42,090 nucleotides of DNA, from positions 1 to 42,090 of the forward strand of contig SICU01000002.1 of assembly GCA_009694755.1 (NCBI GenBank), in the 5' to 3' direction. The notes beneath the pieces were generated by a model. The model saw only the letters and a list, made by a program, of their open reading frames with translations, made no database searches and was not told the DNA's origin. This stretch comes from Candidatus Pacearchaeota archaeon. Its GTDB lineage: Archaea > Nanobdellota > Nanobdellia > Pacearchaeales > GW2011-AR1. Numbering within the stretch: position 1 is the first letter of the stretch; the number at the start of each line of letters is the position of its first letter. Shown one piece after another: positions 1 through 42,090 of this stretch. The position numbers were made by a program, and so were the translations under genes.

Positions 1-2
1 AT

Positions 3-1196
3 TTAGGAAAAAAATATGATGTTACATTTATCGGAACTCCTAAAACTGATCGTATGAAATTCGTTTCAGAACTTATGAATAACGGAATAAATATTAAAGT
101 TTTTGGAACTGGATGGGAACAGTATTCACAATTCAAAGAAATTTATGGAGGTTTTTTAGATAAAGAGGAGTATGTTAAAGTAATTAATCAAAGTAAAATA
201 AATTTATGTTTTAATAAAAACTATTTAGGGAAGACCCATGTTATTCAGAAATTTTTTGAAATTAATGCTTGTAAATCCTTTATGCTTACAGAGTATTGTA
301 AGGGATATTCAGATTTATTTAATTTAGGTAAAGAATTAATAATGTTCAAAGATTCGAAAGAACTTCATCAAAAAATAAATTATTATCTAAATAACGAAAA
401 AGAACGCGAGATAATAGCAAAAAATGCATATCAAAAGATACTTGCAAAATATTCTTCTAAATCTGAACTTCAAAATATTTTCAAAGAAATTGAAAAATAT
501 GGAGATAAAATTCCAGAAAAGAAATTACCCTTAATAGAGAAAAAAATTAATCAATTAAAAGAACTATCTAAGAAAGATTTAATGAAAAATAATAAAGAAA
601 TTGAGAACATAGTAAAAGACGCAAGATACATTTCATTTATCAGTAAAGGAAACACAATTCTACCCTACCGAGATTTATTTCACATTACAGCTTTAGAGAT
701 GTTTGATAAAGATATAAGTTGTTGCGATGCTTATCTTTATGCACAAGGAATTGGGGATTATTTAGCTTTATATTCAAATTTAGCCTTCAAATTACTCCAA
801 CCGGAAGAATTTTCAAAATTAATACAATTAGATCAATTAGTAGTAAGAAAATCCTTCTTCATTAAAAATCTCTCTAAATTTAAGGATTTTTCAAAGGGAA
901 AATCAATAAATATGCTTAATAAAGAGAATACTGCTTTTATAACTCGTCCATTTGTAAGGTTGGTTAATTCCCCCACGTTACCTTATAGTACTATGAAAAA
1001 AATATTTTGGACAAAATATGAACATAAAATTAAATCTTACCTCTATCATAAAAATCCTCTAATTTTATGGTATTTTTATTTGACAGGATTACAATTTTTA
1101 TTAGGGAATAGATTATTATTGAGTCATCTTTTGGAGAAAGGTTGTAGCAAATTTAAGAAATCAAAAATTATTTTTTATTTATCTTCTTTCTTTTAG
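3..1196 (+). CDS. CgeB-like glycosyltransferase C-terminal half fused to an uncharacterised ~230-aa region; 5' end runs off the window
   Basis: The frame of ORF 54..1196 stays open back to nt 3 (LGKKYDVTFIGTPKTDR...), so the gene is 5'-truncated. The first ~160 residues (VFGTGW, KINLCFNKNY, FFEINACKSFMLTEY, IMFKDSKELHQKINYYLNNEKEREIIAKNAYQKILAKYS) resemble the CgeB/Glyco_trans_1_2 family by recall. I do not recognise a family for the rest, which ends in a hydrophobic segment. Confidence 0.5.
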   Translation, partial: LGKKYDVTFIGTPKTDRMKFVSELMNNGINIKVFGTGWEQYSQFKEIYGGFLDKEEYVKVINQSKINLCFNKNYLGKTHVIQKFFEINACKSFMLTEYCKGYSDLFNLGKELIMFKDSKELHQKINYYLNNEKEREIIAKNAYQKILAKYSSKSELQNIFKEIEKYGDKIPEKKLPLIEKKINQLKELSKKDLMKNNKEIENIVKDARYISFISKGNTILPYRDLFHITALEMFDKDISCCDAYLYAQGIGDYLALYSNLAFKLLQPEEFSKLIQLDQLVVRKSFFIKNLSKFKDFSKGKSINMLNKENTAFITRPFVRLVNSPTLPYSTMKKIFWTKYEHKIKSYLYHKNPLILWYFYLTGLQFLLGNRLLLSHLLEKGCSKFKKSKIIFYLSSFF

Positions 1197-2025
1197 AATT
1201 CTTTTCTTTTAAATTAATTTGTTTATTGAAGATATTTGAAATTTTAAAAAATTTTTTTATGAACTCTTTAGTACAAAAGCTAGTATACTCCTTATTTAAA
1301 TTTTGAAATAGCGTAACATATCCTACAAGAGGAGGATGTGCTATATCTTTATTAAATATTTCATTTCCATAATTTGGAAATAGTAAATTATATTTGTTTA
1401 CGGGAGAAATGCTATTTATCACCATAGGTAGAGCACATTCTTTAGAGCCATATTTATCAAAAGCAAAAATATTATTTTCCGGAACTTTAAAATCATCAAT
1501 TATAGCAATTGCATTTTCGAGACGTGTAGAAATTATTTTCAGTTCTTCTTCAAGAGGCCAGTCATCAAGCCAGTGAGCATCAAGATAAAAAAGAGTATTT
1601 TCGCCAATTAATTTGTTGTTTATCAGATAGGTTAAAAATTTAGGAGATGTTCCTTTGAAAACATGAACATTTTTGTACTTAGATAAATTTTTCTTAGCGT
1701 GTTTATAATTGAAATCATTTATTTCACACGTATATATTTTTATTTTAGGAAACATTTTGGCAAGAAGTTCAGTAGTATATCCTCTGAATGTTCCCGTTTC
1801 AACAATTGTGTCTATCTGGAAATGTTCCACTATTTCTTTGAACAAACGCATAGAGATTACATCTCCATGAAGTGGAAACTTATAAGGGGCAAATTTCCAA
1901 AGCATCTTACCAAATGTTATCTTCGCATTTCTTACAAGACGTACCCGTTTAATTGCTTGGTATGACTCGCTTTTTGCAAATCTCGAGTACATTCTGTGAA
2001 ACTCATTTCTTAGTCTTCCAATCAT
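1168..2025 (-). CDS. putative class I SAM-dependent methyltransferase
   Basis: The tracked ORF 1168..2070 opens with TTG; the first ATG is at 2025 (MIGRLRN). The VETGTFRGYTT glycine-rich motif, a downstream acidic residue (CEIN) and LDAHW..WPL resemble TylF/CmcI-type methyltransferase folds by recall. The gene lies in the glycosylation island. Confidence 0.4.
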   Translation of the reverse strand: MIGRLRNEFHRMYSRFAKSESYQAIKRVRLVRNAKITFGKMLWKFAPYKFPLHGDVISMRLFKEIVEHFQIDTIVETGTFRGYTTELLAKMFPKIKIYTCEINDFNYKHAKKNLSKYKNVHVFKGTSPKFLTYLINNKLIGENTLFYLDAHWLDDWPLEEELKIISTRLENAIAIIDDFKVPENNIFAFDKYGSKECALPMVINSISPVNKYNLLFPNYGNEIFNKDIAHPPLVGYVTLFQNLNKEYTSFCTKEFIKKFFKISNIFNKQINLKEKNSKRKKINKK

Positions 2026-2108
2026 ATGTTGAAGGATTTGAAGTCTCTTTTTAATTATTGTGGCTGACAAACGAAGATATTTTTAAAGGGGGTTTGGTAA
2101 ATAATTCA

Positions 2109-2972
2109 ATGCCTATAGTAAAAGGAAAGCCGTTCAAAGAGAAATTCCCGTTAGTTTCATCTATTATTCCCGCATATAAAGAGGAAGATAATATTGCTAC
2201 CTGCATAGAAGCTCTGCTAAACCAGACATATCCAAATATGGAAGTTATTGTCGTAGAAAATGGAAACTCCAAAGATAAAACATATGAAATAGCAAAGTCG
2301 TATGAACAGAAGACAAAGGGCAAAGTGCGAGTCTACACCATTCCAGGGTCGCAAAAAGGACCCGGAAATGCTTTAATTTACGGTTTTAAGAAAACTAAAG
2401 GAAAGATAATCTCACTAGTAGGAGCAGATTTACTCTACGGCAAAGACTACATTTCAAAAGGAATTGCTCCAATTTTAAAAGGTGAGACTGTAGGAACAAA
2501 TCACAAAGAAGAGCTGTGCAAGAATGTTTCAAACTTTTGGGCCAGGGCTTTCTTCTACAGACGCTCATTCATTCAAAAAAATGGTCTCAGCAAAGTATGC
2601 ACGCTAGTAAGAAAAGATTATCTCAAAGATAAGCTCTGGGATCCTTCTCTTGGATATGCAGATGATCAGACAATGTACTTAAAATTTGGTACCGAGTTTC
2701 CAGGATTAGATTTAGAAATTTATCAAAATAATCCTGCGTCATTTAGAGAGATTTGGGAGCACAGCACGTGGGTCGGTAAGTCTATGAATATCAATCCATT
2801 CATAGTAATCTTATCAGTTCCTTTTTGGCCGCTATACATAGTCTATAAAACAATTAAAGATTTAGTAAAAGATGAATTCTATATTCCATTCATATTATTC
2901 CTTCCAGTCTATTATTCAGTCCGTTATGCGGCTTACGTTAAAGAAGCTGTAAAGAAATTAATTCATCGATAG
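2109..2972 (+). CDS. family 2 glycosyltransferase with C-terminal membrane segment
   Basis: VSSIIPAYKEEDNIATCIEALLNQTYPNMEVIVVENGNSKDKT is a typical GT2 N-terminus. The tracked ORF opens with TTG at 2058; the first ATG is at 2109 (MPIVKG), with a TTTTTAAA box about 22 nt upstream. Confidence 0.75.
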   Translation: MPIVKGKPFKEKFPLVSSIIPAYKEEDNIATCIEALLNQTYPNMEVIVVENGNSKDKTYEIAKSYEQKTKGKVRVYTIPGSQKGPGNALIYGFKKTKGKIISLVGADLLYGKDYISKGIAPILKGETVGTNHKEELCKNVSNFWARAFFYRRSFIQKNGLSKVCTLVRKDYLKDKLWDPSLGYADDQTMYLKFGTEFPGLDLEIYQNNPASFREIWEHSTWVGKSMNINPFIVILSVPFWPLYIVYKTIKDLVKDEFYIPFILFLPVYYSVRYAAYVKEAVKKLIHR

Positions 2973-3159
2973 AATTCTTGAAAGTATATTGGGAACAAAA
3001 GAGATATCTTCAGCAGTTTCATAATTCTGATTTATAACTGATTTATTGGAAGTTAACCAGATATTTTTTATTTTATTATTCACAGCTTTCTTCTGAGAAA
3101 GTTATAAGGCTAGCGTTATTTACAATATAAAATCTAAAATATAGGATACTTAAGTCTAT

Positions 3160-4266
3160 CTAGATAGAAGATCCAGCAAAGAAGCTCTTTATATGATTAA
3201 TTACATAATCTGCTTCTGCATCAGTCATACCAGGGAAAATAGGTATTGAAAGAATAGTATCTGCATAGAGTTCAGATTTAGGAAACGCTCCCTTGCTATA
3301 TCCTAAATACTCAAATGCCTTTTGCAAATGTATTGGAACGGGATAGTGCAATCCAGAGTCAATCCCTTTTTCTTTAAGATAGTGCATAAGCTCTTCTCGC
3401 TTATCCGTTCTGATTACAAATAAATGGTATATATGATCTCTATCTTTACTAATCATTGGAACTTGAACAACATCTTTCAAAGCAGCACAGTATCTCTCAG
3501 CAATATTCTTTCTCTGAGAGTTCCAATAATCAAGATGTGGAAGTTTAAGGCGTAAAACAGTTGCTTGTAGAGTGTCTAGTCTTGAATTCACTCCTAAAAT
3601 ATCGTGGCAATATTTTTTAGACTGACCATAATTTCGAATCATTTTTATTTTGTTCATAAGGTTTGCATCGTTAGTTGTGATAAATCCCCCATCACCAAAT
3701 GCTCCTAAGTTTTTTCCAGGATAAAAAGAGAATGCAGCAGCATGACCTAAGTTGCCCGCTCTTTTGTTTTTGTACATAGATCCATGAGATTGGCAGGCAT
3801 CTTCAATAACATACAAATTGTGTCTCTTTGCTATATTCATAATCTCATCCATATCGCATACCTGACCATAAAGATGAACGGGCATAATAGCCTTAGTCTT
3901 AGGAGTTATAACCGATTCAATAAGTGAAGTGTCAATGGTAAAATCTTCTTTTGTATCAACAAGTATTGGTCTTGCACCCACAGCATAAATTGCAGCAGGA
4001 GTAGCATGGAATGTATTGGCAACAGTGATTACTTCATCTTGTGGTCCAATATTCATAGCTTTCAAAATAAGTTCAAGAGCCTGCAAACCATTAGCAACAC
4101 CAATACCATACGCAGTTCCGCAATATGTTGCAAATTCCTTTTCAAATTCTTCAACTGCCTTTCCAAGAATAAAATCATTCTTGTCAAAATGTTCTGCAAA
4201 TTGCTTCAAGAGCGCCTCACGCAAAGGTCTATGAGTCCTATTTAAATCTAAAAATGGAATGTTCAT
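3160..4266 (-). CDS. DegT/DnrJ/EryC1/StrS-family PLP-dependent sugar aminotransferase
   Basis: 368 aa. MNIPFLDL start, GKAVEEFEKEFATYCG, GVANGLQALELIL, VIEDACQSHGS and SFYPGKNLGAFGDGG (the lysine region) are hallmarks of the family. The start overlaps the upstream stop as ATGA (4263-4266). Confidence 0.9.
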   Translation of the reverse strand: MNIPFLDLNRTHRPLREALLKQFAEHFDKNDFILGKAVEEFEKEFATYCGTAYGIGVANGLQALELILKAMNIGPQDEVITVANTFHATPAAIYAVGARPILVDTKEDFTIDTSLIESVITPKTKAIMPVHLYGQVCDMDEIMNIAKRHNLYVIEDACQSHGSMYKNKRAGNLGHAAAFSFYPGKNLGAFGDGGFITTNDANLMNKIKMIRNYGQSKKYCHDILGVNSRLDTLQATVLRLKLPHLDYWNSQRKNIAERYCAALKDVVQVPMISKDRDHIYHLFVIRTDKREELMHYLKEKGIDSGLHYPVPIHLQKAFEYLGYSKGAFPKSELYADTILSIPIFPGMTDAEADYVINHIKSFFAGSSI

Positions 4267-5270
4267 AGGAATACCTCTGCTCCACCAAGTTTTTTAGACT
4301 TTTCAGCAGCCTCTAAAACCTTTACAACATTAATTCCATCTTGGCCATCACTCATACAAGTTTCAGTACCTTGTATACATTTAAAAAAGTGTTCTACTTC
4401 CGTGACTAGAGGTTGAGATAAATTAATTTTTGGAATAAGAATATCTCCCTCTCGAGTTCCAGCCTGAAACTCTGAAAAGTTATTTGGATTGGGTAGGTAT
4501 TCAATTGAGCGATCGTAAATAGTAAGTTTCTCTGATGGATTAACATCATCAAACACAATAGCTTTTTTTGTTCCACCAACAACTATCCTTCTTTCTTTAA
4601 CGGGATGTGCCCAATTTGCGTATGCACTAGCAAATATCTTTCTGGGAAACTTCATGTTAACTGAAACAATCTCATCAATAGTATCCATATAGCCCCCACC
4701 AGAATAATTCACACTTATCGGAGCGGAACCGACTAGGTACATAAAAATATACACTTCATGAGAAATCAAATCCCATAATGCACTTGCATCATATCTCACT
4801 GGACCTAAGGCAACACGACGAGCATCAATATACCTTAAGTCTCCTATTTCACCAGCATCTATTCTACGCTTAAGTTCTCGCAGGGCATGATTATATTTGA
4901 ATATGTGTCCAACCATGAGTATTTTTCGCATGCTCTTTGCCATCTCGTTAAGTTTTTCTGACTCATCAAGGTGTAAAGTCAAAGGCTTTTCTATCAGTAC
5001 ATGTTTTCCAGCCTTCAAAACTTGGGAAGCTATATCAAAATGTGTTTTTGTAGGAGTTGCAATAATAACTGCCTGCACGTCAGAGTCATTAAGAATAGTA
5101 GCAATGTCTTTAGCAAAAGTCACTTCTTTTGGCAAAGATTTTGTTGGAGGATTGAGGTCATGAACATATTTCAAAAAAGCTCCACCAAAAACACCGTCGT
5201 TGTTGAATAAATTAAGATAATTTTTACCCCAATACCCACATCCAATCAAAGCAACAATAGTTTTTTGCAT
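4263..5270 (-). CDS. Gfo/Idh/MocA-family NAD(P)-dependent sugar oxidoreductase
   Basis: MQKTIVALIGCGYWGKNY is a Rossmann N-terminus, and HVLIEKPL is the family EKP motif. The tracked ORF opens with GTG at 5309; the ATG at 5270 gives the canonical N-terminus. Confidence 0.85.
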   Translation of the reverse strand: MQKTIVALIGCGYWGKNYLNLFNNDGVFGGAFLKYVHDLNPPTKSLPKEVTFAKDIATILNDSDVQAVIIATPTKTHFDIASQVLKAGKHVLIEKPLTLHLDESEKLNEMAKSMRKILMVGHIFKYNHALRELKRRIDAGEIGDLRYIDARRVALGPVRYDASALWDLISHEVYIFMYLVGSAPISVNYSGGGYMDTIDEIVSVNMKFPRKIFASAYANWAHPVKERRIVVGGTKKAIVFDDVNPSEKLTIYDRSIEYLPNPNNFSEFQAGTREGDILIPKINLSQPLVTEVEHFFKCIQGTETCMSDGQDGINVVKVLEAAEKSKKLGGAEVFL

Positions 5271-5315
5271 AAACTTCGTAAGAATATGTCTTTTTAAGAA
5301 TATCTGCACAAAATA

Positions 5316-6353
5316 TCAATCAATCTTTCTATAAATTATCTTCTTAATTTCATCTACTGAAGGCTGAAATGGATTTGTTTTAGTGCATATGTCTTTCCTT
5401 ATCTGTTCAGCATCAGCATCATATACCTTGTTATTTTCCAAATCCAAATCTTTGAAAAGCTTTTCAAAAATTTCTACAAAATTAGAGCCAGTAACATTTT
5501 TACAAGAATCAAGCTTTGTATAAACATTGCTGTGAATGCTATTCATTTTAAGGACATCAATAAAATACAAAGATACTGCGTGACTATGAGCAAGATTATG
5601 CTGTGCACCAATAGCATGAGCAATACCATGAATAAGGCCCACAGAAGCAGTGCTTTGAACAATTCCAGCAAGAAAACCAGCAATCTGAAGTTTAGCAATA
5701 GATTCTATATTCTTAGTTTTATATACGGGTAAAGCATTTTCTAAAATCAAATCTATGACTTTAGTTGCAAGCGCATCAGTTAAAATTGTTGCATTTCTCG
5801 AAGCAAGGCCCTCAATAGCATGGGAAAGTGCATCTGCAATTGAATAGGTAATTACTTTAGAAGGAGCTTCAACGCAAAATGCCGGATTAAATATAATTAT
5901 CTCTGGAAGAAGCTTAGAAGATGTAAAAATCTTCTTTTTACTCTGTTCATCAATTAAAAGCGCAAACTGACTTGATTCAGATCCACTGCCTATAGTGGTA
6001 GGTAATAAAATGCTGTTCATATTATTTTCCATCTTCAATATTTTGGCAAGATCCATAACTGCACCACCACCAACACCCATAATGATTTCTGACTTATGCT
6101 CTTCTATTTTAATTTGAGCAGAGATTTTATCTTGTATAATTGGTTCATGATTTAATATAAAGAACTCAACATTACACCCACTTAACCATGATCTCAATAC
6201 GCTTTCTTTAGAATTGTAAACGCTCTTAGAGATAATAATAAAGACTCTTTTATCAATAATTGATTTTAGAAATCTCTCTCCAGCAAGTGCTTCAAGAATC
6301 ATTCCAGGAAAGAAAGACTTAGGGAGCAGACCAAGTATTTTAGATTCAATCAT
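5316..6353 (-). CDS. iron-containing (group III) alcohol dehydrogenase family protein
   Basis: GVGGGAVMDLAK is the nucleotide-binding motif. The His-rich metal region is SHAIEG ... GLIHGIAHAIGAQHNLAHSHA. The start overlaps the ligase stop by 8 nt. Confidence 0.8.
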   Translation of the reverse strand: MIESKILGLLPKSFFPGMILEALAGERFLKSIIDKRVFIIISKSVYNSKESVLRSWLSGCNVEFFILNHEPIIQDKISAQIKIEEHKSEIIMGVGGGAVMDLAKILKMENNMNSILLPTTIGSGSESSQFALLIDEQSKKKIFTSSKLLPEIIIFNPAFCVEAPSKVITYSIADALSHAIEGLASRNATILTDALATKVIDLILENALPVYKTKNIESIAKLQIAGFLAGIVQSTASVGLIHGIAHAIGAQHNLAHSHAVSLYFIDVLKMNSIHSNVYTKLDSCKNVTGSNFVEIFEKLFKDLDLENNKVYDADAEQIRKDICTKTNPFQPSVDEIKKIIYRKID

Positions 6354-7770
6354 GTCTGAGATCCTTTCTTTTTATTTTTCCAGAATCTGTCATAGGAATA
6401 GAATCAACAATAAATACTTTACGAGGTAATTTATATGGCTCAAGATGTTCTTTAAGTTTTTGCAATATTTGTTCTGAAGAGAATTTAGGAGAAACAACAT
6501 ATAGATGAACTACTTCTCCAAATTGAGCATCTTTAGCGCCCACAGCAACAACTTGAGCAGCTAAATCAAGGCTCTTAGCTTTATATTCTATGTCTAAAGG
6601 ATGAACTTTCTCGCCATTTACATTTATGATATCATCTATTCTGCCCATAACATGCAGATAGCCATTTGAATCAAAATAACCACAGTCTCCAGTATATAGC
6701 CAGCCATTCTTTATTTTCTGGGAAGCTACAGGATTATTCCAATATTCTTCAATAACATGTTTGCCTGCTATACATATTTCTCCATCTCTTATCTCTATAC
6801 TAGTATTAGGGCTCGCTTTTCCAACAGAGTCAATTCCTTTAATCTCCTTTGCAAAGTTAATAAATGAAGAACGAGATGCTTCAGTTAACCCATAATAATA
6901 GTTAAAATCCGATGTAGGAAGATCTTCTAGTATTATTTCAACAATTTTTTTATCTATTGGACCAGTATTTGTAAGAATCATTCGTAATTTCCTTGCATAT
7001 TTCTTAAAATCTGATCTGTGATCTTTAACAATATTTCCTAAAGTTTTAGGAGTAGCAGCAAACATAGTAGTTTTATGTTTTTCAAGAGCTTGCAAAACCT
7101 TCACCAGATGAATAAAATTTTGTTCTATTATTACAGTTCCTCCAACCATAAAAGAAACATGAATATGCCCTAAACCAAAAGAGTGAGATAGAGGCAGACC
7201 ACTTAGATAGATATCCGATGAATTATTTTTTATAAATAAGTTAATATTCTTTGTAGCTTGAACTACATTTTCATGAAGAAGTTTTACTCCCTTTGGTGAA
7301 CCAGTAGTACCGGAGGTATAAATAATTGTAGAAACATCTTTAGAAGAGACGGTTACATGGTACTCTTGTGGAGAGTAATATTTCTTCTCAGATTTCTTGA
7401 GCAAGGTAGTTTGCCCAGCAAGGCCTATTCTTTTCATTTTATCTTCTAATTTATCTTCATAAATGAGAAAGTCTGGAGAGCAGTCTTTAACTTCAAATAA
7501 GAGATTTTCATCAGAGATATTTGTAGGAATGATAAATGCAGTGCAAGCCGCTTTAAGAATCCCAAAATAACATACAATAAAATCAATACTATTATCTAAA
7601 ATAATTCCTATCCTCTGCCCTTTACAACTATTTGAGAAATAGTTCCTGACTTGATTTGACATATCCTCAAGTTGTTTATATGTTACAGACTGTCCATCAG
7701 AAATAACTGCTATTTTTTCAGGATATAGAGAAGATGATTTTTCAAGAAAAGAATGAATTGTTTCATCCAT
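6346..7770 (-). CDS. ANL-superfamily adenylate-forming ligase (acyl-CoA/acyl-carrier-protein ligase)
   Basis: 474 aa with the motifs YTSGTTGSPKGV, YYGLTE, YTGD and the C-terminal SGKIKRKDL. It overlaps the ACP gene stop by 8 nt. Confidence 0.9.
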   Translation of the reverse strand: MDETIHSFLEKSSSLYPEKIAVISDGQSVTYKQLEDMSNQVRNYFSNSCKGQRIGIILDNSIDFIVCYFGILKAACTAFIIPTNISDENLLFEVKDCSPDFLIYEDKLEDKMKRIGLAGQTTLLKKSEKKYYSPQEYHVTVSSKDVSTIIYTSGTTGSPKGVKLLHENVVQATKNINLFIKNNSSDIYLSGLPLSHSFGLGHIHVSFMVGGTVIIEQNFIHLVKVLQALEKHKTTMFAATPKTLGNIVKDHRSDFKKYARKLRMILTNTGPIDKKIVEIILEDLPTSDFNYYYGLTEASRSSFINFAKEIKGIDSVGKASPNTSIEIRDGEICIAGKHVIEEYWNNPVASQKIKNGWLYTGDCGYFDSNGYLHVMGRIDDIINVNGEKVHPLDIEYKAKSLDLAAQVVAVGAKDAQFGEVVHLYVVSPKFSSEQILQKLKEHLEPYKLPRKVFIVDSIPMTDSGKIKRKDLRHD

Positions 7771-7978
7771 TTTTTGATTGTAATATCTTTAAAATATCTT
7801 GAGCGGACTCTATTGATACTACTTGATCAACAGTAAGAGACACATTAAAGACCGATTCAACTTCACTAACGAGCTCCATATGGGCAAAAGAGTCCCATCG
7901 TTCATATTCTGATTGCTTCTTTGTAGAATCATAACTGCCTAAAACTTTGATAAAAATACCTTTCAATTTTTCTTCCAT
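7763..7978 (-). CDS. acyl carrier protein (phosphopantetheine-binding)
   Basis: 71 aa and acidic. WDSFAHMELV matches the DS(L/F) phosphopantetheine attachment site followed by helix II. It lies immediately downstream of AcpS and upstream of the ligase. Confidence 0.8.
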   Translation of the reverse strand: MEEKLKGIFIKVLGSYDSTKKQSEYERWDSFAHMELVSEVESVFNVSLTVDQVVSIESAQDILKILQSKNG

Positions 7979-8322
7979 ATATCCTCCACAATAGCAAACG
8001 CAATTGCTGTATCTTTTGAATGGCTCATACTTAAATGAATTTTATATTTCTTATTTAAACCTTTGTTTCTAAATGCCACTTGAGGGAATTTTCTCACTTT
8101 TATTATTTCAATATCCTCAAAAAGAAGAGTTATATCTAAAGATGAAAACGCTTTTTTTACAGCTTCCTTCCCACAAAATCTGGCAGCAAAATGTTGTTCA
8201 GGATTTGGGAGTGAATTACAGTAAGTTATCTCTTGGGTTGTAAATAATTTATTTGACAATTCTTTTTTTATATTCTTAAATCGAGAGGTTTTTTCGCAGT
8301 CAACACCAACGCCAAGAATCAC
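7963..8322 (-). CDS. acpS: holo-[acyl-carrier-protein] synthase (AcpS-type 4'-phosphopantetheinyl transferase)
   Basis: 119 aa. ILGVGVDCEKTSRF, FAARFCGKEAVKKAF and HLSMSHSKDTAIAFAIVE follow the AcpS pattern. The GTG start overlaps the upstream stop (GTGA at 8319-8322). Confidence 0.8.
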   Translation of the reverse strand: MILGVGVDCEKTSRFKNIKKELSNKLFTTQEITYCNSLPNPEQHFAARFCGKEAVKKAFSSLDITLLFEDIEIIKVRKFPQVAFRNKGLNKKYKIHLSMSHSKDTAIAFAIVEDIWKKN

Positions 8323-8981
8323 CTTAACTCACTACCCTTTAAGTTTCTAACTTTACGTAAAGGATTCCCTACATAAATACCAGGAGAATTAATTGGTTTT
8401 GAGATAACTGATCCAGCACCTATAATAATATTATCTCCAATAGCTATTCCTGGAAGAATGGAAGAGTTCTCTCCTATTGCCGAGTTGCTTCCAATAGTAA
8501 TTTTGTCTAAAATATTACAAGGAAGTCTCATCATATATTTATCAAGAGCCATTGATACATGAGGTCCAATAAATGTATTCTCTCCTATAATTGTGTGCTC
8601 TCCAATAAGCGCCCCAGCTTGTATGCGAACTCCTTTATGAAGAACAACATCAAACTCAACAATAGCGTGCTTCCCTACTCTTACTCTTTCATGCAAAACG
8701 CAGCCTTCTCTAACAATAGCTGCATCGGACACAATAGTTTCTTTCCCTATATTTGTTCCAGCATAAATTATGGCATTTGTTCCAATAAGAGATCCTTCAC
8801 CAATTATAGCAGGTCCTCTTTCATGCAATGTTAATGTTGAACTTGCAATCATTTTAGGTTGCTTGCCAATAATGGCACCATCTTGAATAATAACATTATC
8901 TTCAATAATAGTACCAGGATAAATAATGACATTCTGTCCAATAGAAACGTTCTTTCCCTTTATTTCCATGTTACTACCCAT
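8319..8981 (-). CDS. hexapeptide-repeat (left-handed beta-helix) acyltransferase
   Basis: 220 aa of repeated [LIV]-G-x4 units (IGQNVIIYPGTIIEDNVIIQDGAIIGK ... IGSNSAIGENSSILPGIAIGDNIIIGAGSVI). An alternative ATG lies at 8969. Confidence 0.85.
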   Translation of the reverse strand: MGSNMEIKGKNVSIGQNVIIYPGTIIEDNVIIQDGAIIGKQPKMIASSTLTLHERGPAIIGEGSLIGTNAIIYAGTNIGKETIVSDAAIVREGCVLHERVRVGKHAIVEFDVVLHKGVRIQAGALIGEHTIIGENTFIGPHVSMALDKYMMRLPCNILDKITIGSNSAIGENSSILPGIAIGDNIIIGAGSVISKPINSPGIYVGNPLRKVRNLKGSELR

Positions 8982-10120
8982 CGAACCATTCTATCTATAG
9001 CAAACATACCGTCCCAAGGAGAATCAAAAAGAGTCATAGATCCAAGTTTAGGACACCTATCAACACCAAATAAAGTCATATCATCAATAAACTGTGTTCT
9101 TTTAATATTATTCTCCATAGCAATTCCAACAGTTTGCTGATGTCTGCTATTTAAATGTTTCAAATTATCAAGTGATCTGACAAATATAACTCTTGAAAAG
9201 CAAGGGTCTGCAAGACCTTTTTCATCAGAATAAATAACAGTCCAATCAGTATTTTTAGAAGCGAAGACTGTCCCAGTAATAGTATACTCCTCTCTAAGCG
9301 TTAAAATCTCTAGTTTCTTTCCAGGATCAGTAAATCCTTTAGGAATCATCAGACGATTAACTTTGTCTAATTCCTTTGAAAGAATTTGAGCGAATTCTAA
9401 AGCATTTCCATCAACAAAAATAGTGTGGGGAGATGAACAAGCAGTTTGGTCAAAGGTAGAAATATCAAAAGCAATTTTTCTTGCCGACTCAATAGTTGCA
9501 TTCTTTTTATCTACAATAGCATAAGAATATTTTGGGCCATACACAATATCTTCACAAAAAACATCTTTTTTATAATGCATAATAGCCTCAATAGCTTCCT
9601 TCCCACCCCAAGCTATTCTTATATCAGCAGCTTTCGATATCTCTTCATTTCTTTGCTTGTCTTTACTATCAATAGAGACAATTGCAAATGTCTGAGCAAA
9701 TTCTTTGCCTTTAATTGCAGAGGTATCTACTCGTTCAAATACTTCAGCCAGCTTCTTAAGTTCTTGATAGTATGAATATGGAGCTCTTACCAAAGATACA
9801 TTTTTTGTAATCATAGCTTGAATTAAGGAATATAATCCAAGAGTTTTAACATTTCCCGCAACCCAATGAACAGCTAAACCTCTAGGTTGAACATGATATA
9901 AACGACCATCTTTTAGTTCTATAAAATCATCAAGTATCTTATAACTTCCCCGTAAAGCGAGATCTAACATCATTTTTAGATTATCTTTTGACATAAAGTT
10001 TTTGACTTCTTTTTCTTCTATAGATTTACCAACTGCATCCAAATAGTCAAGAATATCATCAATTTTCAGTGCATGAATATATTCTCTTTTATTTTTTAAA
10101 TCCTGAATTATTTGATTCAT
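8960..10120 (-). CDS. LuxC-like acyl-CoA/acyl-carrier reductase (aldehyde-forming)
   Basis: HWVAGNVKTLGLYSLIQAMITKNVSLVRAP and the Cys region QTACSSPHTIFV resemble the LuxC family by recall. The tracked ORF opens with TTG at 10138; the ATG at 10120 overlaps the LuxE-like stop as ATGA. Confidence 0.75.
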   Translation of the reverse strand: MNQIIQDLKNKREYIHALKIDDILDYLDAVGKSIEEKEVKNFMSKDNLKMMLDLALRGSYKILDDFIELKDGRLYHVQPRGLAVHWVAGNVKTLGLYSLIQAMITKNVSLVRAPYSYYQELKKLAEVFERVDTSAIKGKEFAQTFAIVSIDSKDKQRNEEISKAADIRIAWGGKEAIEAIMHYKKDVFCEDIVYGPKYSYAIVDKKNATIESARKIAFDISTFDQTACSSPHTIFVDGNALEFAQILSKELDKVNRLMIPKGFTDPGKKLEILTLREEYTITGTVFASKNTDWTVIYSDEKGLADPCFSRVIFVRSLDNLKHLNSRHQQTVGIAMENNIKRTQFIDDMTLFGVDRCPKLGSMTLFDSPWDGMFAIDRMVRWVVTWK

Positions 10121-11169
10121 TTTAAAGTATCTCCACAACCCTTTAGTTCAGCATTTTTTGCTCGCTCTTTGAAAATAAAATACTTTCCTTTTCTTCCGCA
10201 TAAGCAGTCATCTTCACCAATGATTTTACCGATATCATCTGTAAGGAGAGAAATTCCTGGGTAGCTATGAGGAACAGGGCTGATTAACTGTATAAATCCT
10301 TCAGAAGTACTCTCTAATGTACCAACATCTCTCATAATTACATCAGAATAATTTGGAACATGTTTGTAACCTTGTTCACAATCAATGTAAACAGTACCTA
10401 ATTGTTCAGTCATGCCATAAATATCATAAATTTTTACAGACGCAAGGCTTGAACTAACTGTTTTATTGAAAACATCTTTTGAGACACTGATATCACTAAG
10501 TTTTTTCCATCCTCCAATATGAAGAATAACACTTTCTGGAAAGTTTATTGGTGAGATATCCTTTACTATTTTGTAGAGTAACCAAGTAAAACCAAAAAAG
10601 CAAACTGGTTGACCCTTTAATTTAATTAAAATTTCCTCTAGAGCTCGCGTTTTAAGATGCAAATCATCATCTAGAATAAAAGTAACTGATTTAGCAAAAG
10701 GCAACATGCCCCTAATAGCAGAACCTCTTGATGACAATGAATGTTCATTAGACTTTATTGTATTTTCAGTATCAAAAACAATAAGATTGATTCTTTGGTT
10801 GCCAATAAAAGAGGAGACTATAGAATTAAGGCATTTTACTTGCCTTTTTCTAGTTAATTCATCAAGATAAATCATACTTGGATTATTTCCAGTAGTAGCG
10901 CTAGATTTAACAACAGTAACTATATCTTCATCTTTAACAGAAATAAGTTTCATTTTTTTGAATAAATTAACTGAAATAAATGGTAATTTTTCAATATCAG
11001 AATTAAATGTATTATTCCAGCCTTTAGAATCACAAATCTTTCTAAACTCAATGGAATGATTATAATGAAAATTGATTGCTTCTGTAATTGCAGGAACAAA
11101 ATACTTATCCTTTTCTTTCTTTTCTAAATTAAAAGGCTGCTGCTCTAAAAGTAAATCTGTTCGATCCAT
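10117..11169 (-). CDS. LuxE-like acyl-protein synthetase / adenylating enzyme
   Basis: LPFISVNLFKKMKL, VKSSATTGNNPS, LHIGGWKKL and the C-terminal ELKGCGDT resemble the LuxE family by recall. It is the first gene of the minus-strand operon, with TTTTTATA about 25 nt upstream. Confidence 0.75.
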   Translation of the reverse strand: MDRTDLLLEQQPFNLEKKEKDKYFVPAITEAINFHYNHSIEFRKICDSKGWNNTFNSDIEKLPFISVNLFKKMKLISVKDEDIVTVVKSSATTGNNPSMIYLDELTRKRQVKCLNSIVSSFIGNQRINLIVFDTENTIKSNEHSLSSRGSAIRGMLPFAKSVTFILDDDLHLKTRALEEILIKLKGQPVCFFGFTWLLYKIVKDISPINFPESVILHIGGWKKLSDISVSKDVFNKTVSSSLASVKIYDIYGMTEQLGTVYIDCEQGYKHVPNYSDVIMRDVGTLESTSEGFIQLISPVPHSYPGISLLTDDIGKIIGEDDCLCGRKGKYFIFKERAKNAELKGCGDTLK

Positions 11170-11193
11170 GGTTAATTTTGCTCAAATAACAAC

Positions 11194-11201
11194 TATAAAA
11201 A
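11194..11201 (-). promoter_or_regulatory. TATA-like box (TTTTTATA on minus strand) for the LuxE-led operon
   Basis: It lies 25-32 nt upstream of the ATG at 11169. This matches the spacing seen at other operon-first genes here. Confidence 0.35.
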
Positions 11202-11240
11202 CAAGCGATGCGACACATTTTAAACCTATGGTTAACTAGT

Positions 11241-11248
11241 TTTAAATA
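11241..11248 (+). promoter_or_regulatory. TATA-like box (TTTAAATA) for the GT4/GT-C pair
   Basis: It lies 21-28 nt upstream of the ATG at 11269. Confidence 0.35.
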
Positions 11249-11268
11249 CAGAGTTTTATTAAAAATAT

Positions 11269-12405
11269 ATGCGTATTTTAGAGCTTACAAACTATACTGC
11301 TGGTTCATGCGGAGTAAGTAAGCGAGTTATTAGAGAGTCTCAAATGCTTGCTAAAGAAGGAAATATAGTGAGAATATTTTCTTCAAATTTAGTTAAAGGC
11401 AATTCTCAAATTTGTCAACAATTTGAAAAAATAGGAGATATACAAATAACTAGATTTAATGCTAAAAAATTAGGGGGAGAAAGTTTTCTTAATTGGAGTT
11501 TTGAGAAAGAAGCCATTTCATTTATGCCAGATATTATCATAGCCCATGCATATCGTCATTTACACACGCTTAAAGCACTAAAAATAGCCTCTAAAATAAA
11601 AGTTCCTTGTCTGATAGTTACTCATGCTCCTTTCAAAAGAGAAAAAACGAGGAATTTATCGCAAAATTTAATCGTATGGTTGTATGATTTATTAATTGGT
11701 AGAAAAACAATTGCTAAGTTCGATAAAGTTTTAATTATTGCTCCCTGGGAAGTAAAATATTTATTAAATTTAGGGATTTCCAAAGATAAATTAGTTTATT
11801 CACCTAACGGAATAGACATAGAATTCTTTAAAAGAAAAATTGAATATAATAAATCTAGACTAGTTATTTACACAGGTAGAATTGCCCCAATAAAAAATTT
11901 AGAAGTTTTAATTGATTCAATGAAATTAGTTAATAGCGAAGTAAATCTTTTAATATACGGCCCAGCAGAAAAAGATTATTTAATAAAATTAGCTAATTTA
12001 GTTATAAAAAATAAACTTCAAAGAAGAGTTTCTATAATAAATAAAGAATATGACTTACAACAGCAGTTAAAACTTCTTGATAAATCAGAAATATTCGTAC
12101 TTCCCTCAAAAAGCGAAGGAATGCCACAGTCATTAATTGAAGCAATGGCTAGAGCAAAGATAGTAATTGGGAGCGATATTATATCCATAAATTCTATAAT
12201 TCATAATGGCGATAATGGTTTTACTTTTAAAGAAAATGATTCGAAAGACCTTGCTAAAAAAATAAATTTAGTTTTAGAGCTCAATTCATCTAAAAGAATA
12301 GCTATTAAAAAAGCAGCAGTCTCTTCAGTCAAAGCATTTAAATGGCCTTTAATAATAAAAGATCTTAATAATCTTCTAATAACGGTTAAAAAAAATCATG
12401 GTTGA
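11269..12405 (+). CDS. GT-B fold glycosyltransferase (family 4/1)
   Basis: 378 aa. The C-terminal half has FVLPSKSEGMPQSLIEAMARAKIVIGSD, the E-x7-E region typical of GT4. Confidence 0.85.
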   Translation: MRILELTNYTAGSCGVSKRVIRESQMLAKEGNIVRIFSSNLVKGNSQICQQFEKIGDIQITRFNAKKLGGESFLNWSFEKEAISFMPDIIIAHAYRHLHTLKALKIASKIKVPCLIVTHAPFKREKTRNLSQNLIVWLYDLLIGRKTIAKFDKVLIIAPWEVKYLLNLGISKDKLVYSPNGIDIEFFKRKIEYNKSRLVIYTGRIAPIKNLEVLIDSMKLVNSEVNLLIYGPAEKDYLIKLANLVIKNKLQRRVSIINKEYDLQQQLKLLDKSEIFVLPSKSEGMPQSLIEAMARAKIVIGSDIISINSIIHNGDNGFTFKENDSKDLAKKINLVLELNSSKRIAIKKAAVSSVKAFKWPLIIKDLNNLLITVKKNHG

Positions 12406-13867
12406 AAAAACAATAAACGAAAAACAAAACTATTATTTAATATTTTTAATTTTAATTGGTGCAACAATTAGAATATACTTCCTTAATTTAGTAAAAAATC
12501 AAGCTCACTGGTGGGATTCATTAGCCTATGGTAGTTTAGCAAAAAATATGATTTATCATAAATGGGATGATGTTCCATTTTTAATTCACGAATCAATTAT
12601 TCGTCCCCCTTTATTGCCACTTATTTGGAGTTGGTTAATTAGAATAGGGTCTTCAGATTATGCGATTATTTTTATTACTAATATTATTCCTTCAATAATT
12701 TCAATATACTTAATTTATCTAATTGCTAAAGAAATGTATGGGAGCACTATAGGAATATTTTCAGCCATATTTGCTTCAATATCCTGGATTTATTTATTTT
12801 ATTCAGCAAGAGCTCTTACAGATATTCCTTCAATGTTTCTGGCATTAGCAAGCATATATTTCTTTATAAAATCTTATGAATTATTTAATATCAAATTCTG
12901 GAGTTTATCCGTTTTTTGTTTAGCCTTATCAGTTTTATTTAGGTACTCTTACGCATTATTTGCTTTAATATATATAATATTTCTTATATTCATACATAAA
13001 ACTCAATTAATTAAAAAAAAGAAATTTTGGTTGGGGGGAATATTAGGAGCAACACCTATAATCTTTTTCATAATTTTTAATTTAATCAGTTATGGTTCTA
13101 TTTTACCAGCTGCCGAAGAATATACTTCTAGTGCAAGCGAGAAAACAAACTTTGCTTGGTACACTTTATCATTCATAAATCACATTTTACGTTTTCCTAT
13201 GTTAATTTTATTTTATATTGGGGGATTGATTATCCTTCTAAAAACTATAATGAGCTATGGACTCATAGGAAAATTTAAAGAGTCAAAAATGCATGTATTT
13301 AATCTATTATTAGTAATTATCTCTCTTTCATTTTATATATTTTTCTTAAAAGCTTCAGAAGATAGATATCTATTAGGGATTTCTAGTGCCTTATTTATAT
13401 TTTCAGCAATTGGACTTCACAGTATTTTTAAAATTTTATTACCTTATAATAAGAAGATAGCTTTTGGAGTTTGCATTTTTATTTTAATATGGTCAATTTA
13501 TAGCCAAATTCTTTTTGCAAATACTTTAATTTTAGATAAAAAAGAGTCCTATAGACCAATGAAAGACGCATTTAATTGGGTATATCACAATACTCCAGAA
13601 AATACACTAATTGCAGGTGATTGGGCAGAACCATATGCAATATATTATTCAGAACGCAAAGTCCAAATATTGCCGCAAGATCTGAACTTTAGCAATTTTA
13701 CTCTTGAAGCAGATTATGTTATCCTTACAGCAGTTCATTCTCCAAATGAAAAAGTAGGTAATTATGTAAGAAAGTTAGCTGAGGATGGACAACTAATTTT
13801 ATCTAAAGTTTTCTTTTTTGATGAGGCTCAAAAAAATCCAGCAGTAGTTATTTATAAGCGAAAATAA
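12398..13867 (+). CDS. polytopic GT-C glycosyltransferase, ArnT/PMT (GT39/GT83)-like
   Basis: 489 aa with many TM helices. The N-terminal first-loop region (NQAHWWDSLAYGSLAKNM...IRPPLLPLIW) and a soluble C-terminal domain match the ArnT/PMT_2 architecture by recall. It overlaps the GT4 stop by 8 nt. Confidence 0.55.
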   Translation: MVEKTINEKQNYYLIFLILIGATIRIYFLNLVKNQAHWWDSLAYGSLAKNMIYHKWDDVPFLIHESIIRPPLLPLIWSWLIRIGSSDYAIIFITNIIPSIISIYLIYLIAKEMYGSTIGIFSAIFASISWIYLFYSARALTDIPSMFLALASIYFFIKSYELFNIKFWSLSVFCLALSVLFRYSYALFALIYIIFLIFIHKTQLIKKKKFWLGGILGATPIIFFIIFNLISYGSILPAAEEYTSSASEKTNFAWYTLSFINHILRFPMLILFYIGGLIILLKTIMSYGLIGKFKESKMHVFNLLLVIISLSFYIFFLKASEDRYLLGISSALFIFSAIGLHSIFKILLPYNKKIAFGVCIFILIWSIYSQILFANTLILDKKESYRPMKDAFNWVYHNTPENTLIAGDWAEPYAIYYSERKVQILPQDLNFSNFTLEADYVILTAVHSPNEKVGNYVRKLAEDGQLILSKVFFFDEAQKNPAVVIYKRK

Positions 13868-13869
13868 TC

Positions 13870-14520
13870 TCAAGATTTAATAGCTAAAATTGCAATTTCG
13901 TTACCTTTCGAATTATGTCGAAGATATTCTAGCGTATCAATATATTTAGCTAAAACATTTACTTTTTTTCTTAATAAATATTTTGCGAAAAAATGAATAT
14001 ATAATGCAATTAATTCAATAATCGAGCCACCTGCAAATATTTTTTTCAAAATAAATCCTTTATTTGTTAAAATTTTAGTAATAGAGTTTATTGAATAATG
14101 CCTTTCATGTTGAACATACCTTACAGGGTTAAGATAGCTAAGAAGAGTATCATTTGGTACACAAATAATTAGATGTCCCTTCCTTTTTAGAACTCTATAA
14201 ATTTCATCGACAGCTCCTTTATCATTTTTTATATGTTCAAGTACATCAAGCATAATCACTTGCGTCAAGGACTCATTTTTAAATGGAAGTTTTGTAGCAT
14301 CACATTGAAGTTTATTCAAGGATTTATTCTCTTTTCCAAGGTTTTTTTTATCCAAATCCGAAGAAATAAATTCGTTATTATTTAAAAAAAGATTATTTTC
14401 AATCCACTGCATCTCACCTGCCCCGATATTCAATGTCTTACCTTTAATTTTAGTATCTATCATTGACGCACAAATTCTTTCACGTCCATACAATTTCAAA
14501 TTATTTTTTATTTTTTGCAT
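13870..14520 (-). CDS. class I SAM-dependent methyltransferase (Methyltransf_11-like)
   Basis: TLNIGAGE is motif I. VIMLDVLEHIKNDKGAVDEIYRVLKRKGHLIICVPN covers motifs II-III. It is the last gene of the AglB operon and overlaps the upstream gene by 20 nt. Confidence 0.8.
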   Translation of the reverse strand: MQKIKNNLKLYGRERICASMIDTKIKGKTLNIGAGEMQWIENNLFLNNNEFISSDLDKKNLGKENKSLNKLQCDATKLPFKNESLTQVIMLDVLEHIKNDKGAVDEIYRVLKRKGHLIICVPNDTLLSYLNPVRYVQHERHYSINSITKILTNKGFILKKIFAGGSIIELIALYIHFFAKYLLRKKVNVLAKYIDTLEYLRHNSKGNEIAILAIKS

Positions 14521-15469
14521 TATTCAAAACACCAAATATAATCGAATATGTAGACACCAAATTAATTACTGGTTCATTAAAAAAACATAAATCTCGGTAT
14601 TTTAAAAAATGATACATTGCTACAAAAATAGGTAAAATTATAGAATTTGTATAAATCAGCCAAATTCCTATTTTTGGCAAGTCTTTATTCCAATTTATCC
14701 ATTTAAACAATCTTTTTTTCTTATTTGGAAAATATGTTCTTTGCAAGTTCCTTATACGTTTTTTATAAAGTTCAGCAAGGCTTCTCAATAAGTGATGATA
14801 AACTCCAGTTTCTGGAACATATGCAAAATTAGTATATCCCATATTAAATAATACGGCTGGAATTTCATTGTCTATTAACTGAGTTTCATTAGATACATAA
14901 TCAATAATGAGATTTCTTCTATAAATCATAAGCCCTTGCGGAGGTATTTTTTCGCGAGTTAAAGCGCAAAAAAAGTAATTTTTTCTTTTTTCAACGATTA
15001 TTTCTTTAATCGATGTAGTAAAATATTTAAAAATTGGATCTCTCTGCCATTCATCATACGATAAAGTTCTAGTTAATGGGTGATGTGTCGGATTAACAAG
15101 AAATCTTATAAAAACTCCCACAATAGAATCATCCTCTTCTAAAGGAAAAGTCATTTTTCTAACAAAATTTTCATCACTTAAGACCATATCAGCATCTAAA
15201 TACATAAAGAAATCTCCTTTAGCCTTCAAGAATCCTTTCATTTTGCTTACTTCAGCATCTTTAACTTTATTAAATATGACTCGAATATTAATTTTTTTAG
15301 AAAAACTCTTTACAATAGAAACAGTGTCATCAGTAGAATAATTATCGACTACAATAACCTCTATTTTATTTTTTTTAATTTTTTGGCAAGCAATAGACTC
15401 CAAACATAATTTAATATCTTTTGATTCGTTATATGTTGGTATAATTATGCTAAGAACTGATTGGCTCAT
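14501..15469 (-). CDS. family 2 glycosyltransferase with C-terminal TM segments
   Basis: LSIIIPTYNESKDIKLCLESIACQ, VIVVDNYSTDDT and YLDADM (DxD). Confidence 0.85.
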   Translation of the reverse strand: MSQSVLSIIIPTYNESKDIKLCLESIACQKIKKNKIEVIVVDNYSTDDTVSIVKSFSKKINIRVIFNKVKDAEVSKMKGFLKAKGDFFMYLDADMVLSDENFVRKMTFPLEEDDSIVGVFIRFLVNPTHHPLTRTLSYDEWQRDPIFKYFTTSIKEIIVEKRKNYFFCALTREKIPPQGLMIYRRNLIIDYVSNETQLIDNEIPAVLFNMGYTNFAYVPETGVYHHLLRSLAELYKKRIRNLQRTYFPNKKKRLFKWINWNKDLPKIGIWLIYTNSIILPIFVAMYHFLKYRDLCFFNEPVINLVSTYSIIFGVLNNAKNKK

Positions 15470-16486
15470 CTATTCGCCAAATTCTAAGTCTTTAAATGTC
15501 TTTTTATGCTTAATAAAATACTCCATTGCAATGCTTTGAGGATAGATTAAATTATTCAAATTAGATTTTTCTGAAAATAACTTGCTCTTTATTATATTCT
15601 TTCGTTGAATAAAATAATAAATTATATTTGGTAAACTTAAGACAAAAGGAATTCCTCTTTTTAAAGGAAATCTTAATGCCGAAATTAATTCAAGCATCAA
15701 TCTAGTTGGAAGCAATTTTAAGATATTAAACATAGAATAATTTTTTAAAAAAGCTAATATGTGATTTCGAGTAATATAATACTCTTTTTTAAAATTAATT
15801 TTTTCATAATTAACACTAAAACTTCCCATATGATAGACTACCGATTTTGGAGAGTACCAAATCTCCATTCCTTGATTATTTGTTCTCCAACAAAAATCTA
15901 GTTCTTCAGCATACATAAAAAATTTTTCATCAAACATACCTCGTTTAATAAATTCATCACGGTTTACAAGAAAAGAGACACCACAACCCCAAAAAATCCT
16001 AGTTTCATCGTCATATTGCCCCTTATCTTTTTCAACATTATCAAAAATTCTCCCTCTGCAAAATGGATATCCATATTTATCAATAAAACCTCCAGCTGCA
16101 CCAGCATTTTCAAAATAATTTCGATTATAGAAAGATTTTACTTTTGATTGTACTCCTATACATTTTGAATGAGCTTTTAATGTTTTAATCATTTCATTTG
16201 CCCAATTTTTACTTACAATTAAATCATTATTTAAAAATATTATTTGCTTAGCTTTAGATTGCATCGCTAAAAAGTTTGAAGCTTGAGCAAAACCTAATCG
16301 TTCATGAGTAATATAAAATTTTACTTGTGGAAATTTTTTTCCTACAACTTCTATAGATTTATCAGTAGTTGCATTAAATAATATCGTTACCTTAGCAGAA
16401 GCATCATCTGCAAAAATGGACTTCAAACAGTTAATTATAACCTCTGTCCCATTAAGATGAATAATCAGTATTTCTAATTCTTTCAT
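15470..16486 (-). CDS. family 2 glycosyltransferase (rhamnosyl/galactosyl-transferase-like)
   Basis: ILIIHLNGTEVIINCLKSI, IIFLNNDLIV, WGCGVSFLVNRDEF and YAEELDFCWR are typical of the GT2 WbbL-like group. Confidence 0.8.
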   Translation of the reverse strand: MKELEILIIHLNGTEVIINCLKSIFADDASAKVTILFNATTDKSIEVVGKKFPQVKFYITHERLGFAQASNFLAMQSKAKQIIFLNNDLIVSKNWANEMIKTLKAHSKCIGVQSKVKSFYNRNYFENAGAAGGFIDKYGYPFCRGRIFDNVEKDKGQYDDETRIFWGCGVSFLVNRDEFIKRGMFDEKFFMYAEELDFCWRTNNQGMEIWYSPKSVVYHMGSFSVNYEKINFKKEYYITRNHILAFLKNYSMFNILKLLPTRLMLELISALRFPLKRGIPFVLSLPNIIYYFIQRKNIIKSKLFSEKSNLNNLIYPQSIAMEYFIKHKKTFKDLEFGE

Positions 16487-17280
16487 TTTATTGTCAATTT
16501 GTGATTTATTTTAATTATCTCGGGTAATGAGTCATATGCTCTATTAATAAATGAAAAAGGGGAATGAATGAGTCTTAAGCGTATAATTCCCAATAACATT
16601 TTTAACGAAGCCCTAATTATATCTAATTTAGACATATCTTGATCATGCCATACAGTTGGAAATTCAATAATTTTAAGATTTTGAAGTTTACACAAATATA
16701 ATAAATTTACATCAAATGCCCATTGAGTGATAAAGACTTTAGGAACAATTTTTTCAATGTCTCTTATTTTAAACAATTTTGAGCCACATTGAGTGTCTTC
16801 ATAGCTCATAAAAAAAAGTAATTTAACTATCGTATTAAAAATTCTACTCGCCAATAATCTAATTAGAGATTGTTTTTTTGAGATTACAGATTTTGAAGAC
16901 CATCTGTTACATATTATTCCGGAATTATTTCCAATATTCAAAATAAGCTCTTGAAAGTCCTTGGGACTAGTAGACAAATCAGCATCAACAAATCCGACAA
17001 AATCATATTTTTTTTCGATAAAATATTTGAAGCCTTGAATTACTGCATAGCCCTTTCCTCCAAGTTCAAGATTAAGATATGCAATATTCTTAAATTTTTT
17101 AGTATATTTTTTTACAATTTTTTCAGTAAAGTCTTTTGTATTGTTAATAACCACAAGCAGGGAATATTCTTCATTATTATTTTTCTGTTTTTTATGATAA
17201 TAATTCGCATATTCTTGAAGCATTCTACCAATTCTTTTTTCTTCATTATGTGCTGGAATAACTATACCTATTTTTTTCAT
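16483..17280 (-). CDS. GT2 dolichyl-phosphate hexose synthase-like glycosyltransferase
   Basis: IGIVIPAHNEEKRIGRMLQEY, FVDADLSTSP and EDTQCGSKLF resemble Dol-P-Glc/Dol-P-Man synthase (Alg5/Dpm1/AglJ-like) proteins. There are ATGA overlaps on both sides. Confidence 0.7.
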   Translation of the reverse strand: MKKIGIVIPAHNEEKRIGRMLQEYANYYHKKQKNNNEEYSLLVVINNTKDFTEKIVKKYTKKFKNIAYLNLELGGKGYAVIQGFKYFIEKKYDFVGFVDADLSTSPKDFQELILNIGNNSGIICNRWSSKSVISKKQSLIRLLASRIFNTIVKLLFFMSYEDTQCGSKLFKIRDIEKIVPKVFITQWAFDVNLLYLCKLQNLKIIEFPTVWHDQDMSKLDIIRASLKMLLGIIRLRLIHSPFSFINRAYDSLPEIIKINHKLTIK

Positions 17281-18488
17281 TTTCTTAGCACCATTAATGA
17301 TCCAATAAAAAGTAAAATATTAGATACAAGAAAAGCAAAAGCATATGTAACTAAAGTTTGTGAAAAAGTACAGAGTAGAATAATTTCAATTATAAGAAAA
17401 ATTAAAATATATTGATAATGGCTTTTTTTACCTTGTGATAATTTATAATAAAGAATAGCGCTAGATAAAGAGAGGAAAGTAGTGCCAATTGCCAAAATTA
17501 TTGTTGGTAAAACTGCTTCAGTTACAACCTTTTTAGATATCAAATAAATTATTTCTTCCGTAAACAAACTTATTGTAATTAAAGCTAAAGTACATAACAG
17601 AAGTATTAGAATAATCGCCCTCTTAAAATTATGAGTCGGTGGACTTTCACGTGTTGAAGCATGAACTGTAAGCGGAAATAATACTTTATTTATAGGCTGT
17701 ATTCCGATAAATATTATCAACGAAATAGTTGAAGCAATAGCATAAATTCCTGCTGTCATCTGATCAAAAAAATATCCTGCAAGAAGAATATCAATATTCA
17801 AAAATAAAATTAAAACGAGAGTAACCATAAAAACAGGTTTACTATAAGCTCGTATATCTTTCAATTCTATAAACGAAGATTTGCTCTTAAGTATATTTTT
17901 TAAATATATCAAAGATAATAATAGAGATAGAATGATGCTGATTATCACACCCCAAATTGCACCAAATACTCCAAATCCGAAATAAACTAATAAGAATGCA
18001 AATATTATTTTAAATCCTGCTTCCGAAATCATAGAAAATCCTAAAGCCCAAAATCTTTGTTGTCCTTGGAGAATTCCTCTGCTAATTGGAATAAACATAG
18101 AACAAATAATAAATAGACTAGTAGTAAGGAGAAGGGCATAAGGTATTTTCAAAATAGGAGATATAAAGATTGACAAAAATAGAAAAATAATCATTACTAC
18201 TAACGTCGGTTTGATAAGTCCTTTAGTTACTCTTAAAAATATATTTTTTAATTTACCTTTATCTTCTCTCGGTGTAGAAGCATACTTTACTACTACTATT
18301 TGTATAGCTTCCATAAATATTGCACCGATGTAAAGAAAAGCAAAAACTCTTTTTAATAGTCCGAAATCCTCGATAGAAAGCATACGAGCCATAATAATAT
18401 GATAAAGAAAGTTAAGAATATTAAACAATCCAACCAGAAATAAAAATATTATGCTATATTTCACTAATTTATTTTGAAGATTAATCAT
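17277..18488 (-). CDS. MOP-superfamily oligosaccharide flippase (Wzx/AglR-like)
   Basis: 403 aa, about 12 hydrophobic helices and no soluble domain. The start overlaps the AglB stop as ATGA. Confidence 0.6.
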   Translation of the reverse strand: MINLQNKLVKYSIIFLFLVGLFNILNFLYHIIMARMLSIEDFGLLKRVFAFLYIGAIFMEAIQIVVVKYASTPREDKGKLKNIFLRVTKGLIKPTLVVMIIFLFLSIFISPILKIPYALLLTTSLFIICSMFIPISRGILQGQQRFWALGFSMISEAGFKIIFAFLLVYFGFGVFGAIWGVIISIILSLLLSLIYLKNILKSKSSFIELKDIRAYSKPVFMVTLVLILFLNIDILLAGYFFDQMTAGIYAIASTISLIIFIGIQPINKVLFPLTVHASTRESPPTHNFKRAIILILLLCTLALITISLFTEEIIYLISKKVVTEAVLPTIILAIGTTFLSLSSAILYYKLSQGKKSHYQYILIFLIIEIILLCTFSQTLVTYAFAFLVSNILLFIGSLMVLRK

Positions 18489-21166
18489 GCTAATCTGATT
18501 GAATCGGGATAGGTCATTTCAAGATATTTCTCTTCAAGAAGAATATTTTTCGGATAATTTAGTGCCCATATTTTAATTGGTCCTCTAAATTCATTAAGAT
18601 ATGTAAATTCTCCAATTTCCATATTTTGCATTCTTAAAGCTTCAATTATCATATCACTTTCAACATGTTCAAGAATGAAATTGGAATTTTTTTTATTCAA
18701 AAGATAATAGTTCACTAAGTTAGTATTAATTGTTCGAGGACTAAGATATAACAAAACTCCTTCTCTATCAATATTTGCTTGACCATTTGATTGTATTTCG
18801 ATTCTAGGATAAACAAATACTCCGGCATTTATTCCTTGATTAAATTCTTTCTTCTGACCAACAGAATTATAATAATGTTTCAAAGGAAGAATATAAGTTT
18901 TATCTCCATTTACAAAATATCCGTTAAGTTCAAGGATAGTTCCATCTTTTTGTGATTCTATAAGTATTGCTCCAATAACTGCTTTGCCACTTGGTAAAAA
19001 TATTTCTGTCCCATTTTGATTATAAATTATATCTTCATCAAGTAAAGCTCCAGAAATATATACTTCCAAAGTACTATTTTTGCGTTGTTGTTTCTGTGAA
19101 GAGTCTTTTACAAAAGAAGGAATCCAACTTCTTCTGTCAAGTGTTTCATCTGAACCAATGCTCGAAAATGCTCCATATTTTCCAATATCTGTAGAATCAA
19201 TAAGAAAATGAGTAGTATTATGCGCATAAAGAAATTCAAGAGTTTTGCTAAAATCTGACTCGGTTAAAGCATATCTTCCCATTAAATGATTCCAATAAGA
19301 GATATCATTTCCTCCGTCAAGAACAGTCGCTCTGTCTCCAATAGATTGAATCCAATAACCATAATCCCACCAATGTCCAAAGACAGAATTTTGAGGAGTA
19401 TTTTCCCTCACCCAACTCATAGCTTTTTGCCATTGTTGAGTATAAACTGAAGGAACATAGCTTTTAGCAAGAGAGGTACTATCTTTAGCTAAATTAAATA
19501 CTGAAAATAATATCAATATAATCAAAATAAAACTAATTAGTAATTGCAAGTTTATAGTTTTAGTTTTAGAGAGGATATTATGGGTAGAAATTCCGAAAAG
19601 ATAACCTATAAAAATAGAAGCAGGGGGCACAACAATCATAACTAATCTTATGAATCCTCTAGCAGAAATGAGCGAAATAAAAAGAAAGATAAATAATAAT
19701 AAAAATTCTATATTGAACGAGTTCATAGTGTCTGATTCTTTTGCGCGGAAATATACCTTTGCAAATGTTCCAATGAATAAGAGAATTCCACCTGCATAAA
19801 GGATCAAACTAATATTGTTTTCTCCATTTAATAATGAAGAACCAGAATAACGTGTAAATATAATCATAAAAATCATAAATATATAGGCCCCTATAACCAT
19901 CAATTTATCTTTTTTTTCAAGTTTTTGACAAGTTTGCCAAAAAAATAATAATGCTCCAAAAAGAAACATCCAGAATGTGACAAAAATTCCCCTAATATTT
20001 GGTCCAAAATTTGAAATCCATTCAGTCAGATATGGTTGCCTATTTTCAGCAACAGTTTGAATAAGTCTTGAAGTAGCAGGCCTTACAAAACCACTATACA
20101 CTCCATTAAATCTTTCAAACATAAATTTTGGACCAAGAATAAGCGTTCCGATAATAATTAATCCAGCTATGCACATAATACTAGATAAAATTCTCGGAGG
20201 TAGACTATAACTCTTTGAAATTTTATTTTGAATTTTTTGATAGTATATCCCATGATAAAATACCATCGCACCTAAAACCATAAGGGCAATACCTCTATCT
20301 AACGAAGTAAATGTGGTTAATATAGGATACTTTGGAGAGGAAGAAATCATGATAGTGGCTGCAGAAATGAACCAAACACCATAACTCCAAACATGTTTTA
20401 TCATAGTATTTCCCATTAAGAAACTCAAAAATACTGCTGGAACAATAATAAAGAAAAGATAAGCATAAGCTCCCCATATCAAAGCCATAATTGCTGTTGA
20501 AAATCCAGCCATGATTCCATAAATTATTCTTTTTCTAAAATTATCATTGTTCCAAGAACATATAAAAAAATAAATCGCTAAAAACATAAACAAAAAAGCC
20601 GCAGATTCTTTTTCAGGGATTCCTGCAATAGTTCTTGGAATAAATACTGAAAATGTACTCAAAAAAATAGTAGATGTTAACGCTCCAATAGAAGCATAAG
20701 ATTCTTTAAGTTTACATATTAGAATTTTTTTCGCAAGAAAAAAGAAAGCTATTGCAGTTAAAGCAAACAAAAATACTGGATAAATTGCACTAGACTGTTC
20801 TACAGAAACGCTACCAAAAAAAACTGCAACTTTATGAAACCAAGCCATAAAATAATAATGTAATGGAAAACCACTATTTGTATCAATATTTGCTGGAACA
20901 TAACGCATAGTGTCTATAGCAAATAAACTTCCGTGTTCAACAATATATTTCGCATAACGCAAAAATAAAAATGGGTCTAAATCTGGTCCAAGAGTCCAAC
21001 CGCCAGTTGTAACATCTCTTAATCCAGGTAAATTGCGAGTGCGAATCCATACAGCTAACCAAACAATTAAAGCAAGAAAAATATAAACTATCCAAGAAGC
21101 TTTAGCTTTCACAAAATTTAATACTTTTTCTCGCCTCTCACGAATAAGATTATCTGAAGAATCCAT
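18485..21166 (-). CDS. aglB: archaeal oligosaccharyltransferase AglB (STT3 family)
   Basis: 893 aa. The multi-TM N-terminal half has the first-loop acidic motif (GPDLDPFLFLRYAKY). The catalytic motif is WWDYGYW (GHWWDYGYWIQSIGDRATVLDGG), followed by a large soluble C-terminal domain. TTTAAATA lies about 22 nt upstream of the ATG. Confidence 0.92.
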   Translation of the reverse strand: MDSSDNLIRERREKVLNFVKAKASWIVYIFLALIVWLAVWIRTRNLPGLRDVTTGGWTLGPDLDPFLFLRYAKYIVEHGSLFAIDTMRYVPANIDTNSGFPLHYYFMAWFHKVAVFFGSVSVEQSSAIYPVFLFALTAIAFFFLAKKILICKLKESYASIGALTSTIFLSTFSVFIPRTIAGIPEKESAAFLFMFLAIYFFICSWNNDNFRKRIIYGIMAGFSTAIMALIWGAYAYLFFIIVPAVFLSFLMGNTMIKHVWSYGVWFISAATIMISSSPKYPILTTFTSLDRGIALMVLGAMVFYHGIYYQKIQNKISKSYSLPPRILSSIMCIAGLIIIGTLILGPKFMFERFNGVYSGFVRPATSRLIQTVAENRQPYLTEWISNFGPNIRGIFVTFWMFLFGALLFFWQTCQKLEKKDKLMVIGAYIFMIFMIIFTRYSGSSLLNGENNISLILYAGGILLFIGTFAKVYFRAKESDTMNSFNIEFLLLFIFLFISLISARGFIRLVMIVVPPASIFIGYLFGISTHNILSKTKTINLQLLISFILIILILFSVFNLAKDSTSLAKSYVPSVYTQQWQKAMSWVRENTPQNSVFGHWWDYGYWIQSIGDRATVLDGGNDISYWNHLMGRYALTESDFSKTLEFLYAHNTTHFLIDSTDIGKYGAFSSIGSDETLDRRSWIPSFVKDSSQKQQRKNSTLEVYISGALLDEDIIYNQNGTEIFLPSGKAVIGAILIESQKDGTILELNGYFVNGDKTYILPLKHYYNSVGQKKEFNQGINAGVFVYPRIEIQSNGQANIDREGVLLYLSPRTINTNLVNYYLLNKKNSNFILEHVESDMIIEALRMQNMEIGEFTYLNEFRGPIKIWALNYPKNILLEEKYLEMTYPDSIRLA

Positions 21167-21187
21167 ATATCTATTGGAAAAATATCT

Positions 21188-21195
21188 TATTTAAA
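21188..21195 (-). promoter_or_regulatory. TATA-like box (TTTAAATA on minus strand) for the aglB operon
   Basis: It lies 22-29 nt upstream of the ATG at 21166. Confidence 0.35.
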
Positions 21196-21231
21196 CATTG
21201 TTAATTTATCCTAAATTTCTATTTTTTCAGA

Positions 21232-22089
21232 TTATTTGAAAAATAAAGGTGTAACGAATACTTCAACAAGTGCCGATAAAAATAAGAATATCGCCGCTAA
21301 AATTATCAAATTAAGTGCATCTTGTAAAACTCTCCAAAATCTTTCAGTTCCAATATCTCTTTTTATAACTGCAAAAGAAATTATTCCCCCAGCTAATGCT
21401 GCAACAAAATAAGAACCAATTTCAGGAATTCCATGCACAAAATAACGCAATATTGCAACAGGCAATAAATTCAAATCAGAGCGAGTAAAGATTGCAATCG
21501 CTGCAGCAATAACGCTCGCATTCCACGCAAGAATAAACACGACACCTGCACCAAACAACAAAGAGAAAACTAATGTAAAAATTAAAACATAAATATTATT
21601 TGCAAAAATTAAAAACATTCTTTCTTTATTAGTTGCAAAAACAGTCGTAACAGAATCTTTAGCAAGAATATTATTTACACATTCTTTATTTCCAGGATTA
21701 TTTATTGCACAAAAAGTTTCGATTTGTTGACTCGCTGCATCTGTCGTAGGCAAAATAATATACCAGAAAGAAAATCCAATAACGAAACCTGCAAAAAGCC
21801 ACAAGAAAGCCCAAACAGCAAGTCGATGGTCTTTCAATAATTGAAAAACTCCTTTATCTTCTTGTGCAGATTTTCCCTCTTCAAGTTTAAACATATAGAA
21901 CATAAAAGGAATTGAAAACATAACTGTAAACGCAACAACGAGAACTCCAGCAGATTGCACGAGAATCGCATCATTTTTGAAAATCCATTCAACAAGAAGA
22001 ATAGAAATACTTGAATAAAAAACCCCTACAAAAAACATTTCCCAAGGTTTTCTTTCAGCTTTTACAGGATTAATTAACATTTCAAACAT
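21232..22089 (-). CDS. SpoIIM/DUF95-family integral membrane protein
   Basis: 285 aa with about 6 TM helices. FVHGIPEIGSYFVAALAGG matches the conserved HG-x-xE motif of stage II sporulation protein M-like proteins. Confidence 0.6.
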   Translation of the reverse strand: MFEMLINPVKAERKPWEMFFVGVFYSSISILLVEWIFKNDAILVQSAGVLVVAFTVMFSIPFMFYMFKLEEGKSAQEDKGVFQLLKDHRLAVWAFLWLFAGFVIGFSFWYIILPTTDAASQQIETFCAINNPGNKECVNNILAKDSVTTVFATNKERMFLIFANNIYVLIFTLVFSLLFGAGVVFILAWNASVIAAAIAIFTRSDLNLLPVAILRYFVHGIPEIGSYFVAALAGGIISFAVIKRDIGTERFWRVLQDALNLIILAAIFLFLSALVEVFVTPLFFK

Positions 22090-22120
22090 ATTTCATCACC
22101 GAGTAATTTCATCAATCACC

Positions 22121-22131
22121 TTTTTATATAT
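22121..22131 (+). promoter_or_regulatory. TATA-like box (TTTTTATATAT) upstream of the eIF-2B-family gene
   Basis: It ends about 19 nt upstream of the ATG at 22150. Confidence 0.35.
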
Positions 22132-22149
22132 GTTCATTCTTTAGATAAT

Positions 22150-22956
22150 ATGGATATTTTTTCTAAAATTTGTAAAGAGATTAAATCTGTAAAAATACAA
22201 GGAGCCACAAATGTTGCAAAAGCAGGGCTCAAAGCGTATTCTCTTAAACCTACAAAAGCTTCAATAAATAAATTGATTAGTCTTCGAGAAACAGAACCTG
22301 CTTTGCAAAATGCCCTAAATTTTGCAGCGAAGTCTTCAGTTGAAAACGCATTAAATCACTTTGATAATGCTCAACAATTCATAAATCATTATTTGACAAA
22401 AATAATTCTACAAAACTCAAAAATAATGACTCATTGTCATTCAAAAACTTTGGAGCAAGCATTAATTTCAGCACATAAATCTGGAAAAATCTTTTCGATA
22501 ATAACTTTAGAAACTCGTCCTTTAATGCAAGGACACATAACTGCAAAAAATTTATTAAAACACGGAATAAATGTCACAATGCAAGTTGATTCTGCAATGC
22601 ATTCTGCCATAAAAGAATGCGATTTTATAATTCTTGGAGCAGATGCAATAACTAAAAAAGGAGTATTCAATAAAATCGGAAGTGGAGCCATCGCAGAATT
22701 AGCATTCGAGCATAAAAAACCGATTTATATTGTCACTGATTCTTGGAAGTTTTCCAAAAATTCAATTTCAATAGAACAGCGAAGCAAGCAAGAAGTTTGG
22801 AAAAATGCCCCGAAAAATTTAATGATAAAAAATCCTGCATTTGAAATAATTCATCCAAAATATATTTCTAAAATTATTTCAGAACTCGGCGTTTTAAAAT
22901 ATCAAGAATTTTTAAAAGAAGCAAAAAATTCTATTGAGTATTCTGCATCGTGCTAA
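22150..22956 (+). CDS. eIF-2B alpha/beta/delta-family protein, probable ribose-1,5-bisphosphate isomerase
   Basis: IMTHCHSKTLEQAL, ETRPLMQG and IILGADAITKKGVFNKIGSGAIAELAFEHKKPIYIV are IF-2B family motifs. At 268 aa it is short for the family. A TATA-like TTTTTATATAT lies 20-29 nt upstream of the ATG. Confidence 0.65.
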   Translation: MDIFSKICKEIKSVKIQGATNVAKAGLKAYSLKPTKASINKLISLRETEPALQNALNFAAKSSVENALNHFDNAQQFINHYLTKIILQNSKIMTHCHSKTLEQALISAHKSGKIFSIITLETRPLMQGHITAKNLLKHGINVTMQVDSAMHSAIKECDFIILGADAITKKGVFNKIGSGAIAELAFEHKKPIYIVTDSWKFSKNSISIEQRSKQEVWKNAPKNLMIKNPAFEIIHPKYISKIISELGVLKYQEFLKEAKNSIEYSASC

Positions 22957-23329
22957 ACATTTGTTCAAGTTGAACGGTTAAACTTGACACTTCGGCAGAT
23001 AATTGTGCTTTAAATTCATGAAATTTTTTAGTCTGTTCTTCTACAACTAATTTTGCATCGTGTAGATTTTTCTTTACAAAATAACCTGCACCAACTTCAA
23101 CAAAAACTTTTTCAGAAGAAGAAAACACAACAGGTGCAAAAACAGATTTTCCTAATGGTGCAAGAATAGAACTATTTTCTTTAGATGAAAGTATATTTAA
23201 TTCCTCACGAAAGTATTGCAATTCTAACAATTGCTGTTCAATAACTTTAATCTGTTCTTGCAAATTTTCATATTGCTGATTCATTTGCGTCAAAATTTGC
23301 ATAACTTGTTGATTCATATCTTGTCGCAT
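22931..23329 (-). CDS. pfdA: prefoldin alpha subunit
   Basis: Coiled coil, then beta-hairpin region (ILAPLGKSVFAPVVF...EKVFVEVGAGYFVKKNLHDA), then coiled coil. The tracked ORF opens with TTG at 23332; the ATG is at 23329. Confidence 0.8.
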   Translation of the reverse strand: MRQDMNQQVMQILTQMNQQYENLQEQIKVIEQQLLELQYFREELNILSSKENSSILAPLGKSVFAPVVFSSSEKVFVEVGAGYFVKKNLHDAKLVVEEQTKKFHEFKAQLSAEVSSLTVQLEQMFSTMQNTQ

Positions 23330-23352
23330 CAAATACGATTTAAAAATCTATG

Positions 23353-23880
23353 CTAATGCACTTTCATAATTTTTCTAAATATTATAGACCAAACAACAAA
23401 TAATAAAATATATGCCCAAATTCCAGACATAAATCCAAATATTTTCACGGGATTATTTTGAAAGTAATCTCCAAACCATCTAACTAATAAAATAAACGGA
23501 ACAGTTGTATAAATAACTGGACGCATAGTAATTGGCATAGTTTTCATCGCTAATTCAGCAGATTTTTTAGAAAGTTCCATAGACTTTTGAGGATTAGATT
23601 TATACAATTTCAATTCTTCTTGCACAAGTTTTTGTTCTTCTTTTATTTGTTTCAATAAATCTTGGTCAGTAGTATGCTTGTGAAGTAAAGTCGTCAAGAA
23701 ATTCAAAAAACCAGTAATTATAATTAATCCAAAAGTAACATTCCAATCAAGTAATTTTCCAAGAGACGGATTAAGTGCCGAATGAACACTTTCTTTTACA
23801 ATAGGAGTTTTTTCCCAGAACATTGCGACGACTAAACCTAGAGCCATCACCATAAACATTATTGTTAGTATTCCTTTCAT
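23353..23880 (-). CDS. DUF106/EMC3-TMCO1-like membrane protein (archaeal YidC/Oxa1-like insertase)
   Basis: 175 aa. TM1, then a charged coiled coil (LLKQIKEEQKLVQEELKLYKSNPQK...), then TM2 and TM3. It sits directly downstream of secY, the usual archaeal position. Confidence 0.75.
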   Translation of the reverse strand: MKGILTIMFMVMALGLVVAMFWEKTPIVKESVHSALNPSLGKLLDWNVTFGLIIITGFLNFLTTLLHKHTTDQDLLKQIKEEQKLVQEELKLYKSNPQKSMELSKKSAELAMKTMPITMRPVIYTTVPFILLVRWFGDYFQNNPVKIFGFMSGIWAYILLFVVWSIIFRKIMKVH

Positions 23881-23891
23881 TTTTATCCTTT

Positions 23892-25280
23892 TTACGAGCC
23901 CATCATTTTTCTTAATCCTGGACTCATATCTAATGCGTGTTGTTGTGCAACACTCTGGTAAAGCTGATACAAAATCATTACTGCCAGCAATATCGACGTT
24001 CCAGAACTAATTGTTCCAAGTACATCGGCAAAAGCAGATAATGCTCCGATAGCCAAACCACCCATCACTGTCAATGGGAAGATATATCGGTTTAAGATAC
24101 TTTCTAAAATGCGTGGGTCTTTTCTAAACCCTGCAATTTGCAATCCCGACGACGAAATATTTTTCGCTTGTCCAGCAGCATCAATTCCAGTCGTCTTTAC
24201 CCAAAATATAGAGAATACAACAGAGAAGATTACATAAAATAAGAAATGATAAATTGCTTGTAAAATCTGTGAACCTAACAAACTTTTAGTTACAATTGCT
24301 TGCAATAAATTAGGCGCGCCAATCCAATAAGCAAGTCCAGATACCGGTTGTCCACTTTGGAAACCTCCAAGAATTGTAGGATGTCCCAACCAAGTTTCCA
24401 ATAAACTTCCAAACAACTGCACGTTAGCAATGAGTGCCGCAACTAAAATTACCGGTAACGTCGAAGCATAAAAGAATTGCAAAGGCCATTTTACTCCGTA
24501 TCCTCGCAAACGATCGTAGCTAAGAGGAATTTCAACTTTAAGATTTTGAGCCCAAACAACAGCCAAAAAAACTGCAACAGTCACAGCTATAACTAAAAGC
24601 GCAAGCAAAGCACTCGTCGGATCTCCTTTAATAATTGACTGAATAATTACCAAAATTTTTCCAGAACAAGGAGTGCTATCAAAGTTCATCAAACAATTAG
24701 AACCATCAGTTCCGATAAATTGGAAAAGTCCAATAAATAATTGCAAAGAAACTCCCGCAACTATAAACAAAGAAACTCCTGAACCGAAACCCCATTTTGC
24801 GACGACTTCGTCCATAAACATAATTGCAAGACCTCCAAGAATCAGTTGAAAGATTACGATAGATTCGTATCCTGGAGATGCTTCAAGTCCTTTCATCAAT
24901 ACAAAAATACACGCTTCAAAAAGTATGAAAAAAAGAGTCCCCAATTTTTGAATACCTTGAAACATTTTTTTCCCTTCTGGAGATTTTGTATCGAGACTCA
25001 GTATTCCAGAACCAACAAGTAATTGAATAATAATCGAAGATGTAACGATAGGCCCAATTCCTAAACTAATTATTGCTCCAAAATCTGTTCCAAGAATCGT
25101 AGACAAGAAATCAAATCTTTCAAGAGAGTTTTTACTTAAACCATAAAGTTTAATATTATACATAATAAAATAAACACCGAGGACTATCAAAGTCCATTTC
25201 AACTTCTGATTAAATCCTAATTTCTTTTCAGCAGGTTTTATAACTTCAGGTAAATGTTGAATAATCTGTTTCAAAACCAT
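23892..25280 (-). CDS. secY: preprotein translocase subunit SecY
   Basis: 462 aa and 10-TM pattern, with GIGPIVTSSIIIQLL, GFGSGVSLFI and LPVILVAALIAN. Confidence 0.95.
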   Translation of the reverse strand: MVLKQIIQHLPEVIKPAEKKLGFNQKLKWTLIVLGVYFIMYNIKLYGLSKNSLERFDFLSTILGTDFGAIISLGIGPIVTSSIIIQLLVGSGILSLDTKSPEGKKMFQGIQKLGTLFFILFEACIFVLMKGLEASPGYESIVIFQLILGGLAIMFMDEVVAKWGFGSGVSLFIVAGVSLQLFIGLFQFIGTDGSNCLMNFDSTPCSGKILVIIQSIIKGDPTSALLALLVIAVTVAVFLAVVWAQNLKVEIPLSYDRLRGYGVKWPLQFFYASTLPVILVAALIANVQLFGSLLETWLGHPTILGGFQSGQPVSGLAYWIGAPNLLQAIVTKSLLGSQILQAIYHFLFYVIFSVVFSIFWVKTTGIDAAGQAKNISSSGLQIAGFRKDPRILESILNRYIFPLTVMGGLAIGALSAFADVLGTISSGTSILLAVMILYQLYQSVAQQHALDMSPGLRKMMGS

Positions 25281-25303
25281 ATTTCTATTATCAAAACAAG
25301 GTT

Positions 25304-25311
25304 TTTAAATA
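25304..25311. promoter_or_regulatory. near-palindromic TATA-like box (TTTAAATA / TATTTAAA) between the divergent secY and VIT-like genes
   Basis: It begins 24 nt upstream of the secY ATG (25280) and ends 36 nt upstream of the VIT ATG (25347). Confidence 0.3.
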
Positions 25312-25346
25312 TTAACCAATATCTACTTTTAAAGAACGAATTTAAA

Positions 25347-25847
25347 ATGGCTATTAAAAAAAACAAAATATCTCTAAAACAAAAATCTTACGGCGGAGCA
25401 ATAGTTTTAGGATTAAACGATGCATTAGTTGAATTGTCGGGTGCATTAGTTGGTTTAACTTTTGCTATAAACAGTTCAAGATTAATTGCAACAGTTGGAT
25501 TAATCACGGGTTTCGCAGCTGCTCTTTCAATGGCTTCTTCAGAATATCTATCGGCAAAAGAAGAGAATCATAAAAAACCAGTCGTTTTAGCAACATACAC
25601 TGGAATTACTTATTTATTAACTGTATTAATTCTCGTATCCCCTTATTTATTTTTAACAAACAAATATTCGGCAACAGCAGTAATGGGGATTTTAGCAGTG
25701 AGTATTATCGCAATTTACACAAAATATTCCGCTTCAATTCACAAAAAAAGTTTCAAAAAGAAATTCTTAGAAATGTTCACAATTTCCGTAAGCATTGCAG
25801 TAATTAGTTTTGTATTCGGGCTTCTTGTTAGAAGAATTATTGTTTAA
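25347..25847 (+). CDS. VIT1/CCC1-family (DUF125) membrane protein, minimal form
   Basis: GGAIVLGLNDALVELSGALVGLT ... AAALSMASSEYLSAKEE is the VIT family signature. The ATG at 25347 is preferred over 25254 because the longer ORF overlaps the secY start. Confidence 0.65.
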   Translation: MAIKKNKISLKQKSYGGAIVLGLNDALVELSGALVGLTFAINSSRLIATVGLITGFAAALSMASSEYLSAKEENHKKPVVLATYTGITYLLTVLILVSPYLFLTNKYSATAVMGILAVSIIAIYTKYSASIHKKSFKKKFLEMFTISVSIAVISFVFGLLVRRIIV

Positions 25848-25921
25848 AATAAAACTTACTCACAATAAAATTCAGTCAGAAACAAAAAGTCAAAATATCA
25901 AATATCTTTGAAAATACAAAA

Positions 25922-26371
25922 TTATTTATCTTCTTTAACAATAATTTCTCCGCCCTGTTTTTTCACAGAAGCGATTGCACTTTCAGATGCAGAATGTGCA
26001 TGAATAATTAATTTAACATTTTTAGTCAGCTCTCCAACTACTTTATGTTTAAGAATTGAAATGTCATATTTTCCAGCAGATTCTTTTGCAACTTTTTTTG
26101 AAACTAAAGAGCTCATCGAAATATTTGTCAAATTAAATGTTTCAGGTTTTGGTTTTCCAAATCTTAATTTTCTAGCACGCTTACCAAAATAATCTGGAAG
26201 AGTATTCTTCAAAATCATTGTTTTTTTCTGGTCTCCTCTTTTTCCTGTTCCAGCCATACCTACTCCGCCACGATGTCCGCTTCCTCTAGCTTTCTTTTTG
26301 AATCCTCTTCCGTGCGTATGACTTCCTCTAAATCTTCTAGACCTTCTACGTTTTTTCATTTTCATCGGCAT
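25922..26371 (-). CDS. rpl15: 50S ribosomal protein L15 (uL15)
   Basis: RRSRRFRGSHTHGRGFKKKARGSGHRGGVGMAG, in the expected operon position. Confidence 0.93.
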   Translation of the reverse strand: MPMKMKKRRRSRRFRGSHTHGRGFKKKARGSGHRGGVGMAGTGKRGDQKKTMILKNTLPDYFGKRARKLRFGKPKPETFNLTNISMSSLVSKKVAKESAGKYDISILKHKVVGELTKNVKLIIHAHSASESAIASVKKQGGEIIVKEDK

Positions 26372-26562
26372 TAGTCGTCGTCTCCCCAGCTTTTACTGCG
26401 AATTTCATTCATTAAATTTTCACCAGTCAATTCATCAAGTTGGTCTTCATCAGCTTCAATAAAACTATCGGCAGAATCACACTTAAGACATTCAGCAGGA
26501 GGCAATTTTCCATAAGCAATAGCACCACAATTACATTCCCAAGCTACTTTTGATTTGTTCAT
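26371..26562 (-). CDS. acidic zinc-ribbon/rubredoxin-like small protein of unknown function
   Basis: 63 aa with the Cys pattern C10-x-C12 ... C25-x2-C28 (WECNCGAIAYGKLPPAECLKCD). By my count it has 15 Asp/Glu against 6 Lys/Arg and ends in DDD. The start overlaps the L30 stop (ATGA, 26559-26562) and the stop overlaps the L15 start (TAATG, 26369-26373). Confidence 0.6.
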   Translation of the reverse strand: MNKSKVAWECNCGAIAYGKLPPAECLKCDSADSFIEADEDQLDELTGENLMNEIRSKSWGDDD

Positions 26563-26978
26563 AACATTCTCTCCAATAATTTATTTATATGTTCTTTGTT
26601 GTCAGCAAGAACTCCCTTACCAACTCCAAAATGTTTTTTACTTTCAATTCCGCCACGAGGTGGGTGTAATCTGAAAAATGGTTTCAATCCTAAATCTGCA
26701 TAAGACTTTTTCCCAAGATTAGAAATAACTTCAGACACATCAATTTTTTTCTTTGAATCTACAGGTTGAGCTCGAAGAGTTATAAGTTTCAATAATCTTT
26801 CTTTATCAATTGTTCCATACGCAACATAACTTCTAACTTTTTGAAGTAATTTTAAATTCTCTGCGTTTTCTTCAACAAGAATTGCCGCGTATTTACGTCT
26901 CAATCTCATATGGTCAAGTGTCGCTTGGATTTTATCAGGGATTTCAACCATTCCAGCAATACGAATTACGATAATCAT
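26559..26978 (-). CDS. rpl30: 50S ribosomal protein L30 (uL30)
   Basis: MIIVIRIAGMVEIPDKIQATLDHMRLRRKYAAILV. The ATG at 26978 overlaps the S5 stop as ATGA; the longer tracked ORF (27014) would run 40 nt into the S5 CDS instead of forming the ATGA junction. Confidence 0.9.
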   Translation of the reverse strand: MIIVIRIAGMVEIPDKIQATLDHMRLRRKYAAILVEENAENLKLLQKVRSYVAYGTIDKERLLKLITLRAQPVDSKKKIDVSEVISNLGKKSYADLGLKPFFRLHPPRGGIESKKHFGVGKGVLADNKEHINKLLERML

Positions 26979-27715
26979 AATAACTTCCCCGATTGTTTCA
27001 AAGCAGCCATACAAGCGCCAGCAGAGTTGATAGTTGTTCTTCCTTGTCCTTGAGTGTAAGAATAAATATCTCTTATTCCAGCCAATCTCAAAATCTTTTT
27101 ACATTCATCTCCAATTACAAGTCCAGTTCCTTGAGGTGCAGGAATAAGTCGAATTCTTACGCTCCCACATCTTCCTTCAACTGTATGAGGGATGCTGTGG
27201 GGTTCTTTGCAAGAGCAGTCAAAATGCCCACATCCTCTTTTTACACTAATAATTTGTAGTTTCGCACGACGAATTGCTTTTTCTCTCGAAGGCAAAGTTT
27301 CTTTTGATTTTCCTAATCCAACACCAACGTGTCCATTTCTATCTCCAATAATAGCCATAGATGAAAAAGTTAAAACATTTCCTTCCATAGTTTTTTTCTG
27401 AGTTTGTCTCCATGCTCTTCTTTTTCCACCACCAAATTTACCTTTGGATTGTCCAACTAATAATAAATCTTTTTCAACAGAAATTAAACTATCTACAATT
27501 TCTGATTCAAGAATTTTTTTATGATTAGTAAGAACTTCATCGATAGATTTAATTCGCCCACTTTTTACATCTTTTCCAAGTTGAGTTTTAGGATTCCAAG
27601 AAGAAACAGTATCTTGTTTTACTGGTTCAACTTTAATTTCTACTTCCGGAACCAAAGGTGTTTCAGCGTATTCATCTTTAGCTTCTTCAACAGATTTCAT
27701 AATTTTCAATGTCAT
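26975..27715 (-). CDS. rps5: 30S ribosomal protein S5 (uS5)
   Basis: GGGKRRAWRQTQKKTMEGNVLTFSSMAIIGDRNGHVGVGLGKSKE and RLIPAPQGTGLV. Confidence 0.95.
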   Translation of the reverse strand: MTLKIMKSVEEAKDEYAETPLVPEVEIKVEPVKQDTVSSWNPKTQLGKDVKSGRIKSIDEVLTNHKKILESEIVDSLISVEKDLLLVGQSKGKFGGGKRRAWRQTQKKTMEGNVLTFSSMAIIGDRNGHVGVGLGKSKETLPSREKAIRRAKLQIISVKRGCGHFDCSCKEPHSIPHTVEGRCGSVRIRLIPAPQGTGLVIGDECKKILRLAGIRDIYSYTQGQGRTTINSAGACMAALKQSGKLL

Positions 27716-27789
27716 TGTTTAAGTTTTCCTCCTTGATTTATGGAAAATTTAAGCTTGAAAATATTATTTTCAGTATTTTGTATTTTCAT
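27712..27789 (-). CDS. intercistronic mini-ORF C (25 codons, MKIQNTENNIFKLKFSINQGGKLKQ) bridging L18 and S5
   Basis: Hand translation of the minus strand. The ATG overlaps the L18 TGA (ATGA, 27786-27789) and the TGA overlaps the S5 ATG (ATGA, 27712-27715). GGAGG lies inside its 3' end. Whether it is translated is unknown. Confidence 0.3.
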   Translation of the reverse strand: MKIQNTENNIFKLKFSINQGGKLKQ

Positions 27790-27804
27790 TGTTTAAGTTT
27801 TCCT
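27712..27804. repeat. 19-nt direct repeat (tcattgtttaagttttcct) at 27712-27730 and 27786-27804 flanking a 55-nt insert
   Basis: Read directly from the sequence. The repeat unit is the L18-stop/next-start junction (AGGAAAACTTAAACAATGA on the coding strand). Confidence 0.9.
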
Positions 27805-28274
27805 TTAATTTGATTAATAAGTTTTGCGGTTTCAGGTTTTTTATTTAATTGAGTTTCATCCGGCATAACGTCTTCTTTGCAAGGAATATCGAATCCTGCA
27901 TCTTTCAAACCTTTCACGAAAGCATAAGTTCGAGATTTAGGAACGTGTCTTATCAAACCCAAATCTAAAATTCCAGATTTAATATTTTTAGATTTATTAA
28001 CGAGCAAATATCCTAACAAATAAGCAGCAGGCAAACTTTTCAAACTTCCCTTTAATTTATCAGGCCATCCGTGATTTAGCAAATCTTTAGTGCTTACATT
28101 ACAAACTACTTTATCTTGTGCAATTTCAGAAACAACAATTTGCGCTAAAAGATATCTATTTGTTTTTCTAAATACTACTCGAGGTTTTTCAGAAGTCAAC
28201 AAATAAAGTCTCGCTTTATAGTCAGTTCTAGCTTCATATCTTCTTCGTCTTACTGTTCTTTGTACGCCTTTCAT
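27786..28274 (-). CDS. rpl18: 50S ribosomal protein L18 (uL18)
   Basis: RRRRYEARTDYKARLYLL ... PRVVFRKTNRYLLAQIV, in the expected operon position. Confidence 0.93.
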   Translation of the reverse strand: MKGVQRTVRRRRYEARTDYKARLYLLTSEKPRVVFRKTNRYLLAQIVVSEIAQDKVVCNVSTKDLLNHGWPDKLKGSLKSLPAAYLLGYLLVNKSKNIKSGILDLGLIRHVPKSRTYAFVKGLKDAGFDIPCKEDVMPDETQLNKKPETAKLINQIKGKLKQ

Positions 28275-28336
28275 TTTAGTTCTCCCAAATTTGAAAATGA
28301 AAGATTAAAAATTCCGATAATTTTTTGTTCTTTCAT
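28271..28336 (-). CDS. intercistronic mini-ORF A (21 codons, MKEQKIIGIFNLSFSNLGELK) bridging L19e and L18
   Basis: The ATG overlaps the L19e TGA (28333-28336) and the TGA overlaps the L18 ATG (28271-28274). Its sequence is identical to mini-ORF B. Confidence 0.3.
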   Translation of the reverse strand: MKEQKIIGIFNLSFSNLGELK

Positions 28337-28339
28337 TTT
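28294..28339 (-). promoter_or_regulatory. predicted RNA hairpin inside repeat copy A, covering the upstream stop and mini-ORF start
   Basis: There are 11 bp (28294-28304 with 28329-28339), a 2x3 internal loop, 7 bp (28307-28313 with 28319-25) and a 5-nt loop (ccgat on the plus strand). Pairing was checked by hand. Confidence 0.4.
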
Positions 28340-28767
28340 AGTTCTCCAGATTTTTTAATTTTTCCTTTTTTCATTGTCTCAATATGCTCTTTCAAATGAG
28401 CTTTACTTTTGAAATTTTTACTTCTAATTTCCTTTCTTAATTTCATAAATTCTTCATTTGTAATTTTTGATTGTTTACGCATTTCAGAAATATATGCTCT
28501 TGATTTTCTTGTGATTATCATATATTCTCGTTTACGATTATTTGGTTTCATACGAATACTTCCAGCACGGCGTCTTTTTCTCACAGTATTGACTTTTCTT
28601 CCTTTAATTTCTCTAATAAATATTGCTTTATCAGAAACTAAATCTCTTATGTCTTGCTTAGTAATTGCTTCTTTTATATCGTCAAGTCGTTGAGTGTTAA
28701 ACATTACCCTTCCTTCTCCAATACCTAAAGTTCTTGCAACTAACGATTTCTTTTTACTTAGATCCAT
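28333..28767 (-). CDS. rpl19e: 50S ribosomal protein L19e (eL19)
   Basis: LSKKKSLVARTLGIGEGRVMF ... IRKRRRAGSIRMKP. The ATG at 28767 is preceded by GGAGG with a 5-nt spacer, so it is preferred over the ATG at 28782. The last 8 codons (IKKSGELK) lie inside the 93-bp repeat. Confidence 0.9.
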   Translation of the reverse strand: MDLSKKKSLVARTLGIGEGRVMFNTQRLDDIKEAITKQDIRDLVSDKAIFIREIKGRKVNTVRKRRRAGSIRMKPNNRKREYMIITRKSRAYISEMRKQSKITNEEFMKLRKEIRSKNFKSKAHLKEHIETMKKGKIKKSGELK

Positions 28768-29110
28768 GTTTTCCTCCGACATTTAAAATAGTCAAATTCA
28801 TTTCTTGAGCTCTCTTTATAAATTCGATTTTTTTCTTAGCACCAATTCTACGAGAGATAATTAAAATATTTTCTTTAGTCGCATTAGAAAAATCTTTAGA
28901 TGTTGAAATTAACAACGGCATTTTTCCATTTATTTTTCCAGATTCTTCTCTCGGAGATTTGAAACCAATTCGAGGAGATTTAGTATAACCAAATCTATTT
29001 TTTCTAATTTTGTTATGTCTTCCTACTGCGGCTCTCCATTTTTGAAGTTTAGGTCTGTTTCTACCGAGCTTACTCAATTTCACAGTATTTCTTCTTACAA
29101 ATTGTTTCAT
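28754..29110 (-). CDS. rpl32e: 50S ribosomal protein L32e (eL32)
   Basis: KQFVRRNTVKLSKLGRNRPKLQKWRAAVGRHNKIR. There is an ATGA overlap with the L6 stop. Confidence 0.9.
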   Translation of the reverse strand: MKQFVRRNTVKLSKLGRNRPKLQKWRAAVGRHNKIRKNRFGYTKSPRIGFKSPREESGKINGKMPLLISTSKDFSNATKENILIISRRIGAKKKIEFIKRAQEMNLTILNVGGKHGSK

Positions 29111-29649
29111 AGAATTACCTCTGGTTTTTTAGTTATAAAAATTCCATCTTGGAAAATACGTCTATCTTTATTTCTAACACGAGATGCCGTTTCTAAATTA
29201 GCGGCAGTTTGCCCAGCACTTTCAATATTCGCACTTATAATTTTAATTTTACTACCTTCAACTTTAATTTCTACATCTGCTAATATCTTAGCAACTCTCG
29301 GTACTTTTTCACCAAGAAAATTATTAATCACAAATTTTGAACCTTCAATTTTAACAGTGATAGGAAAATGAACATTACAAATTTCAAGCTCGTAAACAAA
29401 TCGTTCATTCAATCCTAAAAATATATTTTTGATGTGAGCAACTTGAGAAAGTATTTTAGAAATTTCTTTTTTATTTGCTTTGTTCGAAGATAAAATCAAT
29501 TCGTTTCCAGAAACTTCAAATTTAACATTCGGTAAAACAATTACTCTGTTTGTTTGAGTTCCCCCTTTAGAACAATTAATATTATTTTCAGAAATCTTAC
29601 AATTTATTCCCGAAGGAATTGCTAAACGAGTTTCAAAAGTTTTTTTCAT
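29107..29649 (-). CDS. rpl6: 50S ribosomal protein L6 (uL6)
   Basis: 180 aa with a two-domain L6 pattern (VEIKVEGSKIKIISAN...ETASRVRNKDRRIFQDGIFI). GGAGG lies 9 nt upstream of the ATG. Confidence 0.9.
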   Translation of the reverse strand: MKKTFETRLAIPSGINCKISENNINCSKGGTQTNRVIVLPNVKFEVSGNELILSSNKANKKEISKILSQVAHIKNIFLGLNERFVYELEICNVHFPITVKIEGSKFVINNFLGEKVPRVAKILADVEIKVEGSKIKIISANIESAGQTAANLETASRVRNKDRRIFQDGIFITKKPEVIL

Positions 29650-29650
29650 G

Positions 29651-29803
29651 TCAATGTGCCTCCGGAAAACTCATTTTTAAAGATTTGGCACTTTGAGCAC
29701 AAGAAATTTTTTCATCTTGACAAATTTCTGTGCAACAAATTCTATTAGAAAATAATTTGTTTGCATACAAAAAACTACGGATAAATCTAAAAGTTTTTTT
29801 CAT
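29651..29803 (-). CDS. intercistronic mini-ORF D (50 codons, MKKTFRFIRSFLYANKLFSNRICCTEICQDEKISCAQSAKSLKMSFPEAH) bridging S8 and L6
   Basis: Hand translation. The ATG begins 1 nt after the S8 TAA (TAACATG) and the TGA ends 1 nt before the L6 ATG (TGACATG). The first 5 residues equal the L6 N-terminus. It has four Cys and falls below the ORF-track length cut-off. Confidence 0.3.
   Translation of the reverse strand: MKKTFRFIRSFLYANKLFSNRICCTEICQDEKISCAQSAKSLKMSFPEAH
29697..29733 (-). promoter_or_regulatory. predicted RNA hairpin inside the S8/L6 insert
   Basis: gcacaagaaattt (29697-29709) pairs with aaatttctgtgc (29722-29733). That gives 12 bp with one bulged nucleotide and a 12-nt loop, checked by hand. 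Confidence 0.4.
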
Positions 29804-29804
29804 G

Positions 29805-30179
29805 TTAATAAAAGTAAGCGACTACGCATCCTCCAAGTCCTTTATCAATAGCTGTTTGATGAGTCATAAGTCCTTCATTTGTAGAAATTACAACTATTCC
29901 CAAATTTCTCGAAGGTAAATATCTTCTTACATATTTATCAATTTCATAAGTTTTAACAACATAGCGAGGTTTGACAGATTTACACACATTAACTTTTCCA
30001 AATGTAATCTCTAATCCTTTCGGAGTATTATGATAACTTTCAATGTATCCCTTTAATTTTCCAATTGCAAGAATTTGACTTAAAAATTTAGACTGCTGTT
30101 TCAAAGTCACGCTATTCTTGCTAGCACGTTTAGCATTCATAATTCTATTCAAACCATCTGAAACTATATCTTGGCTCAT
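29805..30179 (-). CDS. rps8: 30S ribosomal protein S8 (uS8)
   Basis: DIVSDGLNRIMNAKRA ... VISTNEGLMTHQTAIDKGLGGCVVAYFY. Confidence 0.93.
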   Translation of the reverse strand: MSQDIVSDGLNRIMNAKRASKNSVTLKQQSKFLSQILAIGKLKGYIESYHNTPKGLEITFGKVNVCKSVKPRYVVKTYEIDKYVRRYLPSRNLGIVVISTNEGLMTHQTAIDKGLGGCVVAYFY

Positions 30180-30410
30180 TTAACTGTATTTTTTAAATCC
30201 GAGATCCTCCGCAATCTCTCGGAAACAATGTCTGCACAAGTGCAAATCATATTGGTGTAAATGTGCTCCAAATCTTCCGCAACGTTTACATTTTTGAGCA
30301 GCGATACCCGTTTTACGTTCTTTAGGTTTATTAAATCTCAAAAACTTTTTAGCAATAACTGGTTTATTCTTCAATTGTTTCAAAATCTTTTGCCAATCAC
30401 TTGCTGTCAT
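30180..30410 (-). CDS. rps14: 30S ribosomal protein S14 type Z (uS14), with N-terminal extension
   Basis: [36 protein letters not shown] is the zinc knuckle. The ATGA overlap with the L5 stop supports the long 76-aa form. Confidence 0.88.
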
Positions 30411-30919
30411 GCTCTTACTCCTGTTTTGAAATTGCTTTTCATAAATTCCATAATTTCTTCACGAGTAACATGTTGTTTAGCTGGGACTCTTCCAGTTTTT
30501 ATTTTTCGTCTTTTAACTCGAACACCAGCACGTTCAAAAACAACAGTAACATTAAATCCCCTTATTCCAATTTCTCTAATATATTTCATTCCAGGGATGT
30601 TAATATATTCATTAATTCCAAATGAGAAATTATTTTTATCAATTTGACTTTCCTTAAGTTGATTGTCTATTGCACCAAGAAGTTTTCTTAAAATTTCAAT
30701 AGCTGCTTTACCTCTCAAAGTAACACAAGTTCCTAATTCCATTTTAGGTCTAACACCGAATGCAGGAATTCTTGTTCGAGAACCAGCCTTTGTAATTTGA
30801 GCTTTTCTTTCAGAAATCATTTCAAGTAATTTTTTAGCTTTTTCAAGTTCTTTATCTACGGCACCAGCGCTCAATACAACACGAACAAGTTTAGGAGTTC
30901 TCATAATATTAGAATTCAT
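30407..30919 (-). CDS. rpl5: 50S ribosomal protein L5 (uL5)
   Basis: [15 protein letters not shown] ... [16 protein letters not shown] ... GFNVTVV. Confidence 0.93.
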
Positions 30920-31539
30920 TGAATCATAATTTGTGCTTTCTGCAACACAACTTCCTCCGTTTGTCCTTTAATCAATAAATTAACATTTTTACCCAAAACT
31001 TCTATAATCTTTCCAGTTTTTCCAATATTTTTTCCTGAAATCACTAAACCATTTTTTCCTTTTTCAAAAGCTATATGTTTTTTAATTTTATTATCAAAAT
31101 CAAGAAAAACTGTATCTCCAACATTAATTTTTTCTTTAGAAATTAAACTAGTTCCGTCATGTAGGCCATATTGAATTTTTTTATCTTTCACAGCATTTTT
31201 TCCAATAACTCTTACAGGTCTTGAATTTTCTTTTGTGTCTTCAAAAGCAAATCTTCCAGTCGGCAAAATTACAAGTTGATAATTTTTATCTGCATAAAAT
31301 ATCGAAAATAAATTAATTGGTTGATTTAACTCTGTAACAAGTTGCCCATTAATTTTTAATAATTTATTGTGAATCATATATTTCCCTTCTTTAGAATTTG
31401 AAGCAATTTTAAGCATATCTCTTATAGCAATGATTACTGGAACAGCATTAGAATTATTTCTCGACGCATAAGCTACATATTTTGAGCCTTTTCTTGCTAG
31501 GGGCAAGCCCCTTATAATTTCATTTCGTGTTTGGTGCAT
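30916..31539 (-). CDS. rps4e: 30S ribosomal protein S4e (eS4)
   Basis: 207 aa. The S4-like, KOW and C-terminal pattern (VIIAIRDMLKIASNSKEGKYMIHNKLLKINGQ...) sits between L24 and L5. GGAGG lies 9 nt upstream of the ATG. Confidence 0.88.
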   Translation of the reverse strand: MHQTRNEIIRGLPLARKGSKYVAYASRNNSNAVPVIIAIRDMLKIASNSKEGKYMIHNKLLKINGQLVTELNQPINLFSIFYADKNYQLVILPTGRFAFEDTKENSRPVRVIGKNAVKDKKIQYGLHDGTSLISKEKINVGDTVFLDFDNKIKKHIAFEKGKNGLVISGKNIGKTGKIIEVLGKNVNLLIKGQTEEVVLQKAQIMIQ

Positions 31540-31945
31540 TGGTTTTTTCCTCCGATTTCTTCGACTCGTTTTTGTCTGAACTTTTCAAACGTCGCGAGTC
31601 ATCGAGCTTCAACGCGATTATTTGTAATTTACTCGGATCAAAATACACATTGATTTTTGTTCCATCGGATTTTTTCCGAGTTACTCCTTCAATCGTGACT
31701 TTTAATTTTTTGACATTAACGTCTAAAATTTTTCCTTTCTGTTTCGCAAATGTTCCTCGTTTGATGATGACTTCATCACCAACTCTCAATGGAATGCTTC
31801 GCATTTTATGCTTAGCACGCAGTTCTTTTGATAAATTAGCACTTAAAAAGCTATGCCTTATATGGAACGGAGCTTCAAATCTATATTTGCGTTGCTTTCT
31901 TGGTTGAACACTTGATATCCACGACGTAGAAAATTTGGATTTCAT
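31520..31945 (-). CDS. rpl24: 50S ribosomal protein L24 (uL24)
   Basis: The KOW motif is IPLRVGDEVIIKRGTFAKQKGKILDV. The ATG at 31945 overlaps the L14 stop as ATGA; the longer tracked ORF begins inside L14. Confidence 0.9.
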   Translation of the reverse strand: MKSKFSTSWISSVQPRKQRKYRFEAPFHIRHSFLSANLSKELRAKHKMRSIPLRVGDEVIIKRGTFAKQKGKILDVNVKKLKVTIEGVTRKKSDGTKINVYFDPSKLQIIALKLDDSRRLKSSDKNESKKSEEKTNAPNTK

Positions 31946-32343
31946 AATACAAATTGCGCAATTTTTGCGACTCCCTTCCATCTTTCAAAAACTTCTTTCG
32001 AAACAGGACCCTTAACTTGAGTTCCCTTCGGGTTACCTTTATCATCTTTAAGTAACGCAACAGCATTATCTTCAAACATAACTCTTTCACCAGTATTTCT
32101 TTTGTAAGGTTTTCTTTGACGAATAACAATCGCATCAAATACTTGTCCTTTCATATCTGGTTTTCCAGCACGAACTGAAACTTTAACCATATCAGCCATC
32201 TTAACATATTGTTGAGTTCCCTTCGGAGTTTTACCTTTTTTAACTCCACAAATTCTTACAAGTCTCGCACCACTATTATCGCTCGCAACTACGACGCTCC
32301 CTAAATTTAATCCTCTCGTTGCTCTTGCTGGAATTGCTTTCAT
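31942..32343 (-). CDS. rpl14: 50S ribosomal protein L14 (uL14)
   Basis: LNLGSVVVASDNSGARLVRICGVKKG ... AIVIRQRKPYKR. Confidence 0.95.
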   Translation of the reverse strand: MKAIPARATRGLNLGSVVVASDNSGARLVRICGVKKGKTPKGTQQYVKMADMVKVSVRAGKPDMKGQVFDAIVIRQRKPYKRNTGERVMFEDNAVALLKDDKGNPKGTQVKGPVSKEVFERWKGVAKIAQFVL

Positions 32344-32405
32344 TTTAGTTCTCCCAAATTTGAAAATGAAAGATTAAAAATTCCGATAATTTTTTGTTCT
32401 TTCAT
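32340..32405 (-). CDS. intercistronic mini-ORF B (21 codons, identical to mini-ORF A) bridging S17 and L14
   Basis: The ATG overlaps the S17 TGA (32402-32405) and the TGA overlaps the L14 ATG (32340-32343). Confidence 0.3.
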   Translation of the reverse strand: MKEQKIIGIFNLSFSNLGELK

Positions 32406-32408
32406 TTT
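32363..32408 (-). promoter_or_regulatory. predicted RNA hairpin inside repeat copy B (same as 28294-28339)
   Basis: The sequence is identical to copy A, offset by 4069 nt. Confidence 0.4.
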
Positions 32409-32710
32409 AGTTCTCCAGATTTTTTAATTATTTCAATAACAACTGAATGAATCATTTTACTCAAAGGTCTACATTCTTGAACTTTAACATAATCTCCAAT
32501 ATTAATAACCACACCTTCAGGAATTCTCGAATGTAATTTTGTTTTTTTACGCATAAATCTTTCATATTTTTGAACCTTCACAGTACGTTCGAATTCAATT
32601 ACTGCTCTTTGTCCGAAAATTTTAGTAACGGTTCCCTGAAAACTTCTTCCTCGAGTTCCAACTACAAAATTCTGTGCATTTCGCTGTGTTTCTATTTGTT
32701 TTTCTATCAT
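32402..32710 (-). CDS. rps17: 30S ribosomal protein S17 (uS17)
   Basis: GRSFQGTVTKIFGQRAVIEFERTVKVQKYERFMRKKTKLHSRIPEG...GDYVKVQECRPLSK. The last 8 codons (IKKSGELK) lie in the 93-bp repeat. Confidence 0.92.
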   Translation of the reverse strand: MIEKQIETQRNAQNFVVGTRGRSFQGTVTKIFGQRAVIEFERTVKVQKYERFMRKKTKLHSRIPEGVVINIGDYVKVQECRPLSKMIHSVVIEIIKKSGELK

Positions 32711-32744
32711 GTTGTTTTTTCATCACCTATTCTTTTCGCAATTC

Positions 32745-33044
32745 TCAATCTTCAATAGTTTCGTCGGAGAAACCTAATTTTACAAGCACTGCGCGTACTT
32801 GTCTTTTATGGTCTCCTTGCAATTCTACTGTTCTATCTCGAATTGTTCCACCGCAGGCAAGCTTATCTTTCAAAGATTTAGCCGTCGCTTTTAAGTCGAT
32901 ACTTTTATCAAAGCCCGACACAAGCGTGGTAACCTTCCCGTAACGACGTTTTTCCGTCGATACTTTTATCTTTTGCTCACTTTTCGCCAAGTCTTCCCAG
33001 GCGATTGCGGAAACAGGTAATCCCGTTCTTGGATCTATTTCCAT
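32745..33044 (-). CDS. translation initiation factor aSUI1 (eIF1/YciH family)
   Basis: KVSTEKRRYGKVTTLVSGFD ... KSLKDKLACGGTIRDRTVELQGDHKRQVRAVLVKLGF. It lies in the usual archaeal slot between L29 and S17. Confidence 0.9.
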   Translation of the reverse strand: MEIDPRTGLPVSAIAWEDLAKSEQKIKVSTEKRRYGKVTTLVSGFDKSIDLKATAKSLKDKLACGGTIRDRTVELQGDHKRQVRAVLVKLGFSDETIED

Positions 33045-33047
33045 AGT

Positions 33048-33251
33048 TTATTTTTTCTTCAATGTACCGAATTTTTCCGACGCATTGAATGTGAATATTC
33101 TCGCAATAGCCTTTTTAATCTCTTTGGTTTTGCCTTTCGCTTTTTGTGCAGTTACAGACGACTTTACTAATTCCATTTTTAAATCTTTAAGTTTTTCTGC
33201 TCTTGATTTAGCGTCCATCTTGGAAACATCCTTTGCTCTTAAAATCGCCAT
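33048..33251 (-). CDS. rpl29: 50S ribosomal protein L29 (uL29)
   Basis: MAILRAKDVSKMDAKSRAEKLKDLKMELVK. There is a TAATG overlap with S3. Confidence 0.9.
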   Translation of the reverse strand: MAILRAKDVSKMDAKSRAEKLKDLKMELVKSSVTAQKAKGKTKEIKKAIARIFTFNASEKFGTLKKK

Positions 33252-33934
33252 TAAATATTACTCTCCTTTTTACGAGATTTTTTCTTTTCAACAGGAATAA
33301 CTTTCAGTTCATTTATTTTTTTCTTTATTTTATTTATCATATCTTCATTTACAATAATTTGATCGTGAATGTGTGCGTCCGGTGGTAAAATGCTTACTTT
33401 AATTCCTACGACTCCCATGTTAGTAACTGCTTGCGCTTGTGCTTTTTTAACAACTTTGGAAGGCTCTCCAGTTTTCTTCAAATAACCTTGAGTAAATCTC
33501 CAAGTCTTCGCTCTTTCACTTGGAAGTTTTCCTGATAAAACTAATTCTGCACCCAACGCTCCTGAATTCATAATGCTACTCAAAGATTTATATGCGATAG
33601 TTTTGAATTTCAAAGAACCCTTTTGTTCTATTTGTATCGCAACACTATCTGCAACAAGTTGAGAATCAAGAGATTGCATAATAATTTCTTTTATATCAAT
33701 ATGAGGATTATCCATTTTAAATTTCTTTTTTAAAATTGTAGTAAGCTCTTGTATTTTTTCGCCCCTATGTCCAATTACAAGTCCAGGCCTATTCGTGGAA
33801 ACAATAATTTTTTCTCCGATTGGAGTATATTCAATATTTACATCGCTAATTCTTCCTTTACCGAGCGATTGCTTAACATATTCTTTAATTCCCAATTCGT
33901 CTTGTTTAAATTTTACAAACTTTTTTTCTTCCAT
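33251..33934 (-). CDS. rps3: 30S ribosomal protein S3 (uS3)
   Basis: The KH domain is VSTNRPGLVIGHRGEKIQELTTILKKKF, together with GAELVLSGKLPSERAKTWRFTQGYL. Confidence 0.95.
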   Translation of the reverse strand: MEEKKFVKFKQDELGIKEYVKQSLGKGRISDVNIEYTPIGEKIIVSTNRPGLVIGHRGEKIQELTTILKKKFKMDNPHIDIKEIIMQSLDSQLVADSVAIQIEQKGSLKFKTIAYKSLSSIMNSGALGAELVLSGKLPSERAKTWRFTQGYLKKTGEPSKVVKKAQAQAVTNMGVVGIKVSILPPDAHIHDQIIVNEDMINKIKKKINELKVIPVEKKKSRKKESNI

Positions 33935-33935
33935 T

Positions 33936-34466
33936 TTATTTTTTCCCTACCTCTTTCGCTTCAAGGATGATATATGCTCTTTTTCCTTTTTCTCCGCCTC
34001 TTCTTCTAGGTCGTGGAGCCAAGTTAGCCGACGCAGTCGTGATTCTTGTTTTACTCAAGTCTAAACCATTAACAAGAACATTCCCTTTTAAAGTTTTCAA
34101 CATAGGAATAAACAAACTAATAGCACTAAGAGGATATCTTCCAGACATCATTCCTTTACCTTTTCTATGAGGAATTTCTCCCTTAAACGGAACTGCTCTC
34201 TTAAACAATTTAACTTGCTCAAGGTCAGCCATCGCTTTGTCAATAGATTTTCCTTTAATGAAAGCGCAAACATACATTCCGTGTCTCTTTGACATGTGAA
34301 GTCCTGGTCCTCTTGCAACCGCAACATCTTTTTTAGTCATTGATTTTGATTGTTTCTTTTCAACGATTTCTTTTTTAACATTTTCAGTTTTGTGTTCTTG
34401 TTTAACATCGGCAGAGCTAGGTGTTTCAGTTTTTTTCTCTTCAACGTGTTTATGTATTTCTGTCAT
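33936..34466 (-). CDS. rpl22: 50S ribosomal protein L22 (uL22) with charged N-terminal extension
   Basis: AVARGPGLHMSKRHGMYVCAFIKGKSIDKAMADLEQV ... YIILEAKE. A Lys/Glu-rich extension of about 45 aa precedes the conserved core. Confidence 0.9.
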   Translation of the reverse strand: MTEIHKHVEEKKTETPSSADVKQEHKTENVKKEIVEKKQSKSMTKKDVAVARGPGLHMSKRHGMYVCAFIKGKSIDKAMADLEQVKLFKRAVPFKGEIPHRKGKGMMSGRYPLSAISLFIPMLKTLKGNVLVNGLDLSKTRITTASANLAPRPRRRGGEKGKRAYIILEAKEVGKK

Positions 34467-34874
34467 TTACTTCTTAGCCGCCTTTGAACCTCTCGTAGCA
34501 CCGATACCAGCAGCAGAGTGATTAACTTTTTGTCTTGTCAACGCAAATTCTCCGAGTCTATGTCCAATCATTTCCATTTCAACTTTCAAATTTTCAAAAC
34601 TTTTTCCATTGTAAACTGCAATTTCCATTCCAATCATTTTAGGAATAATTATCAAATCTCTCAAATGTGTTCTGATTTTTTTCTTTCTTGAAATCTTTTC
34701 TTCTGCAGACTTTATAAATTTTTCAACAAATTCAGGATGTCTAAGAAGAGAACGTCTACTTCTTGCAGGCATATATTTCAAAGAGTCTCTCAATGACAAA
34801 GATTGCAATTGCTCCACACTCAATCCACAGAACTTTTTCTCTTTCGATTTGATAACTACATCTTGTACAACCAT
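34467..34874 (-). CDS. rps19: 30S ribosomal protein S19 (uS19)
   Basis: THLRDLIIIPKMIGMEIAVYNGKSFENLKVEMEMIGHRLGEFALTR. Confidence 0.95.
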   Translation of the reverse strand: MVVQDVVIKSKEKKFCGLSVEQLQSLSLRDSLKYMPARSRRSLLRHPEFVEKFIKSAEEKISRKKKIRTHLRDLIIIPKMIGMEIAVYNGKSFENLKVEMEMIGHRLGEFALTRQKVNHSAAGIGATRGSKAAKK

Positions 34875-35575
34875 TAACGTTTCTTCCTTCCTGTTCTGCT
34901 TGGTCTAATGTGTCCGACTTTACGTCCTGGAGGTGCGTTTCTCTTAGCTGTCTTTGATTTAATACGTTTACCTCTTCCAGAACCGAATGGGTGGTCTACT
35001 GCATTTGTAGCTACAGCAGATACTTTAGGCCATAATTTATTACGCGCCTTTGCTCTATAGTGGTGAACTCCAGCTTTCATCATTGGTTTCAAAGTTCTTC
35101 CGTCACCTGCAACGATTCCAATTGTAGCGCGACATTCACCATCTAATTTTACTTCATTTCTATTTGGCATTGTAATTCCAACACGTCCATCATCATATTT
35201 TTTATACACAATCGCTTTACTTCCAGAAGTTCTAATCATTTTTCCGCCATCTCCAGGGTTAACTTCTATGTTAAATATTTTTGTAGCAATAGGAATATGT
35301 TTCAAAGCCAAAATATTTCCATCAGCAATTTTTTCGACTCCTAAACTAATATCGCTTCCAAGTAATGCGCCAGAATGTGCGACGTTAAAAAATATAATTT
35401 TTCCCATCTTTACCTTTATCAAAGGTGCAGAATGCGCAGCAGAGTGTAATACTTTAATAATTTGTGCTTGACCTGAAACAATAGGATAACCGACACGATA
35501 AATAAACGCTTGTTTTCTTGCTTGATAAGATAAACTTCCTTTACCTCTTGCTTGCGAAATAATTCTCTTACCCAT
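34874..35575 (-). CDS. rpl2: 50S ribosomal protein L2 (uL2)
   Basis: GNILALKHIPIATKIFNIEVNPGDGGKMIRTSGS ... NAVDHPFGSGRGK. Confidence 0.97.
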   Translation of the reverse strand: MGKRIISQARGKGSLSYQARKQAFIYRVGYPIVSGQAQIIKVLHSAAHSAPLIKVKMGKIIFFNVAHSGALLGSDISLGVEKIADGNILALKHIPIATKIFNIEVNPGDGGKMIRTSGSKAIVYKKYDDGRVGITMPNRNEVKLDGECRATIGIVAGDGRTLKPMMKAGVHHYRAKARNKLWPKVSAVATNAVDHPFGSGRGKRIKSKTAKRNAPPGRKVGHIRPSRTGRKKR

Positions 35576-35814
35576 TATATCATTCCCAGCTTTGTTGCAA
35601 CGTCAATAGCTGGATTCTCCTTTGCAAGTCTAACATAAGCGTATTTTTTATTACTTCTAATTAACGTTCTAACTTTAATAACTTTAACGCCGAAGATTGT
35701 AGAAACTTCTTTAGAAATTCCATCTTTCGTTTCTCGTCTTCCAGTTTCAAATAATAAAGTATTCTCTAAGTCAATTAGCTTAACAGCTTTTTCGGAAGTT
35801 ATAGGTTTCAACAT
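35575..35814 (-). CDS. rpl23: 50S ribosomal protein L23 (uL23)
   Basis: PITSEKAVKLIDLENTLLFETGRRETKDGISKEVSTIFGVKVIKVRT. Confidence 0.92.
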   Translation of the reverse strand: MLKPITSEKAVKLIDLENTLLFETGRRETKDGISKEVSTIFGVKVIKVRTLIRSNKKYAYVRLAKENPAIDVATKLGMI

Positions 35815-36578
35815 TATTTAATCTCCTTAAGTGAATTTTCAGTATATAGAGTTAATCTTCCAAGAGGATACAAATCAGCGACGGTTACATCTCGCGCATT
35901 AATTACATCAACACCTTTAATAGATATTTTTTCTTTTTCACTTTTTACAAATAATAAACCAGAATTCTTTTTGTAAGTTCTTCCGCGCATTTTTCCTTTT
36001 CCAGTGCGCATAGATTTTTGTTGTAATGCAACTAAATAATTTTCTCCATATAATTTTCGTAACAACTCAATAAATTGTTTTGTTTTTATAGAACCGGTTA
36101 AACTCAAAACAACTGGAACATTAAGTTCAACATTTTTCAATCGTTCATATCTTTTAGAAACATAATTTTTAAGAGCAGTAGCTGCAAAAGCAGAATTAAC
36201 GGCGATAGTTTGTTCTCTTTCGTTTATTTTCAAAGGACGATATTTAAGACGGGGAGTATGAACTGCTCTTCCGCCACGAGCCATGTTAATTTCCGCACCC
36301 ACCCAATAAAATTGTTCTCCTCTTCTCCACATCGCTTTTCTTGGAACACGAGCAATACCTTTTCCGTAGTGTCCTTTCCAATCGTGTCTTAAATGACTTA
36401 TTGTTCCAGATGCAGAATGTCGTCTTCCAGCAGTTGGAGATGGAGCATAAGATGCATAAATTTTAGAAACTTCGTAAAATTTTTGAACTAAATCTTCTCT
36501 TACGCGAGTGTCAAACAAAGTAGGTAAAGTAACTTCGCCTTTTTTCGCACCAGTAATATCGACTATCTGTCCTTTCAT
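35814..36578 (-). CDS. rpl4: 50S ribosomal protein L4 (uL4)
   Basis: GRRHSASGTISHLRHDWKGHYGKGIARVPRK ... ARGGRAVHTPR. The ATG at 36578 overlaps the L3 stop as ATGA; the tracked ORF opens with TTG at 36584. Confidence 0.93.
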   Translation of the reverse strand: MKGQIVDITGAKKGEVTLPTLFDTRVREDLVQKFYEVSKIYASYAPSPTAGRRHSASGTISHLRHDWKGHYGKGIARVPRKAMWRRGEQFYWVGAEINMARGGRAVHTPRLKYRPLKINEREQTIAVNSAFAATALKNYVSKRYERLKNVELNVPVVLSLTGSIKTKQFIELLRKLYGENYLVALQQKSMRTGKGKMRGRTYKKNSGLLFVKSEKEKISIKGVDVINARDVTVADLYPLGRLTLYTENSLKEIK

Positions 36579-37513
36579 CTGCAATGCACCTCAATTAAAT
36601 CATATTTTTTTCTAATTTGTTTTAATGTTGGTCTTATAGGTTGAGTAACTAATATTTGTCTCATCGCAGGACCCTGAACACTTCCGTGAACAAGTAAATA
36701 TTGTCCTTTAACAAAACCATATTGTTTGAATGGTTTTGAAAATATTTTTTCTCCCGACATTCCCGAAGACAAAACTTTCAAATTGTAATGAACACGAGTA
36801 AACATCCCTAATTGTCCAGACAATGGAACTCTAAAGATAACTCTCGCAGGATGCCAAGGACCTAAACTTCCAGGTTTTCTTCTTCCCTTTTCAGATTTGT
36901 GAGCTTTCAAACTAATTCCAAATCTTTCAACTGGCCCAGAAAGTCCTTTACCTTTAGTCAATCCGCGAACGTCAACTAAATCTCCTTTCCAGAAATCGGA
37001 TAAGTTCAATTCTTTTCCAATCAAGTTTTTTACAACAGCGAGTTTATCTTTTCCACCGACAGCAACTTCAGCTAAATCTGGTGTTTTTTTTATACCAATA
37101 TGTCGAGGAATTGAATAAACTATAGCTCTTATTTCATCAAAATCTTTAACTGAATCAAGTAATGAGACATTAACGGGAGATTTCGCAACACGAACAACTC
37201 GTTTCAAATCTCTATCGTTTGAAACAACAAATTCTTGTGAGACAATTCCTTTTTTATAAAATCGCACAGAATAAATTTTCATCGGAGGAACTTCAAGAAC
37301 AGTTACTGGAACGGCCAATTTTTTACCAGGAGTCATAGATTTAGGAGTTCCATCTTTAACAATCGCGGTAGCCATTCCCGCTTTGTAAGCAATAAATCCT
37401 TTCAGACTATCTCCAGAAACAACACTCCAGTTAACACTAGGTAAAAACTTTTCAGCCCGTACACGGGGCCAAAACTGCAAACTTCCATATCTTGGTCTTG
37501 ATAATTTTGACAT
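36575..37513 (-). CDS. rpl3: 50S ribosomal protein L3 (uL3)
   Basis: RPRYGSLQFWPRVRA ... FIAYKAGMATAIV ... VRGLTKGKGLSGPVERFG. It is the first gene of the cluster. Confidence 0.96.
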   Translation of the reverse strand: MSKLSRPRYGSLQFWPRVRAEKFLPSVNWSVVSGDSLKGFIAYKAGMATAIVKDGTPKSMTPGKKLAVPVTVLEVPPMKIYSVRFYKKGIVSQEFVVSNDRDLKRVVRVAKSPVNVSLLDSVKDFDEIRAIVYSIPRHIGIKKTPDLAEVAVGGKDKLAVVKNLIGKELNLSDFWKGDLVDVRGLTKGKGLSGPVERFGISLKAHKSEKGRRKPGSLGPWHPARVIFRVPLSGQLGMFTRVHYNLKVLSSGMSGEKIFSKPFKQYGFVKGQYLLVHGSVQGPAMRQILVTQPIRPTLKQIRKKYDLIEVHCR

Positions 37514-37675
37514 ATTCCATTTTGTTTATGGTGCAACTCTTCCAAATTTATTAATGTCAAAGTACTTGAACGGCACTTTGAACATTCAAAAACAAATTTT
37601 TACTTTGTTTTTTAATGTTGACATGTAGCAACACGCAACATTTGATTCCTACATTTATATTTTAGAAAATGAGTA

Positions 37676-37709
37676 TATAAATCTTCGCCCCAAATATTGA
37701 AGATTTATA
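37676..37709. repeat. 11-bp inverted repeat (tataaatcttc / gaagatttata) with 12-nt loop
   Basis: Hand-checked pairing of 37676-37686 with 37699-37709. One arm contains a TTTATATA (minus strand) TATA-like box. Confidence 0.7.
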
Positions 37710-37731
37710 CTTAACAACATCAGTTGGCATT

Positions 37732-37768
37732 GTTTAAACTTTGCTCTATATTTTTGCAAAGTTTAAAC
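37732..37768. repeat. perfect 13-bp inverted repeat (gtttaaactttgc / gcaaagtttaaac) with 11-nt loop
   Basis: Hand-checked pairing of 37732-37744 with 37756-37768. Confidence 0.8.
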
Positions 37769-37806
37769 TAGAAAAATCCCGCGTATACAAGATTAAATTT
37801 TTCTAG
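37768..37806. repeat. 10-bp inverted repeat (ctagaaaaat / atttttctag) with 19-nt loop
   Basis: Hand-checked pairing of 37768-37777 with 37797-37806. It directly abuts the 13-bp inverted repeat. Confidence 0.7.
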
Positions 37807-37835
37807 CTTAAAATAAAAAATAAATTAAAAAGTTT
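37807..37835 (-). terminator. candidate archaeal oligo-T terminator downstream of the DoxX gene
   Basis: The minus strand reads AAACTTTTTAATTTATTTTTTATTTTAAG right after the stop at 37836-37838, giving three T-runs. Archaeal RNA polymerase terminates at oligo-T tracts. Confidence 0.3.
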
Positions 37836-38201
37836 TTACTTTCTTTTTGAATTAACACTAATCATCCAATAGTTAGATACAAGTGCAAGATGAATCAGAA
37901 TTTGTCCCCATTGAGGCCCATTCTGTCCAATAGTATAAACCGTAAATGTCGCAACTAATAAAATTAAAATTGGTGGCCAAACACTATATTCTAATTTCCA
38001 TTTTATAAGAATCGCTATACCGAATACTATCTCTGAAAGAATCAAAACCCCTGCAAAAAATGAGGGTGCTGGAAATCCGATACTGGCGAGCATATCGACA
38101 ATTGCAGAAGGTTTCATCACGAAAAGTTTTATCAAACCAGAAATTAACATAATTAATCCAAGCAAGACACGATTTACAGTTACTGCGTATTTATTAAACA
38201 T
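37836..38201 (-). CDS. DoxX-family membrane protein
   Basis: 121 aa with 4 TM helices. NRVLLGLIMLISGLIKLF is the typical DoxX N-terminus. GGAGG lies 4 nt upstream of the ATG. Confidence 0.6.
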   Translation of the reverse strand: MFNKYAVTVNRVLLGLIMLISGLIKLFVMKPSAIVDMLASIGFPAPSFFAGVLILSEIVFGIAILIKWKLEYSVWPPILILLVATFTVYTIGQNGPQWGQILIHLALVSNYWMISVNSKRK

Positions 38202-38263
38202 AATACCTCCAACAATAAATAAACTTAAGAATATTTAAAGTTATATTAAAATTTATATTAAAA

Positions 38264-38965
38264 TTATCCTCTTAACGGAAAAGTATAACTTTTATCAACA
38301 CCATCAATAGTTAACTTACGAACAACTTTTCCTATGCGAATAGCCTTTTCTCTCATCTGAATAGGGTCAGTTTCATTTTTTGGAATTTCAATATCTACAA
38401 TTTCAAAAGTATGCTTTGCTTCAGCAGTTTTATATTCCGTTACTTCGAAAAATAATTTTTTTGCAAATTCCGGATTTGTAGTTTTAAGTTTACAAAAATC
38501 TACTTTTATATTCTCTTTATCAGAACTAGAAGGTTTAGCAGATTTAGGTGATTTATTTTTTATTTTTAATTCACTTTTATCTGTAGAAAAAGATAAAGCA
38601 ATAAATGCGCGGGGAACAGAATCGCATAAAGCAATTATTTCGTCGCCAGAAAATTCTCCAGATATTGAATATTTTTTGACACCCATAAACTGACTTATTC
38701 CATTATGTTTAATATTTGAAGGCAAAGCTTTTGTAGAAACAATAACTCCATCAATTTTAGTTTTTTTAGTTCCAAGTTCTTCAGCACAATTTCTAACGAA
38801 TTCTCCAGAATATTCATTCGTTGTTACAAAAGAATAATTTCCTTTAACAAATTTACTTTGAACTATTGCTTTATTTGTAAAACTTCCACGACTATATTTT
38901 TCAAAATGAAGATGCGACAAAGTGTCTCCAACATTTTTATATAACTTATGTATAAAAAAATCCAT
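38264..38965 (-). CDS. hypothetical protein (no family recognised)
   Basis: A 233-aa soluble ORF with no competing ORF. TTTATAAA lies about 23 nt upstream of the ATG. It has a central Ser/Lys-rich linker (KNKSPKSAKPSSSDKEN). Confidence 0.5.
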   Translation of the reverse strand: MDFFIHKLYKNVGDTLSHLHFEKYSRGSFTNKAIVQSKFVKGNYSFVTTNEYSGEFVRNCAEELGTKKTKIDGVIVSTKALPSNIKHNGISQFMGVKKYSISGEFSGDEIIALCDSVPRAFIALSFSTDKSELKIKNKSPKSAKPSSSDKENIKVDFCKLKTTNPEFAKKLFFEVTEYKTAEAKHTFEIVDIEIPKNETDPIQMREKAIRIGKVVRKLTIDGVDKSYTFPLRG

Positions 38966-39058
38966 TTACTTATTTAGAAAATCGAGTTTATAAATGTAAA
39001 TATTGCTTTATGATTTTTCAACAATTTAACTTCGAATCAAATTGAACATTTAAGAAAG

Positions 39059-39066
39059 TTTATATA
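39059..39066 (+). promoter_or_regulatory. TATA-like box (TTTATATA) upstream of the AI-2E transporter gene
   Basis: It lies 22-29 nt upstream of the GTG at 39088. Confidence 0.3.
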
Positions 39067-39087
39067 GTAAAAAGCCGTCGGCAATAC

Positions 39088-40122
39088 GTGGCCTTGTCAA
39101 ATAAAGAAGTTCGTAGAATTTTCATAACTGGACTAGTATTATTATTATTGTTCCTTTCTTTTTTAATAGTGAAAACTATTGCTCTATCTATTATCGGAGG
39201 ATTAATTTTAGCGTATATATTCGTTCCAGTATACAAAAAAGTTCAAAAAATAATTAATCAAAGAAGTATTTCTGCAGGAATATTGTGCCTCATAGTTCTC
39301 ATTTTAATTATTGTTCCTTTATGGATTTTAATGCCAATTATGGTAACTCAAATTTTCAAATTATTTTCTCTGACTCAAAGTATCGACTTTTTGCAATTAT
39401 TCAAAACATTATTCCCTACTTCACAAATCGAATTTCAAGAAAAAATTACAACAATAACTATAGAATTTATTGGAAAACTTACTTCTGGAATTATCACTTA
39501 TCTCATTAGTTTTCTACAAAATTTACCCGTAGTTTTACTTAATCTAGCAGTAGTTTTATTTGTCTTTTTCTTTACATTAAGAGATCGTGAAGAATTATCT
39601 GATTTCATTTCAGGAATATCTCCCTTCAAAAAAGAAAAAGAATCTGTATTGATAAATCGTTTCAAAGGAATAACTTCTGCAATTATTTATGGTTATGTCA
39701 TAGTTGGAGCTATACAAGGTTTAGCTTTAGGACTCGGATTATTAATTTTCGGAATACCTAACGCACTAACAATAACTTTAATCGGAACTTTAGCTTCGAT
39801 GTTGCCGATGGTGGGCCCTTGGTTTGTTTGGATACCCGTAACTCTTGTTCTAATTATCGGCGGAAATGTTGGGATAGCAATAGGATTCGCAGTTTATTGC
39901 GCATTATTTGTTTCAACAATAGATAACATTTTAAGACCTTACATTGTCTCTCGTAAAACTGGAACTTCACCCGTAATAGTTTTGATTGGAATGATTGGAG
40001 GACTATTCGTCTTCAACATTTTAGGATTAATTCTCGGACCATTAATATTATCTTATTTAATTTTATTCTTAAGAGCTTACAAAGATGGAACAATTTCAGA
40101 GTTGTTTTCATCTTCGGAATGA
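39088..40122 (+). CDS. AI-2E family transporter (PerM/UPF0118)
   Basis: 344 aa and polytopic. VSTIDNILRPYIVSRKTGTSPVIVLIGMIGGLFVFNILGLILGPLIL matches the conserved C-terminal region. It has a GTG start, with TTTATATA 22-29 nt upstream. Confidence 0.75.
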   Translation: MALSNKEVRRIFITGLVLLLLFLSFLIVKTIALSIIGGLILAYIFVPVYKKVQKIINQRSISAGILCLIVLILIIVPLWILMPIMVTQIFKLFSLTQSIDFLQLFKTLFPTSQIEFQEKITTITIEFIGKLTSGIITYLISFLQNLPVVLLNLAVVLFVFFFTLRDREELSDFISGISPFKKEKESVLINRFKGITSAIIYGYVIVGAIQGLALGLGLLIFGIPNALTITLIGTLASMLPMVGPWFVWIPVTLVLIIGGNVGIAIGFAVYCALFVSTIDNILRPYIVSRKTGTSPVIVLIGMIGGLFVFNILGLILGPLILSYLILFLRAYKDGTISELFSSSE

Positions 40123-40150
40123 TTTTAAAGAGAGGTTACTTTTTTAGATT

Positions 40151-41629
40151 ATGAAATTGTTAATTAAAATTTTAAAGATAAAGGCAGGAAAACCTATCGC
40201 TTTTATTCACGAAGATTCTGCAAATAAATTAAACATTCATATTGGCGATAGAGTAATTTTATCAAAAAATAAAATTAAGATTATAGCCGTCGTAGATATT
40301 ACAAAAGGATTTATCAAGAAAGGCGAAGTTGCGATTTCAGAAGAGTTACATGACGCTTTAGGTGCGATTCAAGGGTTCATAGAAGTAACTCCAGCAGGAA
40401 TTCCAGAGAGTTCAAGAATCTTACAAGAAAAGTTAGACTGTCGTCAATATTCTGCAAAAGAATTGGAAGAGATAATTAAAGATATAGTGAACAATAATCT
40501 TTCAGAAGCAGAAATCGCATATTTTATTTCCGGAATTAATCATTGTCAAATGTCTGAAACGGAAATTTTATATTTAACAAATGCAATAGTTAAAACAGGT
40601 AATAAAATTAAATGGCCTTACAAAATAGTTGCAGATAAACATTCTATCGGCGGAATTCCTGCAAATCGCACAACTCCATTAGTAGTTTCTATTTGTGCAG
40701 CTGCGGGAGTAATAATGCCTAAAACTTCTTCAAGAGCAATAACCTCGGCAGCAGGAACTGCGGACACAGTTGAAGCCATCGCATCAGTATCTTTTTCAAT
40801 AGCACAATTAAAAAAAATAGTCAAAAAAACGGGAGCATGTTTAGCTTGGGGAGGTTCTTTAGGTTTAGCACCAGCAGACGATAAATTAATCCGCGTTGAA
40901 AAAATGTTACGTTTAGATCCTGAAGCACAATTACTTGCTTCAATTTTAGCTAAAAAAGTAGCTGTAGGTAGCACGCATGTTTTAATTGATATTCCTTATG
41001 GCAACGGTGCAAAAGTTTCAAAGTCTCGAGCAGAACATTTGAAAAAAATGTTTGAGCATTTAGGGAAAAAATTAAATCTTATAATGAAAGTTGTAATCAC
41101 TGAAGGTTATGAGCCAATCGGCAACGGAGTTGGCCCAATTTTAGAAATAAAAGATATTTTGCGCGTTTTAAAACAAGATAATTCTCCAAAAGATTTAGAA
41201 CAAAAGTCAATATATCTTGCAGGTTTAATTTTAGAAATGGTTGGAAAATCCAAAAAAAATCAAGGACAAATTAGAGCTCGCGAAATTCTTTATAGTGGTA
41301 AAGCATACGAAAAATTTTGCGAAATAATTCAAGCCCAAGGAGGAGATCCAAAAACGTGGCTCCCAGAAGCAAAATATAATTACACATTTATTTCAAAAGA
41401 TTCCGGAATAATAAAACAAATAAGTAATCAAGGAATAAATTATTTAGCAAGATTAACTGGATGTCCAAAGGATAAATCTTCGGGAGTTTATATTTACAAA
41501 CACGTCGGAGAAACAATAAAATTCAAAGAAAATATCCTTACAATTTACGCAGAATCCAAAGATAAATTAAATCAAGCGATGAAATTTTTCAAAAAAGAAA
41601 AACCAATTATTATATCAAAAAACGTTTAA
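40151..41629 (+). CDS. deoA: AMP phosphorylase (archaeal thymidine-phosphorylase-family enzyme with N-terminal extra domain)
   Basis: 492 aa. The N-terminal barrel-like domain (LKIKAGKPIAFIHEDSANKLNIHIGDRVIL) precedes the glycosyl-transferase family 3 core (DKHSIGGIPANRTTPLVVSICAAAG, SSRAITSAAGTADTVE, PADDKLIRVEK). Confidence 0.8.
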   Translation: MKLLIKILKIKAGKPIAFIHEDSANKLNIHIGDRVILSKNKIKIIAVVDITKGFIKKGEVAISEELHDALGAIQGFIEVTPAGIPESSRILQEKLDCRQYSAKELEEIIKDIVNNNLSEAEIAYFISGINHCQMSETEILYLTNAIVKTGNKIKWPYKIVADKHSIGGIPANRTTPLVVSICAAAGVIMPKTSSRAITSAAGTADTVEAIASVSFSIAQLKKIVKKTGACLAWGGSLGLAPADDKLIRVEKMLRLDPEAQLLASILAKKVAVGSTHVLIDIPYGNGAKVSKSRAEHLKKMFEHLGKKLNLIMKVVITEGYEPIGNGVGPILEIKDILRVLKQDNSPKDLEQKSIYLAGLILEMVGKSKKNQGQIRAREILYSGKAYEKFCEIIQAQGGDPKTWLPEAKYNYTFISKDSGIIKQISNQGINYLARLTGCPKDKSSGVYIYKHVGETIKFKENILTIYAESKDKLNQAMKFFKKEKPIIISKNV

Positions 41630-41747
41630 ATTTAATCCATTATTCTTTTGATATTCTATAAAAAAGATATAACTCAATAAAATTCGGTTTTTTACTTATC
41701 CTCTAGCAAACACAAATCTTTTTATATAATAAATTATAAAAAATAAT

Positions 41748-42023
41748 ATGAAAAAAGAAGAAACATATATTGACAGCACAGTCAATTACATAAAAAAGAA
41801 TTTAATCAAAGGTTATAATCGTGAATCTTTGAAATGGGCTTTGATGAGTCAAGGCAAACCTAGAATGGAAGTAGAAAAAGCATTTCGGCAAGCTGATGCT
41901 GAAATTTCCCGAGATGCTCAATTAGCAAGACAACAACAAGCTTCAATAGCTCCACCTCCAATGATTGAAACTATTCAAGAAGAACCTAAACGTGGTTTCT
42001 TATCGAGATTATTCGGAATTTAA
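41748..42023 (+). CDS. hypothetical small protein
   Basis: A 91-aa ORF with TTTATATA 20-27 nt upstream. It has an N-terminal helical region (YIKKNLIKGYNRESLKWALMSQG) and a Gln/Pro-rich tail. I do not recognise a family. Confidence 0.4.
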   Translation: MKKEETYIDSTVNYIKKNLIKGYNRESLKWALMSQGKPRMEVEKAFRQADAEISRDAQLARQQQASIAPPPMIETIQEEPKRGFLSRLFGI

Positions 42024-42090
42024 TTTTTTATATAGATATTTTATAAACTATGTTAAACAGAAATTATATATGTGGTCAGTTGAAAAACAT

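Follow-up and report, generated by a model that had tools for sequence, protein, structure and literature searches.

A putative carrier-protein-dependent module for sugar N-acylation in the glycosylation island of a DPANN-type archaeon

The window (the whole stretch of 42,090 nt that was analysed) encodes the archaeal proteins L19e, L32e, S4e and AglB, and its ORF listing contains a run of nine consecutive minus-strand ORFs from 11169 down to 3160. This operon belongs to a glycosylation island centred on AglB, in an archaeon of the DPANN type (Nanoarchaeota-like). Its genes are listed here (extents are those of the ORF list except where a later start is given):
10117..11169, minus strand: LuxE-like acyl-protein synthetase (350 aa; Pfam PF04443)
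8960..10120 (ORF 8960-10138), minus strand: LuxC-like acyl-thioester reductase (386 aa from ATG 10120; Pfam PF05893)
8319..8981, minus strand: left-handed beta-helix (LbH, hexapeptide) N-acyltransferase (220 aa, or 216 aa from Met5; Pfam Hexapep)
7963..8322, minus strand: AcpS-type 4'-phosphopantetheinyl transferase (119 aa, GTG start; Pfam ACPS, TIGR00556)
7763..7978, minus strand: dedicated acyl carrier protein, ACP (71 aa; ortholog-profile search)
6346..7770, minus strand: ANL-superfamily adenylating ligase (474 aa; Pfam AMP-binding and AMP-binding_C)
5316..6353, minus strand: iron-type alcohol dehydrogenase, Fe-ADH (345 aa; Pfam ADH_Fe_C and Fe-ADH)
4263..5270 (ORF to 5309), minus strand: Gfo/Idh/MocA oxidoreductase (335 aa from Met14; Pfam GFO_IDH_MocA)
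3160..4266, minus strand: DegT/DnrJ/EryC1 PLP-dependent sugar aminotransferase, 3-aminotransferase type (368 aa; Pfam PF01041)

The recomputed overlaps agree with those listed in the initial annotation: 4 nt for LuxE/LuxC (ATGA, 10117-10120), 22 nt for LuxC/hexapeptide (8960-8981), 4 nt for hexapeptide/AcpS (GTGA, 8319-8322), 16 nt for AcpS/ACP (7963-7978), 8 nt for ACP/ligase (7763-7770), 8 nt for ligase/Fe-ADH (6346-6353) and 4 nt for Gfo/DegT (4263-4266). The mechanical ORF of the LuxC-like gene opens at a TTG (10138); the ATG at 10120 is the start used both in the public gene call and for the homolog in L001 (a Nanoarchaeota contig). For the Gfo gene, Met14 (5270, as in the public gene call) is the most likely start; this leaves a 45-nt gap downstream of the Fe-ADH gene, so that two transcription units are possible, one from LuxE to Fe-ADH and the other Gfo-DegT. 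A start at Met5 (8969) is possible for the hexapeptide gene and would give 216 aa, the length in L001. All of the nine proteins except the ACP pass Pfam gathering thresholds (E-values 1e-15 to 1e-115); these eight matches, the profile match of the ACP and an arrangement kept in relatives place the operon far beyond chance. HMM searches confirmed all nine family assignments made initially, and every motif named there was found (SSATTG, GGWKK, GCGD, HWVAGNV, ACSSPH, WDSFAHMELV, TSGTTGSPKG, YGLTE, GKIKRK and GVGGGAVMDLAK). Judged by their sequences, the nine genes are intact and their catalytic residues present.

The 350-aa and 386-aa proteins fall within the LuxE and LuxC families, as had been claimed, but by their scores they are not equivalogs of LuxE and LuxC. 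The LuxE-like protein matches PF04443 at 8e-64 (216 bits; cutoff 24.9) and the NCBIfam LuxE equivalog at only 80 bits (cutoff 550); for the LuxC-like protein the values are 2.5e-79 (PF05893) and 122 bits (cutoff 750). Both align with the solved LuxC-LuxE complex at its acyl-relay cysteines: in the LuxE-like protein (7xc6_E, 2e-17) the presumed acyl-Cys345 (codon 10135-10137, within KGCGD) aligns with the Cys of KGCS, and in the LuxC-like protein (7xc6_A, 1.9e-21) ACSSP aligns with ACFST of LuxC, the predicted catalytic residue being Cys228 (codon 9437-9439, within TACSSPH). The LuxE-like protein carries the nucleotide-binding motifs SSATTG, GGWKK and YGMTE, and C345, GGWKK and SS-T are invariant across 21 homologs; in the LuxC-like protein the nucleotide-binding motif HWVAGNV starts at 9866-9868.

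AcpS matches Pfam ACPS at 1.3e-15 and TIGR00556 at 66.9 bits (cutoff 45.35). Its neighbour, the ACP, scores 18 bits against Pfam PP-binding (under the cutoff of 20.8); a profile built from 12 orthologs, however, matches PDB 2lml ('putative acyl carrier protein', 1e-12) and many AcpP chains. The modifiable serine expected of this protein is there: W28-D29-S30 is invariant, and Ser30 (codon 7889-7891, within WDSFAHMELV), the predicted phosphopantetheine attachment residue, aligns with the Ser of the AcpP DSL motif. The ligase (AMP-binding 3.8e-60, plus AMP-binding_C) has as its best solved relatives MenE (7e-55), oxalate-CoA ligase (2.5e-46) and malonyl-CoA synthetase, which act on succinylbenzoate, oxalate and malonate. 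The Fe-ADH protein (ADH_Fe_C 4.7e-25, Fe-ADH 3.3e-17) contains GGGAVMD and the D/H metal-ligand motifs, with PDB matches to the AdhE ADH domain, methanol dehydrogenase and FucO.

For the sugar-modifying proteins, solved relatives suggest that a nucleotide sugar (probably UDP-GlcNAc) is aminated at C-3 and then N-acylated. The DegT protein (PF01041, 1.8e-115) matches QdtB (3frk) at 4e-113 and WbpE at 1e-73; the hexapeptide protein (Hexapep, 4e-29) is closest to QdtC (3fs8, 5e-25, residues 7-215), with LpxD and LpxA weaker; and the Gfo protein (GFO_IDH_MocA, 2.2e-23) matches GnnA (7bvj) at 1.3e-19. In its PDB matches the trio is closer to QdtB/QdtC/GnnA than to WbpB/WbpE/WbpD, the set of the initial comparison. 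The best NCBIfam match of the Gfo protein is the archaeal UDP-GlcNAc 3-dehydrogenase (1.8e-37), at 129 bits against a cutoff of 450, which leaves the acceptor sugar uncertain.

The core order AcpS-ACP-ligase-FeADH-LuxE-LuxC is common to 13 non-redundant loci. Far from being rare, the module is widespread in DPANN, CPR and other bacteria: the core occurs in Nano-, Aenigmat- and Micrarchaeota, in CPR bacteria, in Chloroflexi and in Gammaproteobacteria. By sequence, this core is a distinct subfamily: compared with the flagellin-island type, which lacks Fe-ADH, it adds this enzyme, and identities between the two types are ∼21% for LuxC and ∼22% for the ligase. The core loci always adjoin amino-sugar genes (elsewhere Gfo with DegT, NeuB with a CMP-transferase, or polysaccharide deacetylases), and their N-acyltransferase partners have three folds: LbH, Antibiotic_NAT and a weak GNAT match. 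Databases already carry the label 'acyl-protein synthetase' for members of the module.

Further genes of the island flank the operon on both sides (GT, glycosyltransferase; identified by Pfam, except the intergenic region, which was read from the sequence):
11170..11268, no strand: divergent intergenic region LuxE/GT4, 99 nt, A+T-rich with TATA-like stretches, presumed promoter region
11269..21166: glycosylation island, high-coordinate side, comprising
11269-12405, plus strand: GT4
12398-13867, plus strand: PMT_2/ArnT-like GT-C
13870-14520, minus strand: methyltransferase
14501-17280, minus strand: three GT2 genes
17277-18488, minus strand: Wzx-type flippase
18485-21166, minus strand: AglB/STT3 oligosaccharyltransferase
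54..2972: low-coordinate island flank, comprising
54-1196, plus strand: Glyco_trans_1_2 protein
1168-2070, minus strand: methyltransferase-like ORF
2058-2972, plus strand: GT2

The gene order of the high-coordinate side is identical in L001 and in L085, and counterparts of the low-coordinate flank genes follow DegT in L001. It is hardly credible that the 3-11 kb segment is bacterial DNA misassembled into an archaeal contig, or that it was inserted very recently from a foreign source, even though its total GC (0.32-0.37) is higher than in the flanking glycosyltransferase genes (0.26-0.28), ACP and AcpS are regarded as a bacterial system, and CPR bacteria and Gammaproteobacteria are among the closest relatives. 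The LuxE-GT4 junction (at about 11.2 kb, where a chimeric join had initially been considered) and the island order occur in the window's own source (five contigs), and both are kept in L085 (a 90%-identical relative from another sample) and in L001 (63% identical, 95 kb). GC3 is 0.22 for the operon and 0.20 for both ribosomal/housekeeping and glycosyltransferase genes, so the GC difference comes from the first and second codon positions; over all positions, the operon (0.335) equals the housekeeping genes (0.333) in GC. Within the limits of sequence data, synteny in three independent assemblies together with a housekeeping-like GC3 rules out a chimeric or recently imported segment.

We consider it probable, with moderate confidence, that this operon works as a self-contained module which depends on a carrier protein and N-acylates a sugar of an archaeal surface glycan. 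AcpS would convert the apo-ACP to its holo form at Ser30, and the ligase would adenylate one carboxyl of a short di-acid (malate, succinate, malonate and tartronate are candidate types) and load it onto the ACP as a thioester. The LuxE-like protein would then adenylate the second, free carboxyl and take the acyl group onto its C-terminal Cys345, from which it would pass to Cys228 of the LuxC-like protein for NAD(P)H reduction to an aldehyde; Fe-ADH would reduce the aldehyde to an alcohol, giving an omega-hydroxyacyl-ACP. The presence of two separate carboxyl activators (ligase and LuxE), accompanied by reductase and alcohol dehydrogenase, argues for a di-acid. On the sugar side, in parallel, the Gfo-type enzyme would oxidise a nucleotide sugar, most likely UDP-GlcNAc, at C-3, the QdtB/WbpE-like aminotransferase would make the 3-amino sugar, and the QdtC-like hexapeptide transferase would move the hydroxyacyl group from the ACP to the 3-amine. 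With the neighbouring glycosyltransferases, flippase and AglB, the sugar would enter an N-linked glycan, some other surface polymer being the alternative destination. Equally compatible is a variant in which LuxE, LuxC and Fe-ADH reduce the free di-acid first and the ligase then loads the hydroxy acid. We infer the acid, the dependence of the transfer on the carrier protein, and the glycan product.

To our knowledge, no enzyme of this module has been biochemically characterised anywhere. Bacteria such as Vibrio cholerae O1 are known to have this gene set: as initially suggested (for rfbK-O), the families in the window match those described in the literature for the tetronate genes wbeK-O. Mutants of wbeL, wbeM and wbeN lose or alter the O1 antigen, the tetronate pathway itself is homology-based in the literature, and one paper on RfbL has the ligase load the finished hydroxy acid. 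For archaeal glycans the set is so far undescribed; in line with the initial annotation, we found no account of it in the archaeal glycosylation literature. A precedent among archaea is the N-glycan of Methanoculleus marisnigri, in which glyceric acid is the N-acyl group of a 2,3-diamino uronic acid.

That LuxE, LuxC, ligase and ACP handle a long-chain fatty acid, the product being a fatty aldehyde, a fatty alcohol or a lipidated sugar ('liposugar'), seems to us improbable. Canonical LuxE and LuxC do reduce long-chain fatty acids, papers on Aeromonas and Enterobacteriaceae flagellin islands interpret their ACP/ligase/LuxE/LuxC genes in terms of fatty acids and suggest such a sugar, and the top NCBIfam match of the ligase is a generic 'long-chain-fatty-acid--CoA ligase' subfamily (under its cutoff). 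Yet the proteins are far below the LuxE/LuxC equivalog cutoffs, the window's subfamily always has Fe-ADH and is distinct from the flagellin-island type, the nearest solved ligases use short carboxy-acids, and a mono-acid needs no two carboxyl-activating enzymes; archaea are, moreover, thought to lack ACP-based fatty-acid synthesis, and there are no Fab genes in the window.

Somewhat less improbable, though still unlikely, is that the two halves work separately: Gfo, DegT and the hexapeptide protein would make a 3-acetamido sugar with acetyl-CoA (UDP-GlcNAc3NAc or Qui3NAc type), and an outside enzyme would move the product of ACP, ligase, LuxE, LuxC and Fe-ADH. QdtC, to which the hexapeptide protein is closest among solved structures, is an N-acetyltransferase that depends on acetyl-CoA, and sequence does not separate acyl-ACP-using from acyl-CoA-using LbH transferases; the 45-nt gap before Gfo-DegT and the separate hexapeptide-Gfo-DegT unit kept in Aenigmatarchaeota fit such a division as well. 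Against it, the hexapeptide gene lies inside the acyl half, overlapping LuxC and AcpS, and the window holds no further candidate acyl-ACP transferase. Sequence comparison also places the window's transferase with the hexapeptide orthologs that accompany the ACP module rather than with those that go with Gfo/DegT: identity is 39% (124 bits) to the gene heading the ACP operon of L002, against 32% (64 bits) to the Gfo/DegT-linked one, and the same type directly adjoins LuxC in L006, L008, L009 and L014 (in L009 with no Gfo/DegT detected within the 14.7 kb examined). In L004 and L010, where the hexapeptide gene is missing, another N-acyltransferase fold, Antibiotic_NAT, comes after LuxC.

The operon consists of nine consecutive ORFs on the minus strand, running from 11169 down to 3160 in the ORF listing, as proposed in the initial annotation, and the overlaps between neighbors (recomputed as 4, 22, 4, 16, 8, 8 and, beyond a small spacer, 4 nt) are those given there. 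The nine family assignments made in that annotation are likewise borne out by Pfam, in the case of the acyl carrier protein (ACP) through a profile of its orthologs:

10117-11169, minus strand: LuxE-like protein (Pfam LuxE, 8e-64)
8960-10120, minus strand: LuxC-like protein (Pfam LuxC, 2.5e-79)
8319-8981, minus strand: hexapeptide acyltransferase (Pfam Hexapep, 4e-29)
7963-8322, minus strand: AcpS (Pfam ACPS, ~1e-15)
7763-7978, minus strand: ACP (Pfam PP-binding; weak, 18.0 bits for the single sequence, below the cutoff of 20.8)
6346-7770, minus strand: ANL ligase (Pfam AMP-binding, 4e-60)
5316-6353, minus strand: Fe-alcohol dehydrogenase, Fe-ADH (Pfam ADH_Fe_C, 4.7e-25; Fe-ADH, 3.3e-17)
4263-5270, minus strand: Gfo oxidoreductase (Pfam GFO_IDH_MocA, 2e-23)
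3160-4266, minus strand: DegT aminotransferase (Pfam DegT, 2e-115)

Three gene starts differ from, or may differ from, those of the mechanical ORFs. For LuxC the likeliest start is the ATG at 10120 (386 aa), which creates an ATGA overlap, whereas the mechanical ORF extends to a TTG at 10138; for Gfo it is Met14 (5270, 335 aa), leaving a spacer of 45 nt after the Fe-ADH gene; and for the hexapeptide gene Met5 is a possible start. The LuxC and Gfo choices agree with the public gene calls on the window's source contig and on L001 (a Nanoarchaeota contig), whereas the Met5 start agrees only with the 216-aa call of L001. A scan with Rfam found no non-coding RNA in the whole window. Promoter and terminator models, which are bacterial and uninformative for an archaeon, found fewer sites than in shuffled sequence.

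The 350-aa and 386-aa proteins were originally described as LuxE-like and LuxC-like, and at the level of the family this holds: the former matches PF04443 with 216.4 bits (cutoff 24.9), residues 4-349 corresponding to profile positions 18-386 of 391, and the latter matches PF05893 with 267.5 bits (cutoff 21). Cys345 of the LuxE-like protein (in KGCGD) is invariant across 21 homologs and aligns with the cysteine of KGCS in Photobacterium phosphoreum LuxE (7xc6_E, from the solved LuxC-LuxE complex), and in the LuxC-like protein Cys228 (within TACSSPH) lines up with the cysteine in QQACFST of 7xc6_A and is presumed to be catalytic. We take the C-terminal LuxE cysteine, the counterpart of Cys345, to be the acylated residue. 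Fold families and the residues of the Cys-to-Cys acyl relay are common to the window and the LuxC-LuxE pair of luminous bacteria. Neither protein reaches the cutoff of the corresponding NCBIfam equivalog model, however (80.1 bits against 550 for the bioluminescence LuxE model NF052244; 122 bits against 750 for the LuxC model NF052251), and these scores, together with the absence of LuxD, LuxA and LuxB from the window, rule out a true LuxCDE-type fatty acid reductase. The LuxE-like protein is a member of the family and not a LuxE ortholog; the pair presumably acts on a short di-acid, with Fe-ADH presumably taking the reduction beyond the aldehyde. The LuxE-like family also has an invariant C-x-C-G-R-x-G-K-[YA]-F motif (C322-x-C324 in the window, 10198-10206), which served as the pattern for a scan of relatives and is missing from the part of Photobacterium LuxE (7xc6_E) that the alignment covers.

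A profile built from 12 orthologs of the 71-aa ACP matches 2lml, a solved putative ACP, at 1e-12; another 48 chains, of ACPs and of D-alanyl carrier proteins, are matched as well. In the 71-aa protein W28-D29-S30 is invariant and aligns with the DSL of AcpP that holds the phosphopantetheinyl serine, so that the modifiable serine sought in the initial annotation is present as Ser30. AcpS scores above the cutoffs of both TIGR00556 (66.9 bits; cutoff 45.35) and Pfam ACPS (57.9 bits; cutoff 25). The nearest solved relatives of the ANL ligase act on succinylbenzoate, oxalate and malonate.

For the sugar half, the top functional matches of the DegT aminotransferase are QdtB (4e-113) and WbpE (1e-73), both 3-aminotransferases with solved structures. 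The nearest solved relative of the hexapeptide transferase is QdtC (5e-25, over nearly the full length), a 3-amino-sugar N-acetyltransferase. The best NCBIfam model for Gfo is the archaeal UDP-GlcNAc 3-dehydrogenase (129.5 bits, below the cutoff of 450), and Gfo matches 7bvj, confirmed in the literature as GnnA, at 1.3e-19. The WbpB/WbpE/WbpD comparison first drawn for these three proteins holds for their presumed logic (dehydrogenase, then aminotransferase, then N-acyltransferase), while the nearest solved relatives are QdtB, QdtC and GnnA: among the pathways to dTDP-Qui3NAc (QdtB/QdtC), UDP-GlcNAc3NAcA (WbpB/WbpE/WbpD) and UDP-GlcNAc3N (GnnA/GnnB), the window combines a QdtB/WbpE-like DegT, a QdtC-like hexapeptide protein and a GnnA-like Gfo, and would differ in its proposed acyl donor, an acyl-ACP rather than acetyl-CoA.

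With QdtB and QdtC as the top matches, a dTDP-Qui3N acceptor has to be considered. We set it aside: the window contains no RmlA, RmlB, QdtA or ketoisomerase gene, which makes a dTDP-6-deoxy route unlikely, and the Gfo gene is translationally coupled to the aminotransferase gene. Because of these absences and of the nearest relatives of DegT, Gfo and the hexapeptide protein, the most economical acceptor route would lead from UDP-GlcNAc through a 3-keto sugar to a 3-amino sugar. A kanosamine route of the NtdC/NtdA type is less likely, NtdA matching the aminotransferase at 2.5e-52 as against 4e-113 for QdtB. PmdC (9azo) is an unrelated dehydrogenase of a lignin pathway. The hexapeptide protein belongs to the acyl module: it is closer to the Aenigmatarchaeota protein that heads an ACP operon (39% identity, 124 bits) than to the Aenigmatarchaeota one beside Gfo/DegT (only 32% identity, 64 bits).

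In the pathway that we propose, AcpS would prime ACP, and the ANL ligase would attach a short di-acid to it through one of the two carboxyls. LuxE would adenylate the second carboxyl, which would be relayed from the LuxE cysteine to the LuxC cysteine and reduced there to the aldehyde; Fe-ADH would complete the reduction to the alcohol, and the hexapeptide transferase would move the resulting omega-hydroxyacyl group onto the 3-amine of the sugar. The core of the argument is that two carboxyl-activating enzymes and two reductive steps point to a di-acid substrate. An alternative order, with the free acid reduced before loading, would be equally compatible with the gene set. The initial proposal of a di-acid loaded on ACP, converted to a hydroxyacyl group and transferred to an amino sugar is thus supported as far as sequence can support it, its mechanism being inferred. 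LpxA and LpxD, left-handed beta-helix enzymes that take a hydroxyacyl group off ACP and place it on a UDP-amino-sugar, are a mechanistic precedent for the proposed final step, although the window's hexapeptide protein is only weakly related to them (E ~1e-7 to 1e-8) and is nearer the QdtC type. In organisms with GnnA/GnnB, LpxA N-acylates UDP-GlcNAc3N.

That the host is an archaeon follows from other genes of the window, which specify the ribosomal proteins L19e, L32e and S4e, SecY, an EMC3/TMCO1-like insertase, an IF-2B-family protein and the STT3/AglB oligosaccharyltransferase. Among named relatives of the LuxE-like protein, the closest comes from a Nanoarchaeota MAG. On one side the operon is flanked by a GT4 gene, a PMT_2/ArnT-like GT-C gene, a methyltransferase gene, three GT2 genes, a Wzx-type flippase gene and AglB, and on the other by further transferases. 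Oligosaccharyltransferase, flippase and glycosyltransferases are thus found in one locus of an archaeal host, the combination that characterizes an archaeal AglB island. Two Pfam features mark its far end:

17277-18488: flippase (Polysacc_synt)
18485-21166: AglB (STT3 and STT3-PglB_core)

The PMT_2/ArnT-like membrane glycosyltransferase (12398-13867) adjoins the operon and is kept in L001 and in L085, the 90%-identical relative; a possible role is to transfer a sugar, on the outer face, from a dolichol-phosphate carrier.

A chimeric assembly join, raised as a concern in the initial annotation, and a recent transfer are both rejected on synteny in three assemblies and on equal GC3. The junction between the LuxE and GT4 genes, with the order of the island, is repeated in the window's source (five contigs), in L085 from another sample and in the 63%-identical L001 (a contig of 95 kb), and GC3 is 0.22 in the operon as against 0.20 in housekeeping and glycosyltransferase genes alike, the operon's higher total GC stemming from codon positions 1 and 2. 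The flanking glycosyltransferase genes (1-3000 and 11269-19000) have a total GC of 0.26-0.28, as compared with ~0.33 in the operon and the ribosomal genes, a gap that is due to amino-acid composition and not to codon bias.

Relatives of the LuxE-like protein at 45-63% identity number in the hundreds, and a scan with one genome per species found a relative in at least 546 species. When the nine proteins were scored against all fetched loci, these fell into two groups. The window's group (the window and L001-L014) shares the core AcpS-ACP-ligase-FeADH-LuxE-LuxC, with high scores for LuxE, LuxC and Fe-ADH and more variable ones for the ligase; its hosts are archaea (Nanoarchaeota, Aenigmatarchaeota, Micrarchaeota and an unclassified archaeon) and bacteria (the CPR lineages Beckwithbacteria and Woesebacteria, and Chloroflexi and Gammaproteobacteria MAGs). 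Most of L015-L084 make up the second group, which lacks a neighboring Fe-ADH and shares only ~21-22% identity with the window in LuxC and in the ligase; its counterpart in the literature is the set of ACP/FabG/ligase/LuxE/LuxC genes in bacterial flagellin glycosylation islands. Two loci, L023 (Promethearchaeota) and L070 (Clostridium), are intermediate. In neighbor-joining trees the archaea and bacteria of the window's group are interleaved, a pattern that would fit repeated inter-domain transfer; the trees do not give its direction.

Some individual loci depart from these types. L023, on a 700-kb contig of an Asgard archaeon, has an ACP-ligase-LuxE-LuxC set of the intermediate type whose nearest match is the one in Clostridium chromiireducens (L070), and no Fe-ADH was detected adjacent to it. 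The Aenigmatarchaeota ligases (L002:7430-8947; L007, ~2.9-4.4 kb) are only 27% identical to the window's and group with those of L023 and L070, yet LuxE, LuxC and Fe-ADH in these loci are of the window type; the loaded acid may differ between lineages. In Woesebacteria (L008:9500-10802) the LuxC homolog lies in two ORFs, possibly a frameshift or a pseudogene.

Amino-sugar genes neighbor the core in every locus examined. Its partners are Gfo and DegT in five loci (the window, L001, L002, L008 and L014), NeuB and a CMP-transferase in L004 and L013, and polysaccharide deacetylases in L007, L012 and L013. The window-type hexapeptide protein is directly beside LuxC in L001, L006, L008, L009 and L014 and heads the ACP operon in L002, and a weak GNAT match is found as the N-acyltransferase in L012. 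Two further kinds of partner are located as follows:

L007:8987-9799, L012:2026-3294 and L013:5869-6795: polysaccharide deacetylase (PF01522)
L004:12371-13180 and L010:12509-13291, after LuxC: aminoglycoside-3-N-acetyltransferase family (PF02522, Antibiotic_NAT)

These partners suggest that the core is a portable acyl-donor module, able also to re-acylate a de-N-acetylated sugar. The PF02522 loci also carry a DUF4910/DUF2172/HTH_47 protein, and these two take the place of Gfo/DegT/hexapeptide.

The known system closest in purpose is the tetronate gene set of Vibrio cholerae O1 (VC0248-VC0252; wbeK-O, or rfbKLMNO), responsible for the 3-deoxy-L-glycero-tetronyl N-acyl group of perosamine: in both, a hydroxyacyl amide is placed (in the window, by our proposal) on an amino sugar of a surface glycan. 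The final gene product, RfbO/VC0252, is presumably an acetyltransferase. RfbK is the carrier protein, RfbL/WbeL (471 aa) the ligase, WbeM an Fe-ADH and WbeN (826 aa) a fusion of LuxC and LuxE homologs. One paper reports that RfbL activates 2,4-dihydroxybutanoate; the O1 phage receptor is lost in wbeM and wbeN mutants, and for the perosamine pathway, encoded in the same cluster, the literature gives homology comparisons as the sole basis. The likeness is in family content: carrier protein, ANL ligase (474 aa in the window), Fe-ADH, LuxC/LuxE and acyltransferase, with the window's families taken from Pfam and four of the five V. cholerae families from papers. Of the five families first listed for V. 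cholerae, the literature backs four and does not state the acetyltransferase function of RfbO/VC0252. The window differs in having LuxC and LuxE as separate genes, its own AcpS, a permuted gene order (LuxE-LuxC-Hexa-AcpS-ACP-ligase-FeADH), an acceptor pathway by 3-amination with Gfo and DegT instead of the 4-amination of GDP-perosamine, and an archaeal AglB context instead of an O-antigen. The order ACP-ligase-FeADH-LuxE-LuxC-acyltransferase is seen in the window's bacterial relatives L006, L008 and L014.

The module of flagellin islands (Aeromonas group II, Enterobacteriaceae) resembles the window in its ACP, ANL ligase and LuxE/LuxC pair, encoded beside genes for amino sugars or nonulosonic acids, and its LuxE is ~40% identical to the window's. 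Unlike the window it has no Fe-ADH (a FabG-type ketoreductase is found instead) and usually no AcpS, and its LuxC (~21%) and ligase (~22% identity) are distant. For 4-hydroxybutanoyl nonulosonic acids, we found no biosynthetic lead in the literature.

Archaea are regarded as lacking an ACP system, and the archaeal N-glycosylation literature that we found, including a 2024 review, does not mention carrier proteins. Our tentative reading, to which we give rather less than an even chance, is that DPANN archaea run a dedicated AcpS/ACP thioester pathway by which a 2,3-diamino sugar in their AglB-made N-glycans acquires an omega-hydroxyacyl amide, and that the module has moved repeatedly between DPANN and CPR or other bacteria. 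If true, archaeal protein glycosylation would gain its first step that depends on a carrier protein, and enzymes working in this manner on a shorter di-acid could account for the N-glyceroyl-type decorations seen chemically in archaeal N-glycans (e.g. Methanoculleus marisnigri). Synthesis of a hydroxy acid tethered as a thioester to a carrier protein would be a chemistry not yet described for archaeal protein glycosylation, and would assign a definite function to an ACP/AcpS pair in a domain believed not to use ACP.

The cluster is neither unique nor categorically new, because it is widespread and already generically labelled in databases. It is of a known bacterial kind, whose pathway has been proposed from homology and mutants, and varies from it in the separate LuxE and LuxC genes, its own AcpS, the coupling to 3-amination and the archaeal AglB context. 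None of the proteins falls outside known families, a bacterial proposal with the same general logic dates from 1995, and the organism is uncultured; the value of the finding lies in its usefulness more than in surprise. The six-gene core plugs into different amino-sugar pathways and is common to DPANN, CPR, Chloroflexi and Gammaproteobacteria; solving this shared core once would therefore annotate many surface-glycan loci, including, on family content, the V. cholerae O1 antigen pathway, which is known only from homology and mutants. The surface glycan of episymbiotic organisms with small genomes likely matters for host contact, and an investment of nine genes is considerable.

Outside the operon, a SpoIIM-family membrane protein (21232-22089) and the EMC3/TMCO1-like (YidC-type) insertase (23353-23880) are encoded between AglB and SecY. 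The IF-2B-family protein (22150-22956) and a nucleoside/AMP-phosphorylase-like protein (Glycos_transf_3 and PYNP_C; 40151-41629) resemble components of the AMP/ribose-1,5-bisphosphate salvage pathway of archaea, which is often noted in DPANN genomes.

Follow-up and report, generated by a model that had tools for sequence, protein, structure and literature searches.

An acyl carrier protein and its AcpS-type phosphopantetheinyl transferase in a sugar-modification operon of a DPANN archaeon

The window (the whole stretch of DNA that was analysed, 42,090 nucleotides) comes from a tiny freshwater DPANN archaeon with a reduced 0.5-Mb genome that is 85% complete. Positions 3160-11169 hold a nine-gene operon on the minus strand with tight gene overlaps. 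It encodes a Gfo-type dehydrogenase, a DegT aminotransferase, an iron-type alcohol dehydrogenase (Fe-ADH), an AMP-ligase, an acyl carrier protein (ACP), AcpS, a hexapeptide N-acyltransferase, LuxC and LuxE, and it adjoins genes for glycosyltransferases, a flippase and AglB. The features are as follows:

3160-4266, minus strand: DegT/DnrJ/EryC1 sugar aminotransferase, 368 aa (PF01041, 386.5 bits)
4263-5309, minus strand: Gfo/Idh/MocA oxidoreductase, 348 aa (PF01408)
5316-6353, minus strand: iron-type alcohol dehydrogenase (Fe-ADH), 345 aa (PF25137, PF00465)
6346-7770, minus strand: AMP-binding acyl ligase, 474 aa (PF00501, 204 bits; PF13193)
7763-7978, minus strand: acyl carrier protein, probably dedicated, 71 aa (profile family, four-helix fold)
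7963-8322, minus strand: AcpS-type (group I) 4'-phosphopantetheinyl transferase, 119 aa (PF01648, fold, conserved residues)
8319-8981, minus strand: left-handed beta-helix (hexapeptide) sugar N-acyltransferase, 220 aa (Hexapep, 99 bits)
8960-10138, minus strand: LuxC-type acyl reductase with an ACSSP cysteine motif, 392 aa (PF05893, 267.5 bits)
10117-11169, minus strand: LuxE-type acyl-protein synthetase, 350 aa (PF04443, 216 bits)
11269-21166: flanking glycan assembly genes, namely GT4, a PMT_2-type GT-C, a methyltransferase, three GT2, a flippase and AglB/STT3 (Pfam; colinear with the congener G001)
18485-21166: AglB/STT3 within the flanking region (Pfam)

The 71-aa protein is an acyl carrier protein by identity and fold, with a predicted phosphopantetheine attachment site. 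Its gene and that of AcpS are found where the initial annotation had placed them, and the acidic character, the DS-type site and the 16-nt overlap between the two genes are all as described there. A GGAGG motif lies 4 nt upstream of the ACP ATG. The protein itself scores 18.0 bits against PF00550, under the Pfam gathering cut-off of 20.8, whereas 49 of 60 of its profile relatives match this model (best E 3.7e-9) and the orthologue in G141, a genome from another family of the class, reaches 29.2 bits. An exhaustive profile search gave 1779 relatives and a word-index search just 6 close ones. All 60 homologues examined share W28 and S30, at least 90% keep D29, and the predicted phosphopantetheine site is Ser30 in W-D-S. 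In the AF2 model (pLDDT 87.7) helices span residues 2-13, 30-44, 50-55 and 59-69, with S30 at the beginning of helix II. The top PDB fold matches are all ACPs (TM 0.78-0.88, rmsd 1.3-1.8). The protein is acidic (pI 4.8), with E35, E39 and E41 on helix II. Where the ACPs of fatty-acid synthesis usually have D-S-L, this protein has W-D-S-x-x-H, and its identity to them is only about 20%.

Enzymes of the AcpS type are homotrimers with active sites at the subunit interfaces, and they transfer phosphopantetheine from CoA to a serine of the carrier. The 119-aa protein is an AcpS-type phosphopantetheinyl transferase (PPTase) by identity and fold, and its activity is predicted. The gene starts with GTG, which overlaps the upstream stop codon as GTGA, and all three AcpS peptides on which the initial annotation had relied are present in the translation. 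The protein consists of a single domain that matches PF01648 (57.9 bits, cut-off 25) and TIGR00556 (66.9 bits, cut-off 45.35), and it is below cut-off for all equivalog models of housekeeping AcpS. The AF2 model (pLDDT 93.7) has the alpha/beta AcpS fold, and the top 50 Foldseek matches are AcpS enzymes or the PPTase domain of fungal FAS (TM 0.74-0.82). A profile built from 22 AcpS homologues matches Bacillus subtilis AcpS (PDB 1F80) with E 8.5e-25. D8, R14, E53 and K57 are invariant in these 22 homologues, H101 is kept in at least 90%, and the conserved residues align with GIGLD, KEA and SKA of 1F80. In the B. subtilis enzyme the metal/CoA-site residues are Asp8, Glu58 and Lys62, with D8, E53 and K57 as the counterparts here. 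The pair as a whole resembles B. subtilis AcpS-ACP in length, fold, Mg/CoA-site residues, a serine that starts helix II, and a basic enzyme facing an acidic carrier; AcpS has a pI of 9.5 vs 4.8 for ACP, i.e. the charges are complementary. Unlike the bacterial pair, this one has no link to fatty-acid synthesis, and its AcpS falls in a cassette-linked lineage whose members are mostly archaeal.

It had been argued in the initial annotation that this is not simply a bacterial contig, and our results agree. The archaeal markers L19e, L32e, S4e, STT3/AglB and SecY lie on the same contig as the ACP/AcpS pair. Moreover, positions 54-18488 of the window are colinear with a 175-kb contig of the congener G001 (42-88% amino-acid identity), in which the whole 18-kb neighbourhood and the 16-nt ACP/AcpS overlap are kept. 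An independent assembler gave a single 28,040-base contig spanning 2501-22500 with zero differences and flat depth, and the locus also turned up, with 0-1 differences, in a second, independent study. Among the sequencing runs listed as containing the locus, none is of RNA. Base composition would fit the view that mis-assembly, or binning of bacterial DNA, put these genes on an archaeal contig: 3160-11169 ranks at the 99th percentile of 8-kb windows by its tetranucleotide distance from the genome mean, and its GC content is 33.5% vs 31.6% in the genome. However, the adjoining glycosyltransferase/AglB part is comparably atypical in tetranucleotides (96th percentile). We regard mis-assembly as practically excluded because the contig is colinear with that of the congener and is recovered by the independent study.

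A genome as reduced as this one could also carry the pair as a decaying remnant without current function, and AcpS is just 54% identical between two congeners, as compared to 87% for ACP, a range of amino-acid identity in which synonymous sites are saturated. Yet both reading frames are intact, as are all nine operon genes in a genome of 0.5 Mb. The catalytic and attachment residues are invariant in the 22 AcpS and 60 ACP homologues, and the gene overlap is kept in G001 and G006. Decay seems to us very improbable.

The neighbouring genes support the placement of the pair within a glycan operon, as had been proposed: this is a sugar-modification operon beside AglB. The Gfo/Idh/MocA protein is closest to the archaeal UDP-GlcNAc 3-dehydrogenase (NF040723, 129.5 bits, below cut-off). 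For the hexapeptide enzyme the NeuD/PglB/VioB family scores best (111.8 bits), followed by LpxD and LpxA; a lipid A-like reading of this enzyme was rejected, as the NeuD/PglD family scores higher and there are no other lipid A genes. C234 of LuxC is invariant across 24 homologues. LuxE has a cysteine 7 residues from its C-terminus (KGCGDT), and this C-terminal motif is shared with G001 and G141. The acyltransferase, ligase, dehydrogenase, LuxC and LuxE all score below NCBIfam equivalog cut-offs, so that their substrates are not readable from the sequence.

Morona et al. reportedly proposed in 1995 a pathway for the rfbK-L-M-N-O (wbeK-O) genes of Vibrio cholerae O1. These genes are said to have been assigned there to the 3-deoxy-L-glycero-tetronyl (2,4-dihydroxybutanoyl) N-acyl group of perosamine. 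Judged by family-level matches and a description of the cluster in which RfbL is the ligase and RfbK the carrier (PMC12208996), rather than by sequence alignment to the Rfb proteins, our locus resembles rfbK-O in its small carrier, AMP-ligase, Fe-ADH, LuxE/LuxC-type activation and reduction, and hexapeptide acyltransferase, and likewise in adjoining a sugar aminotransferase within a surface-glycan locus. Carrier, AMP-ligase, LuxE, LuxC, alcohol dehydrogenase and hexapeptide acyltransferase are co-located here, in G001 and in many environmental loci. There are also clear differences from V. cholerae O1. The archaeal cassette has a built-in AcpS, whereas the bacterial descriptions consulted list no PPTase; the host is an archaeon, the cassette lies beside AglB, and LuxC and LuxE are separate genes. 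In addition, the sugar route looks like a 3-dehydrogenase plus aminotransferase and not like perosamine synthesis.

Acp, AMP-synthetase, FabG, LuxE and LuxC have been described in flagellin glycosylation islands of Aeromonas Group II (PMC7874193) and of Enterobacteriaceae (PMC4875605), where the same module lies within pseudaminic/legionaminic-acid loci. The relative G141 has this layout: FabG, LuxC, LuxE, the AMP-ligase and ACP are in a NeuB/NeuC/CMP-synthase nonulosonate cluster, in the order pseB-like, DegT, FabG, LuxC, LuxE, ligase, ACP, NeuC, NeuB. In contrast to the flagellin islands, our window has Fe-ADH in place of FabG, a Gfo/DegT amino-sugar route and its own AcpS. A PPTase that travels with its own carrier and makes the cluster self-sufficient is also found in polyketide and non-ribosomal peptide clusters (e.g. 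PMC9813960), but the PPTase here is a small one of AcpS type, the cluster is presumably glycan-decorating, and there are no synthase modules. The ACP/AcpS pair is one more case of a recurrent module and does not represent a new kind of system.

Gene content and neighbourhood suggest that the pair is a dedicated carrier for glycan acylation, and we consider this quite likely. This part of the initial annotation stands, namely a real, self-contained pair in a sugar-modification operon with a probable role in acylation of glycans; its wording of a bacterial import does not. In the scheme that we infer, including every enzymatic step, the carrier-loading enzyme, the acyl group and the sugar, AcpS would take 4'-phosphopantetheine from CoA and attach it to Ser30 in the apo form of the 71-aa carrier, and the AMP-ligase would load the holo form with a small carboxylic acid by thioester formation. 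A second carboxyl group could then be activated by LuxE and LuxC and reduced to the aldehyde, which Fe-ADH would convert to the alcohol; the logic would be that proposed for the 2,4-dihydroxybutanoyl ('tetronate') group in V. cholerae O1. On the sugar side, a nucleotide sugar may receive an amino group through the Gfo-type enzyme and the DegT aminotransferase, the hexapeptide acyltransferase would pass the carrier's acyl group on to this amino group, and the neighbouring glycosyltransferases, flippase and AglB would assemble and attach the surface or N-linked glycan. That the chemistry is specifically of the hydroxy-acyl type, by reduction of a di-acid, is drawn by analogy and has in our view somewhat less than an even chance of being right.

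The carrier may instead handle another cargo, either an aminoacyl group as in Dlt-like D-alanylation, or an aldehyde or alcohol that is released and not attached to a sugar. The AMP-ligase does match an amino-acid adenylation domain model (159 bits), LuxC and LuxE classically yield free aldehydes (PMC9157457), and as noted the substrates cannot be predicted. However, the nearest NCBIfam models of the ligase are acyl-CoA ligases, which score higher (279 bits, all below their cut-offs), and LuxE, LuxC and Fe-ADH would be superfluous in a Dlt-type scheme. The hexapeptide N-acyltransferase and the aminotransferase speak for an amino sugar as the acceptor. The same is true of G141, where AcpS is fused to a PglD-type N-acyltransferase, a homologue of the hexapeptide enzyme of the window. 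This fusion ties AcpS to sugar acylation and hints at a PPTase working in complex with the acyltransferase. Altogether we see only a minor chance for a different cargo. This small, soluble, one-to-one pair offers a handy way to work out how such a cassette operates, since its chemistry has yet to be characterised even for the cholera O1 antigen and for the flagellin glycans of bacteria.

The pair had initially been described as self-contained and not serving lipid synthesis, and the gene content of the organism fits this description. The genome (85% complete) contains one carrier and one PPTase only, and neither a ketosynthase (PF00109) nor FabD/malonyl-CoA:ACP transacylase (PF00698) was found in it. 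A role in fatty-acid or lipid metabolism, by bacterial-type FAS II or by lipid re-acylation, would be in line with bacterial-type fatty-acid genes reported from DPANN (PMC10936187, PMC8204110). It would also agree with a second AcpS lineage of the phylum, present for example in the congener G007, in which AcpS adjoins an 860-aa fusion of AMP-binding, PP-binding and PlsC-type acyltransferase domains that looks lipid-directed. However, the AcpS of the window belongs to the other, cassette-linked lineage, and every neighbour is a sugar-modifying or glycan-assembly gene, which together with the gene content makes a lipid role improbable. It is likely that carrier-protein chemistry is used at this locus for decoration of surface glycans, not for lipids, in a gene-poor archaeon. 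ACP and AcpS matches in archaeal metagenome-assembled genomes call for caution before bacterial-type fatty-acid synthesis is concluded from them. CoA-synthesis genes were found neither in this genome nor in its congeners, so the CoA for AcpS would have to be imported. This raises the question of the CoA source of a CoA-auxotrophic symbiont.

To our knowledge, carrier-protein chemistry is usually regarded as absent from archaea, and the initial annotation proceeded from the premise that archaea generally lack ACP and its activating enzyme. This premise is overstated, as 32 of the 400 genomes sampled from the phylum (about 1 in 12) contain PF01648, and so do 28 of 301 from another archaeal phylum. 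Earlier papers had also already noted scattered occurrences of ACP and AcpS in archaea (PMC3533463) and, for DPANN, genes of the ACP pathway (PMC10936187). Within the sample of 400 genomes, this type of carrier occurs in 18 of the 32 genomes with AcpS vs 5 of the 368 without it, and the two genes are at most 5 kb apart in 14 of the 18 genomes that hold both.

Regarding the origin of the pair, import from bacteria is not supported. The clade that includes the AcpS of the window has 21 archaeal and 2 bacterial labelled members, the nearest named LuxC relatives are from Nanoarchaeota, Woesearchaeota and Thaumarchaeota, and the cassette is syntenic in congeners. A contig scan gave mostly bacterial housekeeping AcpS with 29-42% identity. 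In the tree other sequences lie closer to the AcpS of the window than these do, and none of those found in the scan has cassette genes beside it. In a larger AcpS tree the branch joining all cassette-linked and archaeal AcpS has a support of only 48, so a single origin of these enzymes is not established. Mobility of the cassette among archaea is plausible because its tetranucleotides are atypical and it is present in 4 of 17 genomes of the genus. More tentatively, and with less confidence than doubt, we propose a portable, self-sufficient LuxE/LuxC cassette with its own AcpS and carrier, occurring mainly among archaea (DPANN, Thaumarchaeota, methanogens) without other phosphopantetheine biology; in the symbiont studied here, host-derived CoA might be spent solely on arming one carrier for a hydroxy-acyl group of its N-glycan. 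Among 80 environmental LuxC loci, on marine and freshwater contigs without domain labels, the carrier is present in all 56 that have enough upstream sequence, and AcpS adjoins it in 51 of these.

The carrier protein and the AcpS-type enzyme (window 7763-8322, minus strand) are encoded among nine overlapping minus-strand genes that form an operon.

Genes of the acyl operon, 3160-11169 of the window
3160-4266, minus strand, DegT aminotransferase
4263-5309, minus strand, Gfo/MocA oxidoreductase, closest to archaeal UDP-GlcNAc 3-dehydrogenase
5316-6353, minus strand, iron-containing alcohol dehydrogenase (Fe-ADH)
6346-7770, minus strand, AMP-ligase
7763-7978, minus strand, acyl carrier protein (ACP)
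7963-8322, minus strand, AcpS
8319-8981, minus strand, hexapeptide acyltransferase of the NeuD/PglD kind
8960-10138, minus strand, LuxC
10117-11169, minus strand, LuxE

LuxC retains the ACSSP cysteine, which is invariant in 24 homologues, and LuxE retains a cysteine seven residues before its C-terminus. Beyond LuxE, Pfam hits identify a GT4, a PMT_2-type GT-C enzyme, a methyltransferase, three GT2s, a flippase and AglB/STT3. Past AglB lie SecY and a ribosomal operon (L19e, L32e, S4e), in agreement with the archaeal markers recognised in the initial annotation. Both reading frames of the pair and their 16-nt overlap are as first described. The 71-aa frame has GGAGG 4 nt 5' of its ATG; the 119-aa frame contains all three AcpS peptides quoted earlier and starts with a GTG that shares bases with the stop codon of the gene before it (GTGA).

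The 119-aa protein is an AcpS-type phosphopantetheinyl transferase (PPTase) by both HMM searches and structure prediction. It scores 57.9 bits against PF01648 (cut-off 25) and 66.9 bits against TIGR00556 (cut-off 45.35). Since it reaches none of the NCBIfam equivalog cut-offs for housekeeping AcpS, it is a divergent member of the family. A profile of 22 homologues matches Bacillus subtilis AcpS (1F80, 1F7L, 1F7T) at about E 1e-24; D8, R14, E53 and K57 are invariant in these homologues, H101 is present in at least 90% of them, and the conserved residues line up with those forming the metal and CoA sites in the solved structure. AF2 models the protein with a pLDDT of 93.7; each of the 50 best PDB matches to this model is either an AcpS enzyme or the fungal FAS PPT domain, at a TM of about 0.8. 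The protein is basic (pI 9.5). When the pair was compared between two congeners (window 7763-8322 and L005:9714-10282), AcpS was the fastest-evolving gene of the operon, with 54% identity versus 87% for the carrier and 88% for the hexapeptide transferase.

The 71-aa protein is, as judged from its relatives and its modelled fold, a carrier protein. Its own PF00550 (PP-binding) score is weak, 18 bits and under the cut-off of 20.8. A profile built from its six close relatives matched 1779 proteins of 70-90 aa in an exhaustive library (E up to 1e-3), and 49 of 60 relatives match PF00550 individually. In the alignment of these 60, W28, S30 and E41 never vary, and at least 90% of the sequences have D29. 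Among solved structures, the Geobacter holo-ACP 2LML is nearest in sequence (E 5e-4) and has the WDS..H motif in common with the 71-aa protein. AF2 predicts a four-helix structure (pLDDT 87.7) in which S30 lies in the opening turn of helix II, and the top fold matches of this model are all ACPs (TM 0.78-0.88, rmsd 1.3-1.8 A). The protein is acidic (pI 4.8).

The contig, which belongs to a 520-kb, 85%-complete genome and is the window in its entirety, is authentic. Window 54-18488 is colinear gene by gene with a 175-kb contig of the congener G001 at 42-88% amino-acid identity, and the 16-nt ACP/AcpS overlap is kept there. In the Logan independent assembly of two freshwater runs, one contig of 28,040 bases spans 2501-22500 with zero differences and flat depth; two runs of another study recover the locus as short contigs (0-1 differences), and one of those spans 7340-8555. 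Thus there is no sign of mis-assembly. The tetranucleotide make-up of the operon is the most atypical of the genome (99th percentile; GC 33.5% versus 31.6% for the genome), and the neighbouring GT/AglB part deviates as well (96th percentile, GC 28%). Such a composition is consistent with a mobile glycan island and gives no indication of a chimera. The island (3160-21166) deviates from the genome in two directions, 33.5% versus 28% GC. We also noticed a G>A at window 8009, within AcpS, in one low-depth (6x) contig from a run of the second study; the same run has two T>G changes in the aminotransferase (4124, 4301).

It has been reported that most archaea are without the ACP system (Lombard et al., PMC3533463), and the initial annotation likewise stated that archaea generally lack ACP and AcpS. 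This holds for most archaea; a minority of about 8-9% in the two archaeal phyla sampled carries a PPTase. Among 400 high-quality genomes drawn evenly from the phylum, 32 have PF01648 (31 of 281 genera), 23 have the carrier type and 18 have both; in 14 of these 18 the two genes are at most 5 kb apart on one contig, and just 5 of the 368 AcpS-free genomes give a weak carrier match. These counts include four unpublished genomes (G283, G284, G361, G398; source of tree rows L087, L100, L105 and L107), without which they become 28, 20, 15 and 11 for AcpS, carrier, both and linked. In the other phylum, to which a Methanoregulaceae genome belongs, 28 genomes out of 301 exceed the PF01648 cut-off. Closer to our organism, AcpS is found in 4 of 17 genomes of the genus and in none of a further 24 from the family and order.

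In a tree of 143 AcpS sequences the window enzyme falls in a clade of 44 (SH-aLRT 99): 3 from its own genus, 15 from its own phylum, 21 unlabelled metagenome proteins, 2 labelled bacterial, and one each from Woesearchaeota, Nanoarchaeia and Methanoregulaceae genomes. The remaining 75 bacterial AcpS are placed outside it. The closest named LuxC relatives are all archaeal (Nanoarchaeota, Woesearchaeota, Nitrosopumilaceae/Thaumarchaeota, 'archaeon'). The proposed import of the pair, understood as a recent one from bacteria, is not supported by these mostly archaeal relatives; an older bacterial origin of AcpS may apply. A LuxC profile scan of metagenome contigs retrieved 80 loci, with LuxE in 77, the ligase in 62, the carrier in 56 and AcpS in 53. 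AcpS adjoins the carrier in 51 of the 56 carrier-bearing loci, and in all 24 carrier-less loci the contig breaks off no more than about 3.7 kb upstream of LuxC. When the tree was enlarged with these AcpS, every cassette-linked AcpS joined the archaeal clade (74 rows, of which one is bacterial), with a branch support of only 48. This adjacency and grouping argue that the in-cluster AcpS is a regular component of the cassette lineage and not a quirk of one genome. Among the metagenome contigs (L132-L211), many marine ones of 24-31% GC have a fixed layout without Fe-ADH in which AcpS is divergent from ACP, ligase, LuxE and LuxC, so the cassette is abundant in the ocean; a Thaumarchaeota label is attached to some cluster members and none to the rest.

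AcpS arms the carrier using CoA, and LuxE adenylates an acid and then acylates its own C-terminal cysteine. In a 1995 proposal for Vibrio cholerae O1, a tetronyl group is reportedly built on the carrier and passed to perosamine via a hexapeptide transferase. LuxC forms an aldehyde by reducing the acyl group (PMC9157457). In V. cholerae O1, activation of 2,4-dihydroxybutanoate is ascribed to the ligase RfbL, which is said to join it to CoA or to the carrier RfbK (PMC12208996). The V. cholerae-like family set in the window suggests, by analogy, reduction of a carrier-held acid and N-acylation of an amino sugar. The acid would be held on the carrier and its distal carboxyl reduced via LuxE, LuxC and Fe-ADH; the Gfo and DegT enzymes would make the amino sugar, onto which the acyl group would be N-transferred.

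The window pair is a further instance of an already described module type. Bacterial modules, their chemistry unsolved, have been described in Aeromonas Group II flagellin glycosylation islands (98 strains, PMC7874193), Enterobacteriaceae (PMC4875605) and V. cholerae O1 (PMC12208996), ACP-pathway genes have been mentioned in DPANN (PMC10936187), and the NCBI annotation of the congener's genes, whose proteins are labelled 'Nanoarchaeota archaeon', already reads 'acyl carrier protein' and 'acyl-CoA reductase'. A PPTase is absent from the three bacterial descriptions, whereas the archaeal version carries its own AcpS, as would make sense in a host that lacks a housekeeping AcpS. In G141, a genome of another family of the class, the module (FabG, LuxC, LuxE, ligase, 76-aa ACP) lies within a nonulosonate locus with a PseB-like dehydratase, DegT, NeuC-like epimerase, NeuB and a CMP-synthase-NeuB fusion. 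There a 347-aa PglD-type sugar N-acyltransferase fusion (PglD_N, hexapeptide and ACPS; L128:10912-11955) has AcpS as its C-terminal domain, which ties the PPTase to a sugar N-acyltransferase.

The initial annotation had also placed the pair outside lipid synthesis, and the gene content agrees with this: the genome has one AcpS and one carrier, and neither a ketosynthase nor FabD was found, an absence that is unproven in a genome 85% complete. DFP/CoaBC, the archaeal DUF359 dephospho-CoA kinase, CoaE and a PPAT-type gene were not found in it either; DFP and DUF359 were likewise not found in five congeners (G001, G002, G006, G007, G013) and G141, CoaE was not detected in the five congeners, and the PPAT-type family is present only in G007 and G141. 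At 85-91% completeness of our genome and the congeners, these absences too are unproven. Since AcpS needs CoA and no gene for CoA synthesis was found, CoA or one of its late precursors is probably taken up by the organism.

A second archaeal AcpS clade (SH-aLRT 97, 12 rows, the congener G007 among them) has a different partner gene. In G007 (L006:9759-14767) and at least 8 other genomes of the phylum (L101, L104-L106, L111, L112, L114, L115), AcpS of this lineage adjoins an AMP-binding, PP-binding and PlsC-acyltransferase fusion of about 830-860 aa. By its domains the fusion resembles a self-contained acyl-ACP synthetase/lysolipid acyltransferase and may re-acylate lipids; if so, this would be notable, as these archaea are thought to scavenge lipids. 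An alpha/beta hydrolase and a membrane transporter-like gene lie between AcpS and the 860-aa fusion.

Follow-up and report, generated by a model that had tools for sequence, protein, structure and literature searches.

An acidic protein with a rubredoxin-like knuckle encoded between uL30 and uL15 in a sub-clade of Pacearchaeales

The window analysed in this study (42,090 nucleotides, contig SICU01000002.1 of the Candidatus Pacearchaeota archaeon assembly GCA_009694755.1) contains, between the genes of the ribosomal proteins uL30 and uL15, a small gene for a 63-aa acidic protein with four cysteines, which is labelled ZR here. Comparison of orthologues indicates that ZR is a real gene under purifying selection rather than a chance ORF, because the open frame is retained by every orthologue examined and dN/dS is 0.16. 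Judged from sequence profiles, ZR residues 4–40 are homologous to the rubredoxin-like C-terminal domain of rubrerythrin, and a rubredoxin-type knuckle fold is predicted for the protein. The simplest history read from the sequences would be a single gain in a sub-clade of one Pacearchaeales family followed by several losses. As for its role, we tentatively suggest that ZR may be an acidic and dispensable binding partner, made at ribosomal-protein level, for basic ribosomal proteins or for pre-ribosomal particles; it is probably neither a redox protein nor a structural ribosomal protein.

The genome from which the window derives is 0.52 Mb in 28 contigs and approximately 85% complete. Translation of the minus strand gives a ZR frame of 63 aa with no internal stop. 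According to Pfam its flanking genes encode uL30 (PF00327) and uL15 (PF00828), with uS5 upstream and SecY downstream (Table 1). The ZR start codon (26562–26560) shares an ATGA with the uL30 stop codon TGA (26561–26559), and the ZR stop codon TAA (26373–26371) shares a TAATG with the uL15 ATG (26371–26369). The preliminary description of this DNA, which was made from the letters alone, had reported such an ORF between L30 and L15 with both overlaps, and direct reading and translation bear it out. Its four-cysteine, rubredoxin-like arrangement is also found, with C10, C12, C25, and C28 lying in the motifs WECNCG and AECLKC, and its residue counts are correct: 15 D+E stand against 6 K+R, the pI is 4.14, and the C-terminus is DDD. 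Its premise that archaeal L30 normally runs straight to L15 holds in most genomes checked outside the family.

Table 1. Positions in the window of ZR, its parts, and its neighbouring genes.
Feature	Position	Strand	Basis or remark
ZR gene, stop codon included	26371..26562	-	ORF and translation; genus orthologues; dN/dS 0.16
Rubredoxin-like metal-knuckle domain, residues 6–37	26452..26547	-	hhalign, PF21349, 9fj2 profile match, AF2, Foldseek; knuckle 1 C10-x-C12-G13, knuckle 2 C25-x-x-C28
Acidic helix (about residues 39–56) and acidic tail (57–63)	26374..26451	-	AF2 and conservation
ATGA overlap of uL30 stop and ZR start	26559..26562	-	Read in sequence; 12/12 genus loci alike
TAATG overlap of ZR stop and uL15 start	26369..26373	-	Read in sequence
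GGAGAG, Shine-Dalgarno-like run	26569..26574	-	7–12 nt 5' of ZR ATG, within final uL30 codons (LERML)
GGGGAG, Shine-Dalgarno-like run for uL15	26382..26387	-	Made by Trp-Gly-Asp codons of ZR tail
uL30 gene, upstream neighbour	26559..26978	-	PF00327; start is ATG at 26978, aligned with orthologues
uL15 gene, downstream neighbour	25922..26371	-	PF00828; strongly basic N-terminal extension

The N-terminus of uL15 is a Lys/Arg-rich extension. In the window, a VIT1 gene on the opposite strand stands between uL15 and SecY. A functional link between ZR and VIT1 was rejected, as VIT1 is kept at this place only within the genus and SecY directly follows uL15 in the other ZR-bearing genera. An Rfam search over positions 25000–28000 gave no match.

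Orthologues of ZR with 52–73% identity were identified in 15 of the 16 other genomes of the genus; the sixteenth genome, which is 76% complete, also has no uL30 match. Within the genus, the identity of ZR equals that of uL30 and uL15. Median dN/dS (NG86) is 0.163 for ZR, compared with 0.117 for uL30 and 0.119 for uL15, and values of 0.01–0.11 were obtained for the closest ZR pairs. Twenty-five columns are invariant within the genus, and W8, C10, C12, G13, P22, C25, and C28 are invariant in the 34 aligned ZR sequences. The order uS5-uL30-ZR-uL15 is kept both within the genus (15 further genomes) and beyond it (20 genomes from 16 genera), and approximately 45 loci from at least 17 genera have ZR between uL30 and uL15. 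The preliminary description had proposed looking for the ORF at this junction in relatives and comparing substitution rates; orthologues exist, their place is conserved across many genera, and the rates are those of purifying selection.

The knuckle domain of ZR was compared with known families by several methods. An hhalign comparison of the ZR family with five Pacearchaeal rubrerythrins (96.1%, E 3.3e-9) places ZR residues 4–40 on the C-terminal domain of rubrerythrin, and the alignment has a gap of one residue at the first knuckle. The Pfam family of this domain, PF21349 (RUBY_RBDX), matches 21 of 57 ZR family members (best E 2.7e-9); to the window's ZR alone (P0001) it gives a weak 14.8 bits, below the 26.5 cut-off. 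Other than RUBY_RBDX, Pfam scans of P0001 and the 57 members returned only DUF7130, DUF7129, and one CFC match, and rubredoxin itself (PF00301) matched none of these proteins. A profile search of the PDB matches ZR to 9fj2 with E 0.0054. The AF2 model has strands at residues 6–10, 15–18, and 34–37, with pLDDT 81–85 over residues 11–30 and low values in the tail. Foldseek superposes this model on 9fj2 with an rmsd of 0.9 Å over 35 columns and a probability of 0.99, at an E-value of only 0.35, and no PDB entry matched it at E <= 1e-3. The profile searches and the structure prediction that had been suggested for this ORF thus both give a rubredoxin-like Cys4 knuckle related to rubrerythrin. The remaining Foldseek matches besides rubrerythrin were MCM zinc ribbons, a generic fold likeness.

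An ESM Atlas feature search returned mostly unnamed clusters, the nearest named one being the bacterial FYDLN_acid (0.91; PF09538), in which a zinc ribbon is followed by a long acidic tail much as ZR combines a ribbon and an acidic region. No PF09538 match to ZR was found at E up to 1, and the resemblance is offered as a lead only.

A profile search of 1.84 billion representatives at E <= 1e-3 recovered 64 proteins, nearly all of them 50–110 aa in length. The family motif can be written as WEC-x-CG-x-(I/V)-x-Y-G-x-x-P-P-x-E-C-x-x-C-x(4)-S-F; PE(E/D) and then an acidic helix come next. Of 34 members with verified position, 33 have CxC as their first knuckle, and a CxxC is found in a few members (P0014, P0025, and L131). 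For six distant metagenome homologues the contig could be identified, and each of them is encoded between uL30 and uL15. Two long matches of the representative search (P0032 and P0058) are not ZR; they carry tandem CxxC rubredoxin-like repeats on a membrane protein. A search for longer fused forms gave a single match, P0071, in which, on one contig of 1437 nt, ZR residues 1–47 run into the central part of a Cdc48-like AAA ATPase; this was judged to be an assembly chimera and not a fusion.

Within the Pacearchaeales family to which the window belongs, ZR is present in 17 of 201 genomes (16 of 191 genera, ~8%), with scores of at least 63 bits. Scores in this 201-genome sample are bimodal, and the remaining matches (E >= 4e-12) fall inside ORFs of 190–220 aa that are rubrerythrins. 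All 16 high-scoring genomes outside the genus have ZR between uL30 and uL15, and a second sample added four such genomes. In a tally of 401 genomes of the phylum that includes the unpublished genomes G284 and G372 (neither of which is among the loci examined or supports a claim made here), no high-scoring ZR was found in other families. A second high-scoring copy elsewhere in the genome was found in none of the genomes searched. Family members are currently annotated as hypothetical or left unnamed, and our literature search for the ZR protein found no description. The family merits an annotation model of its own, based on WEC-x-CG ... PP-x-EC-x-x-C and the acidic helix that follows.

The closest known relative of ZR is set apart by several features. 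The rubrerythrin C-terminal domain (PF21349; PDB 9fj2, 1ryt, and 1b71) shares with ZR the pattern W-x-C...C-G-x(3)-Y/H-G-x(3)-P-x(2)-C-x(2)-C-x(5)-F/Y, as well as the knuckle fold of three strands that is predicted for ZR. In rubrerythrin, however, this domain is attached to a diiron four-helix domain (PF02915) and has two CxxC knuckles, whereas ZR stands alone with 63 aa, its first knuckle is shortened to CxC in nearly all members, and the added acidic helix and tail and the location in a ribosomal-protein operon are its own. Stand-alone rubredoxin-like CxxC proteins of 46–54 aa from other DPANN families (loci L078–L100) resemble ZR in size and domain and continue into a short C-terminal helix; with the ZR profile they are found at per-genome E-values of 1e-9 to 1e-11. 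Unlike ZR, they have canonical CxxC knuckles and are not strongly acidic, and they adjoin rubrerythrin, superoxide-reductase-like, or ferredoxin-thioredoxin-reductase-like genes, with none near uL15. One small CxxC relative is fused to a ferredoxin-thioredoxin-reductase-like protein. Because these small relatives adjoin redox genes, a redox ancestry of ZR is likely.

The history of ZR was examined on a tree of concatenated uS5, uL30, and uL15 (73 loci and 511 columns; quick search in IQ-TREE) with other families as the root, which divides the family sample into two clades. Clade A comprises 25 loci, none of which has ZR (support 99). In clade B, with 41 loci (support 96, SH-aLRT), ZR is present in 27 loci, including the earliest branch. 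Parsimony places eight losses in clade B, of which well-supported branches force at least four. The tail subtypes described below track the species tree, so the history of ZR appears to fit vertical descent. Having been lost at least four times and being absent in 14 of 41 clade members, ZR is not a core component. The fallback reading of the preliminary description, a lineage-specific insertion, agrees with this picture of one gain in a sub-clade of one Pacearchaeales family.

Other genes have used the same place. We selected 40 further genomes of the family by their uL30 score, one of which had no uL15 match, and thus obtained 39 junctions: 19 without an insert, four with ZR, and 16 with other ORFs. 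The latter 16 hold a GNAT acetyltransferase, DUF5680, members of three unknown families that recur, or two or three ORFs in an array; loci examined before this set show a similar pattern. In eleven single-ORF inserts that were checked, the start of the ORF is at most a few bases away from the uL30 stop. At L139, one of the four ZR loci of this set, a NUDIX hydrolase gene splits ZR from uL30, and ZR still adjoins uL15. The possibility that ZR is an insert bounded by duplicated junction sequence was rejected, given that no direct repeats flank positions 26371–26562 and that the gene is conserved across at least 17 genera. Since unrelated and equally coupled ORFs occupy this junction in sister lineages, location in the operon is a poor argument for a ribosomal role, and in these organisms a ribosomal function cannot safely be concluded from a place in a ribosomal operon. 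An association of ZR with the ribosome is weakened both by its repeated loss and by the unrelated genes at the same junction.

The C-terminal half of ZR is less constrained than the knuckle in the family at large. Within the genus, E36, D38, E39, L50, E53, I54, R55, W59, and G60 are invariant in this half, and the AF2 helix spans residues 39–49 or 39–56; family-wide, the helix keeps only its acidic character. Total length varies from 47 to 105 aa across the family. The DWGED/DDD ending is conserved only within the genus, and other tails are acidic or acidic and then Lys-rich. Most members have a pI of 4.05–4.5 within a family range of 4.05–5.9. A Lys-rich C-terminal tail, with pI 5.3–5.9, occurs in seven of 34 aligned members (six genome loci and the metagenome protein P0022), an observation that counts against a purely acidic escort.

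Both ends of ZR bear signs of the translation of neighbouring genes. The ZR start is preceded by GGAGAG or GGAGAGG in 11 of 12 genus loci and by TGAGAGG in the twelfth (L006), and in genomes without ZR the same uL30 end directly precedes uL15. At the other end, most genus loci have TAATG or a gap of 2–4 nt between ZR and uL15, and in several other genera the uL15 ATG lies inside the final ZR codons. Nearly every ZR 3' end has a GGAG, GAGG, or GGGG run 5–15 nt before the uL15 ATG. The glycine codon of the Trp-Gly pair in the tail is GGG in nine of 14 genus loci and GGA in five, never GGT or GGC, although GGG makes up only 6% of glycine codons in the operon. With purine-rich tail codons that carry a Shine-Dalgarno-like run and are enriched in GGG, the C-terminal end of ZR appears to be shaped, at least partly, by the uL15 ribosome-binding site. 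The overlaps at both ends imply that translation of ZR is probably coupled on either side, as the preliminary description had proposed; the Shine-Dalgarno-like runs before both starts agree with this.

The suggestion that the acidic tail might mimic the C-terminus of the stalk proteins does not survive the comparison. Ribosomal stalk proteins (aP1/P1/P2) carry a conserved C-terminal factor-binding peptide on an acidic linker, and ZR is without such a conserved end: its tail is conserved only in the genus, is acidic or Lys-rich elsewhere, and varies in length. As the tail is not conserved and its codons double as the uL15 ribosome-binding site, this reading loses its basis.

What ZR does can be approached from its place, its charge, and its ancestry. 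In the mechanism that we tentatively prefer, ZR would have entered the 4-nt ATGA overlap of uL30 and uL15 once, in the ancestor of one Pacearchaeales sub-clade, and would have stayed directly upstream of uL15 under purifying selection, with several losses. Ribosomes that end uL30 would restart on ZR and then pass to uL15, and the output of ZR would be roughly at ribosomal-protein level. The knuckle might be a module with a structural Zn (or Fe), whereas a basic segment might be shielded by the acidic helix, which could cover a basic segment, for example the N-terminal extension of the uL15 chain that emerges just downstream. The closest functional parallel that we can propose lies in the eukaryotic escorts of ribosomal proteins, including Acl4 for uL4, Sqt1 for uL16, Yar1 for uS3, and Tsr2 for eS26. 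This would be an analogy of function only, in which an acidic surface captures a basic ribosomal protein, possibly during its synthesis; the escorts have no sequence or fold relation to ZR. We know of no ribosomal-protein escort that is encoded inside an archaeal ribosomal-protein operon. The archaeal ribosomal-protein superoperon does have non-ribosomal residents, namely SecY, adenylate kinase, and RNase P subunits, which like ZR are co-translated with ribosomal-protein genes without a proven ribosomal role. Compared with these residents, ZR is far younger, has a narrower spread, and sits exactly in a stop/start overlap. The nearest homologues of ZR, the rubrerythrin domain and the CxxC proteins of about 50 aa, are found in redox gene contexts, which counts against a ribosomal partner.

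An alternative that we rate only slightly lower is that ZR is a passenger with a non-ribosomal job, for which the junction is a permissive and highly expressed parking place and ZR its oldest resident. It would then have kept a redox or metal role from a rubrerythrin-type ancestor, for example by carrying electrons as a small Fe/Zn(Cys)4 protein, by acting in peroxide stress, or by buffering metal. Homology to the Fe(Cys)4 domain of rubrerythrin, the redox neighbours of the related 46–54-aa CxxC proteins in other DPANN families, and the enzymes and ORFs of unknown function at the same junction in sister lineages all favour this explanation. ZR and full-length rubrerythrin also never co-occur: none of 27 ZR genomes has rubrerythrin (no PF02915 was found in any ZR-bearing genome sampled), compared with two of 14 ZR-less clade B genomes and 10 of 25 in the sister clade. 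This exclusivity is real in the counts, but it was set aside as evidence because it is confounded by phylogeny, clade B being nearly free of rubrerythrin (2/41) and 2/14 versus 0/27 not being significant. Moreover, a search of the 17 genomes of the genus for known clients of a rubredoxin-like carrier found none: no match to rubrerythrin (PF02915), superoxide reductase (PF01880), or ferredoxin-thioredoxin reductase (PF02943) was obtained in any of them, and PF00301 has no match in the window's genome. None of the redox rubredoxin domains seen here shares the CxC knuckle of ZR, and purifying selection is as tight on ZR as on its ribosomal-protein neighbours, which also argues against a mere passenger.

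The escort and the parking place can be joined in one account, which we regard as speculative and, in its full form, unlikely. The junction would be a landing pad that repeatedly captures foreign ORFs while the coupling is kept, and of its domesticated cargo ZR would be the oldest: a knuckle derived from rubrerythrin that became a new DPANN-specific factor, is made one-for-one with large-subunit proteins, and escorts the basic N-terminus of nascent uL15.

It is improbable that ZR is a new lineage-specific structural protein of the mature large subunit. Its gene does lie inside the large-subunit block with coupling on either side, several archaeal ribosomal proteins are, like ZR, small and built on a metal ribbon, and the Lys-rich tails of seven of 34 aligned members could contact rRNA. 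The zinc-ribbon ribosomal proteins of archaea (eL37, eL40, eL42, eL43, eS27, eS31, and uS14) are likewise small Cys4 ribbons co-expressed with ribosomal proteins. They are, however, basic, universal in archaea, and assigned to their own Pfam families, whereas ZR is acidic, clade-restricted, and repeatedly lost. No Pfam match to any of these zinc-ribbon families was found for ZR or the 57 members, and ZR has no match to any ribosomal-protein family. With a pI of about 4 in most members, ZR is indeed not typical of the basic zinc-binding ribosomal proteins, as had been noted from its composition. ZR was repeatedly lost within the clade while uL30 and uL15 changed little, and it is confined to ~8% of the genera of one family.

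The reading in which the ORF encodes an irrelevant peptide and only carries ribosomes from uL30 to uL15 across an old insertion could draw on the visible shaping of the tail by the uL15 ribosome-binding site and on the same coupling in all other junction occupants, but it is close to refuted and hardly credible in view of a dN/dS of 0.16, the four Cys and the Trp, Gly, and Pro that are invariant over at least 17 genera, a recognisable domain that folds in prediction, and the lack of a duplicated junction around ZR.

DPANN archaea have minimal genomes, and a small gene that has been kept for so long inside the most conserved operon of such a cell is probably useful. Ribosomal operons in these organisms appear to offer new genes a platform for expression. 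Binding to uL15 or pre-ribosomes, if it occurs, would make ZR a rare lineage-specific factor of archaeal ribosome biogenesis and a natural case of an operon neighbour that captures the next protein during its synthesis. If the account of a landing pad with a domesticated escort were true, ZR would represent the first escort dedicated to a ribosomal protein whose gene lies within an archaeal ribosomal operon.

A VIT1-family gene lies between uL15 and SecY in eight of the 11 loci of the window organism's genus first compared, the other three of which end before SecY; in the other genera bearing ZR (the acidic 63-aa Cys4 rubredoxin-like protein gene), uL15 is directly followed by SecY. On L065, a 53-kb metagenome contig with a Lys-tailed ZR, unannotated ORFs occupy the uL5/uS14, uS14/uS8, uS8/uL6, and uL15/SecY gaps, none of which matched a Pfam family.

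Small rubredoxin-like proteins also occur in other DPANN families, either in a gene cluster with a rubrerythrin and a superoxide-reductase-like protein or, in one case, fused to a ferredoxin-thioredoxin-reductase-like domain. A candidate ZR-ATPase fusion, P0071, encoded on one contig of 1437 nt, joins the middle part of a Cdc48-like AAA ATPase in frame to ZR residues 1-47; it is probably an assembly chimera.

Features discussed in the text and their positions
Feature	Position	Remarks
VIT1-family gene	window 25254-25847	+ (opposite strand); between uL15 and SecY
Unannotated ORFs	L065:478-1990 and 5776-6165	93-129 aa
P0071	L113:52-1251	single 1437-nt contig
Three small ORFs in tandem	L141:1810-2556	between uL30 and uL15
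Rubrerythrin/50-aa rubredoxin-like protein/superoxide-reductase-like cluster	L087:874-2153
Ferredoxin-thioredoxin-reductase-like fusion	L094:1501-1941
ZR-uL15 spacer	L016:2103-2222; L023:1209-1315	two genus genomes
GNAT ORF	L119	uL30|uL15 junction
DUF5680 ORF	L129, L121	uL30|uL15 junction
Recurrent unknown family 1	L114/L117/L150	uL30|uL15 junction
Recurrent unknown family 2	L143/L149	uL30|uL15 junction
Recurrent unknown family 3	L030/L148	uL30|uL15 junction

In many genomes of the family (including G019 and G021-G023) uL30 is shorter: its ORFs span 113-137 aa, match in two pieces and lack approximately residues 76-95. In the tandem array of L141, ORF 1 ends in GRML and ORF 2 in GGML, resembling the ERML with which uL30 ends, and these ends look as if each insertion had duplicated the uL30|uL15 junction.

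Within the genus, ZR and uL15 are separated by approximately 100-120 nt in two genomes, and this spacer opens with a short ATG-initiated ORF that may represent a junction mini-cistron. Across related genomes of the family (loci L114-L153, L029, L030, and L036), ORFs other than ZR were identified at 16 of 39 uL30|uL15 junctions, some as arrays of two or three ORFs each, and the single-ORF inserts checked start only a few bases from the uL30 stop. At one ZR locus, L139, a NUDIX gene is present beside ZR. The uL30|uL15 junction is an insertion hot spot in the family of the window's organism.

What the first reader, a model, noticed from the sequence alone, without database searches (positions are those of the whole stretch)
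27712..32429. Recurrent architecture: four intercistronic inserts in one ribosomal protein operon, all bounded by duplicated stop/start junctions and all kept as coupled bridging mini-ORFs, possibly one element family
Seen in sequence: at S17/L14, S8/L6, L19e/L18 and L18/S5 the native junction is present twice (18, 17, 18 and 19 nt). Between the copies lies a 44-137 nt insert. In every case the reading frame opened by the first junction ATG runs without a stop to a stop codon at, or 1 nt before, the second junction start.

The 21-codon and 25-codon peptides resemble each other: both begin MK, IFNLSFS matches IFKLKFS, and G-x-LK lies near the C-terminus. Their DNA cores match at 16 of 21 positions (ATTTTTAATCTTTCATTTTCA against ATTTTCAAGCTTAAATTTTCC). 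All the other junctions in the operon are 0-4 nt overlaps or gaps.

Inference, three alternatives:
- A miniature mobile element family that targets stop/start junctions and is tolerated because it restores coupling.
- Repeated tandem duplications of junctions, maintained open by selection.
- Genuine micropeptide genes or regulatory leader-like cistrons that tune stoichiometry within the operon.

I am not aware of a described equivalent in archaeal ribosomal protein operons.
Basis: partly seen in the sequence, partly recalled or inferred. Interest (0 to 1): 0.85.

Follow-up and report, generated by a model that had tools for sequence, protein, structure and literature searches.

The report
Mobile relay mini-cistrons at gene junctions
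Short repeated DNA inserts sit exactly between neighbouring ribosomal-protein genes of a tiny (Pacearchaeota-like) archaeon, each kept as a small translatable bridge that can pass ribosomes from one gene to the next. They differ between near-identical strains and resemble much larger, apparently undescribed families found at gene starts across this archaeal group.

Summary
On the minus strand, S17/L14, S8/L6, L19e/L18 and L18/S5 each carry a 44-137 nt insert. Each is flanked by 17-19 nt copies of the stop/start junction and filled by one open, correctly phased mini-ORF.

- **Two inserts are one element.** The S17/L14 and L19e/L18 inserts share a 93/93 nt identical block.
- **The inserts turn over.** A strain 97-99.5% identical (L179) lacks the L19e/L18 copy, has a 66-nt shorter S8/L6 insert, and carries three further inserts that the window lacks.
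- **Relatives have homologues** at other junctions and outside the operon.
- **The pattern is clade-wide.** 37 of 54 operons carry bridged inserts. One ~58-nt family ('KAN') has at least 130 metagenome copies; 90% end in an ATGA overlap with a start codon.
- **Shared design.** An AUG without its own Shine-Dalgarno, an internal arm complementary to the junction, an embedded Shine-Dalgarno, and a stop overlapping or abutting the next start.
- **Constraint is on nucleotides**, not on the peptide.

Best reading: self-propagating inserts that land on start codons and survive because they relay translation, like a natural bicistronic design. Expression and the spreading mechanism are untested. I found no prior description.

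The parts
32337..32429 (-). Element A, copy 1, at S17/L14. This is a 93-nt block identical to 28268-28360. It holds the S17 tail (IKKSGELK), junction copy 1, the 44-nt insert, junction copy 2 and the L14 start.
   Evidence: The same copy is present in the near-identical strain L179.
32340..32405 (-). Mini-ORF A1: MKEQKIIGIFNLSFSNLGELK*. Its ATG overlaps the S17 stop (ATGA). Its TGA overlaps the L14 ATG.
32363..32373 (-). Anti-start arm of A1, TCTTTCATTTT. It is a perfect 11-nt complement of the junction AAAATGAAAGA. Together with an inner 7-bp stem it forms a hairpin of -11 kcal/mol.
28268..28360 (-). Element A, copy 2, at L19e/L18. It is absent from strains L179 and L001, whose junction reads GGAGAACTAAAATAAAATGAAAGG. 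The window's L19e tail (ATT...TCT) matches the window's S17 tail rather than the L19e tail of L179/L001.
28271..28336 (-). Mini-ORF A2, identical to A1 (21 aa). It is coupled by ATGA overlaps to the L19e stop and the L18 start.
29635..29805 (-). Element B at S8/L6. 17-nt junction copies lie at 29789-29805 and 29635-29651. The 50-aa mini-ORF is 29651-29803, the anti-start arm GTAGTTTTTTGTATG is 29764-29778, and the Shine-Dalgarno GGAGG lies within 29656-29665.
   Evidence: Homologous inserts sit at S8/L6 in L179 and L182.
29699..29764 (-). A nested, in-frame 66-nt insertion inside B. It forms two hairpins (-14.7 kcal/mol) and is absent from strain L179, whose B mini-ORF is 28 aa.
27712..27804 (-). 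Element C at L18/S5. 19-nt junction copies lie at 27786-27804 and 27712-27730. The 25-aa mini-ORF is 27712-27789 and the anti-start arm TATTTTCA is 27756-27763. A second arm, TTTTCCAT (27740-27747), is complementary to an S3-type start (ATGGAAAA). The Shine-Dalgarno GGAGG lies within 27726-27734.
   Evidence: Orthologous copies exist in L179 (open, 23 aa) and L001. C is related to element D at L22/S3 in L179 and L180.

Best explanation
The four inserts are copies of short, repeated, self-propagating 'relay mini-cistrons'. They land exactly on a gene's start codon and persist because they hand ribosomes on.

**How it works**
1. The element's first AUG sits where the original start was, so it has no Shine-Dalgarno of its own. 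It receives the ribosome that terminates on the upstream gene (termination-reinitiation at an ATGA or near-abutting junction).
2. In related families the first AUG can instead be the 5'-terminal AUG of a leaderless mRNA.
3. The 20-50 codon frame is kept free of stops.
4. A Shine-Dalgarno lies in its last codons. The spacer to the next ATG is 7 nt in A, 9 nt in B and 12 nt in C.
5. Its stop overlaps, or lies 1 nt before, the real gene's ATG. A second reinitiation then launches the downstream ribosomal protein.
6. An internal arm complementary to the junction can pair with either junction copy. This hides the start codons unless a ribosome is passing, so downstream translation stays tied to upstream translation.

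**How it spreads**
Copying is from junction to junction by recombination or template switching at the shared (A)AATGA(AA) sequence. Loss is by deletion.

**Status of the steps**
- Shown: the anatomy, strain-level gain and loss, the family relationships, clade-wide enrichment of the open coupled state, and complementarity and covariation of the arms.
- Inferred: translation of the mini-ORFs, the gating role of the hairpins, and the copying mechanism.
For: **Anatomy and phasing.**

**Turnover**
- L179 is 97-99.5% identical in DNA to the window.
- It has A1, a B that is 66 nt shorter, and C.
- It lacks A2.
- It carries A'+D at L22/S3 and E at L5/S14, which the window lacks.
- L001 also lacks A2.
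- Relatives at 75-84% L18 identity have none of the four inserts.

**Copy event**
- A1 and A2 are 93/93 identical.
- The window's L19e tail carries the S17-type bases ATT...TCT. L179 and L001 have CTT...TCG.

**Families**
- A model built only from L179 copies hits A at E = 2e-5.
- An A-type copy lies between SecY and an EMC3-like gene in L004/L005.
- D sits at L22/S3 in L179 and L180.
- B has a homologue in L182.
- E occurs at three different junctions, once nested and once as a 9-codon remnant.

**Clade-wide survey**
- 37 of 54 operons carry bridged inserts.
- Bridging is 54% against 18.5% in shuffles for short gaps.
- It is 70% against 0.3% for long gaps.

**KAN family**
- At least 130 copies were found.
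- 117 end in ATGA on a start codon, and 96 are followed by an ORF of at least 40 aa.
- About 45 lie in the S10/spc operon.
- Others precede L7Ae, L10, RNA polymerase, PolD and other genes.

**Anti-start arm**
- The longest stem with the element's own junction averages 6.45 bp, against 4.79 for shuffled interiors (p = 7e-8).
- Against junctions from other genomes it averages 5.86 (p = 0.006).
- Perfect arms of 11-12 bp track the local junction sequence: ATGAAAG with CTTTCAT, ATGGAAG with CTTCCAT.
- The KAN hairpin that pairs TCATT with the downstream AATGA shows covariation. Pair 43:59 is AU in 16 sequences, UA in 16 and UG in 1, with none broken. No shuffle out of 500 reaches the observed score.

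**Nucleotide rather than peptide constraint.**

**Leaderless context.** KAN copies with no upstream ORF have a TATA-like motif peaking at -30 to -26 from the mini-ORF ATG. The rate is 0.49 per sequence, against 0.11 or less in other bins.

**Established knowledge**
- About 20 nt of untranslated spacer almost abolishes termination-reinitiation coupling in archaea and bacteria (PMC10666635).
- A leader cistron with an embedded ribosome-binding site and a stop overlapping the next start couples translation in synthetic bicistronic designs (PMC6302717).
Against: - There are no expression or ribosome-profiling data, so translation of the mini-ORFs is inferred.
- No transposase or integrase appears among the top-ranked Pfam families for the window's other ORFs. 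The copying mechanism is unknown.
- The exact core of A has no match in JGI metagenomes or viral contigs. Genome-wide copy number in this organism is therefore unknown.
- A alone is weak evidence against chance (P = 0.41).
- The A-C and A-KAN links are marginal (E = 0.14-0.5). B has no relative outside its own junction.
- D keeps its perfect arm at the same junction across relatives with about 82% L18 identity. The hairpins also covary. Both observations could mean a host function rather than a merely tolerated passenger.
- Enrichment next to housekeeping genes fits a regulon equally well.
- 21 of 78 short gaps are unbridged.
- The C copy in L001 is broken by a 2-nt indel, although that contig has only 2x coverage.
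Confidence: 0.6

Rival explanations
1. The inserts are host-selected cis-regulatory modules. On this view they are relay or attenuator hairpins that tune or synchronise translation of ribosomal and other housekeeping genes. They would not be selfish passengers, and the repeated families would form a regulon read by a common factor or by ribosome flux.
For: - Covarying hairpins hide the downstream start and expose the Shine-Dalgarno in the loop.
- The arms match the local junction.
- D is conserved with its arm at L22/S3 in L179 and L180.
- KAN copies are enriched at ribosomal-protein, RNA polymerase and DNA polymerase genes.
- The TATA-like motif sits at a fixed distance from the mini-ORF ATG.
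Against: - Presence or absence differs between strains 97-99.5% identical at four junctions.
- Relatives at 75-84% L18 identity do without any of the four inserts.
- Tandem arrays, nested copies and head-plus-tail remnants exist.
- The same gene pair is served by different families in different genomes.
- This reading is compatible with the best explanation as a later domestication.
Confidence: 0.2
2. Each insert arose on the spot by tandem duplication of the local junction (the tail of the upstream gene plus the head of the downstream gene). It then diverged. There is no element family and no movement.
For: - Every insert begins with the downstream gene's first bases and ends with the upstream gene's last bases.
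- The end of the C mini-ORF (INQGGKLKQ) resembles the L18 tail (INQIKGKLKQ). Its start (MKIQ, or MKTQ in relatives) resembles the S5 start in relatives (MKTK).
- Tandem KAN arrays exist.
Against: - The interior of A is unrelated to the L14/L18 heads or the S17/L19e tails.
- A has homologues at L22/S3 in L179 and between SecY and an EMC3-like gene in L004.
- C is homologous to D at another junction. C also carries an arm complementary to an S3-type start.
- KAN copies share about 32 conserved bases at many unrelated genes.
Confidence: 0.07
3. The inserts are classical non-autonomous transposons, of MITE or IS200/IS605-derived hairpin type. An enzyme encoded elsewhere in the genome would move them, with ATGA as the target.
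For: - The elements are dispersed and multi-copy, strictly oriented, carry hairpins and show nesting.
- The insertion point is precise.
Against: - The inverted repeat joins the junction to an internal arm. It does not join the two termini.
- The flanking repeats vary from 5 to 19 nt instead of being a fixed-length target duplication.
- The A2 copy carried flanking gene sequence with it.
- No transposase appears among the top-ranked Pfam families for the window's other ORFs.
Confidence: 0.08
4. The inserts are genuine micropeptide genes. The 21-50 aa products would themselves be functional.
For: - The frames are open, begin with MK and have recurring motifs (FSF, G-x-LK).
Against: - In KAN, the unconstrained third-codon positions 6 and 24 are about 95% A, while first and second positions of other codons vary freely.
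- The Shine-Dalgarno is read in different frames in different copies (RR or GG).
- The FSF motif is the reverse complement of AAATGAAA.
- Mini-ORF lengths differ between strains (28 or 50 aa for B).
- Strains 97-99.5% identical carry different sets of these inserts.
Confidence: 0.03
5. The inserts are an assembly or binning artefact, or are small RNA genes that merely happen to lie between the cistrons.
For: - The repeats are identical and come from a metagenome assembly.
- The predicted structures are hairpin-rich.
Against: - The five contigs read that carry the identical L18 protein show the same spacing in their gene tables.
- An independent NCBI MAG carries A1, B and C.
- Every copy is in frame.
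- There is no Rfam match at gathering or relaxed thresholds.
- All copies are in the sense orientation and kept open.
Confidence: 0.02

Closest known systems
Synthetic bicistronic design (BCD) translation-initiation elements (Mutalik et al. 2013, as described in PMC6302717)
   Same: - A short leader cistron of about 16-20 codons.
- The ribosome-binding site of the real gene is embedded in the leader's last codons.
- The leader's stop overlaps the gene's start (ATGA or TAATG).
- The translating ribosome melts local structure and re-initiates.
   Different: - BCDs are engineered single parts whose first cistron has its own ribosome-binding site.
- The elements here are natural, repeated and polymorphic.
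- Their first AUG has no Shine-Dalgarno. It is fed by an upstream terminating ribosome or, in KAN, apparently by leaderless initiation.
- They also carry an arm complementary to the junction.
[quoted passage not shown] 2023, PMC10666635)
   Same: - The same junction types (ATGA, TAATG) occur at both ends of every mini-ORF.
- This explains why an untranslated 44-137 nt spacer would break coupling while a bridging ORF would not.
   Different: - The known cases are direct gene-gene overlaps.
- Here a dispensable extra cistron is interposed, so two reinitiation events occur in series.
Rickettsia palindromic elements (RPE) (from my own knowledge: Ogata et al. 2000)
   Same: - Small palindromic repeats.
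- They spread within a reduced genome.
- They are tolerated because they keep a reading frame open.
   Different: - RPEs insert inside protein-coding genes and become part of the protein.
- The elements here sit between cistrons, or at the first codon, and form their own cistron.
- There is no sequence relationship.
MITEs, REP/BIME, ERIC and Correia-type small intergenic repeats (review PMC10969869 seen in a literature listing; details from my own knowledge)
   Same: - Short, non-coding-sized, multi-copy and hairpin-forming.
- Often located within operons.
- Present or absent between strains.
   Different: - Those families have terminal inverted repeats, fixed target duplications or RAYT partners. 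They are not constrained to be open reading frames or to sit on start codons.
- None of those defining features is met here.
Regulatory leader peptides and uORFs (ermCL, tnaC, mgtL-type) (from my own knowledge)
   Same: - A short upstream ORF whose translation controls access to the downstream start through alternative hairpins.
   Different: - Those are gene-specific, often peptide-specific, and are not dispersed repeat families.
- Here the constraint is on nucleotides, and the same unit precedes dozens of unrelated genes.
Translational-bypass 'byp' inserts of yeast mitochondria and T4 gene 60 (from my own knowledge)
   Same: - Short inserts flanked by matching sequences.
- They are neutralised at the level of translation.
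   Different: - Those inserts are skipped by ribosome hopping within one ORF.
- Here the insert is read through as a separate cistron between two ORFs.

Membership tests
MITE (miniature inverted-repeat transposable element) | Inverted repeats at the two termini of the element | tested here: not met
   The inverted repeat joins the first junction to an internal arm (A: AAAATGAAAGA with TCTTTCATTTT, 32363-32373). The 3' end is a Shine-Dalgarno plus a direct copy of the junction.
MITE (miniature inverted-repeat transposable element) | Target-site duplication of fixed length | tested here: not met
   The flanking repeats are 18, 17 and 19 nt in the window, 12 and 5 nt in L179, 18 nt for D in L180, and mostly 5-12 nt across the clade.
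MITE (miniature inverted-repeat transposable element) | A related autonomous IS or transposase in the genome | not testable with these tools
   Only 42 kb of this genome is available. No transposase family appears among the 25 of 46 Pfam families displayed for the window's other ORFs.
REP/BIME with RAYT, or IS200/IS605-derived hairpin elements | Extragenic palindrome recognised by a Y1/HUH transposase, inserted 3' of a fixed tetra- or pentanucleotide without duplication | tested here: inconclusive
   Hairpins are present and insertion is always at (A)ATGA. However, a junction duplication is present, the A2 copy carried flanking gene sequence, and no enzyme could be sought.
Bicistronic-design-like leader cistron (functional architecture, not ancestry) | A short leader ORF, the downstream ribosome-binding site inside it, and a stop overlapping or abutting the downstream start | tested here: met
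   - A: GGAG, a 7-nt spacer, then an ATGA overlap.
- B: GGAGG, a 9-nt spacer, stop 1 nt before the ATG.
- C: GGAGG, a 12-nt spacer, then an ATGA overlap.
- KAN: 117 of 130 copies end in an ATGA overlap.
Bicistronic-design-like leader cistron (functional architecture, not ancestry) | The leader is translated and the downstream gene depends on that translation | not testable with these tools
   This needs Ribo-seq or reporter assays. Indirect support comes from enrichment of the open frame and TATA-like motifs placing the KAN AUG at the likely transcript 5' end.
Local tandem duplication of the junction | The insert interior derives from the flanking gene head and tail and has no copies elsewhere | tested here: not met
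   Homologues of A and of C/D lie at other junctions and outside the operon. Only the ends of C resemble its flanks.
Conserved micropeptide or peptide-dependent leader | Codon-like substitution pattern (third positions freest) and a conserved peptide | tested here: not met
   In KAN, free third positions 6 and 24 are 94-95% A, while first and second positions elsewhere have entropy of 0.9-1.5 bits. The Shine-Dalgarno is read in different frames in different copies.
Any curated RNA family (Rfam 15), including C/D-box sRNAs and ribosomal-protein leaders | A covariance-model match at the gathering score | tested here: not met
   There are no gathering-level hits in the window. Only sub-threshold chance hits appear elsewhere in the window, L036 and L179.
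KAN family (defined here) | Core ATGAAAGCAAAT-N5-ATTTTCATTCATTCG followed by a Shine-Dalgarno and AAATGA | tested here: inconclusive
   A aligns end to end with the KAN profile, but only at E = 0.14 (7.7 bits). B and C are not detected. A's tail, GGGAGAACTAAAATGA, resembles a KAN sub-family tail, GGGAGAACTGAAATGA.

The most novel reading that the evidence does not exclude
Pacearchaeota/Woesearchaeota-type DPANN archaea harbour a previously undescribed class of genetic element. These are start-codon-targeting, self-copying mini-cistrons in several families (A, C/D, B, E, KAN), with probably thousands of copies in metagenomes.

- They insert on stop/start junctions and on the 5'-terminal AUG of leaderless mRNAs.
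- They carry their own Shine-Dalgarno and anti-start hairpins.
- They act as obligatory translation relays, a natural and mobile counterpart of the synthetic bicistronic design.
- They seem to spread without a transposase, by template switching or gene conversion at ATGA microhomology.
- They may seed the many small novel ORFs found wedged into these archaea's ribosomal-protein operons.
Probability: 0.4. Interest if true: 0.9.

Novelty: new variant of a known kind. Interest (0 to 1): 0.8.

Why it matters
**A new way for selfish DNA to persist.** If correct, selfish or semi-domesticated DNA can live in the most constrained part of a minimal genome. It does so between tightly coupled ribosomal-protein genes by imitating the host's own stop/start junction and passing the ribosome on.

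**A natural test of coupling rules in archaea.** The inserts provide a naturally replicated experiment on two points:
- how far, and through what, termination-reinitiation can be relayed;
- whether leaderless initiation can feed a Shine-Dalgarno-dependent downstream start.

**Practical uses**
- It explains unannotated 50-150 nt 'gaps' in DPANN operons.
- It warns gene callers and phylogenomic pipelines that ribosomal-protein tails can be overwritten by junction exchange.
- It offers ready-made insulating leader cassettes for archaeal synthetic biology.

**Possible link to gene birth.** The same junctions in relatives hold 66-160 aa ORFs of unknown function. The elements may therefore bear on how new genes arise inside operons.

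Tried and rejected
- **Rfam.** Scans of the window, L036 and L179 found nothing relevant.
- **Exact 24-mer of A.** It has no hits in JGI metagenomes or viral contigs, so copy number outside the operon is unknown.
- **First direction of the A copy event.** I first inferred L19e/L18 to S17/L14, because the 'GELK' tail of S17 differs from that of relatives. I reversed this once L179 showed A1 without A2 and diagnostic bases in the L19e tail.
- **L179's junction as an excision footprint.** Relative to the window it is a 57-nt difference with only 1 nt of microhomology. It is not the 62-nt deletion the 18-nt repeats would give. It is more simply the uninserted state.
- **Concerted evolution of the two C junction copies.** The C/T pattern differs among the three strains (C,C; C,T; T,T), so no firm conclusion is possible.
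- **Within-genome versus between-genome similarity of KAN tails.** The result was mixed and I make no claim.
- **Translational bypassing and archaeal bulge-helix-bulge (BHB) introns.** I considered both and dropped them. Both junction copies carry a stop, so hopping or splicing would create nothing new. No bulge-helix-bulge was apparent in the predicted folds, though I ran no dedicated search.
- **Other co-directional gaps in the window.** The gaps at 5270-5316, 21166-21232, 37513-37836 and 38201-38264 have stops in all frames and no bridging ORF.
- **B and its nested 66-nt piece.** Neither has a relative in the 1.27 Mb of fetched loci apart from L179. The L182 homologue was fetched later and recognised by eye.
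- **Literature.** Three searches found no description of such elements.

Full report
**What is in the window.** The region is the S10/spc-type ribosomal-protein operon of a Pacearchaeota-like DPANN archaeon. The closest L18 proteins in public data are named Pacearchaeota or Nanoarchaeota. The operon lies on the minus strand and runs L3-L4-L23-L2-S19-L22-S3-L29-SUI1-S17-L14-L24-S4e-L5-S14-S8-L6-L32e-L19e-L18-S5-L30-(63-aa zinc-ribbon ORF)-L15, followed by SecY.

Most junctions are overlaps or gaps of -4 to +3 nt. The exceptions are a 34-nt SUI1/S17 gap and overlaps of 20 nt (L24/S4e) and 14 nt (L32e/L19e).

A 17-19 nt stretch spanning the upstream stop and the downstream start occurs twice, with 44, 137, 44 and 55 nt in between. 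One ORF runs from the first ATG to a stop that overlaps the second ATG or lies 1 nt before it. The repeat periods (62, 154, 74 nt) give the required phase.

Blocks 32337-32429 and 28268-28360 are identical at 93 of 93 positions, including the last eight codons of S17 and L19e. The window therefore holds three independent inserts (A, B, C), not four.

I kept the junction ends fixed and shuffled the interiors while preserving dinucleotides. The probability of 'open and ending on the next start' is then 0.41 for A, 0.024 for B and 0.14 for C. Tails such as CTAAAATGA carry stops in two of three frames, and the interiors are poor in TA and TG. The joint value is about 1e-3.

The comparative data settle the matter. 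I modelled the operon in 54 related loci plus the window.
- Of 78 gaps of 40-120 nt, 42 are filled by a chain of coupled ORFs, against 18.5% in shuffles.
- A further 15 are N-terminal extensions of the downstream gene.
- Nine of the 21 unbridged gaps are the SUI1/S17 spacer.
- Of 63 gaps of 120-500 nt, 44 are bridged, against 0.3% in shuffles.

An assembly artefact is excluded. The five contigs read that carry the identical L18 protein, summarised as two places of sample ERZ1305449, show the same gene spacing. An independent NCBI MAG also carries A1, B and C.

**Turnover between near-identical strains.** L179 (GCA_964733665.1) is 97-99.5% identical in DNA to window 24193-34628. It differs at these junctions:
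- It has A at S17/L14 but not at L19e/L18.
- Its B is 66 nt shorter. The window therefore has a nested, in-frame insertion at 29699-29764 made of two hairpins, and the mini-ORF is 28 aa in L179 against 50 aa in the window.
- Its C is open but diverged (23 aa).
- It has a 127-nt insert at L22/S3 holding two tandem mini-ORFs: A' (MEIIKINIFKFSFSIGELK) and D (MKTKKTNNYFLASILYNLGGMQ).
- It has a 172-nt insert, E, at L5/S14.
- The window has plain junctions at both of those last sites.

L001 has 98% L18 identity and is nearly identical to L179. It also lacks A at L19e/L18. Relatives with 75-84% L18 identity have none of the four inserts.

**One copy event can be read from the sequence.**
- In L179 and L001 the L19e tail is CTTAAAAAATCG and the junction is GGAGAACTAAAATAAAATGAAAGG.
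- In the window the L19e tail is ATTAAAAAATCT.
- That is exactly the window's S17 tail, and it is followed by the full A unit.

This fits conversion of the L19e/L18 junction by the S17/L14 copy. The homology arms already existed there: about 22 nt on the left and about 12 nt on the right.

Mismatch density between the window and L179 is about 5% from the nested B insertion to A2 (29731-28332). Elsewhere it is about 1%. This recombination mosaic has edges that coincide with the window-specific inserts.

**Families.**
- A profile built only from L179's A', C and D finds the window's A copies at E = 2e-5 and 7e-5.
- A five-copy profile finds a further member in L004/L005 between SecY and an EMC3-like gene: MKAIKIDIFKFSFSKKEGRK, with its stop overlapping the next ATG.
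- D also occurs at L22/S3 in L180, a relative with 82% L18 identity.
- B has a homologue at S8/L6 in L182 (78% L18 identity), where it carries a nested E-like piece.
- E occurs at L5/S14 (L179, L004), at S3/L29 (L182), nested in B (L182), and as a 9-codon head-plus-tail remnant.
The local alignment score has z of about 3-4. A, A', C and D do align sensibly together.

**The wider picture: the KAN family.** Many relatives carry an element of about 58 nt. Its consensus is ATGAAAGCAAATCAAAGATTTTCATTCATTCG, then 8-20 nt that include GGAGG, then TTCAAATGA. It reads as MKANQRFSFIR...K*.
- In the 52 GTDB loci it gives 22 strong hits. All are on the operon strand and all lie within the operon's coordinate range of the loci, and some genomes have up to four copies.
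- 117 copies end in an ATGA overlap with a start codon, and 96 are followed by an ORF of at least 40 aa.
- 52 copies also abut an upstream ORF. Mini-ORF lengths cluster at 16, 17 and 19 codons.
- About 45 copies lie in the S10/spc operon, mostly at L5/S14 and S17/L14.
- The rest precede L7Ae, L10, S8e, L35Ae, RNA polymerase subunits, PolD, sugar nucleotidyltransferases, ABC permeases and others.
- Tandem arrays exist: L074 has three copies with identical mini-ORFs.
- In L037 and L011 a 100-aa or 77-aa inserted ORF is followed by a KAN unit.
- The window has no canonical KAN. A aligns end to end with the KAN profile at only 7.7 bits. Its tail, GGGAGAACTAAAATGA, resembles one KAN sub-family tail.

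**Shared architecture.** Every element has the same four features.
- It starts with an ATG that replaces the original start and has no Shine-Dalgarno of its own.
- It has an internal arm complementary to the junction:
  - A: AAAATGAAAGA with TCTTTCATTTT (11 bp).
  - C: TGAAAATA with TATTTTCA.
  - B: CATGAAAAAAAC with GTTTTTTGTATG (imperfect).
  - D: ATAAAATGGAAG with CTTCCATTTTAT (12 bp).
  - KAN: AATGAAAG with TTTTCATT, plus a second TCATT.
- It has a Shine-Dalgarno 7-12 nt upstream of the next ATG.
- It has a terminal junction copy.

The arms are more than chance. Across 47 short bridging inserts, the longest perfect stem between the interior and the element's own junction averages 6.45 bp.
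- Shuffled interiors give 4.79 (p = 7e-8).
- Junctions from other genomes give 5.86 (p = 0.006).

The arms also follow the local start sequence: ATGAAAG pairs with CTTTCAT, and ATGGAAG pairs with CTTCCAT. C additionally carries TTTTCCAT, which would fit an S3-type start. That hints that C descends from a copy at L22/S3.

For 33 gap-free KAN copies, RNAalifold's consensus structure pairs the second TCATT and following bases with the bases that end in the downstream AATGA. The Shine-Dalgarno sits in the loop.
- Pair 43:59 is AU in 16 sequences, UA in 16 and UG in 1, with none broken.
- Pair 40:62 is GC in 16 and AU in 8.
- Overall 93% of cells are paired. No shuffle out of 500 reaches the observed pairing or covariation score.
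- Sliding the partners by 1-3 columns drops pairing to 32-62%.
- Relatedness of the copies means this is support, not proof.

In MFE folds of 110 unique KAN copies, the first ATG pairs with the core in 60 and the second ATG in 40.

**Peptide or nucleotide?** In 121 unique KAN copies, the third-codon positions left free by the search pattern (positions 6 and 24) are 94-95% A. Position 24 is the A of the anti-start CAT. First and second positions of other codons vary freely. The Shine-Dalgarno is read as RR in some copies and GG in others. The recurring FSF or IF-x-L-x-FS peptide motif is simply TTTTCATTT, the reverse complement of AAATGAAAA, read in frame. The constraint is therefore on the nucleic acid and on the frame being open, not on the peptide.

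**A second context.** Thirty-five KAN copies have a downstream gene but no upstream ORF. In these, a TATA-like motif peaks 30-26 nt upstream of the mini-ORF ATG. The rate is 0.49 per sequence, against 0.11 or less in every other bin and 0.02 for intercistronic copies. Archaeal TATA boxes sit about 26-27 nt upstream of the transcription start (my own knowledge). The mini-ORF AUG would then be at or near the 5' end of a leaderless mRNA. In both contexts the element's first AUG occupies a position that receives ribosomes without a Shine-Dalgarno.

**How it most likely works.** Established work shows that termination-reinitiation coupling collapses with about 20 nt of untranslated spacer (PMC10666635). 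A 44-137 nt insert at these junctions would therefore uncouple essential genes unless it is itself translated.

The inserts have the layout of a synthetic bicistronic design (PMC6302717). The proposed sequence of events is:
1. The ribosome finishing S17, S8, L19e or L18 re-initiates on the overlapping or abutting AUG.
2. It reads the mini-ORF and melts the anti-start hairpins.
3. It meets the embedded Shine-Dalgarno and terminates on the overlapping or abutting stop.
4. It re-initiates on L14, L6, L18 or S5.

The arm can pair with either junction copy. For A, the hairpin with the first junction is -11 kcal/mol, and with the second junction -6 to -7 kcal/mol. The arm would therefore suppress independent entry at the downstream start and keep expression tied to upstream translation.

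These translation steps are inferred. No expression data exist.

**How it spreads.** The spreading step is also inferred. The evidence is:
- the one traceable event, which carried flanking gene sequence;
- the variable 5-19 nt flanking repeats;
- tandem arrays, nesting and remnants;
- the absence of terminal inverted repeats.

These point to copy-choice or gene conversion at the shared (A)AATGA(AA) microhomology rather than classical transposition. An unseen enzyme is not excluded.

**Selfish or useful?** Strain-level polymorphism, and the absence of all four inserts from relatives at 75-84% L18 identity, show that the inserts are dispensable. The covarying hairpins, and D's conservation with a perfect arm across relatives at about 82% L18 identity, show that selection acts on more than an open frame. 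Some copies may be domesticated regulators. I rank 'tolerated, self-propagating relay' first (0.6) and 'host regulatory module' second (0.2). The two are not exclusive.

**Comparison with what is known.**
- Functionally, the nearest thing is the bicistronic design, together with natural -4/-1 coupled gene pairs.
- As genome parasites that survive by keeping a frame open, the nearest are Rickettsia palindromic elements.
- As short operon-borne repeats, the nearest are MITE, REP and ERIC families. Their defining features (terminal inverted repeats, fixed-length target duplications) were tested and not met.
- No Rfam family matches.
- Three literature searches found no description. That library is incomplete, so prior description cannot be excluded.

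**Caveats.**
- Gene models in relatives are homology-based and approximate.
- KAN copies were collected with a pattern that fixes 19 bases, so covariation in the first hairpin cannot be assessed.
- Only 42 kb of this genome is available.
- The C copy in L001 is interrupted by a 2-nt indel in an A-run, but that contig has only 2x coverage.

Noticed in passing
Relatives L008-L058, L182 (for example L015/L031/L050 S17/L14; L044/L048 L19e/L18; L047/L054 L14/L24; L042/L043 S17/L14): In many relatives the same ribosomal-protein junctions hold complete extra ORFs of 66-160 aa. These are coupled at -4/+1 on both sides, and some are conserved between genomes at the same junction. Of nine such ORFs tested, only one has a Pfam match (NUDIX, in L042). 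The operon appears to be a hot spot for gaining small novel genes.
   Followed up: partly
window 26371-26562 (-): A 63-aa ORF with a CxC...CxxC zinc-ribbon-like motif sits between L30 and L15, coupled by -4 and -1 overlaps. An unannotated ORF of 62-63 aa is called at the same position in L002-L004 and L179-L183. It has no Pfam match and may be an unrecognised ribosomal or ribosome-associated protein.
   Followed up: partly
window 28332-29731 versus L179: Mismatch density against the near-identical strain L179 is about 5% across L6-L32e-L19e and about 1% on either side. This looks like a recombination mosaic whose edges coincide with the nested B insertion and with A2.
   Followed up: partly
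window 37726-37775 (-), in the 322-nt spacer upstream of L3: A perfect 13-bp palindrome, GTTTAAACTTTGC...GCAAAGTTTAAAC, lies just upstream of an ATG in the presumed promoter or leader region of the operon. It gave a weak hit to the C/D element profile (E = 0.016).
   Followed up: no
window 25819-25923 versus L179 8888-9313; L002-L004 about 8307-8675: Downstream of L15, L179 has about 320 nt that the window lacks. Relatives at 83-84% L18 identity have a 98-108 aa ORF there. The window goes almost straight to the divergently oriented VIT1-like gene (25254-25847, +).
   Followed up: no
window 32745-33044 / 32402-32710: SUI1 is followed directly by S17. The RNase P protein gene (Rpp29) that separates them in many archaea (my own knowledge) is absent. 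The 34-nt SUI1/S17 spacer is the one junction left unbridged in 9 relatives.
   Followed up: no
L179 S17 and L19e tails (L179 2330-2352 and 6510-6532); window 32405-32429 and 28336-28360: S17 and L19e end with the same 22 nt (TTAAAAAATCGGGAGAACTAAAAT, encoding ...KKSGELK) in this lineage. Relatives at 83-84% L18 identity have unrelated tails. The C-termini of ribosomal proteins seem to be overwritten by junction-to-junction exchange.
   Followed up: partly
L010, L012, L017, L022, L023, L045 (several junctions): A further mini-cistron family ends in GGAG(G)ATTTTGCATAATG or GAATTTTCATAATG. The peptides end ...GDFA, ...EDFA or ...GEFS, and the stop TAA overlaps the ATG by 1 nt. Up to three copies occur per operon.
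   Followed up: no
L049 L5/S14 (114-nt gap): A KAN-type element is split by a roughly 55-nt G+C-rich internal insertion (CTGACGCCTTGGCTGAGCACC...) and still remains one open 36-codon ORF. This is another nested insertion that kept the frame.
   Followed up: no

Follow-up and report, generated by a model that had tools for sequence, protein, structure and literature searches.

Start-codon mini-cistron cassettes in the ribosomal-protein operon of a pacearchaeote

A repeated cassette at two gene junctions

The window, i.e., the entire 42,090-nt stretch of Candidatus Pacearchaeota DNA that was analysed, contains an archaeal ribosomal-protein operon encoded on the minus strand. Two of its junctions, S17/L14 (S17, 32402..32710, PF00366; L14, 31942-32343) and L19e/L18 (L19e, 28333..28782, PF01280; L18, 27786-28274), share a 93-nt unit that is the sole long repeat within the 42 kb. 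Copy A at S17/L14 (32337..32429) and copy B at L19e/L18 (28268..28360) are identical at 93/93 positions, followed by a mismatch at position 94 and two further matches (95/96). A first-pass annotation had described a perfect 93-bp repeat at these junctions, with each copy spanning a gene end, a 21-codon mini-ORF, and the start of the next gene; the re-comparison returned the same identity, and the arrangement of the parts is borne out on the coding (minus) strand. Both S17 and L19e end with ...IKKSGELK and a TGA inside the respective copy. The mini-ORF MKEQKIIGIFNLSFSNLGELK (32340..32405 in copy A; identical at 28271..28336 in copy B, as given by the ORF list and the overlaps) starts with an ATG that overlaps this TGA, and its own TGA overlaps the ATG of L14 or L18. 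The mini-ORF is therefore bounded by -4 overlaps at both ends, with an SD-like GGAG located 7 nt ahead of each ATG.

Within each copy, the 18-mer GGAGAACTAAAATGAAAG is repeated directly at a spacing of 62 nt. It occurs at exactly four sites in the window, each time on the minus strand (28268, 28330, 32337, and 32399), against a chance expectation of ~0.08 matches. The upstream repeats (32399..32416 in copy A, comprising the SD-like GGAG, the 7-nt spacer, and the ATG; 28330..28347 in copy B) have their partners at 32337-32354 and 28268-28285, respectively, and the 44-nt interior is found exactly twice in the window, with 0 occurrences expected. Exact-match counts and ORF overlaps also uphold the annotated structure of an 18-nt direct repeat around 44 nt with an in-phase spacing; the period of 62 nt equals 2 mod 3, which fits the requirement of two successive ATGA overlaps.

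The 93-nt unit is a mini-cistron cassette seated on a stop/start junction of the operon. Its parts are the 8 codons that close the upstream gene, the 21-codon ORF, a GGAG before each ATG, and an internal anti-start, CUUUCAUUUU, which can pair with either ATG region in predicted folds. In the predicted hairpin H1 (minus strand, 32363..32408 in copy A; 28294-28339 in copy B), AAAAUGAAAGA at the start of the mini-ORF pairs with the anti-start UCUUUCAUUUU over an inner stem AAAAAUU/AAUUUUU. In the alternative hairpin H2 (32337..32372 in copy A; 28268-28303 in copy B), the anti-start pairs with AAAAUGAAAG at the L14 start, with GGGAG in the loop. The predicted fold energies are -14.7 kcal/mol for the whole unit (z = -2.2), -11.0 kcal/mol for H1 alone, and -6.1 (at L14) or -7.2 kcal/mol (at L18) for H2.

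Other insertions are present in the same operon. The L18/S5 junction (27712..27789, minus strand) carries an older, diverged relative of the cassette with the mini-ORF MKIQNTENNIFKLKFSINQGGKLKQ and a ~19-nt direct repeat, AGGAAAACTTAAACAATGA, on its flanks; the L18 tail GKLKQ recurs at the end of this mini-ORF, and the insertion is absent from the nearest species, L008 (gap -4). The S8/L6 spacer is filled by a 50-codon bridging ORF (29651..29803, minus strand) that starts with MKKTF, as does L6, and contains a nested 66-nt insertion (29697-29762) missing from strains L002 and L003. Several indels of 50-430 nt lie at or beside gene junctions of the ribosomal operon among strains that are 98-99% identical.

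An assembly artefact, a concern raised in the first-pass annotation, is contradicted by contig breaks at k=31 in two sequencing runs, which show the repeat to be real. The end of Logan contig L001 (SRR8561390), an independent assembly, falls exactly 30 nt inside the repeat, and contigs L004 (SRR8561390) and L005 (SRR12053441) both begin exactly 30 nt ahead of the point where L14 and L18 become distinguishable; this is how a de Bruijn graph with k=31 breaks when a repeat truly has two copies. Two ENA contigs of sample ERZ1305449 (44.8 and 29.05 kb) likewise have L19e/L18 filled, and their gap is 58 nt, as in the window. Gene order is canonical on both sides of the repeat. An exact look-up of L19e found the 144-aa form only in ERZ1305449 and no match to the 149-aa form, because gene callers use a later start. 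An exact 24-mer of the window element gave 0 matches in collections of genome and metagenome contigs, both of which lack the source species.

History of the two copies

The cassette at S17/L14 is present in 5/5 strains examined, and those of L002, L003, L006, and L007 show one synonymous difference (TCG vs. TCT in the window). L002 and L003, which are 98-99% identical strains, possess this copy and lack the 62-nt insert at L19e/L18, where their sequence reads ...CTTAAAAAATCGGGAGAACTAAAATAAAATGAAAGG; among the strains compared, the L19e/L18 junction is filled in the window lineage only. The nearest species, L008 (75% L18 identity), has the cassette at neither site; both junctions are tight, with gaps of -4 and +1, and its L19e ends with ...LMQGSK* and is devoid of a KKSGELK tail. 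This comparison of orthologous junctions, proposed in the first-pass annotation, agrees with its claim of recent copying. The KKSGELK tails of S17 and L19e are species-specific and identical at the DNA level. The tail is already present at the "empty" L19e/L18 site of L002 and L003, which corrects the initial picture of that site.

Read by parsimony, the presence/absence pattern places the origin of the S17/L14 copy within the species and points to the L19e/L18 copy as a very recent secondary copy, with copy A as its probable donor. An alternative history, in which both copies are ancestral and the L002/L003 lineage experienced a 57-nt deletion, is less parsimonious. The favoured mechanism is ectopic gene conversion, which would have been primed by the pre-existing identity of the two junctions (left, ~24 nt; right, ~10 nt, AAAATGAAAG) and would have co-converted two bases of the donor flank, judging from the ATT...TCT that L19e of the window shares with S17 of the window, where L19e of L002 and L003 has CTT...TCG. 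Of the two processes originally suggested, a miniature element or gene conversion, the latter is favoured for this event, and the former holds at the level of the family, in the form of widespread start-codon insertions.

The 18-nt direct repeat was rejected as a transposase-type target duplication because the length of the flanking repeats varies among other filled/empty sites (3, 5, 6, and 12 nt), and a filled/empty pair (L013 vs. L011) showed no clean duplication. Likewise rejected upon sequence inspection was an origin of the 62-nt unit by tandem duplication: the 44-nt interior shows no resemblance to the 3' terminus of S17 and has homologues at unrelated junctions. The direct repeats of 3-18 nt on the flanks are compatible with microhomology; they are no proof of recombination, and an enzyme may have been involved.

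A family of start-codon cassettes in Pacearchaeota and Woesearchaeota

Similar elements are common in related archaea. Among 52 Pacearchaeota/Woesearchaeota operons, in-phase mini-ORF chains bridge 59/93 non-extension junction spacers of 38-135 nt, compared to 8.8% in shuffles; with an unbiased ORF set, 41/59 spacers are bridged inside the operon vs. 3/81 outside. The elements measure 42-70 nt, their mini-ORFs range from 13 to 37 codons, and 51/63 units end in a -4 or -1 overlap. A covariance model (R1) yielded 50 matches, of which 49 lie on the strand of the operon. The 35 matches that score at least 30 bits and come from outside the window all fall within the L3-L15 span, as judged from ~10 kb of flank on each side of the operons, and 34 of these are located at junctions, where the ATG of the next gene always aligns to the same position of the model. 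The family sits at start codons, mostly of translation and transcription genes, in Pacearchaeota and Woesearchaeota. Some members precede first genes or non-ribosomal genes (peptidase M16, ApgM). Copies at different junctions of one genome share on average 65% identity (best pairs, 80-88%), and copies at the same junction of different genomes share 54%. Of the 18 metagenome matches to a core 20-mer, 4 did not show the architecture of the elements and were discounted as chance matches.

The two window copies are the sole credible R1 matches in the window, where a window-only search gave 29.4 bits (E=0.0012) and 23.4 bits (E=0.015), weak scores compared to the 45-84 bits of core members. Both match the model over its full length, albeit weakly, and have the ATG at the fixed position. 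They also share the architecture of a mini-ORF that runs in sense orientation from the upstream stop to the downstream ATG, which an SD precedes by 7-9 nt, and a predicted hairpin in which the anti-start forms 10 bp with the L14 start around GGGAG, in a register slightly off the core consensus. The window cassette is a diverged member of the family, with membership resting partly on shared architecture.

A hairpin is conserved in the core family: its loop presents the SD, and the 3' arm of its stem contains the downstream AUG. RNAalifold, applied to the MAFFT core alignment, returned no consensus structure; helices were subsequently proposed from single folds and then explicitly tested. In alignment A1, the helix homologous to H2 is paired in 83.4% of the cells vs. 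71.6% in shuffles (0/500), with two-sided changes at 7/11 pairs; in 19 sequences outside the model, it is paired in 85.2% vs. 79.0% (0/500). Covariation in two independent alignments supports H2 as a putative structure of the core family. Of the other helices tested, H1a (mini-ORF start with TTTTCATT) was rejected for showing no covariation and pairing no better than shuffles, and H1b is well paired and almost invariant.

Rfam searches gave nothing relevant, neither for the window at the gathering threshold nor for the elements and locus L037 at E<=1, and a tRNA scan was negative. The search of the literature, Rfam, and Pfam found no paper or family describing start-codon cassettes, and the family is apparently undescribed.

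Proposed relay of translational coupling and competing explanations

The arrangement of overlaps suggests that the cassette may relay translational coupling over the inserted DNA. Termination-reinitiation would be lost across 58 nt of untranslated spacer: a spacing of 22-23 nt abolishes it in the archaeon H. volcanii, and the last 15 nt of an upstream ORF are enough for coupling in E. coli (PMC10666635). With the cassette in place, a ribosome that terminates on the upstream gene would restart on the mini-ORF, melt the hairpin that sequesters the next AUG, terminate there, and restart once more; the unfolding of a hairpin at a downstream ribosome-binding site by the ribosome is an established model of coupling (PMC12548453). 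An essential operon with tight coupling would tolerate insertions of this design, which could then build up in it. Members located before first genes, peptidase M16, or ApgM imply that an inter-cistron relay cannot explain everything at those sites. We consider it probable, with room for doubt, that the locus as a whole is explained by a start-codon mini-cistron cassette that belongs to a wider family, was copied by gene conversion, and relays coupling.

Several known systems resemble the cassettes in part. In bicistronic designs (BCDs), two-cistron coupling, and natural leader cistrons, a short leader ORF holds the SD of the next gene (PMC5995908; bioRxiv 10.1101/2023.02.09.527918; PMC12548453), the stop of this ORF and the start of that gene overlap (ATGA or TAATG), and the ribosome helicase has been proposed to open the structure. 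The cassette has all of the sequence features of such a leader cistron (short ORF, internal SD, stop/start overlap). However, BCDs are engineered, whereas the cassettes are natural, multi-copy, polymorphic archaeal insertions that would act as an inter-cistron relay and possess a conserved start-sequestering hairpin. The cassettes also recreate, at both ends, the ATGA and TAATG preferred in archaeal termination-reinitiation at -4/-1 overlaps (PMC6728339, PMC10666635), but known coupling of this kind involves two native genes, whereas here an inserted mini-cistron supplies two successive overlaps. Rickettsia palindromic elements are likewise small, palindromic, multi-copy, lineage-specific, and compatible with translation in essential coding regions (PMC10969869). 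By contrast to the cassettes (42-70 nt, archaeal), which are placed between ORFs as separate mini-cistrons on a stop/start overlap, they are bacterial, ~100-150 bp long, and translated in-frame within the host protein; there is no sequence relationship, and the common feature is tolerance through translation compatibility.

The multi-copy nature of the family, its conserved hairpin, strict orientation, and fixed position relative to the ATG, the presence/absence polymorphism among near-identical strains, the greatest similarity among copies of one genome, and the members at unrelated genes are all in line with classical non-autonomous transposition, in which MITE-, REP-, or PATE-like units are moved in trans (e.g., by an HUH or IS200/IS605-type enzyme with specificity for the hairpin and for a short target like AATG) and both window copies are independent insertions. 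We regard this as unlikely. REP/BIME are extragenic, imperfect palindromes of ~35 nt that have GTAG as a conserved 5' motif and are accompanied by a RAYT gene; the cassettes have no GTAG head, overlap coding ends, and are read as ORFs. Like MITEs, REP/BIME, ERIC, and Correia-type repeats, which are often co-transcribed in operons, they are non-autonomous, short, hairpin-forming, multi-copy, and strain-variable (PMC10969869), but they differ from all of these by their strict orientation and reading phase and by having their own start codon, stop codon, and SD. An assignment to MITEs is opposed by the ends of the unit, which are direct repeats; the inverted repeat is internal, terminal inverted repeats are absent, and the flanking duplications have no fixed length (3, 5, 6, 12, and 18-19 nt). 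Moreover, copy B carries 13 nt of donor coding flank together with the co-converted SNPs, which is unexpected of a defined transposon. No transposase, parent IS, or RAYT was seen in the 42-kb window or in the ~20-kb loci of relatives, and the core 20-mer had 0 matches in viral contigs. In some genomes, larger orphan ORFs of 70-110 aa occupy nearly every junction (locus L039); ten of these gave no credible Pfam match in a search for nucleases or transposases.

Even less probable is a regulatory device selected by the host, whose mini-ORF and switchable hairpin tune the stoichiometry of ribosomal proteins and which spread as a beneficial trait. The compensatory changes that maintain the sequestration of the downstream AUG in H2, an anti-start that pairs with either start in the manner of an attenuator, and the strong enrichment at translation and transcription genes speak for it; the sites, however, vary among close relatives and even strains, the nearest species is empty at both junctions, and no junction is consistently occupied, a patchy and polymorphic spread as expected of neutral or selfish insertions filtered by tolerance. 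That the mini-ORF is a small, duplicated gene for a functional micro-protein is very improbable. In its favour, the reading frame is open in every case, and motifs such as F-S-F-I and GG.FK recur among the peptides. These motifs, however, fall on nucleotides of the stem, the SD, and the anti-start; the ORFs vary in length between 13 and 37 codons, and no Pfam or other family was recognized. Selection at the peptide level is rejected by the codon-position entropies (0.78, 0.83, and 0.67), according to which third positions are least variable, i.e., conservation is at the nucleotide level. A similarly small chance is left for an artefact of assembly or polishing, as might be suspected of a metagenome, or for a non-coding RNA within the operon, i.e., a BHB intron or a C/D box sRNA gene, to which the length of 50-62 nt comes close (archaeal C/D box sRNAs and mini-introns). 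The breaks at both repeat edges in two runs, the filled site in two ENA contigs, the canonical gene order, and a repeat shorter than typical reads argue against the former. As to the latter, inspection found neither C (RUGAUGA) nor D (CUGA) boxes on either strand, Rfam gave no matches even at permissive thresholds, and the folds, as examined by eye, show a plain hairpin with a 4x4 internal loop and no BHB, with boundaries that are identical and not complementary. A spliced or processed RNA is also disfavoured because a conserved reading phase would be pointless for it.

Ribosomal-protein operons are the textbook case of genes whose order is frozen and whose translation is tightly coupled. In the present operon, junction insertions that are polymorphic among 98-99% identical strains share one engineering logic. 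If the relay proves true, the cassette would be a natural, portable bicistronic adaptor of the kind independently designed by synthetic biologists, and would allow the distance rule for archaeal termination-reinitiation to be tested directly in nature. ORFs of 13-37 codons are never reported by gene callers, and marker-gene pipelines based on concatenated ribosomal proteins may place the starts and ends of genes beside such insertions wrongly. As a tentative proposal, less probable than the explanation of the locus itself, the cassettes might constitute a new class of self-propagating "translational relay" elements, i.e., mobile DNA on the start codons of highly expressed, coupled genes whose own start, stop, Shine-Dalgarno, and start-sequestering hairpin would keep the operon working and which would have colonized the most conserved gene cluster of DPANN archaea, with the 70-110-aa ORFs of the L039 type as versions with cargo. 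The family can also serve as a marker at the strain level and offers a way into the study of recombination in these uncultivated archaea.

A duplicated cassette in the ribosomal-protein operon

The minus strand of the window encodes a canonical archaeal ribosomal-protein cluster (L3, L4, L23, L2, S19, L22, S3, L29, SUI1, S17, L14, L24, S4e, L5, S14, S8, L6, L32e, L19e, L18, S5, L30, L15, SecY). Its junctions S17/L14 (32337-32429) and L19e/L18 (28268-28360) carry the same 93-nt cassette, which is the sole long repeat in the window. The copies agree at 93 of 93 positions, as claimed in the first-pass annotation; one mismatch followed by two matches extends the alignment to 95/96. Each copy, on the coding strand, contains A-ATT-AAA-AAA-TCT-GGA-GAA-CTA-AAA-TGA, which encodes the last residues of S17 or L19e (IKKSGELK, stop). 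This TGA is overlapped by the ATG of a 21-codon mini-ORF (MKEQKIIGIFNLSFSNLGELK); the TGA of the mini-ORF overlaps the ATG of L14 in one copy and of L18 in the other. This architecture had been described correctly, as had the internal 18-nt direct repeat: GGAGAACTAAAATGAAAG occurs four times in the window, twice per copy at a spacing of 62 nt (0.08 occurrences expected by chance). None of the remaining junctions of the window operon resembles these two.

The suspicion of an assembly artefact, raised together with the repeat, is ruled out by independent contigs. Logan contig L001 (SRR8561390) ends exactly 30 nt inside the repeat, and contigs L004 (SRR8561390) and L005 (SRR12053441) begin exactly 30 nt ahead of the first position at which the L14 and L18 copies differ, which are the breaks expected of a k=31 graph at a genuine two-copy repeat. 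The filled L19e/L18 junction is also present on two ENA contigs (sample ERZ1305449).

Origin of the two copies

Comparison of the orthologous junctions in relatives bears out the earlier claim of recent copying. Two contigs of the same species, L002 and L003, are 98–99% identical to the window over the operon and lack the 62-nt insert at L19e/L18 (...CTTAAAAAATCGGGAGAACTAAAATAAAATGAAAGG). At S17/L14, the cassette is present in L002, L003, L006, and L007, with one synonymous change (TCG, not TCT). In the representative of the nearest species (L008; L18 identity 75%), both junctions are tight (-4 and +1), S17 ends with ...IIRSANAVGVAQ, L19e ends with ...LMQGSK, and L18 starts with MQGV. A three-step history follows from these comparisons: the insertion at S17/L14 appears specific to the species of the window, the 24-nt tail of L19e, near-identical to that of S17, seems to predate the arrival of the cassette at L19e/L18, and the whole cassette was probably copied later into L19e/L18 in the window lineage.

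In the window, L19e has the same ATT...TCT as S17; L19e of L002 and L003 has CTT...TCG, indicating that donor-flank bases beyond the 62-nt insert were also transferred. Together with the identity between the two junctions (~24 nt on the left, AAAATGAAAG on the right), this co-transfer suggests the signature of ectopic gene conversion and not of a fixed-end transposon; of the two routes initially proposed, gene conversion is favored for the L19e/L18 copy over transposition of a miniature element with fixed ends. The reverse history, in which both copies are ancestral and loss occurred in L002 and L003, is possible but takes more steps than copying into L19e/L18; it needs a 57-nt deletion that happened to restore the ancestral TAAAATG, and extra point changes too.

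Other junctions also differ between these strains. At L23/L2, an insert of 52 nt is found in L002 (mini-ORF MKNENFSNARNKRYCFA); at L22/S3, L002 and L003 both carry a 126-nt insert containing two mini-ORFs in tandem; and at L5/S14, L003 has an insert of ~176 nt with a 57-codon ORF. The first mini-ORF at L22/S3 (MEIIKINIFKFSFSIGELK) contains CGGAGAACTAAAATGAAA and is clearly homologous to the window cassette. The L5/S14 insertion of L002 (7695-7790) shows a run of N between two copies of a ~55-nt sequence, a scaffolding gap inside a repeat, so that the displayed length may not be the true one. The 155-nt S8/L6 spacer of the window (29651-29803, minus strand) holds a 50-codon ORF that starts with MKKTF, exactly like L6, whose start is therefore duplicated; nested within it are 66 nt (29697-29762) that are extra relative to L002 and L003 and include two short inverted repeats. 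A mini-ORF bridges L18/S5 in every strain examined (MKIQNTENNIFKLKFSINQGGKLKQ in the window, with a 19-nt flanking direct repeat). The direct repeats flanking filled/empty sites vary (3, 5, 6, and 12 nt); a target duplication of fixed length is therefore absent.

A 63-aa ORF between L30 and L15 (26371-26562, minus strand) with CxC...CxxC cysteines (MNKSKVAWECNCGAIAYGKLPPAECLKCD...) overlaps both neighbors; its position is kept in L002 and L003, and L008 has a spacer of equal size there. It has no Pfam match on record and may be a small zinc-ribbon protein residing in the operon. Between L15 and SecY, a gene for a VIT1-family (PF01988) membrane protein on the opposite strand (25254-25847, plus strand) breaks the otherwise co-directional cluster; L002 and L003 have a different sequence of ~430 nt in place of the L15-VIT1 spacer. 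The stretch just ahead of L3 is ~45 nt longer in the window than in L002 (~37690-37735; coding-strand 4358-4403), with the extra sequence adjoining a short palindrome (CTTTGCAAAAA..GCAAAGTTTAAA).

A family of mini-cistrons at start codons

Among 52 operons from genomes of Pacearchaeota, Woesearchaeota, and Nanoarchaeota, many normally tight junctions have spacers of ~45–130 nt or ~200–480 nt in lineage-specific patterns. After 40 of the 133 spacers of 38–135 nt were set aside as mere N-terminal extensions of the next gene, in-phase mini-ORF chains fully bridged 59 of the remaining 93 (shuffled control, 8.8%). In an annotation-free ORF set, bridging was found for 41/59 spacers inside the operon (shuffles, 11%) and for 3/81 outside (shuffles, 2.4%). 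In most mini-ORF units (51/63), the stop overlaps the following start in a -4 (ATGA) or -1 (TAATG) arrangement.

The core family of Pacearchaeota and Woesearchaeota has the consensus ATGAAAGCAAATC-AAAGATTTTCATTCATTCGAAAT...GGAGG..TTCAAATGA and encodes peptides such as MKANQRFSFIRN..GG.FK. Searching 897 kb with a covariance model of 21 members gave 50 matches, of which 49 are on the operon strand. Outside the window, 35 matches score at least 30 bits; every one falls inside the L3-L15 span, even though sequence beyond this span makes up 36% of what was searched. Of these 35, 34 are junction elements in which the downstream ATG occupies a single fixed position of the model; sites include S17/L14, L5/S14, L22/S3, L19e/L18, L4/L23, L3/L4, L24/S4e, S5/L30, S4e/L5, and S19/L22. 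Another 14 members came from scanning JGI metagenomes with a 20-mer; they lie at further main-operon sites, at S13/S4 and RpoE'/Spt4, upstream of L35Ae and an L41e-like gene, and ahead of genes for peptidase M16 and phosphoglycerate mutase. From these sites, the apparent target is a start codon, in most but not all cases that of a translation or transcription gene. Copies at different junctions of the same genome are on average 65% identical (best pairs, 80–88%), those at the same junction of different genomes 54%, which indicates copying or homogenization within genomes. In a window-only search, the two cassette copies were the sole credible matches (29.4 bits, E=0.0012; 23.4 bits, E=0.015), and on these scores the cassette is treated as a diverged relative sharing the core-family architecture. 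The 93-nt repeat is a recent copy event within this family.

The conserved helix H2, in which the internal anti-start UCAUUCGAAAU pairs with AUUUCAAAUGA, holds the downstream AUG in its 3' arm and GGAGG in its loop. On MAFFT alignment A1, 83.4% of cells are paired (shuffles, 71.6%; 0/500), 7 of 11 pairs have two-sided changes, and slid registers pair at most 56%. Among 19 sequences outside the model, the values are 85.2% versus 79.0% (0/500), with six two-sided pairs. A second helix (H1), formed by the anti-start with the start of the mini-ORF itself, is well paired and hardly varies. Either copy of AAAAUGAAAG is a possible pairing partner for the anti-start CUUUCAUUUU in the predicted fold of the window cassette (H1, -11.0 kcal/mol; H2, -6.1 at L14 and -7.2 at L18), and the H2 loop contains GGGAG. 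Variability is lowest at third codon positions (0.67 versus 0.78 and 0.83), so that conservation acts on nucleotides and structure rather than on a peptide.

Two further mini-cistron families occur in L011 and L013 (several junctions), L046, L019, L023, L024, and L002 (2285-2336). One, found at L2/S19, L5/S14, L22/S3, S5/L30, and as a nested copy within S19/L22, encodes MTETSFSTNKN.GGEFS*; the other terminates in ..GDFA* or CFA*. Both close with a stem, an SD-containing loop, a return stem, and (G)CATAATG, giving a -1 overlap. The core-family element at L5/S14 of L050 (7859-7981) has a GC-rich mid-element insertion of ~55 nt (46% GC), resembling either a nested insertion or a structured RNA; its mini-ORF remains open (36 codons). 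In Pacearchaeota SO_2017_SWC_18 (JBAZOZ010000020.1; L039:1-11500), nearly every ribosomal-protein junction has a complete orphan ORF of 70–110 aa that fills a 200–340-nt spacer, starting at or beside the upstream stop and ending at or beside the downstream ATG. The inserts at L14/L24 and S4e/L5 are paralogues, and the junction ORFs have no credible match in Pfam. Its SUI1/S17 spacer (2841-2959; 43% GC versus about 21–31% in the other junction spacers) is obviously self-complementary and may be a structured RNA. Similarly large spacers occur in L048, L057, L012, L013, and L038.

Known systems and a possible ribosome relay

The closest functional analogues are engineered bicistronic designs and natural leader cistrons; the closest translation-compatible genomic parasites are Rickettsia palindromic elements, and the closest short hairpin repeats are MITEs, REPs, and similar elements (PMC10969869). 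The cassettes have neither the terminal inverted repeats nor the fixed duplication of MITEs, and they lack the defining features of REPs, BHB introns, and C/D box sRNAs. They matched no Rfam family, and a full-text literature search found no description of them.

In Haloferax volcanii, termination-reinitiation is abolished by 22–23 nt between stop and start, and in Escherichia coli, coupling needs no more than the last 15 nt of the upstream ORF (PMC10666635); in the other accepted model, the upstream ribosome unfolds a hairpin around the downstream start (PMC12548453). Given the limit in H. volcanii, an untranslated insertion of 58 nt would be expected to uncouple L14 or L18. By recreating the ATGA overlaps with its start and stop, the mini-ORF would relay the ribosome across the insertion, and its translation would melt the hairpin that holds the next AUG. 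Such a relay, suggested by the arrangement of the cassettes, would make the insertion harmless and would account for the operon holding only insertions of such design.
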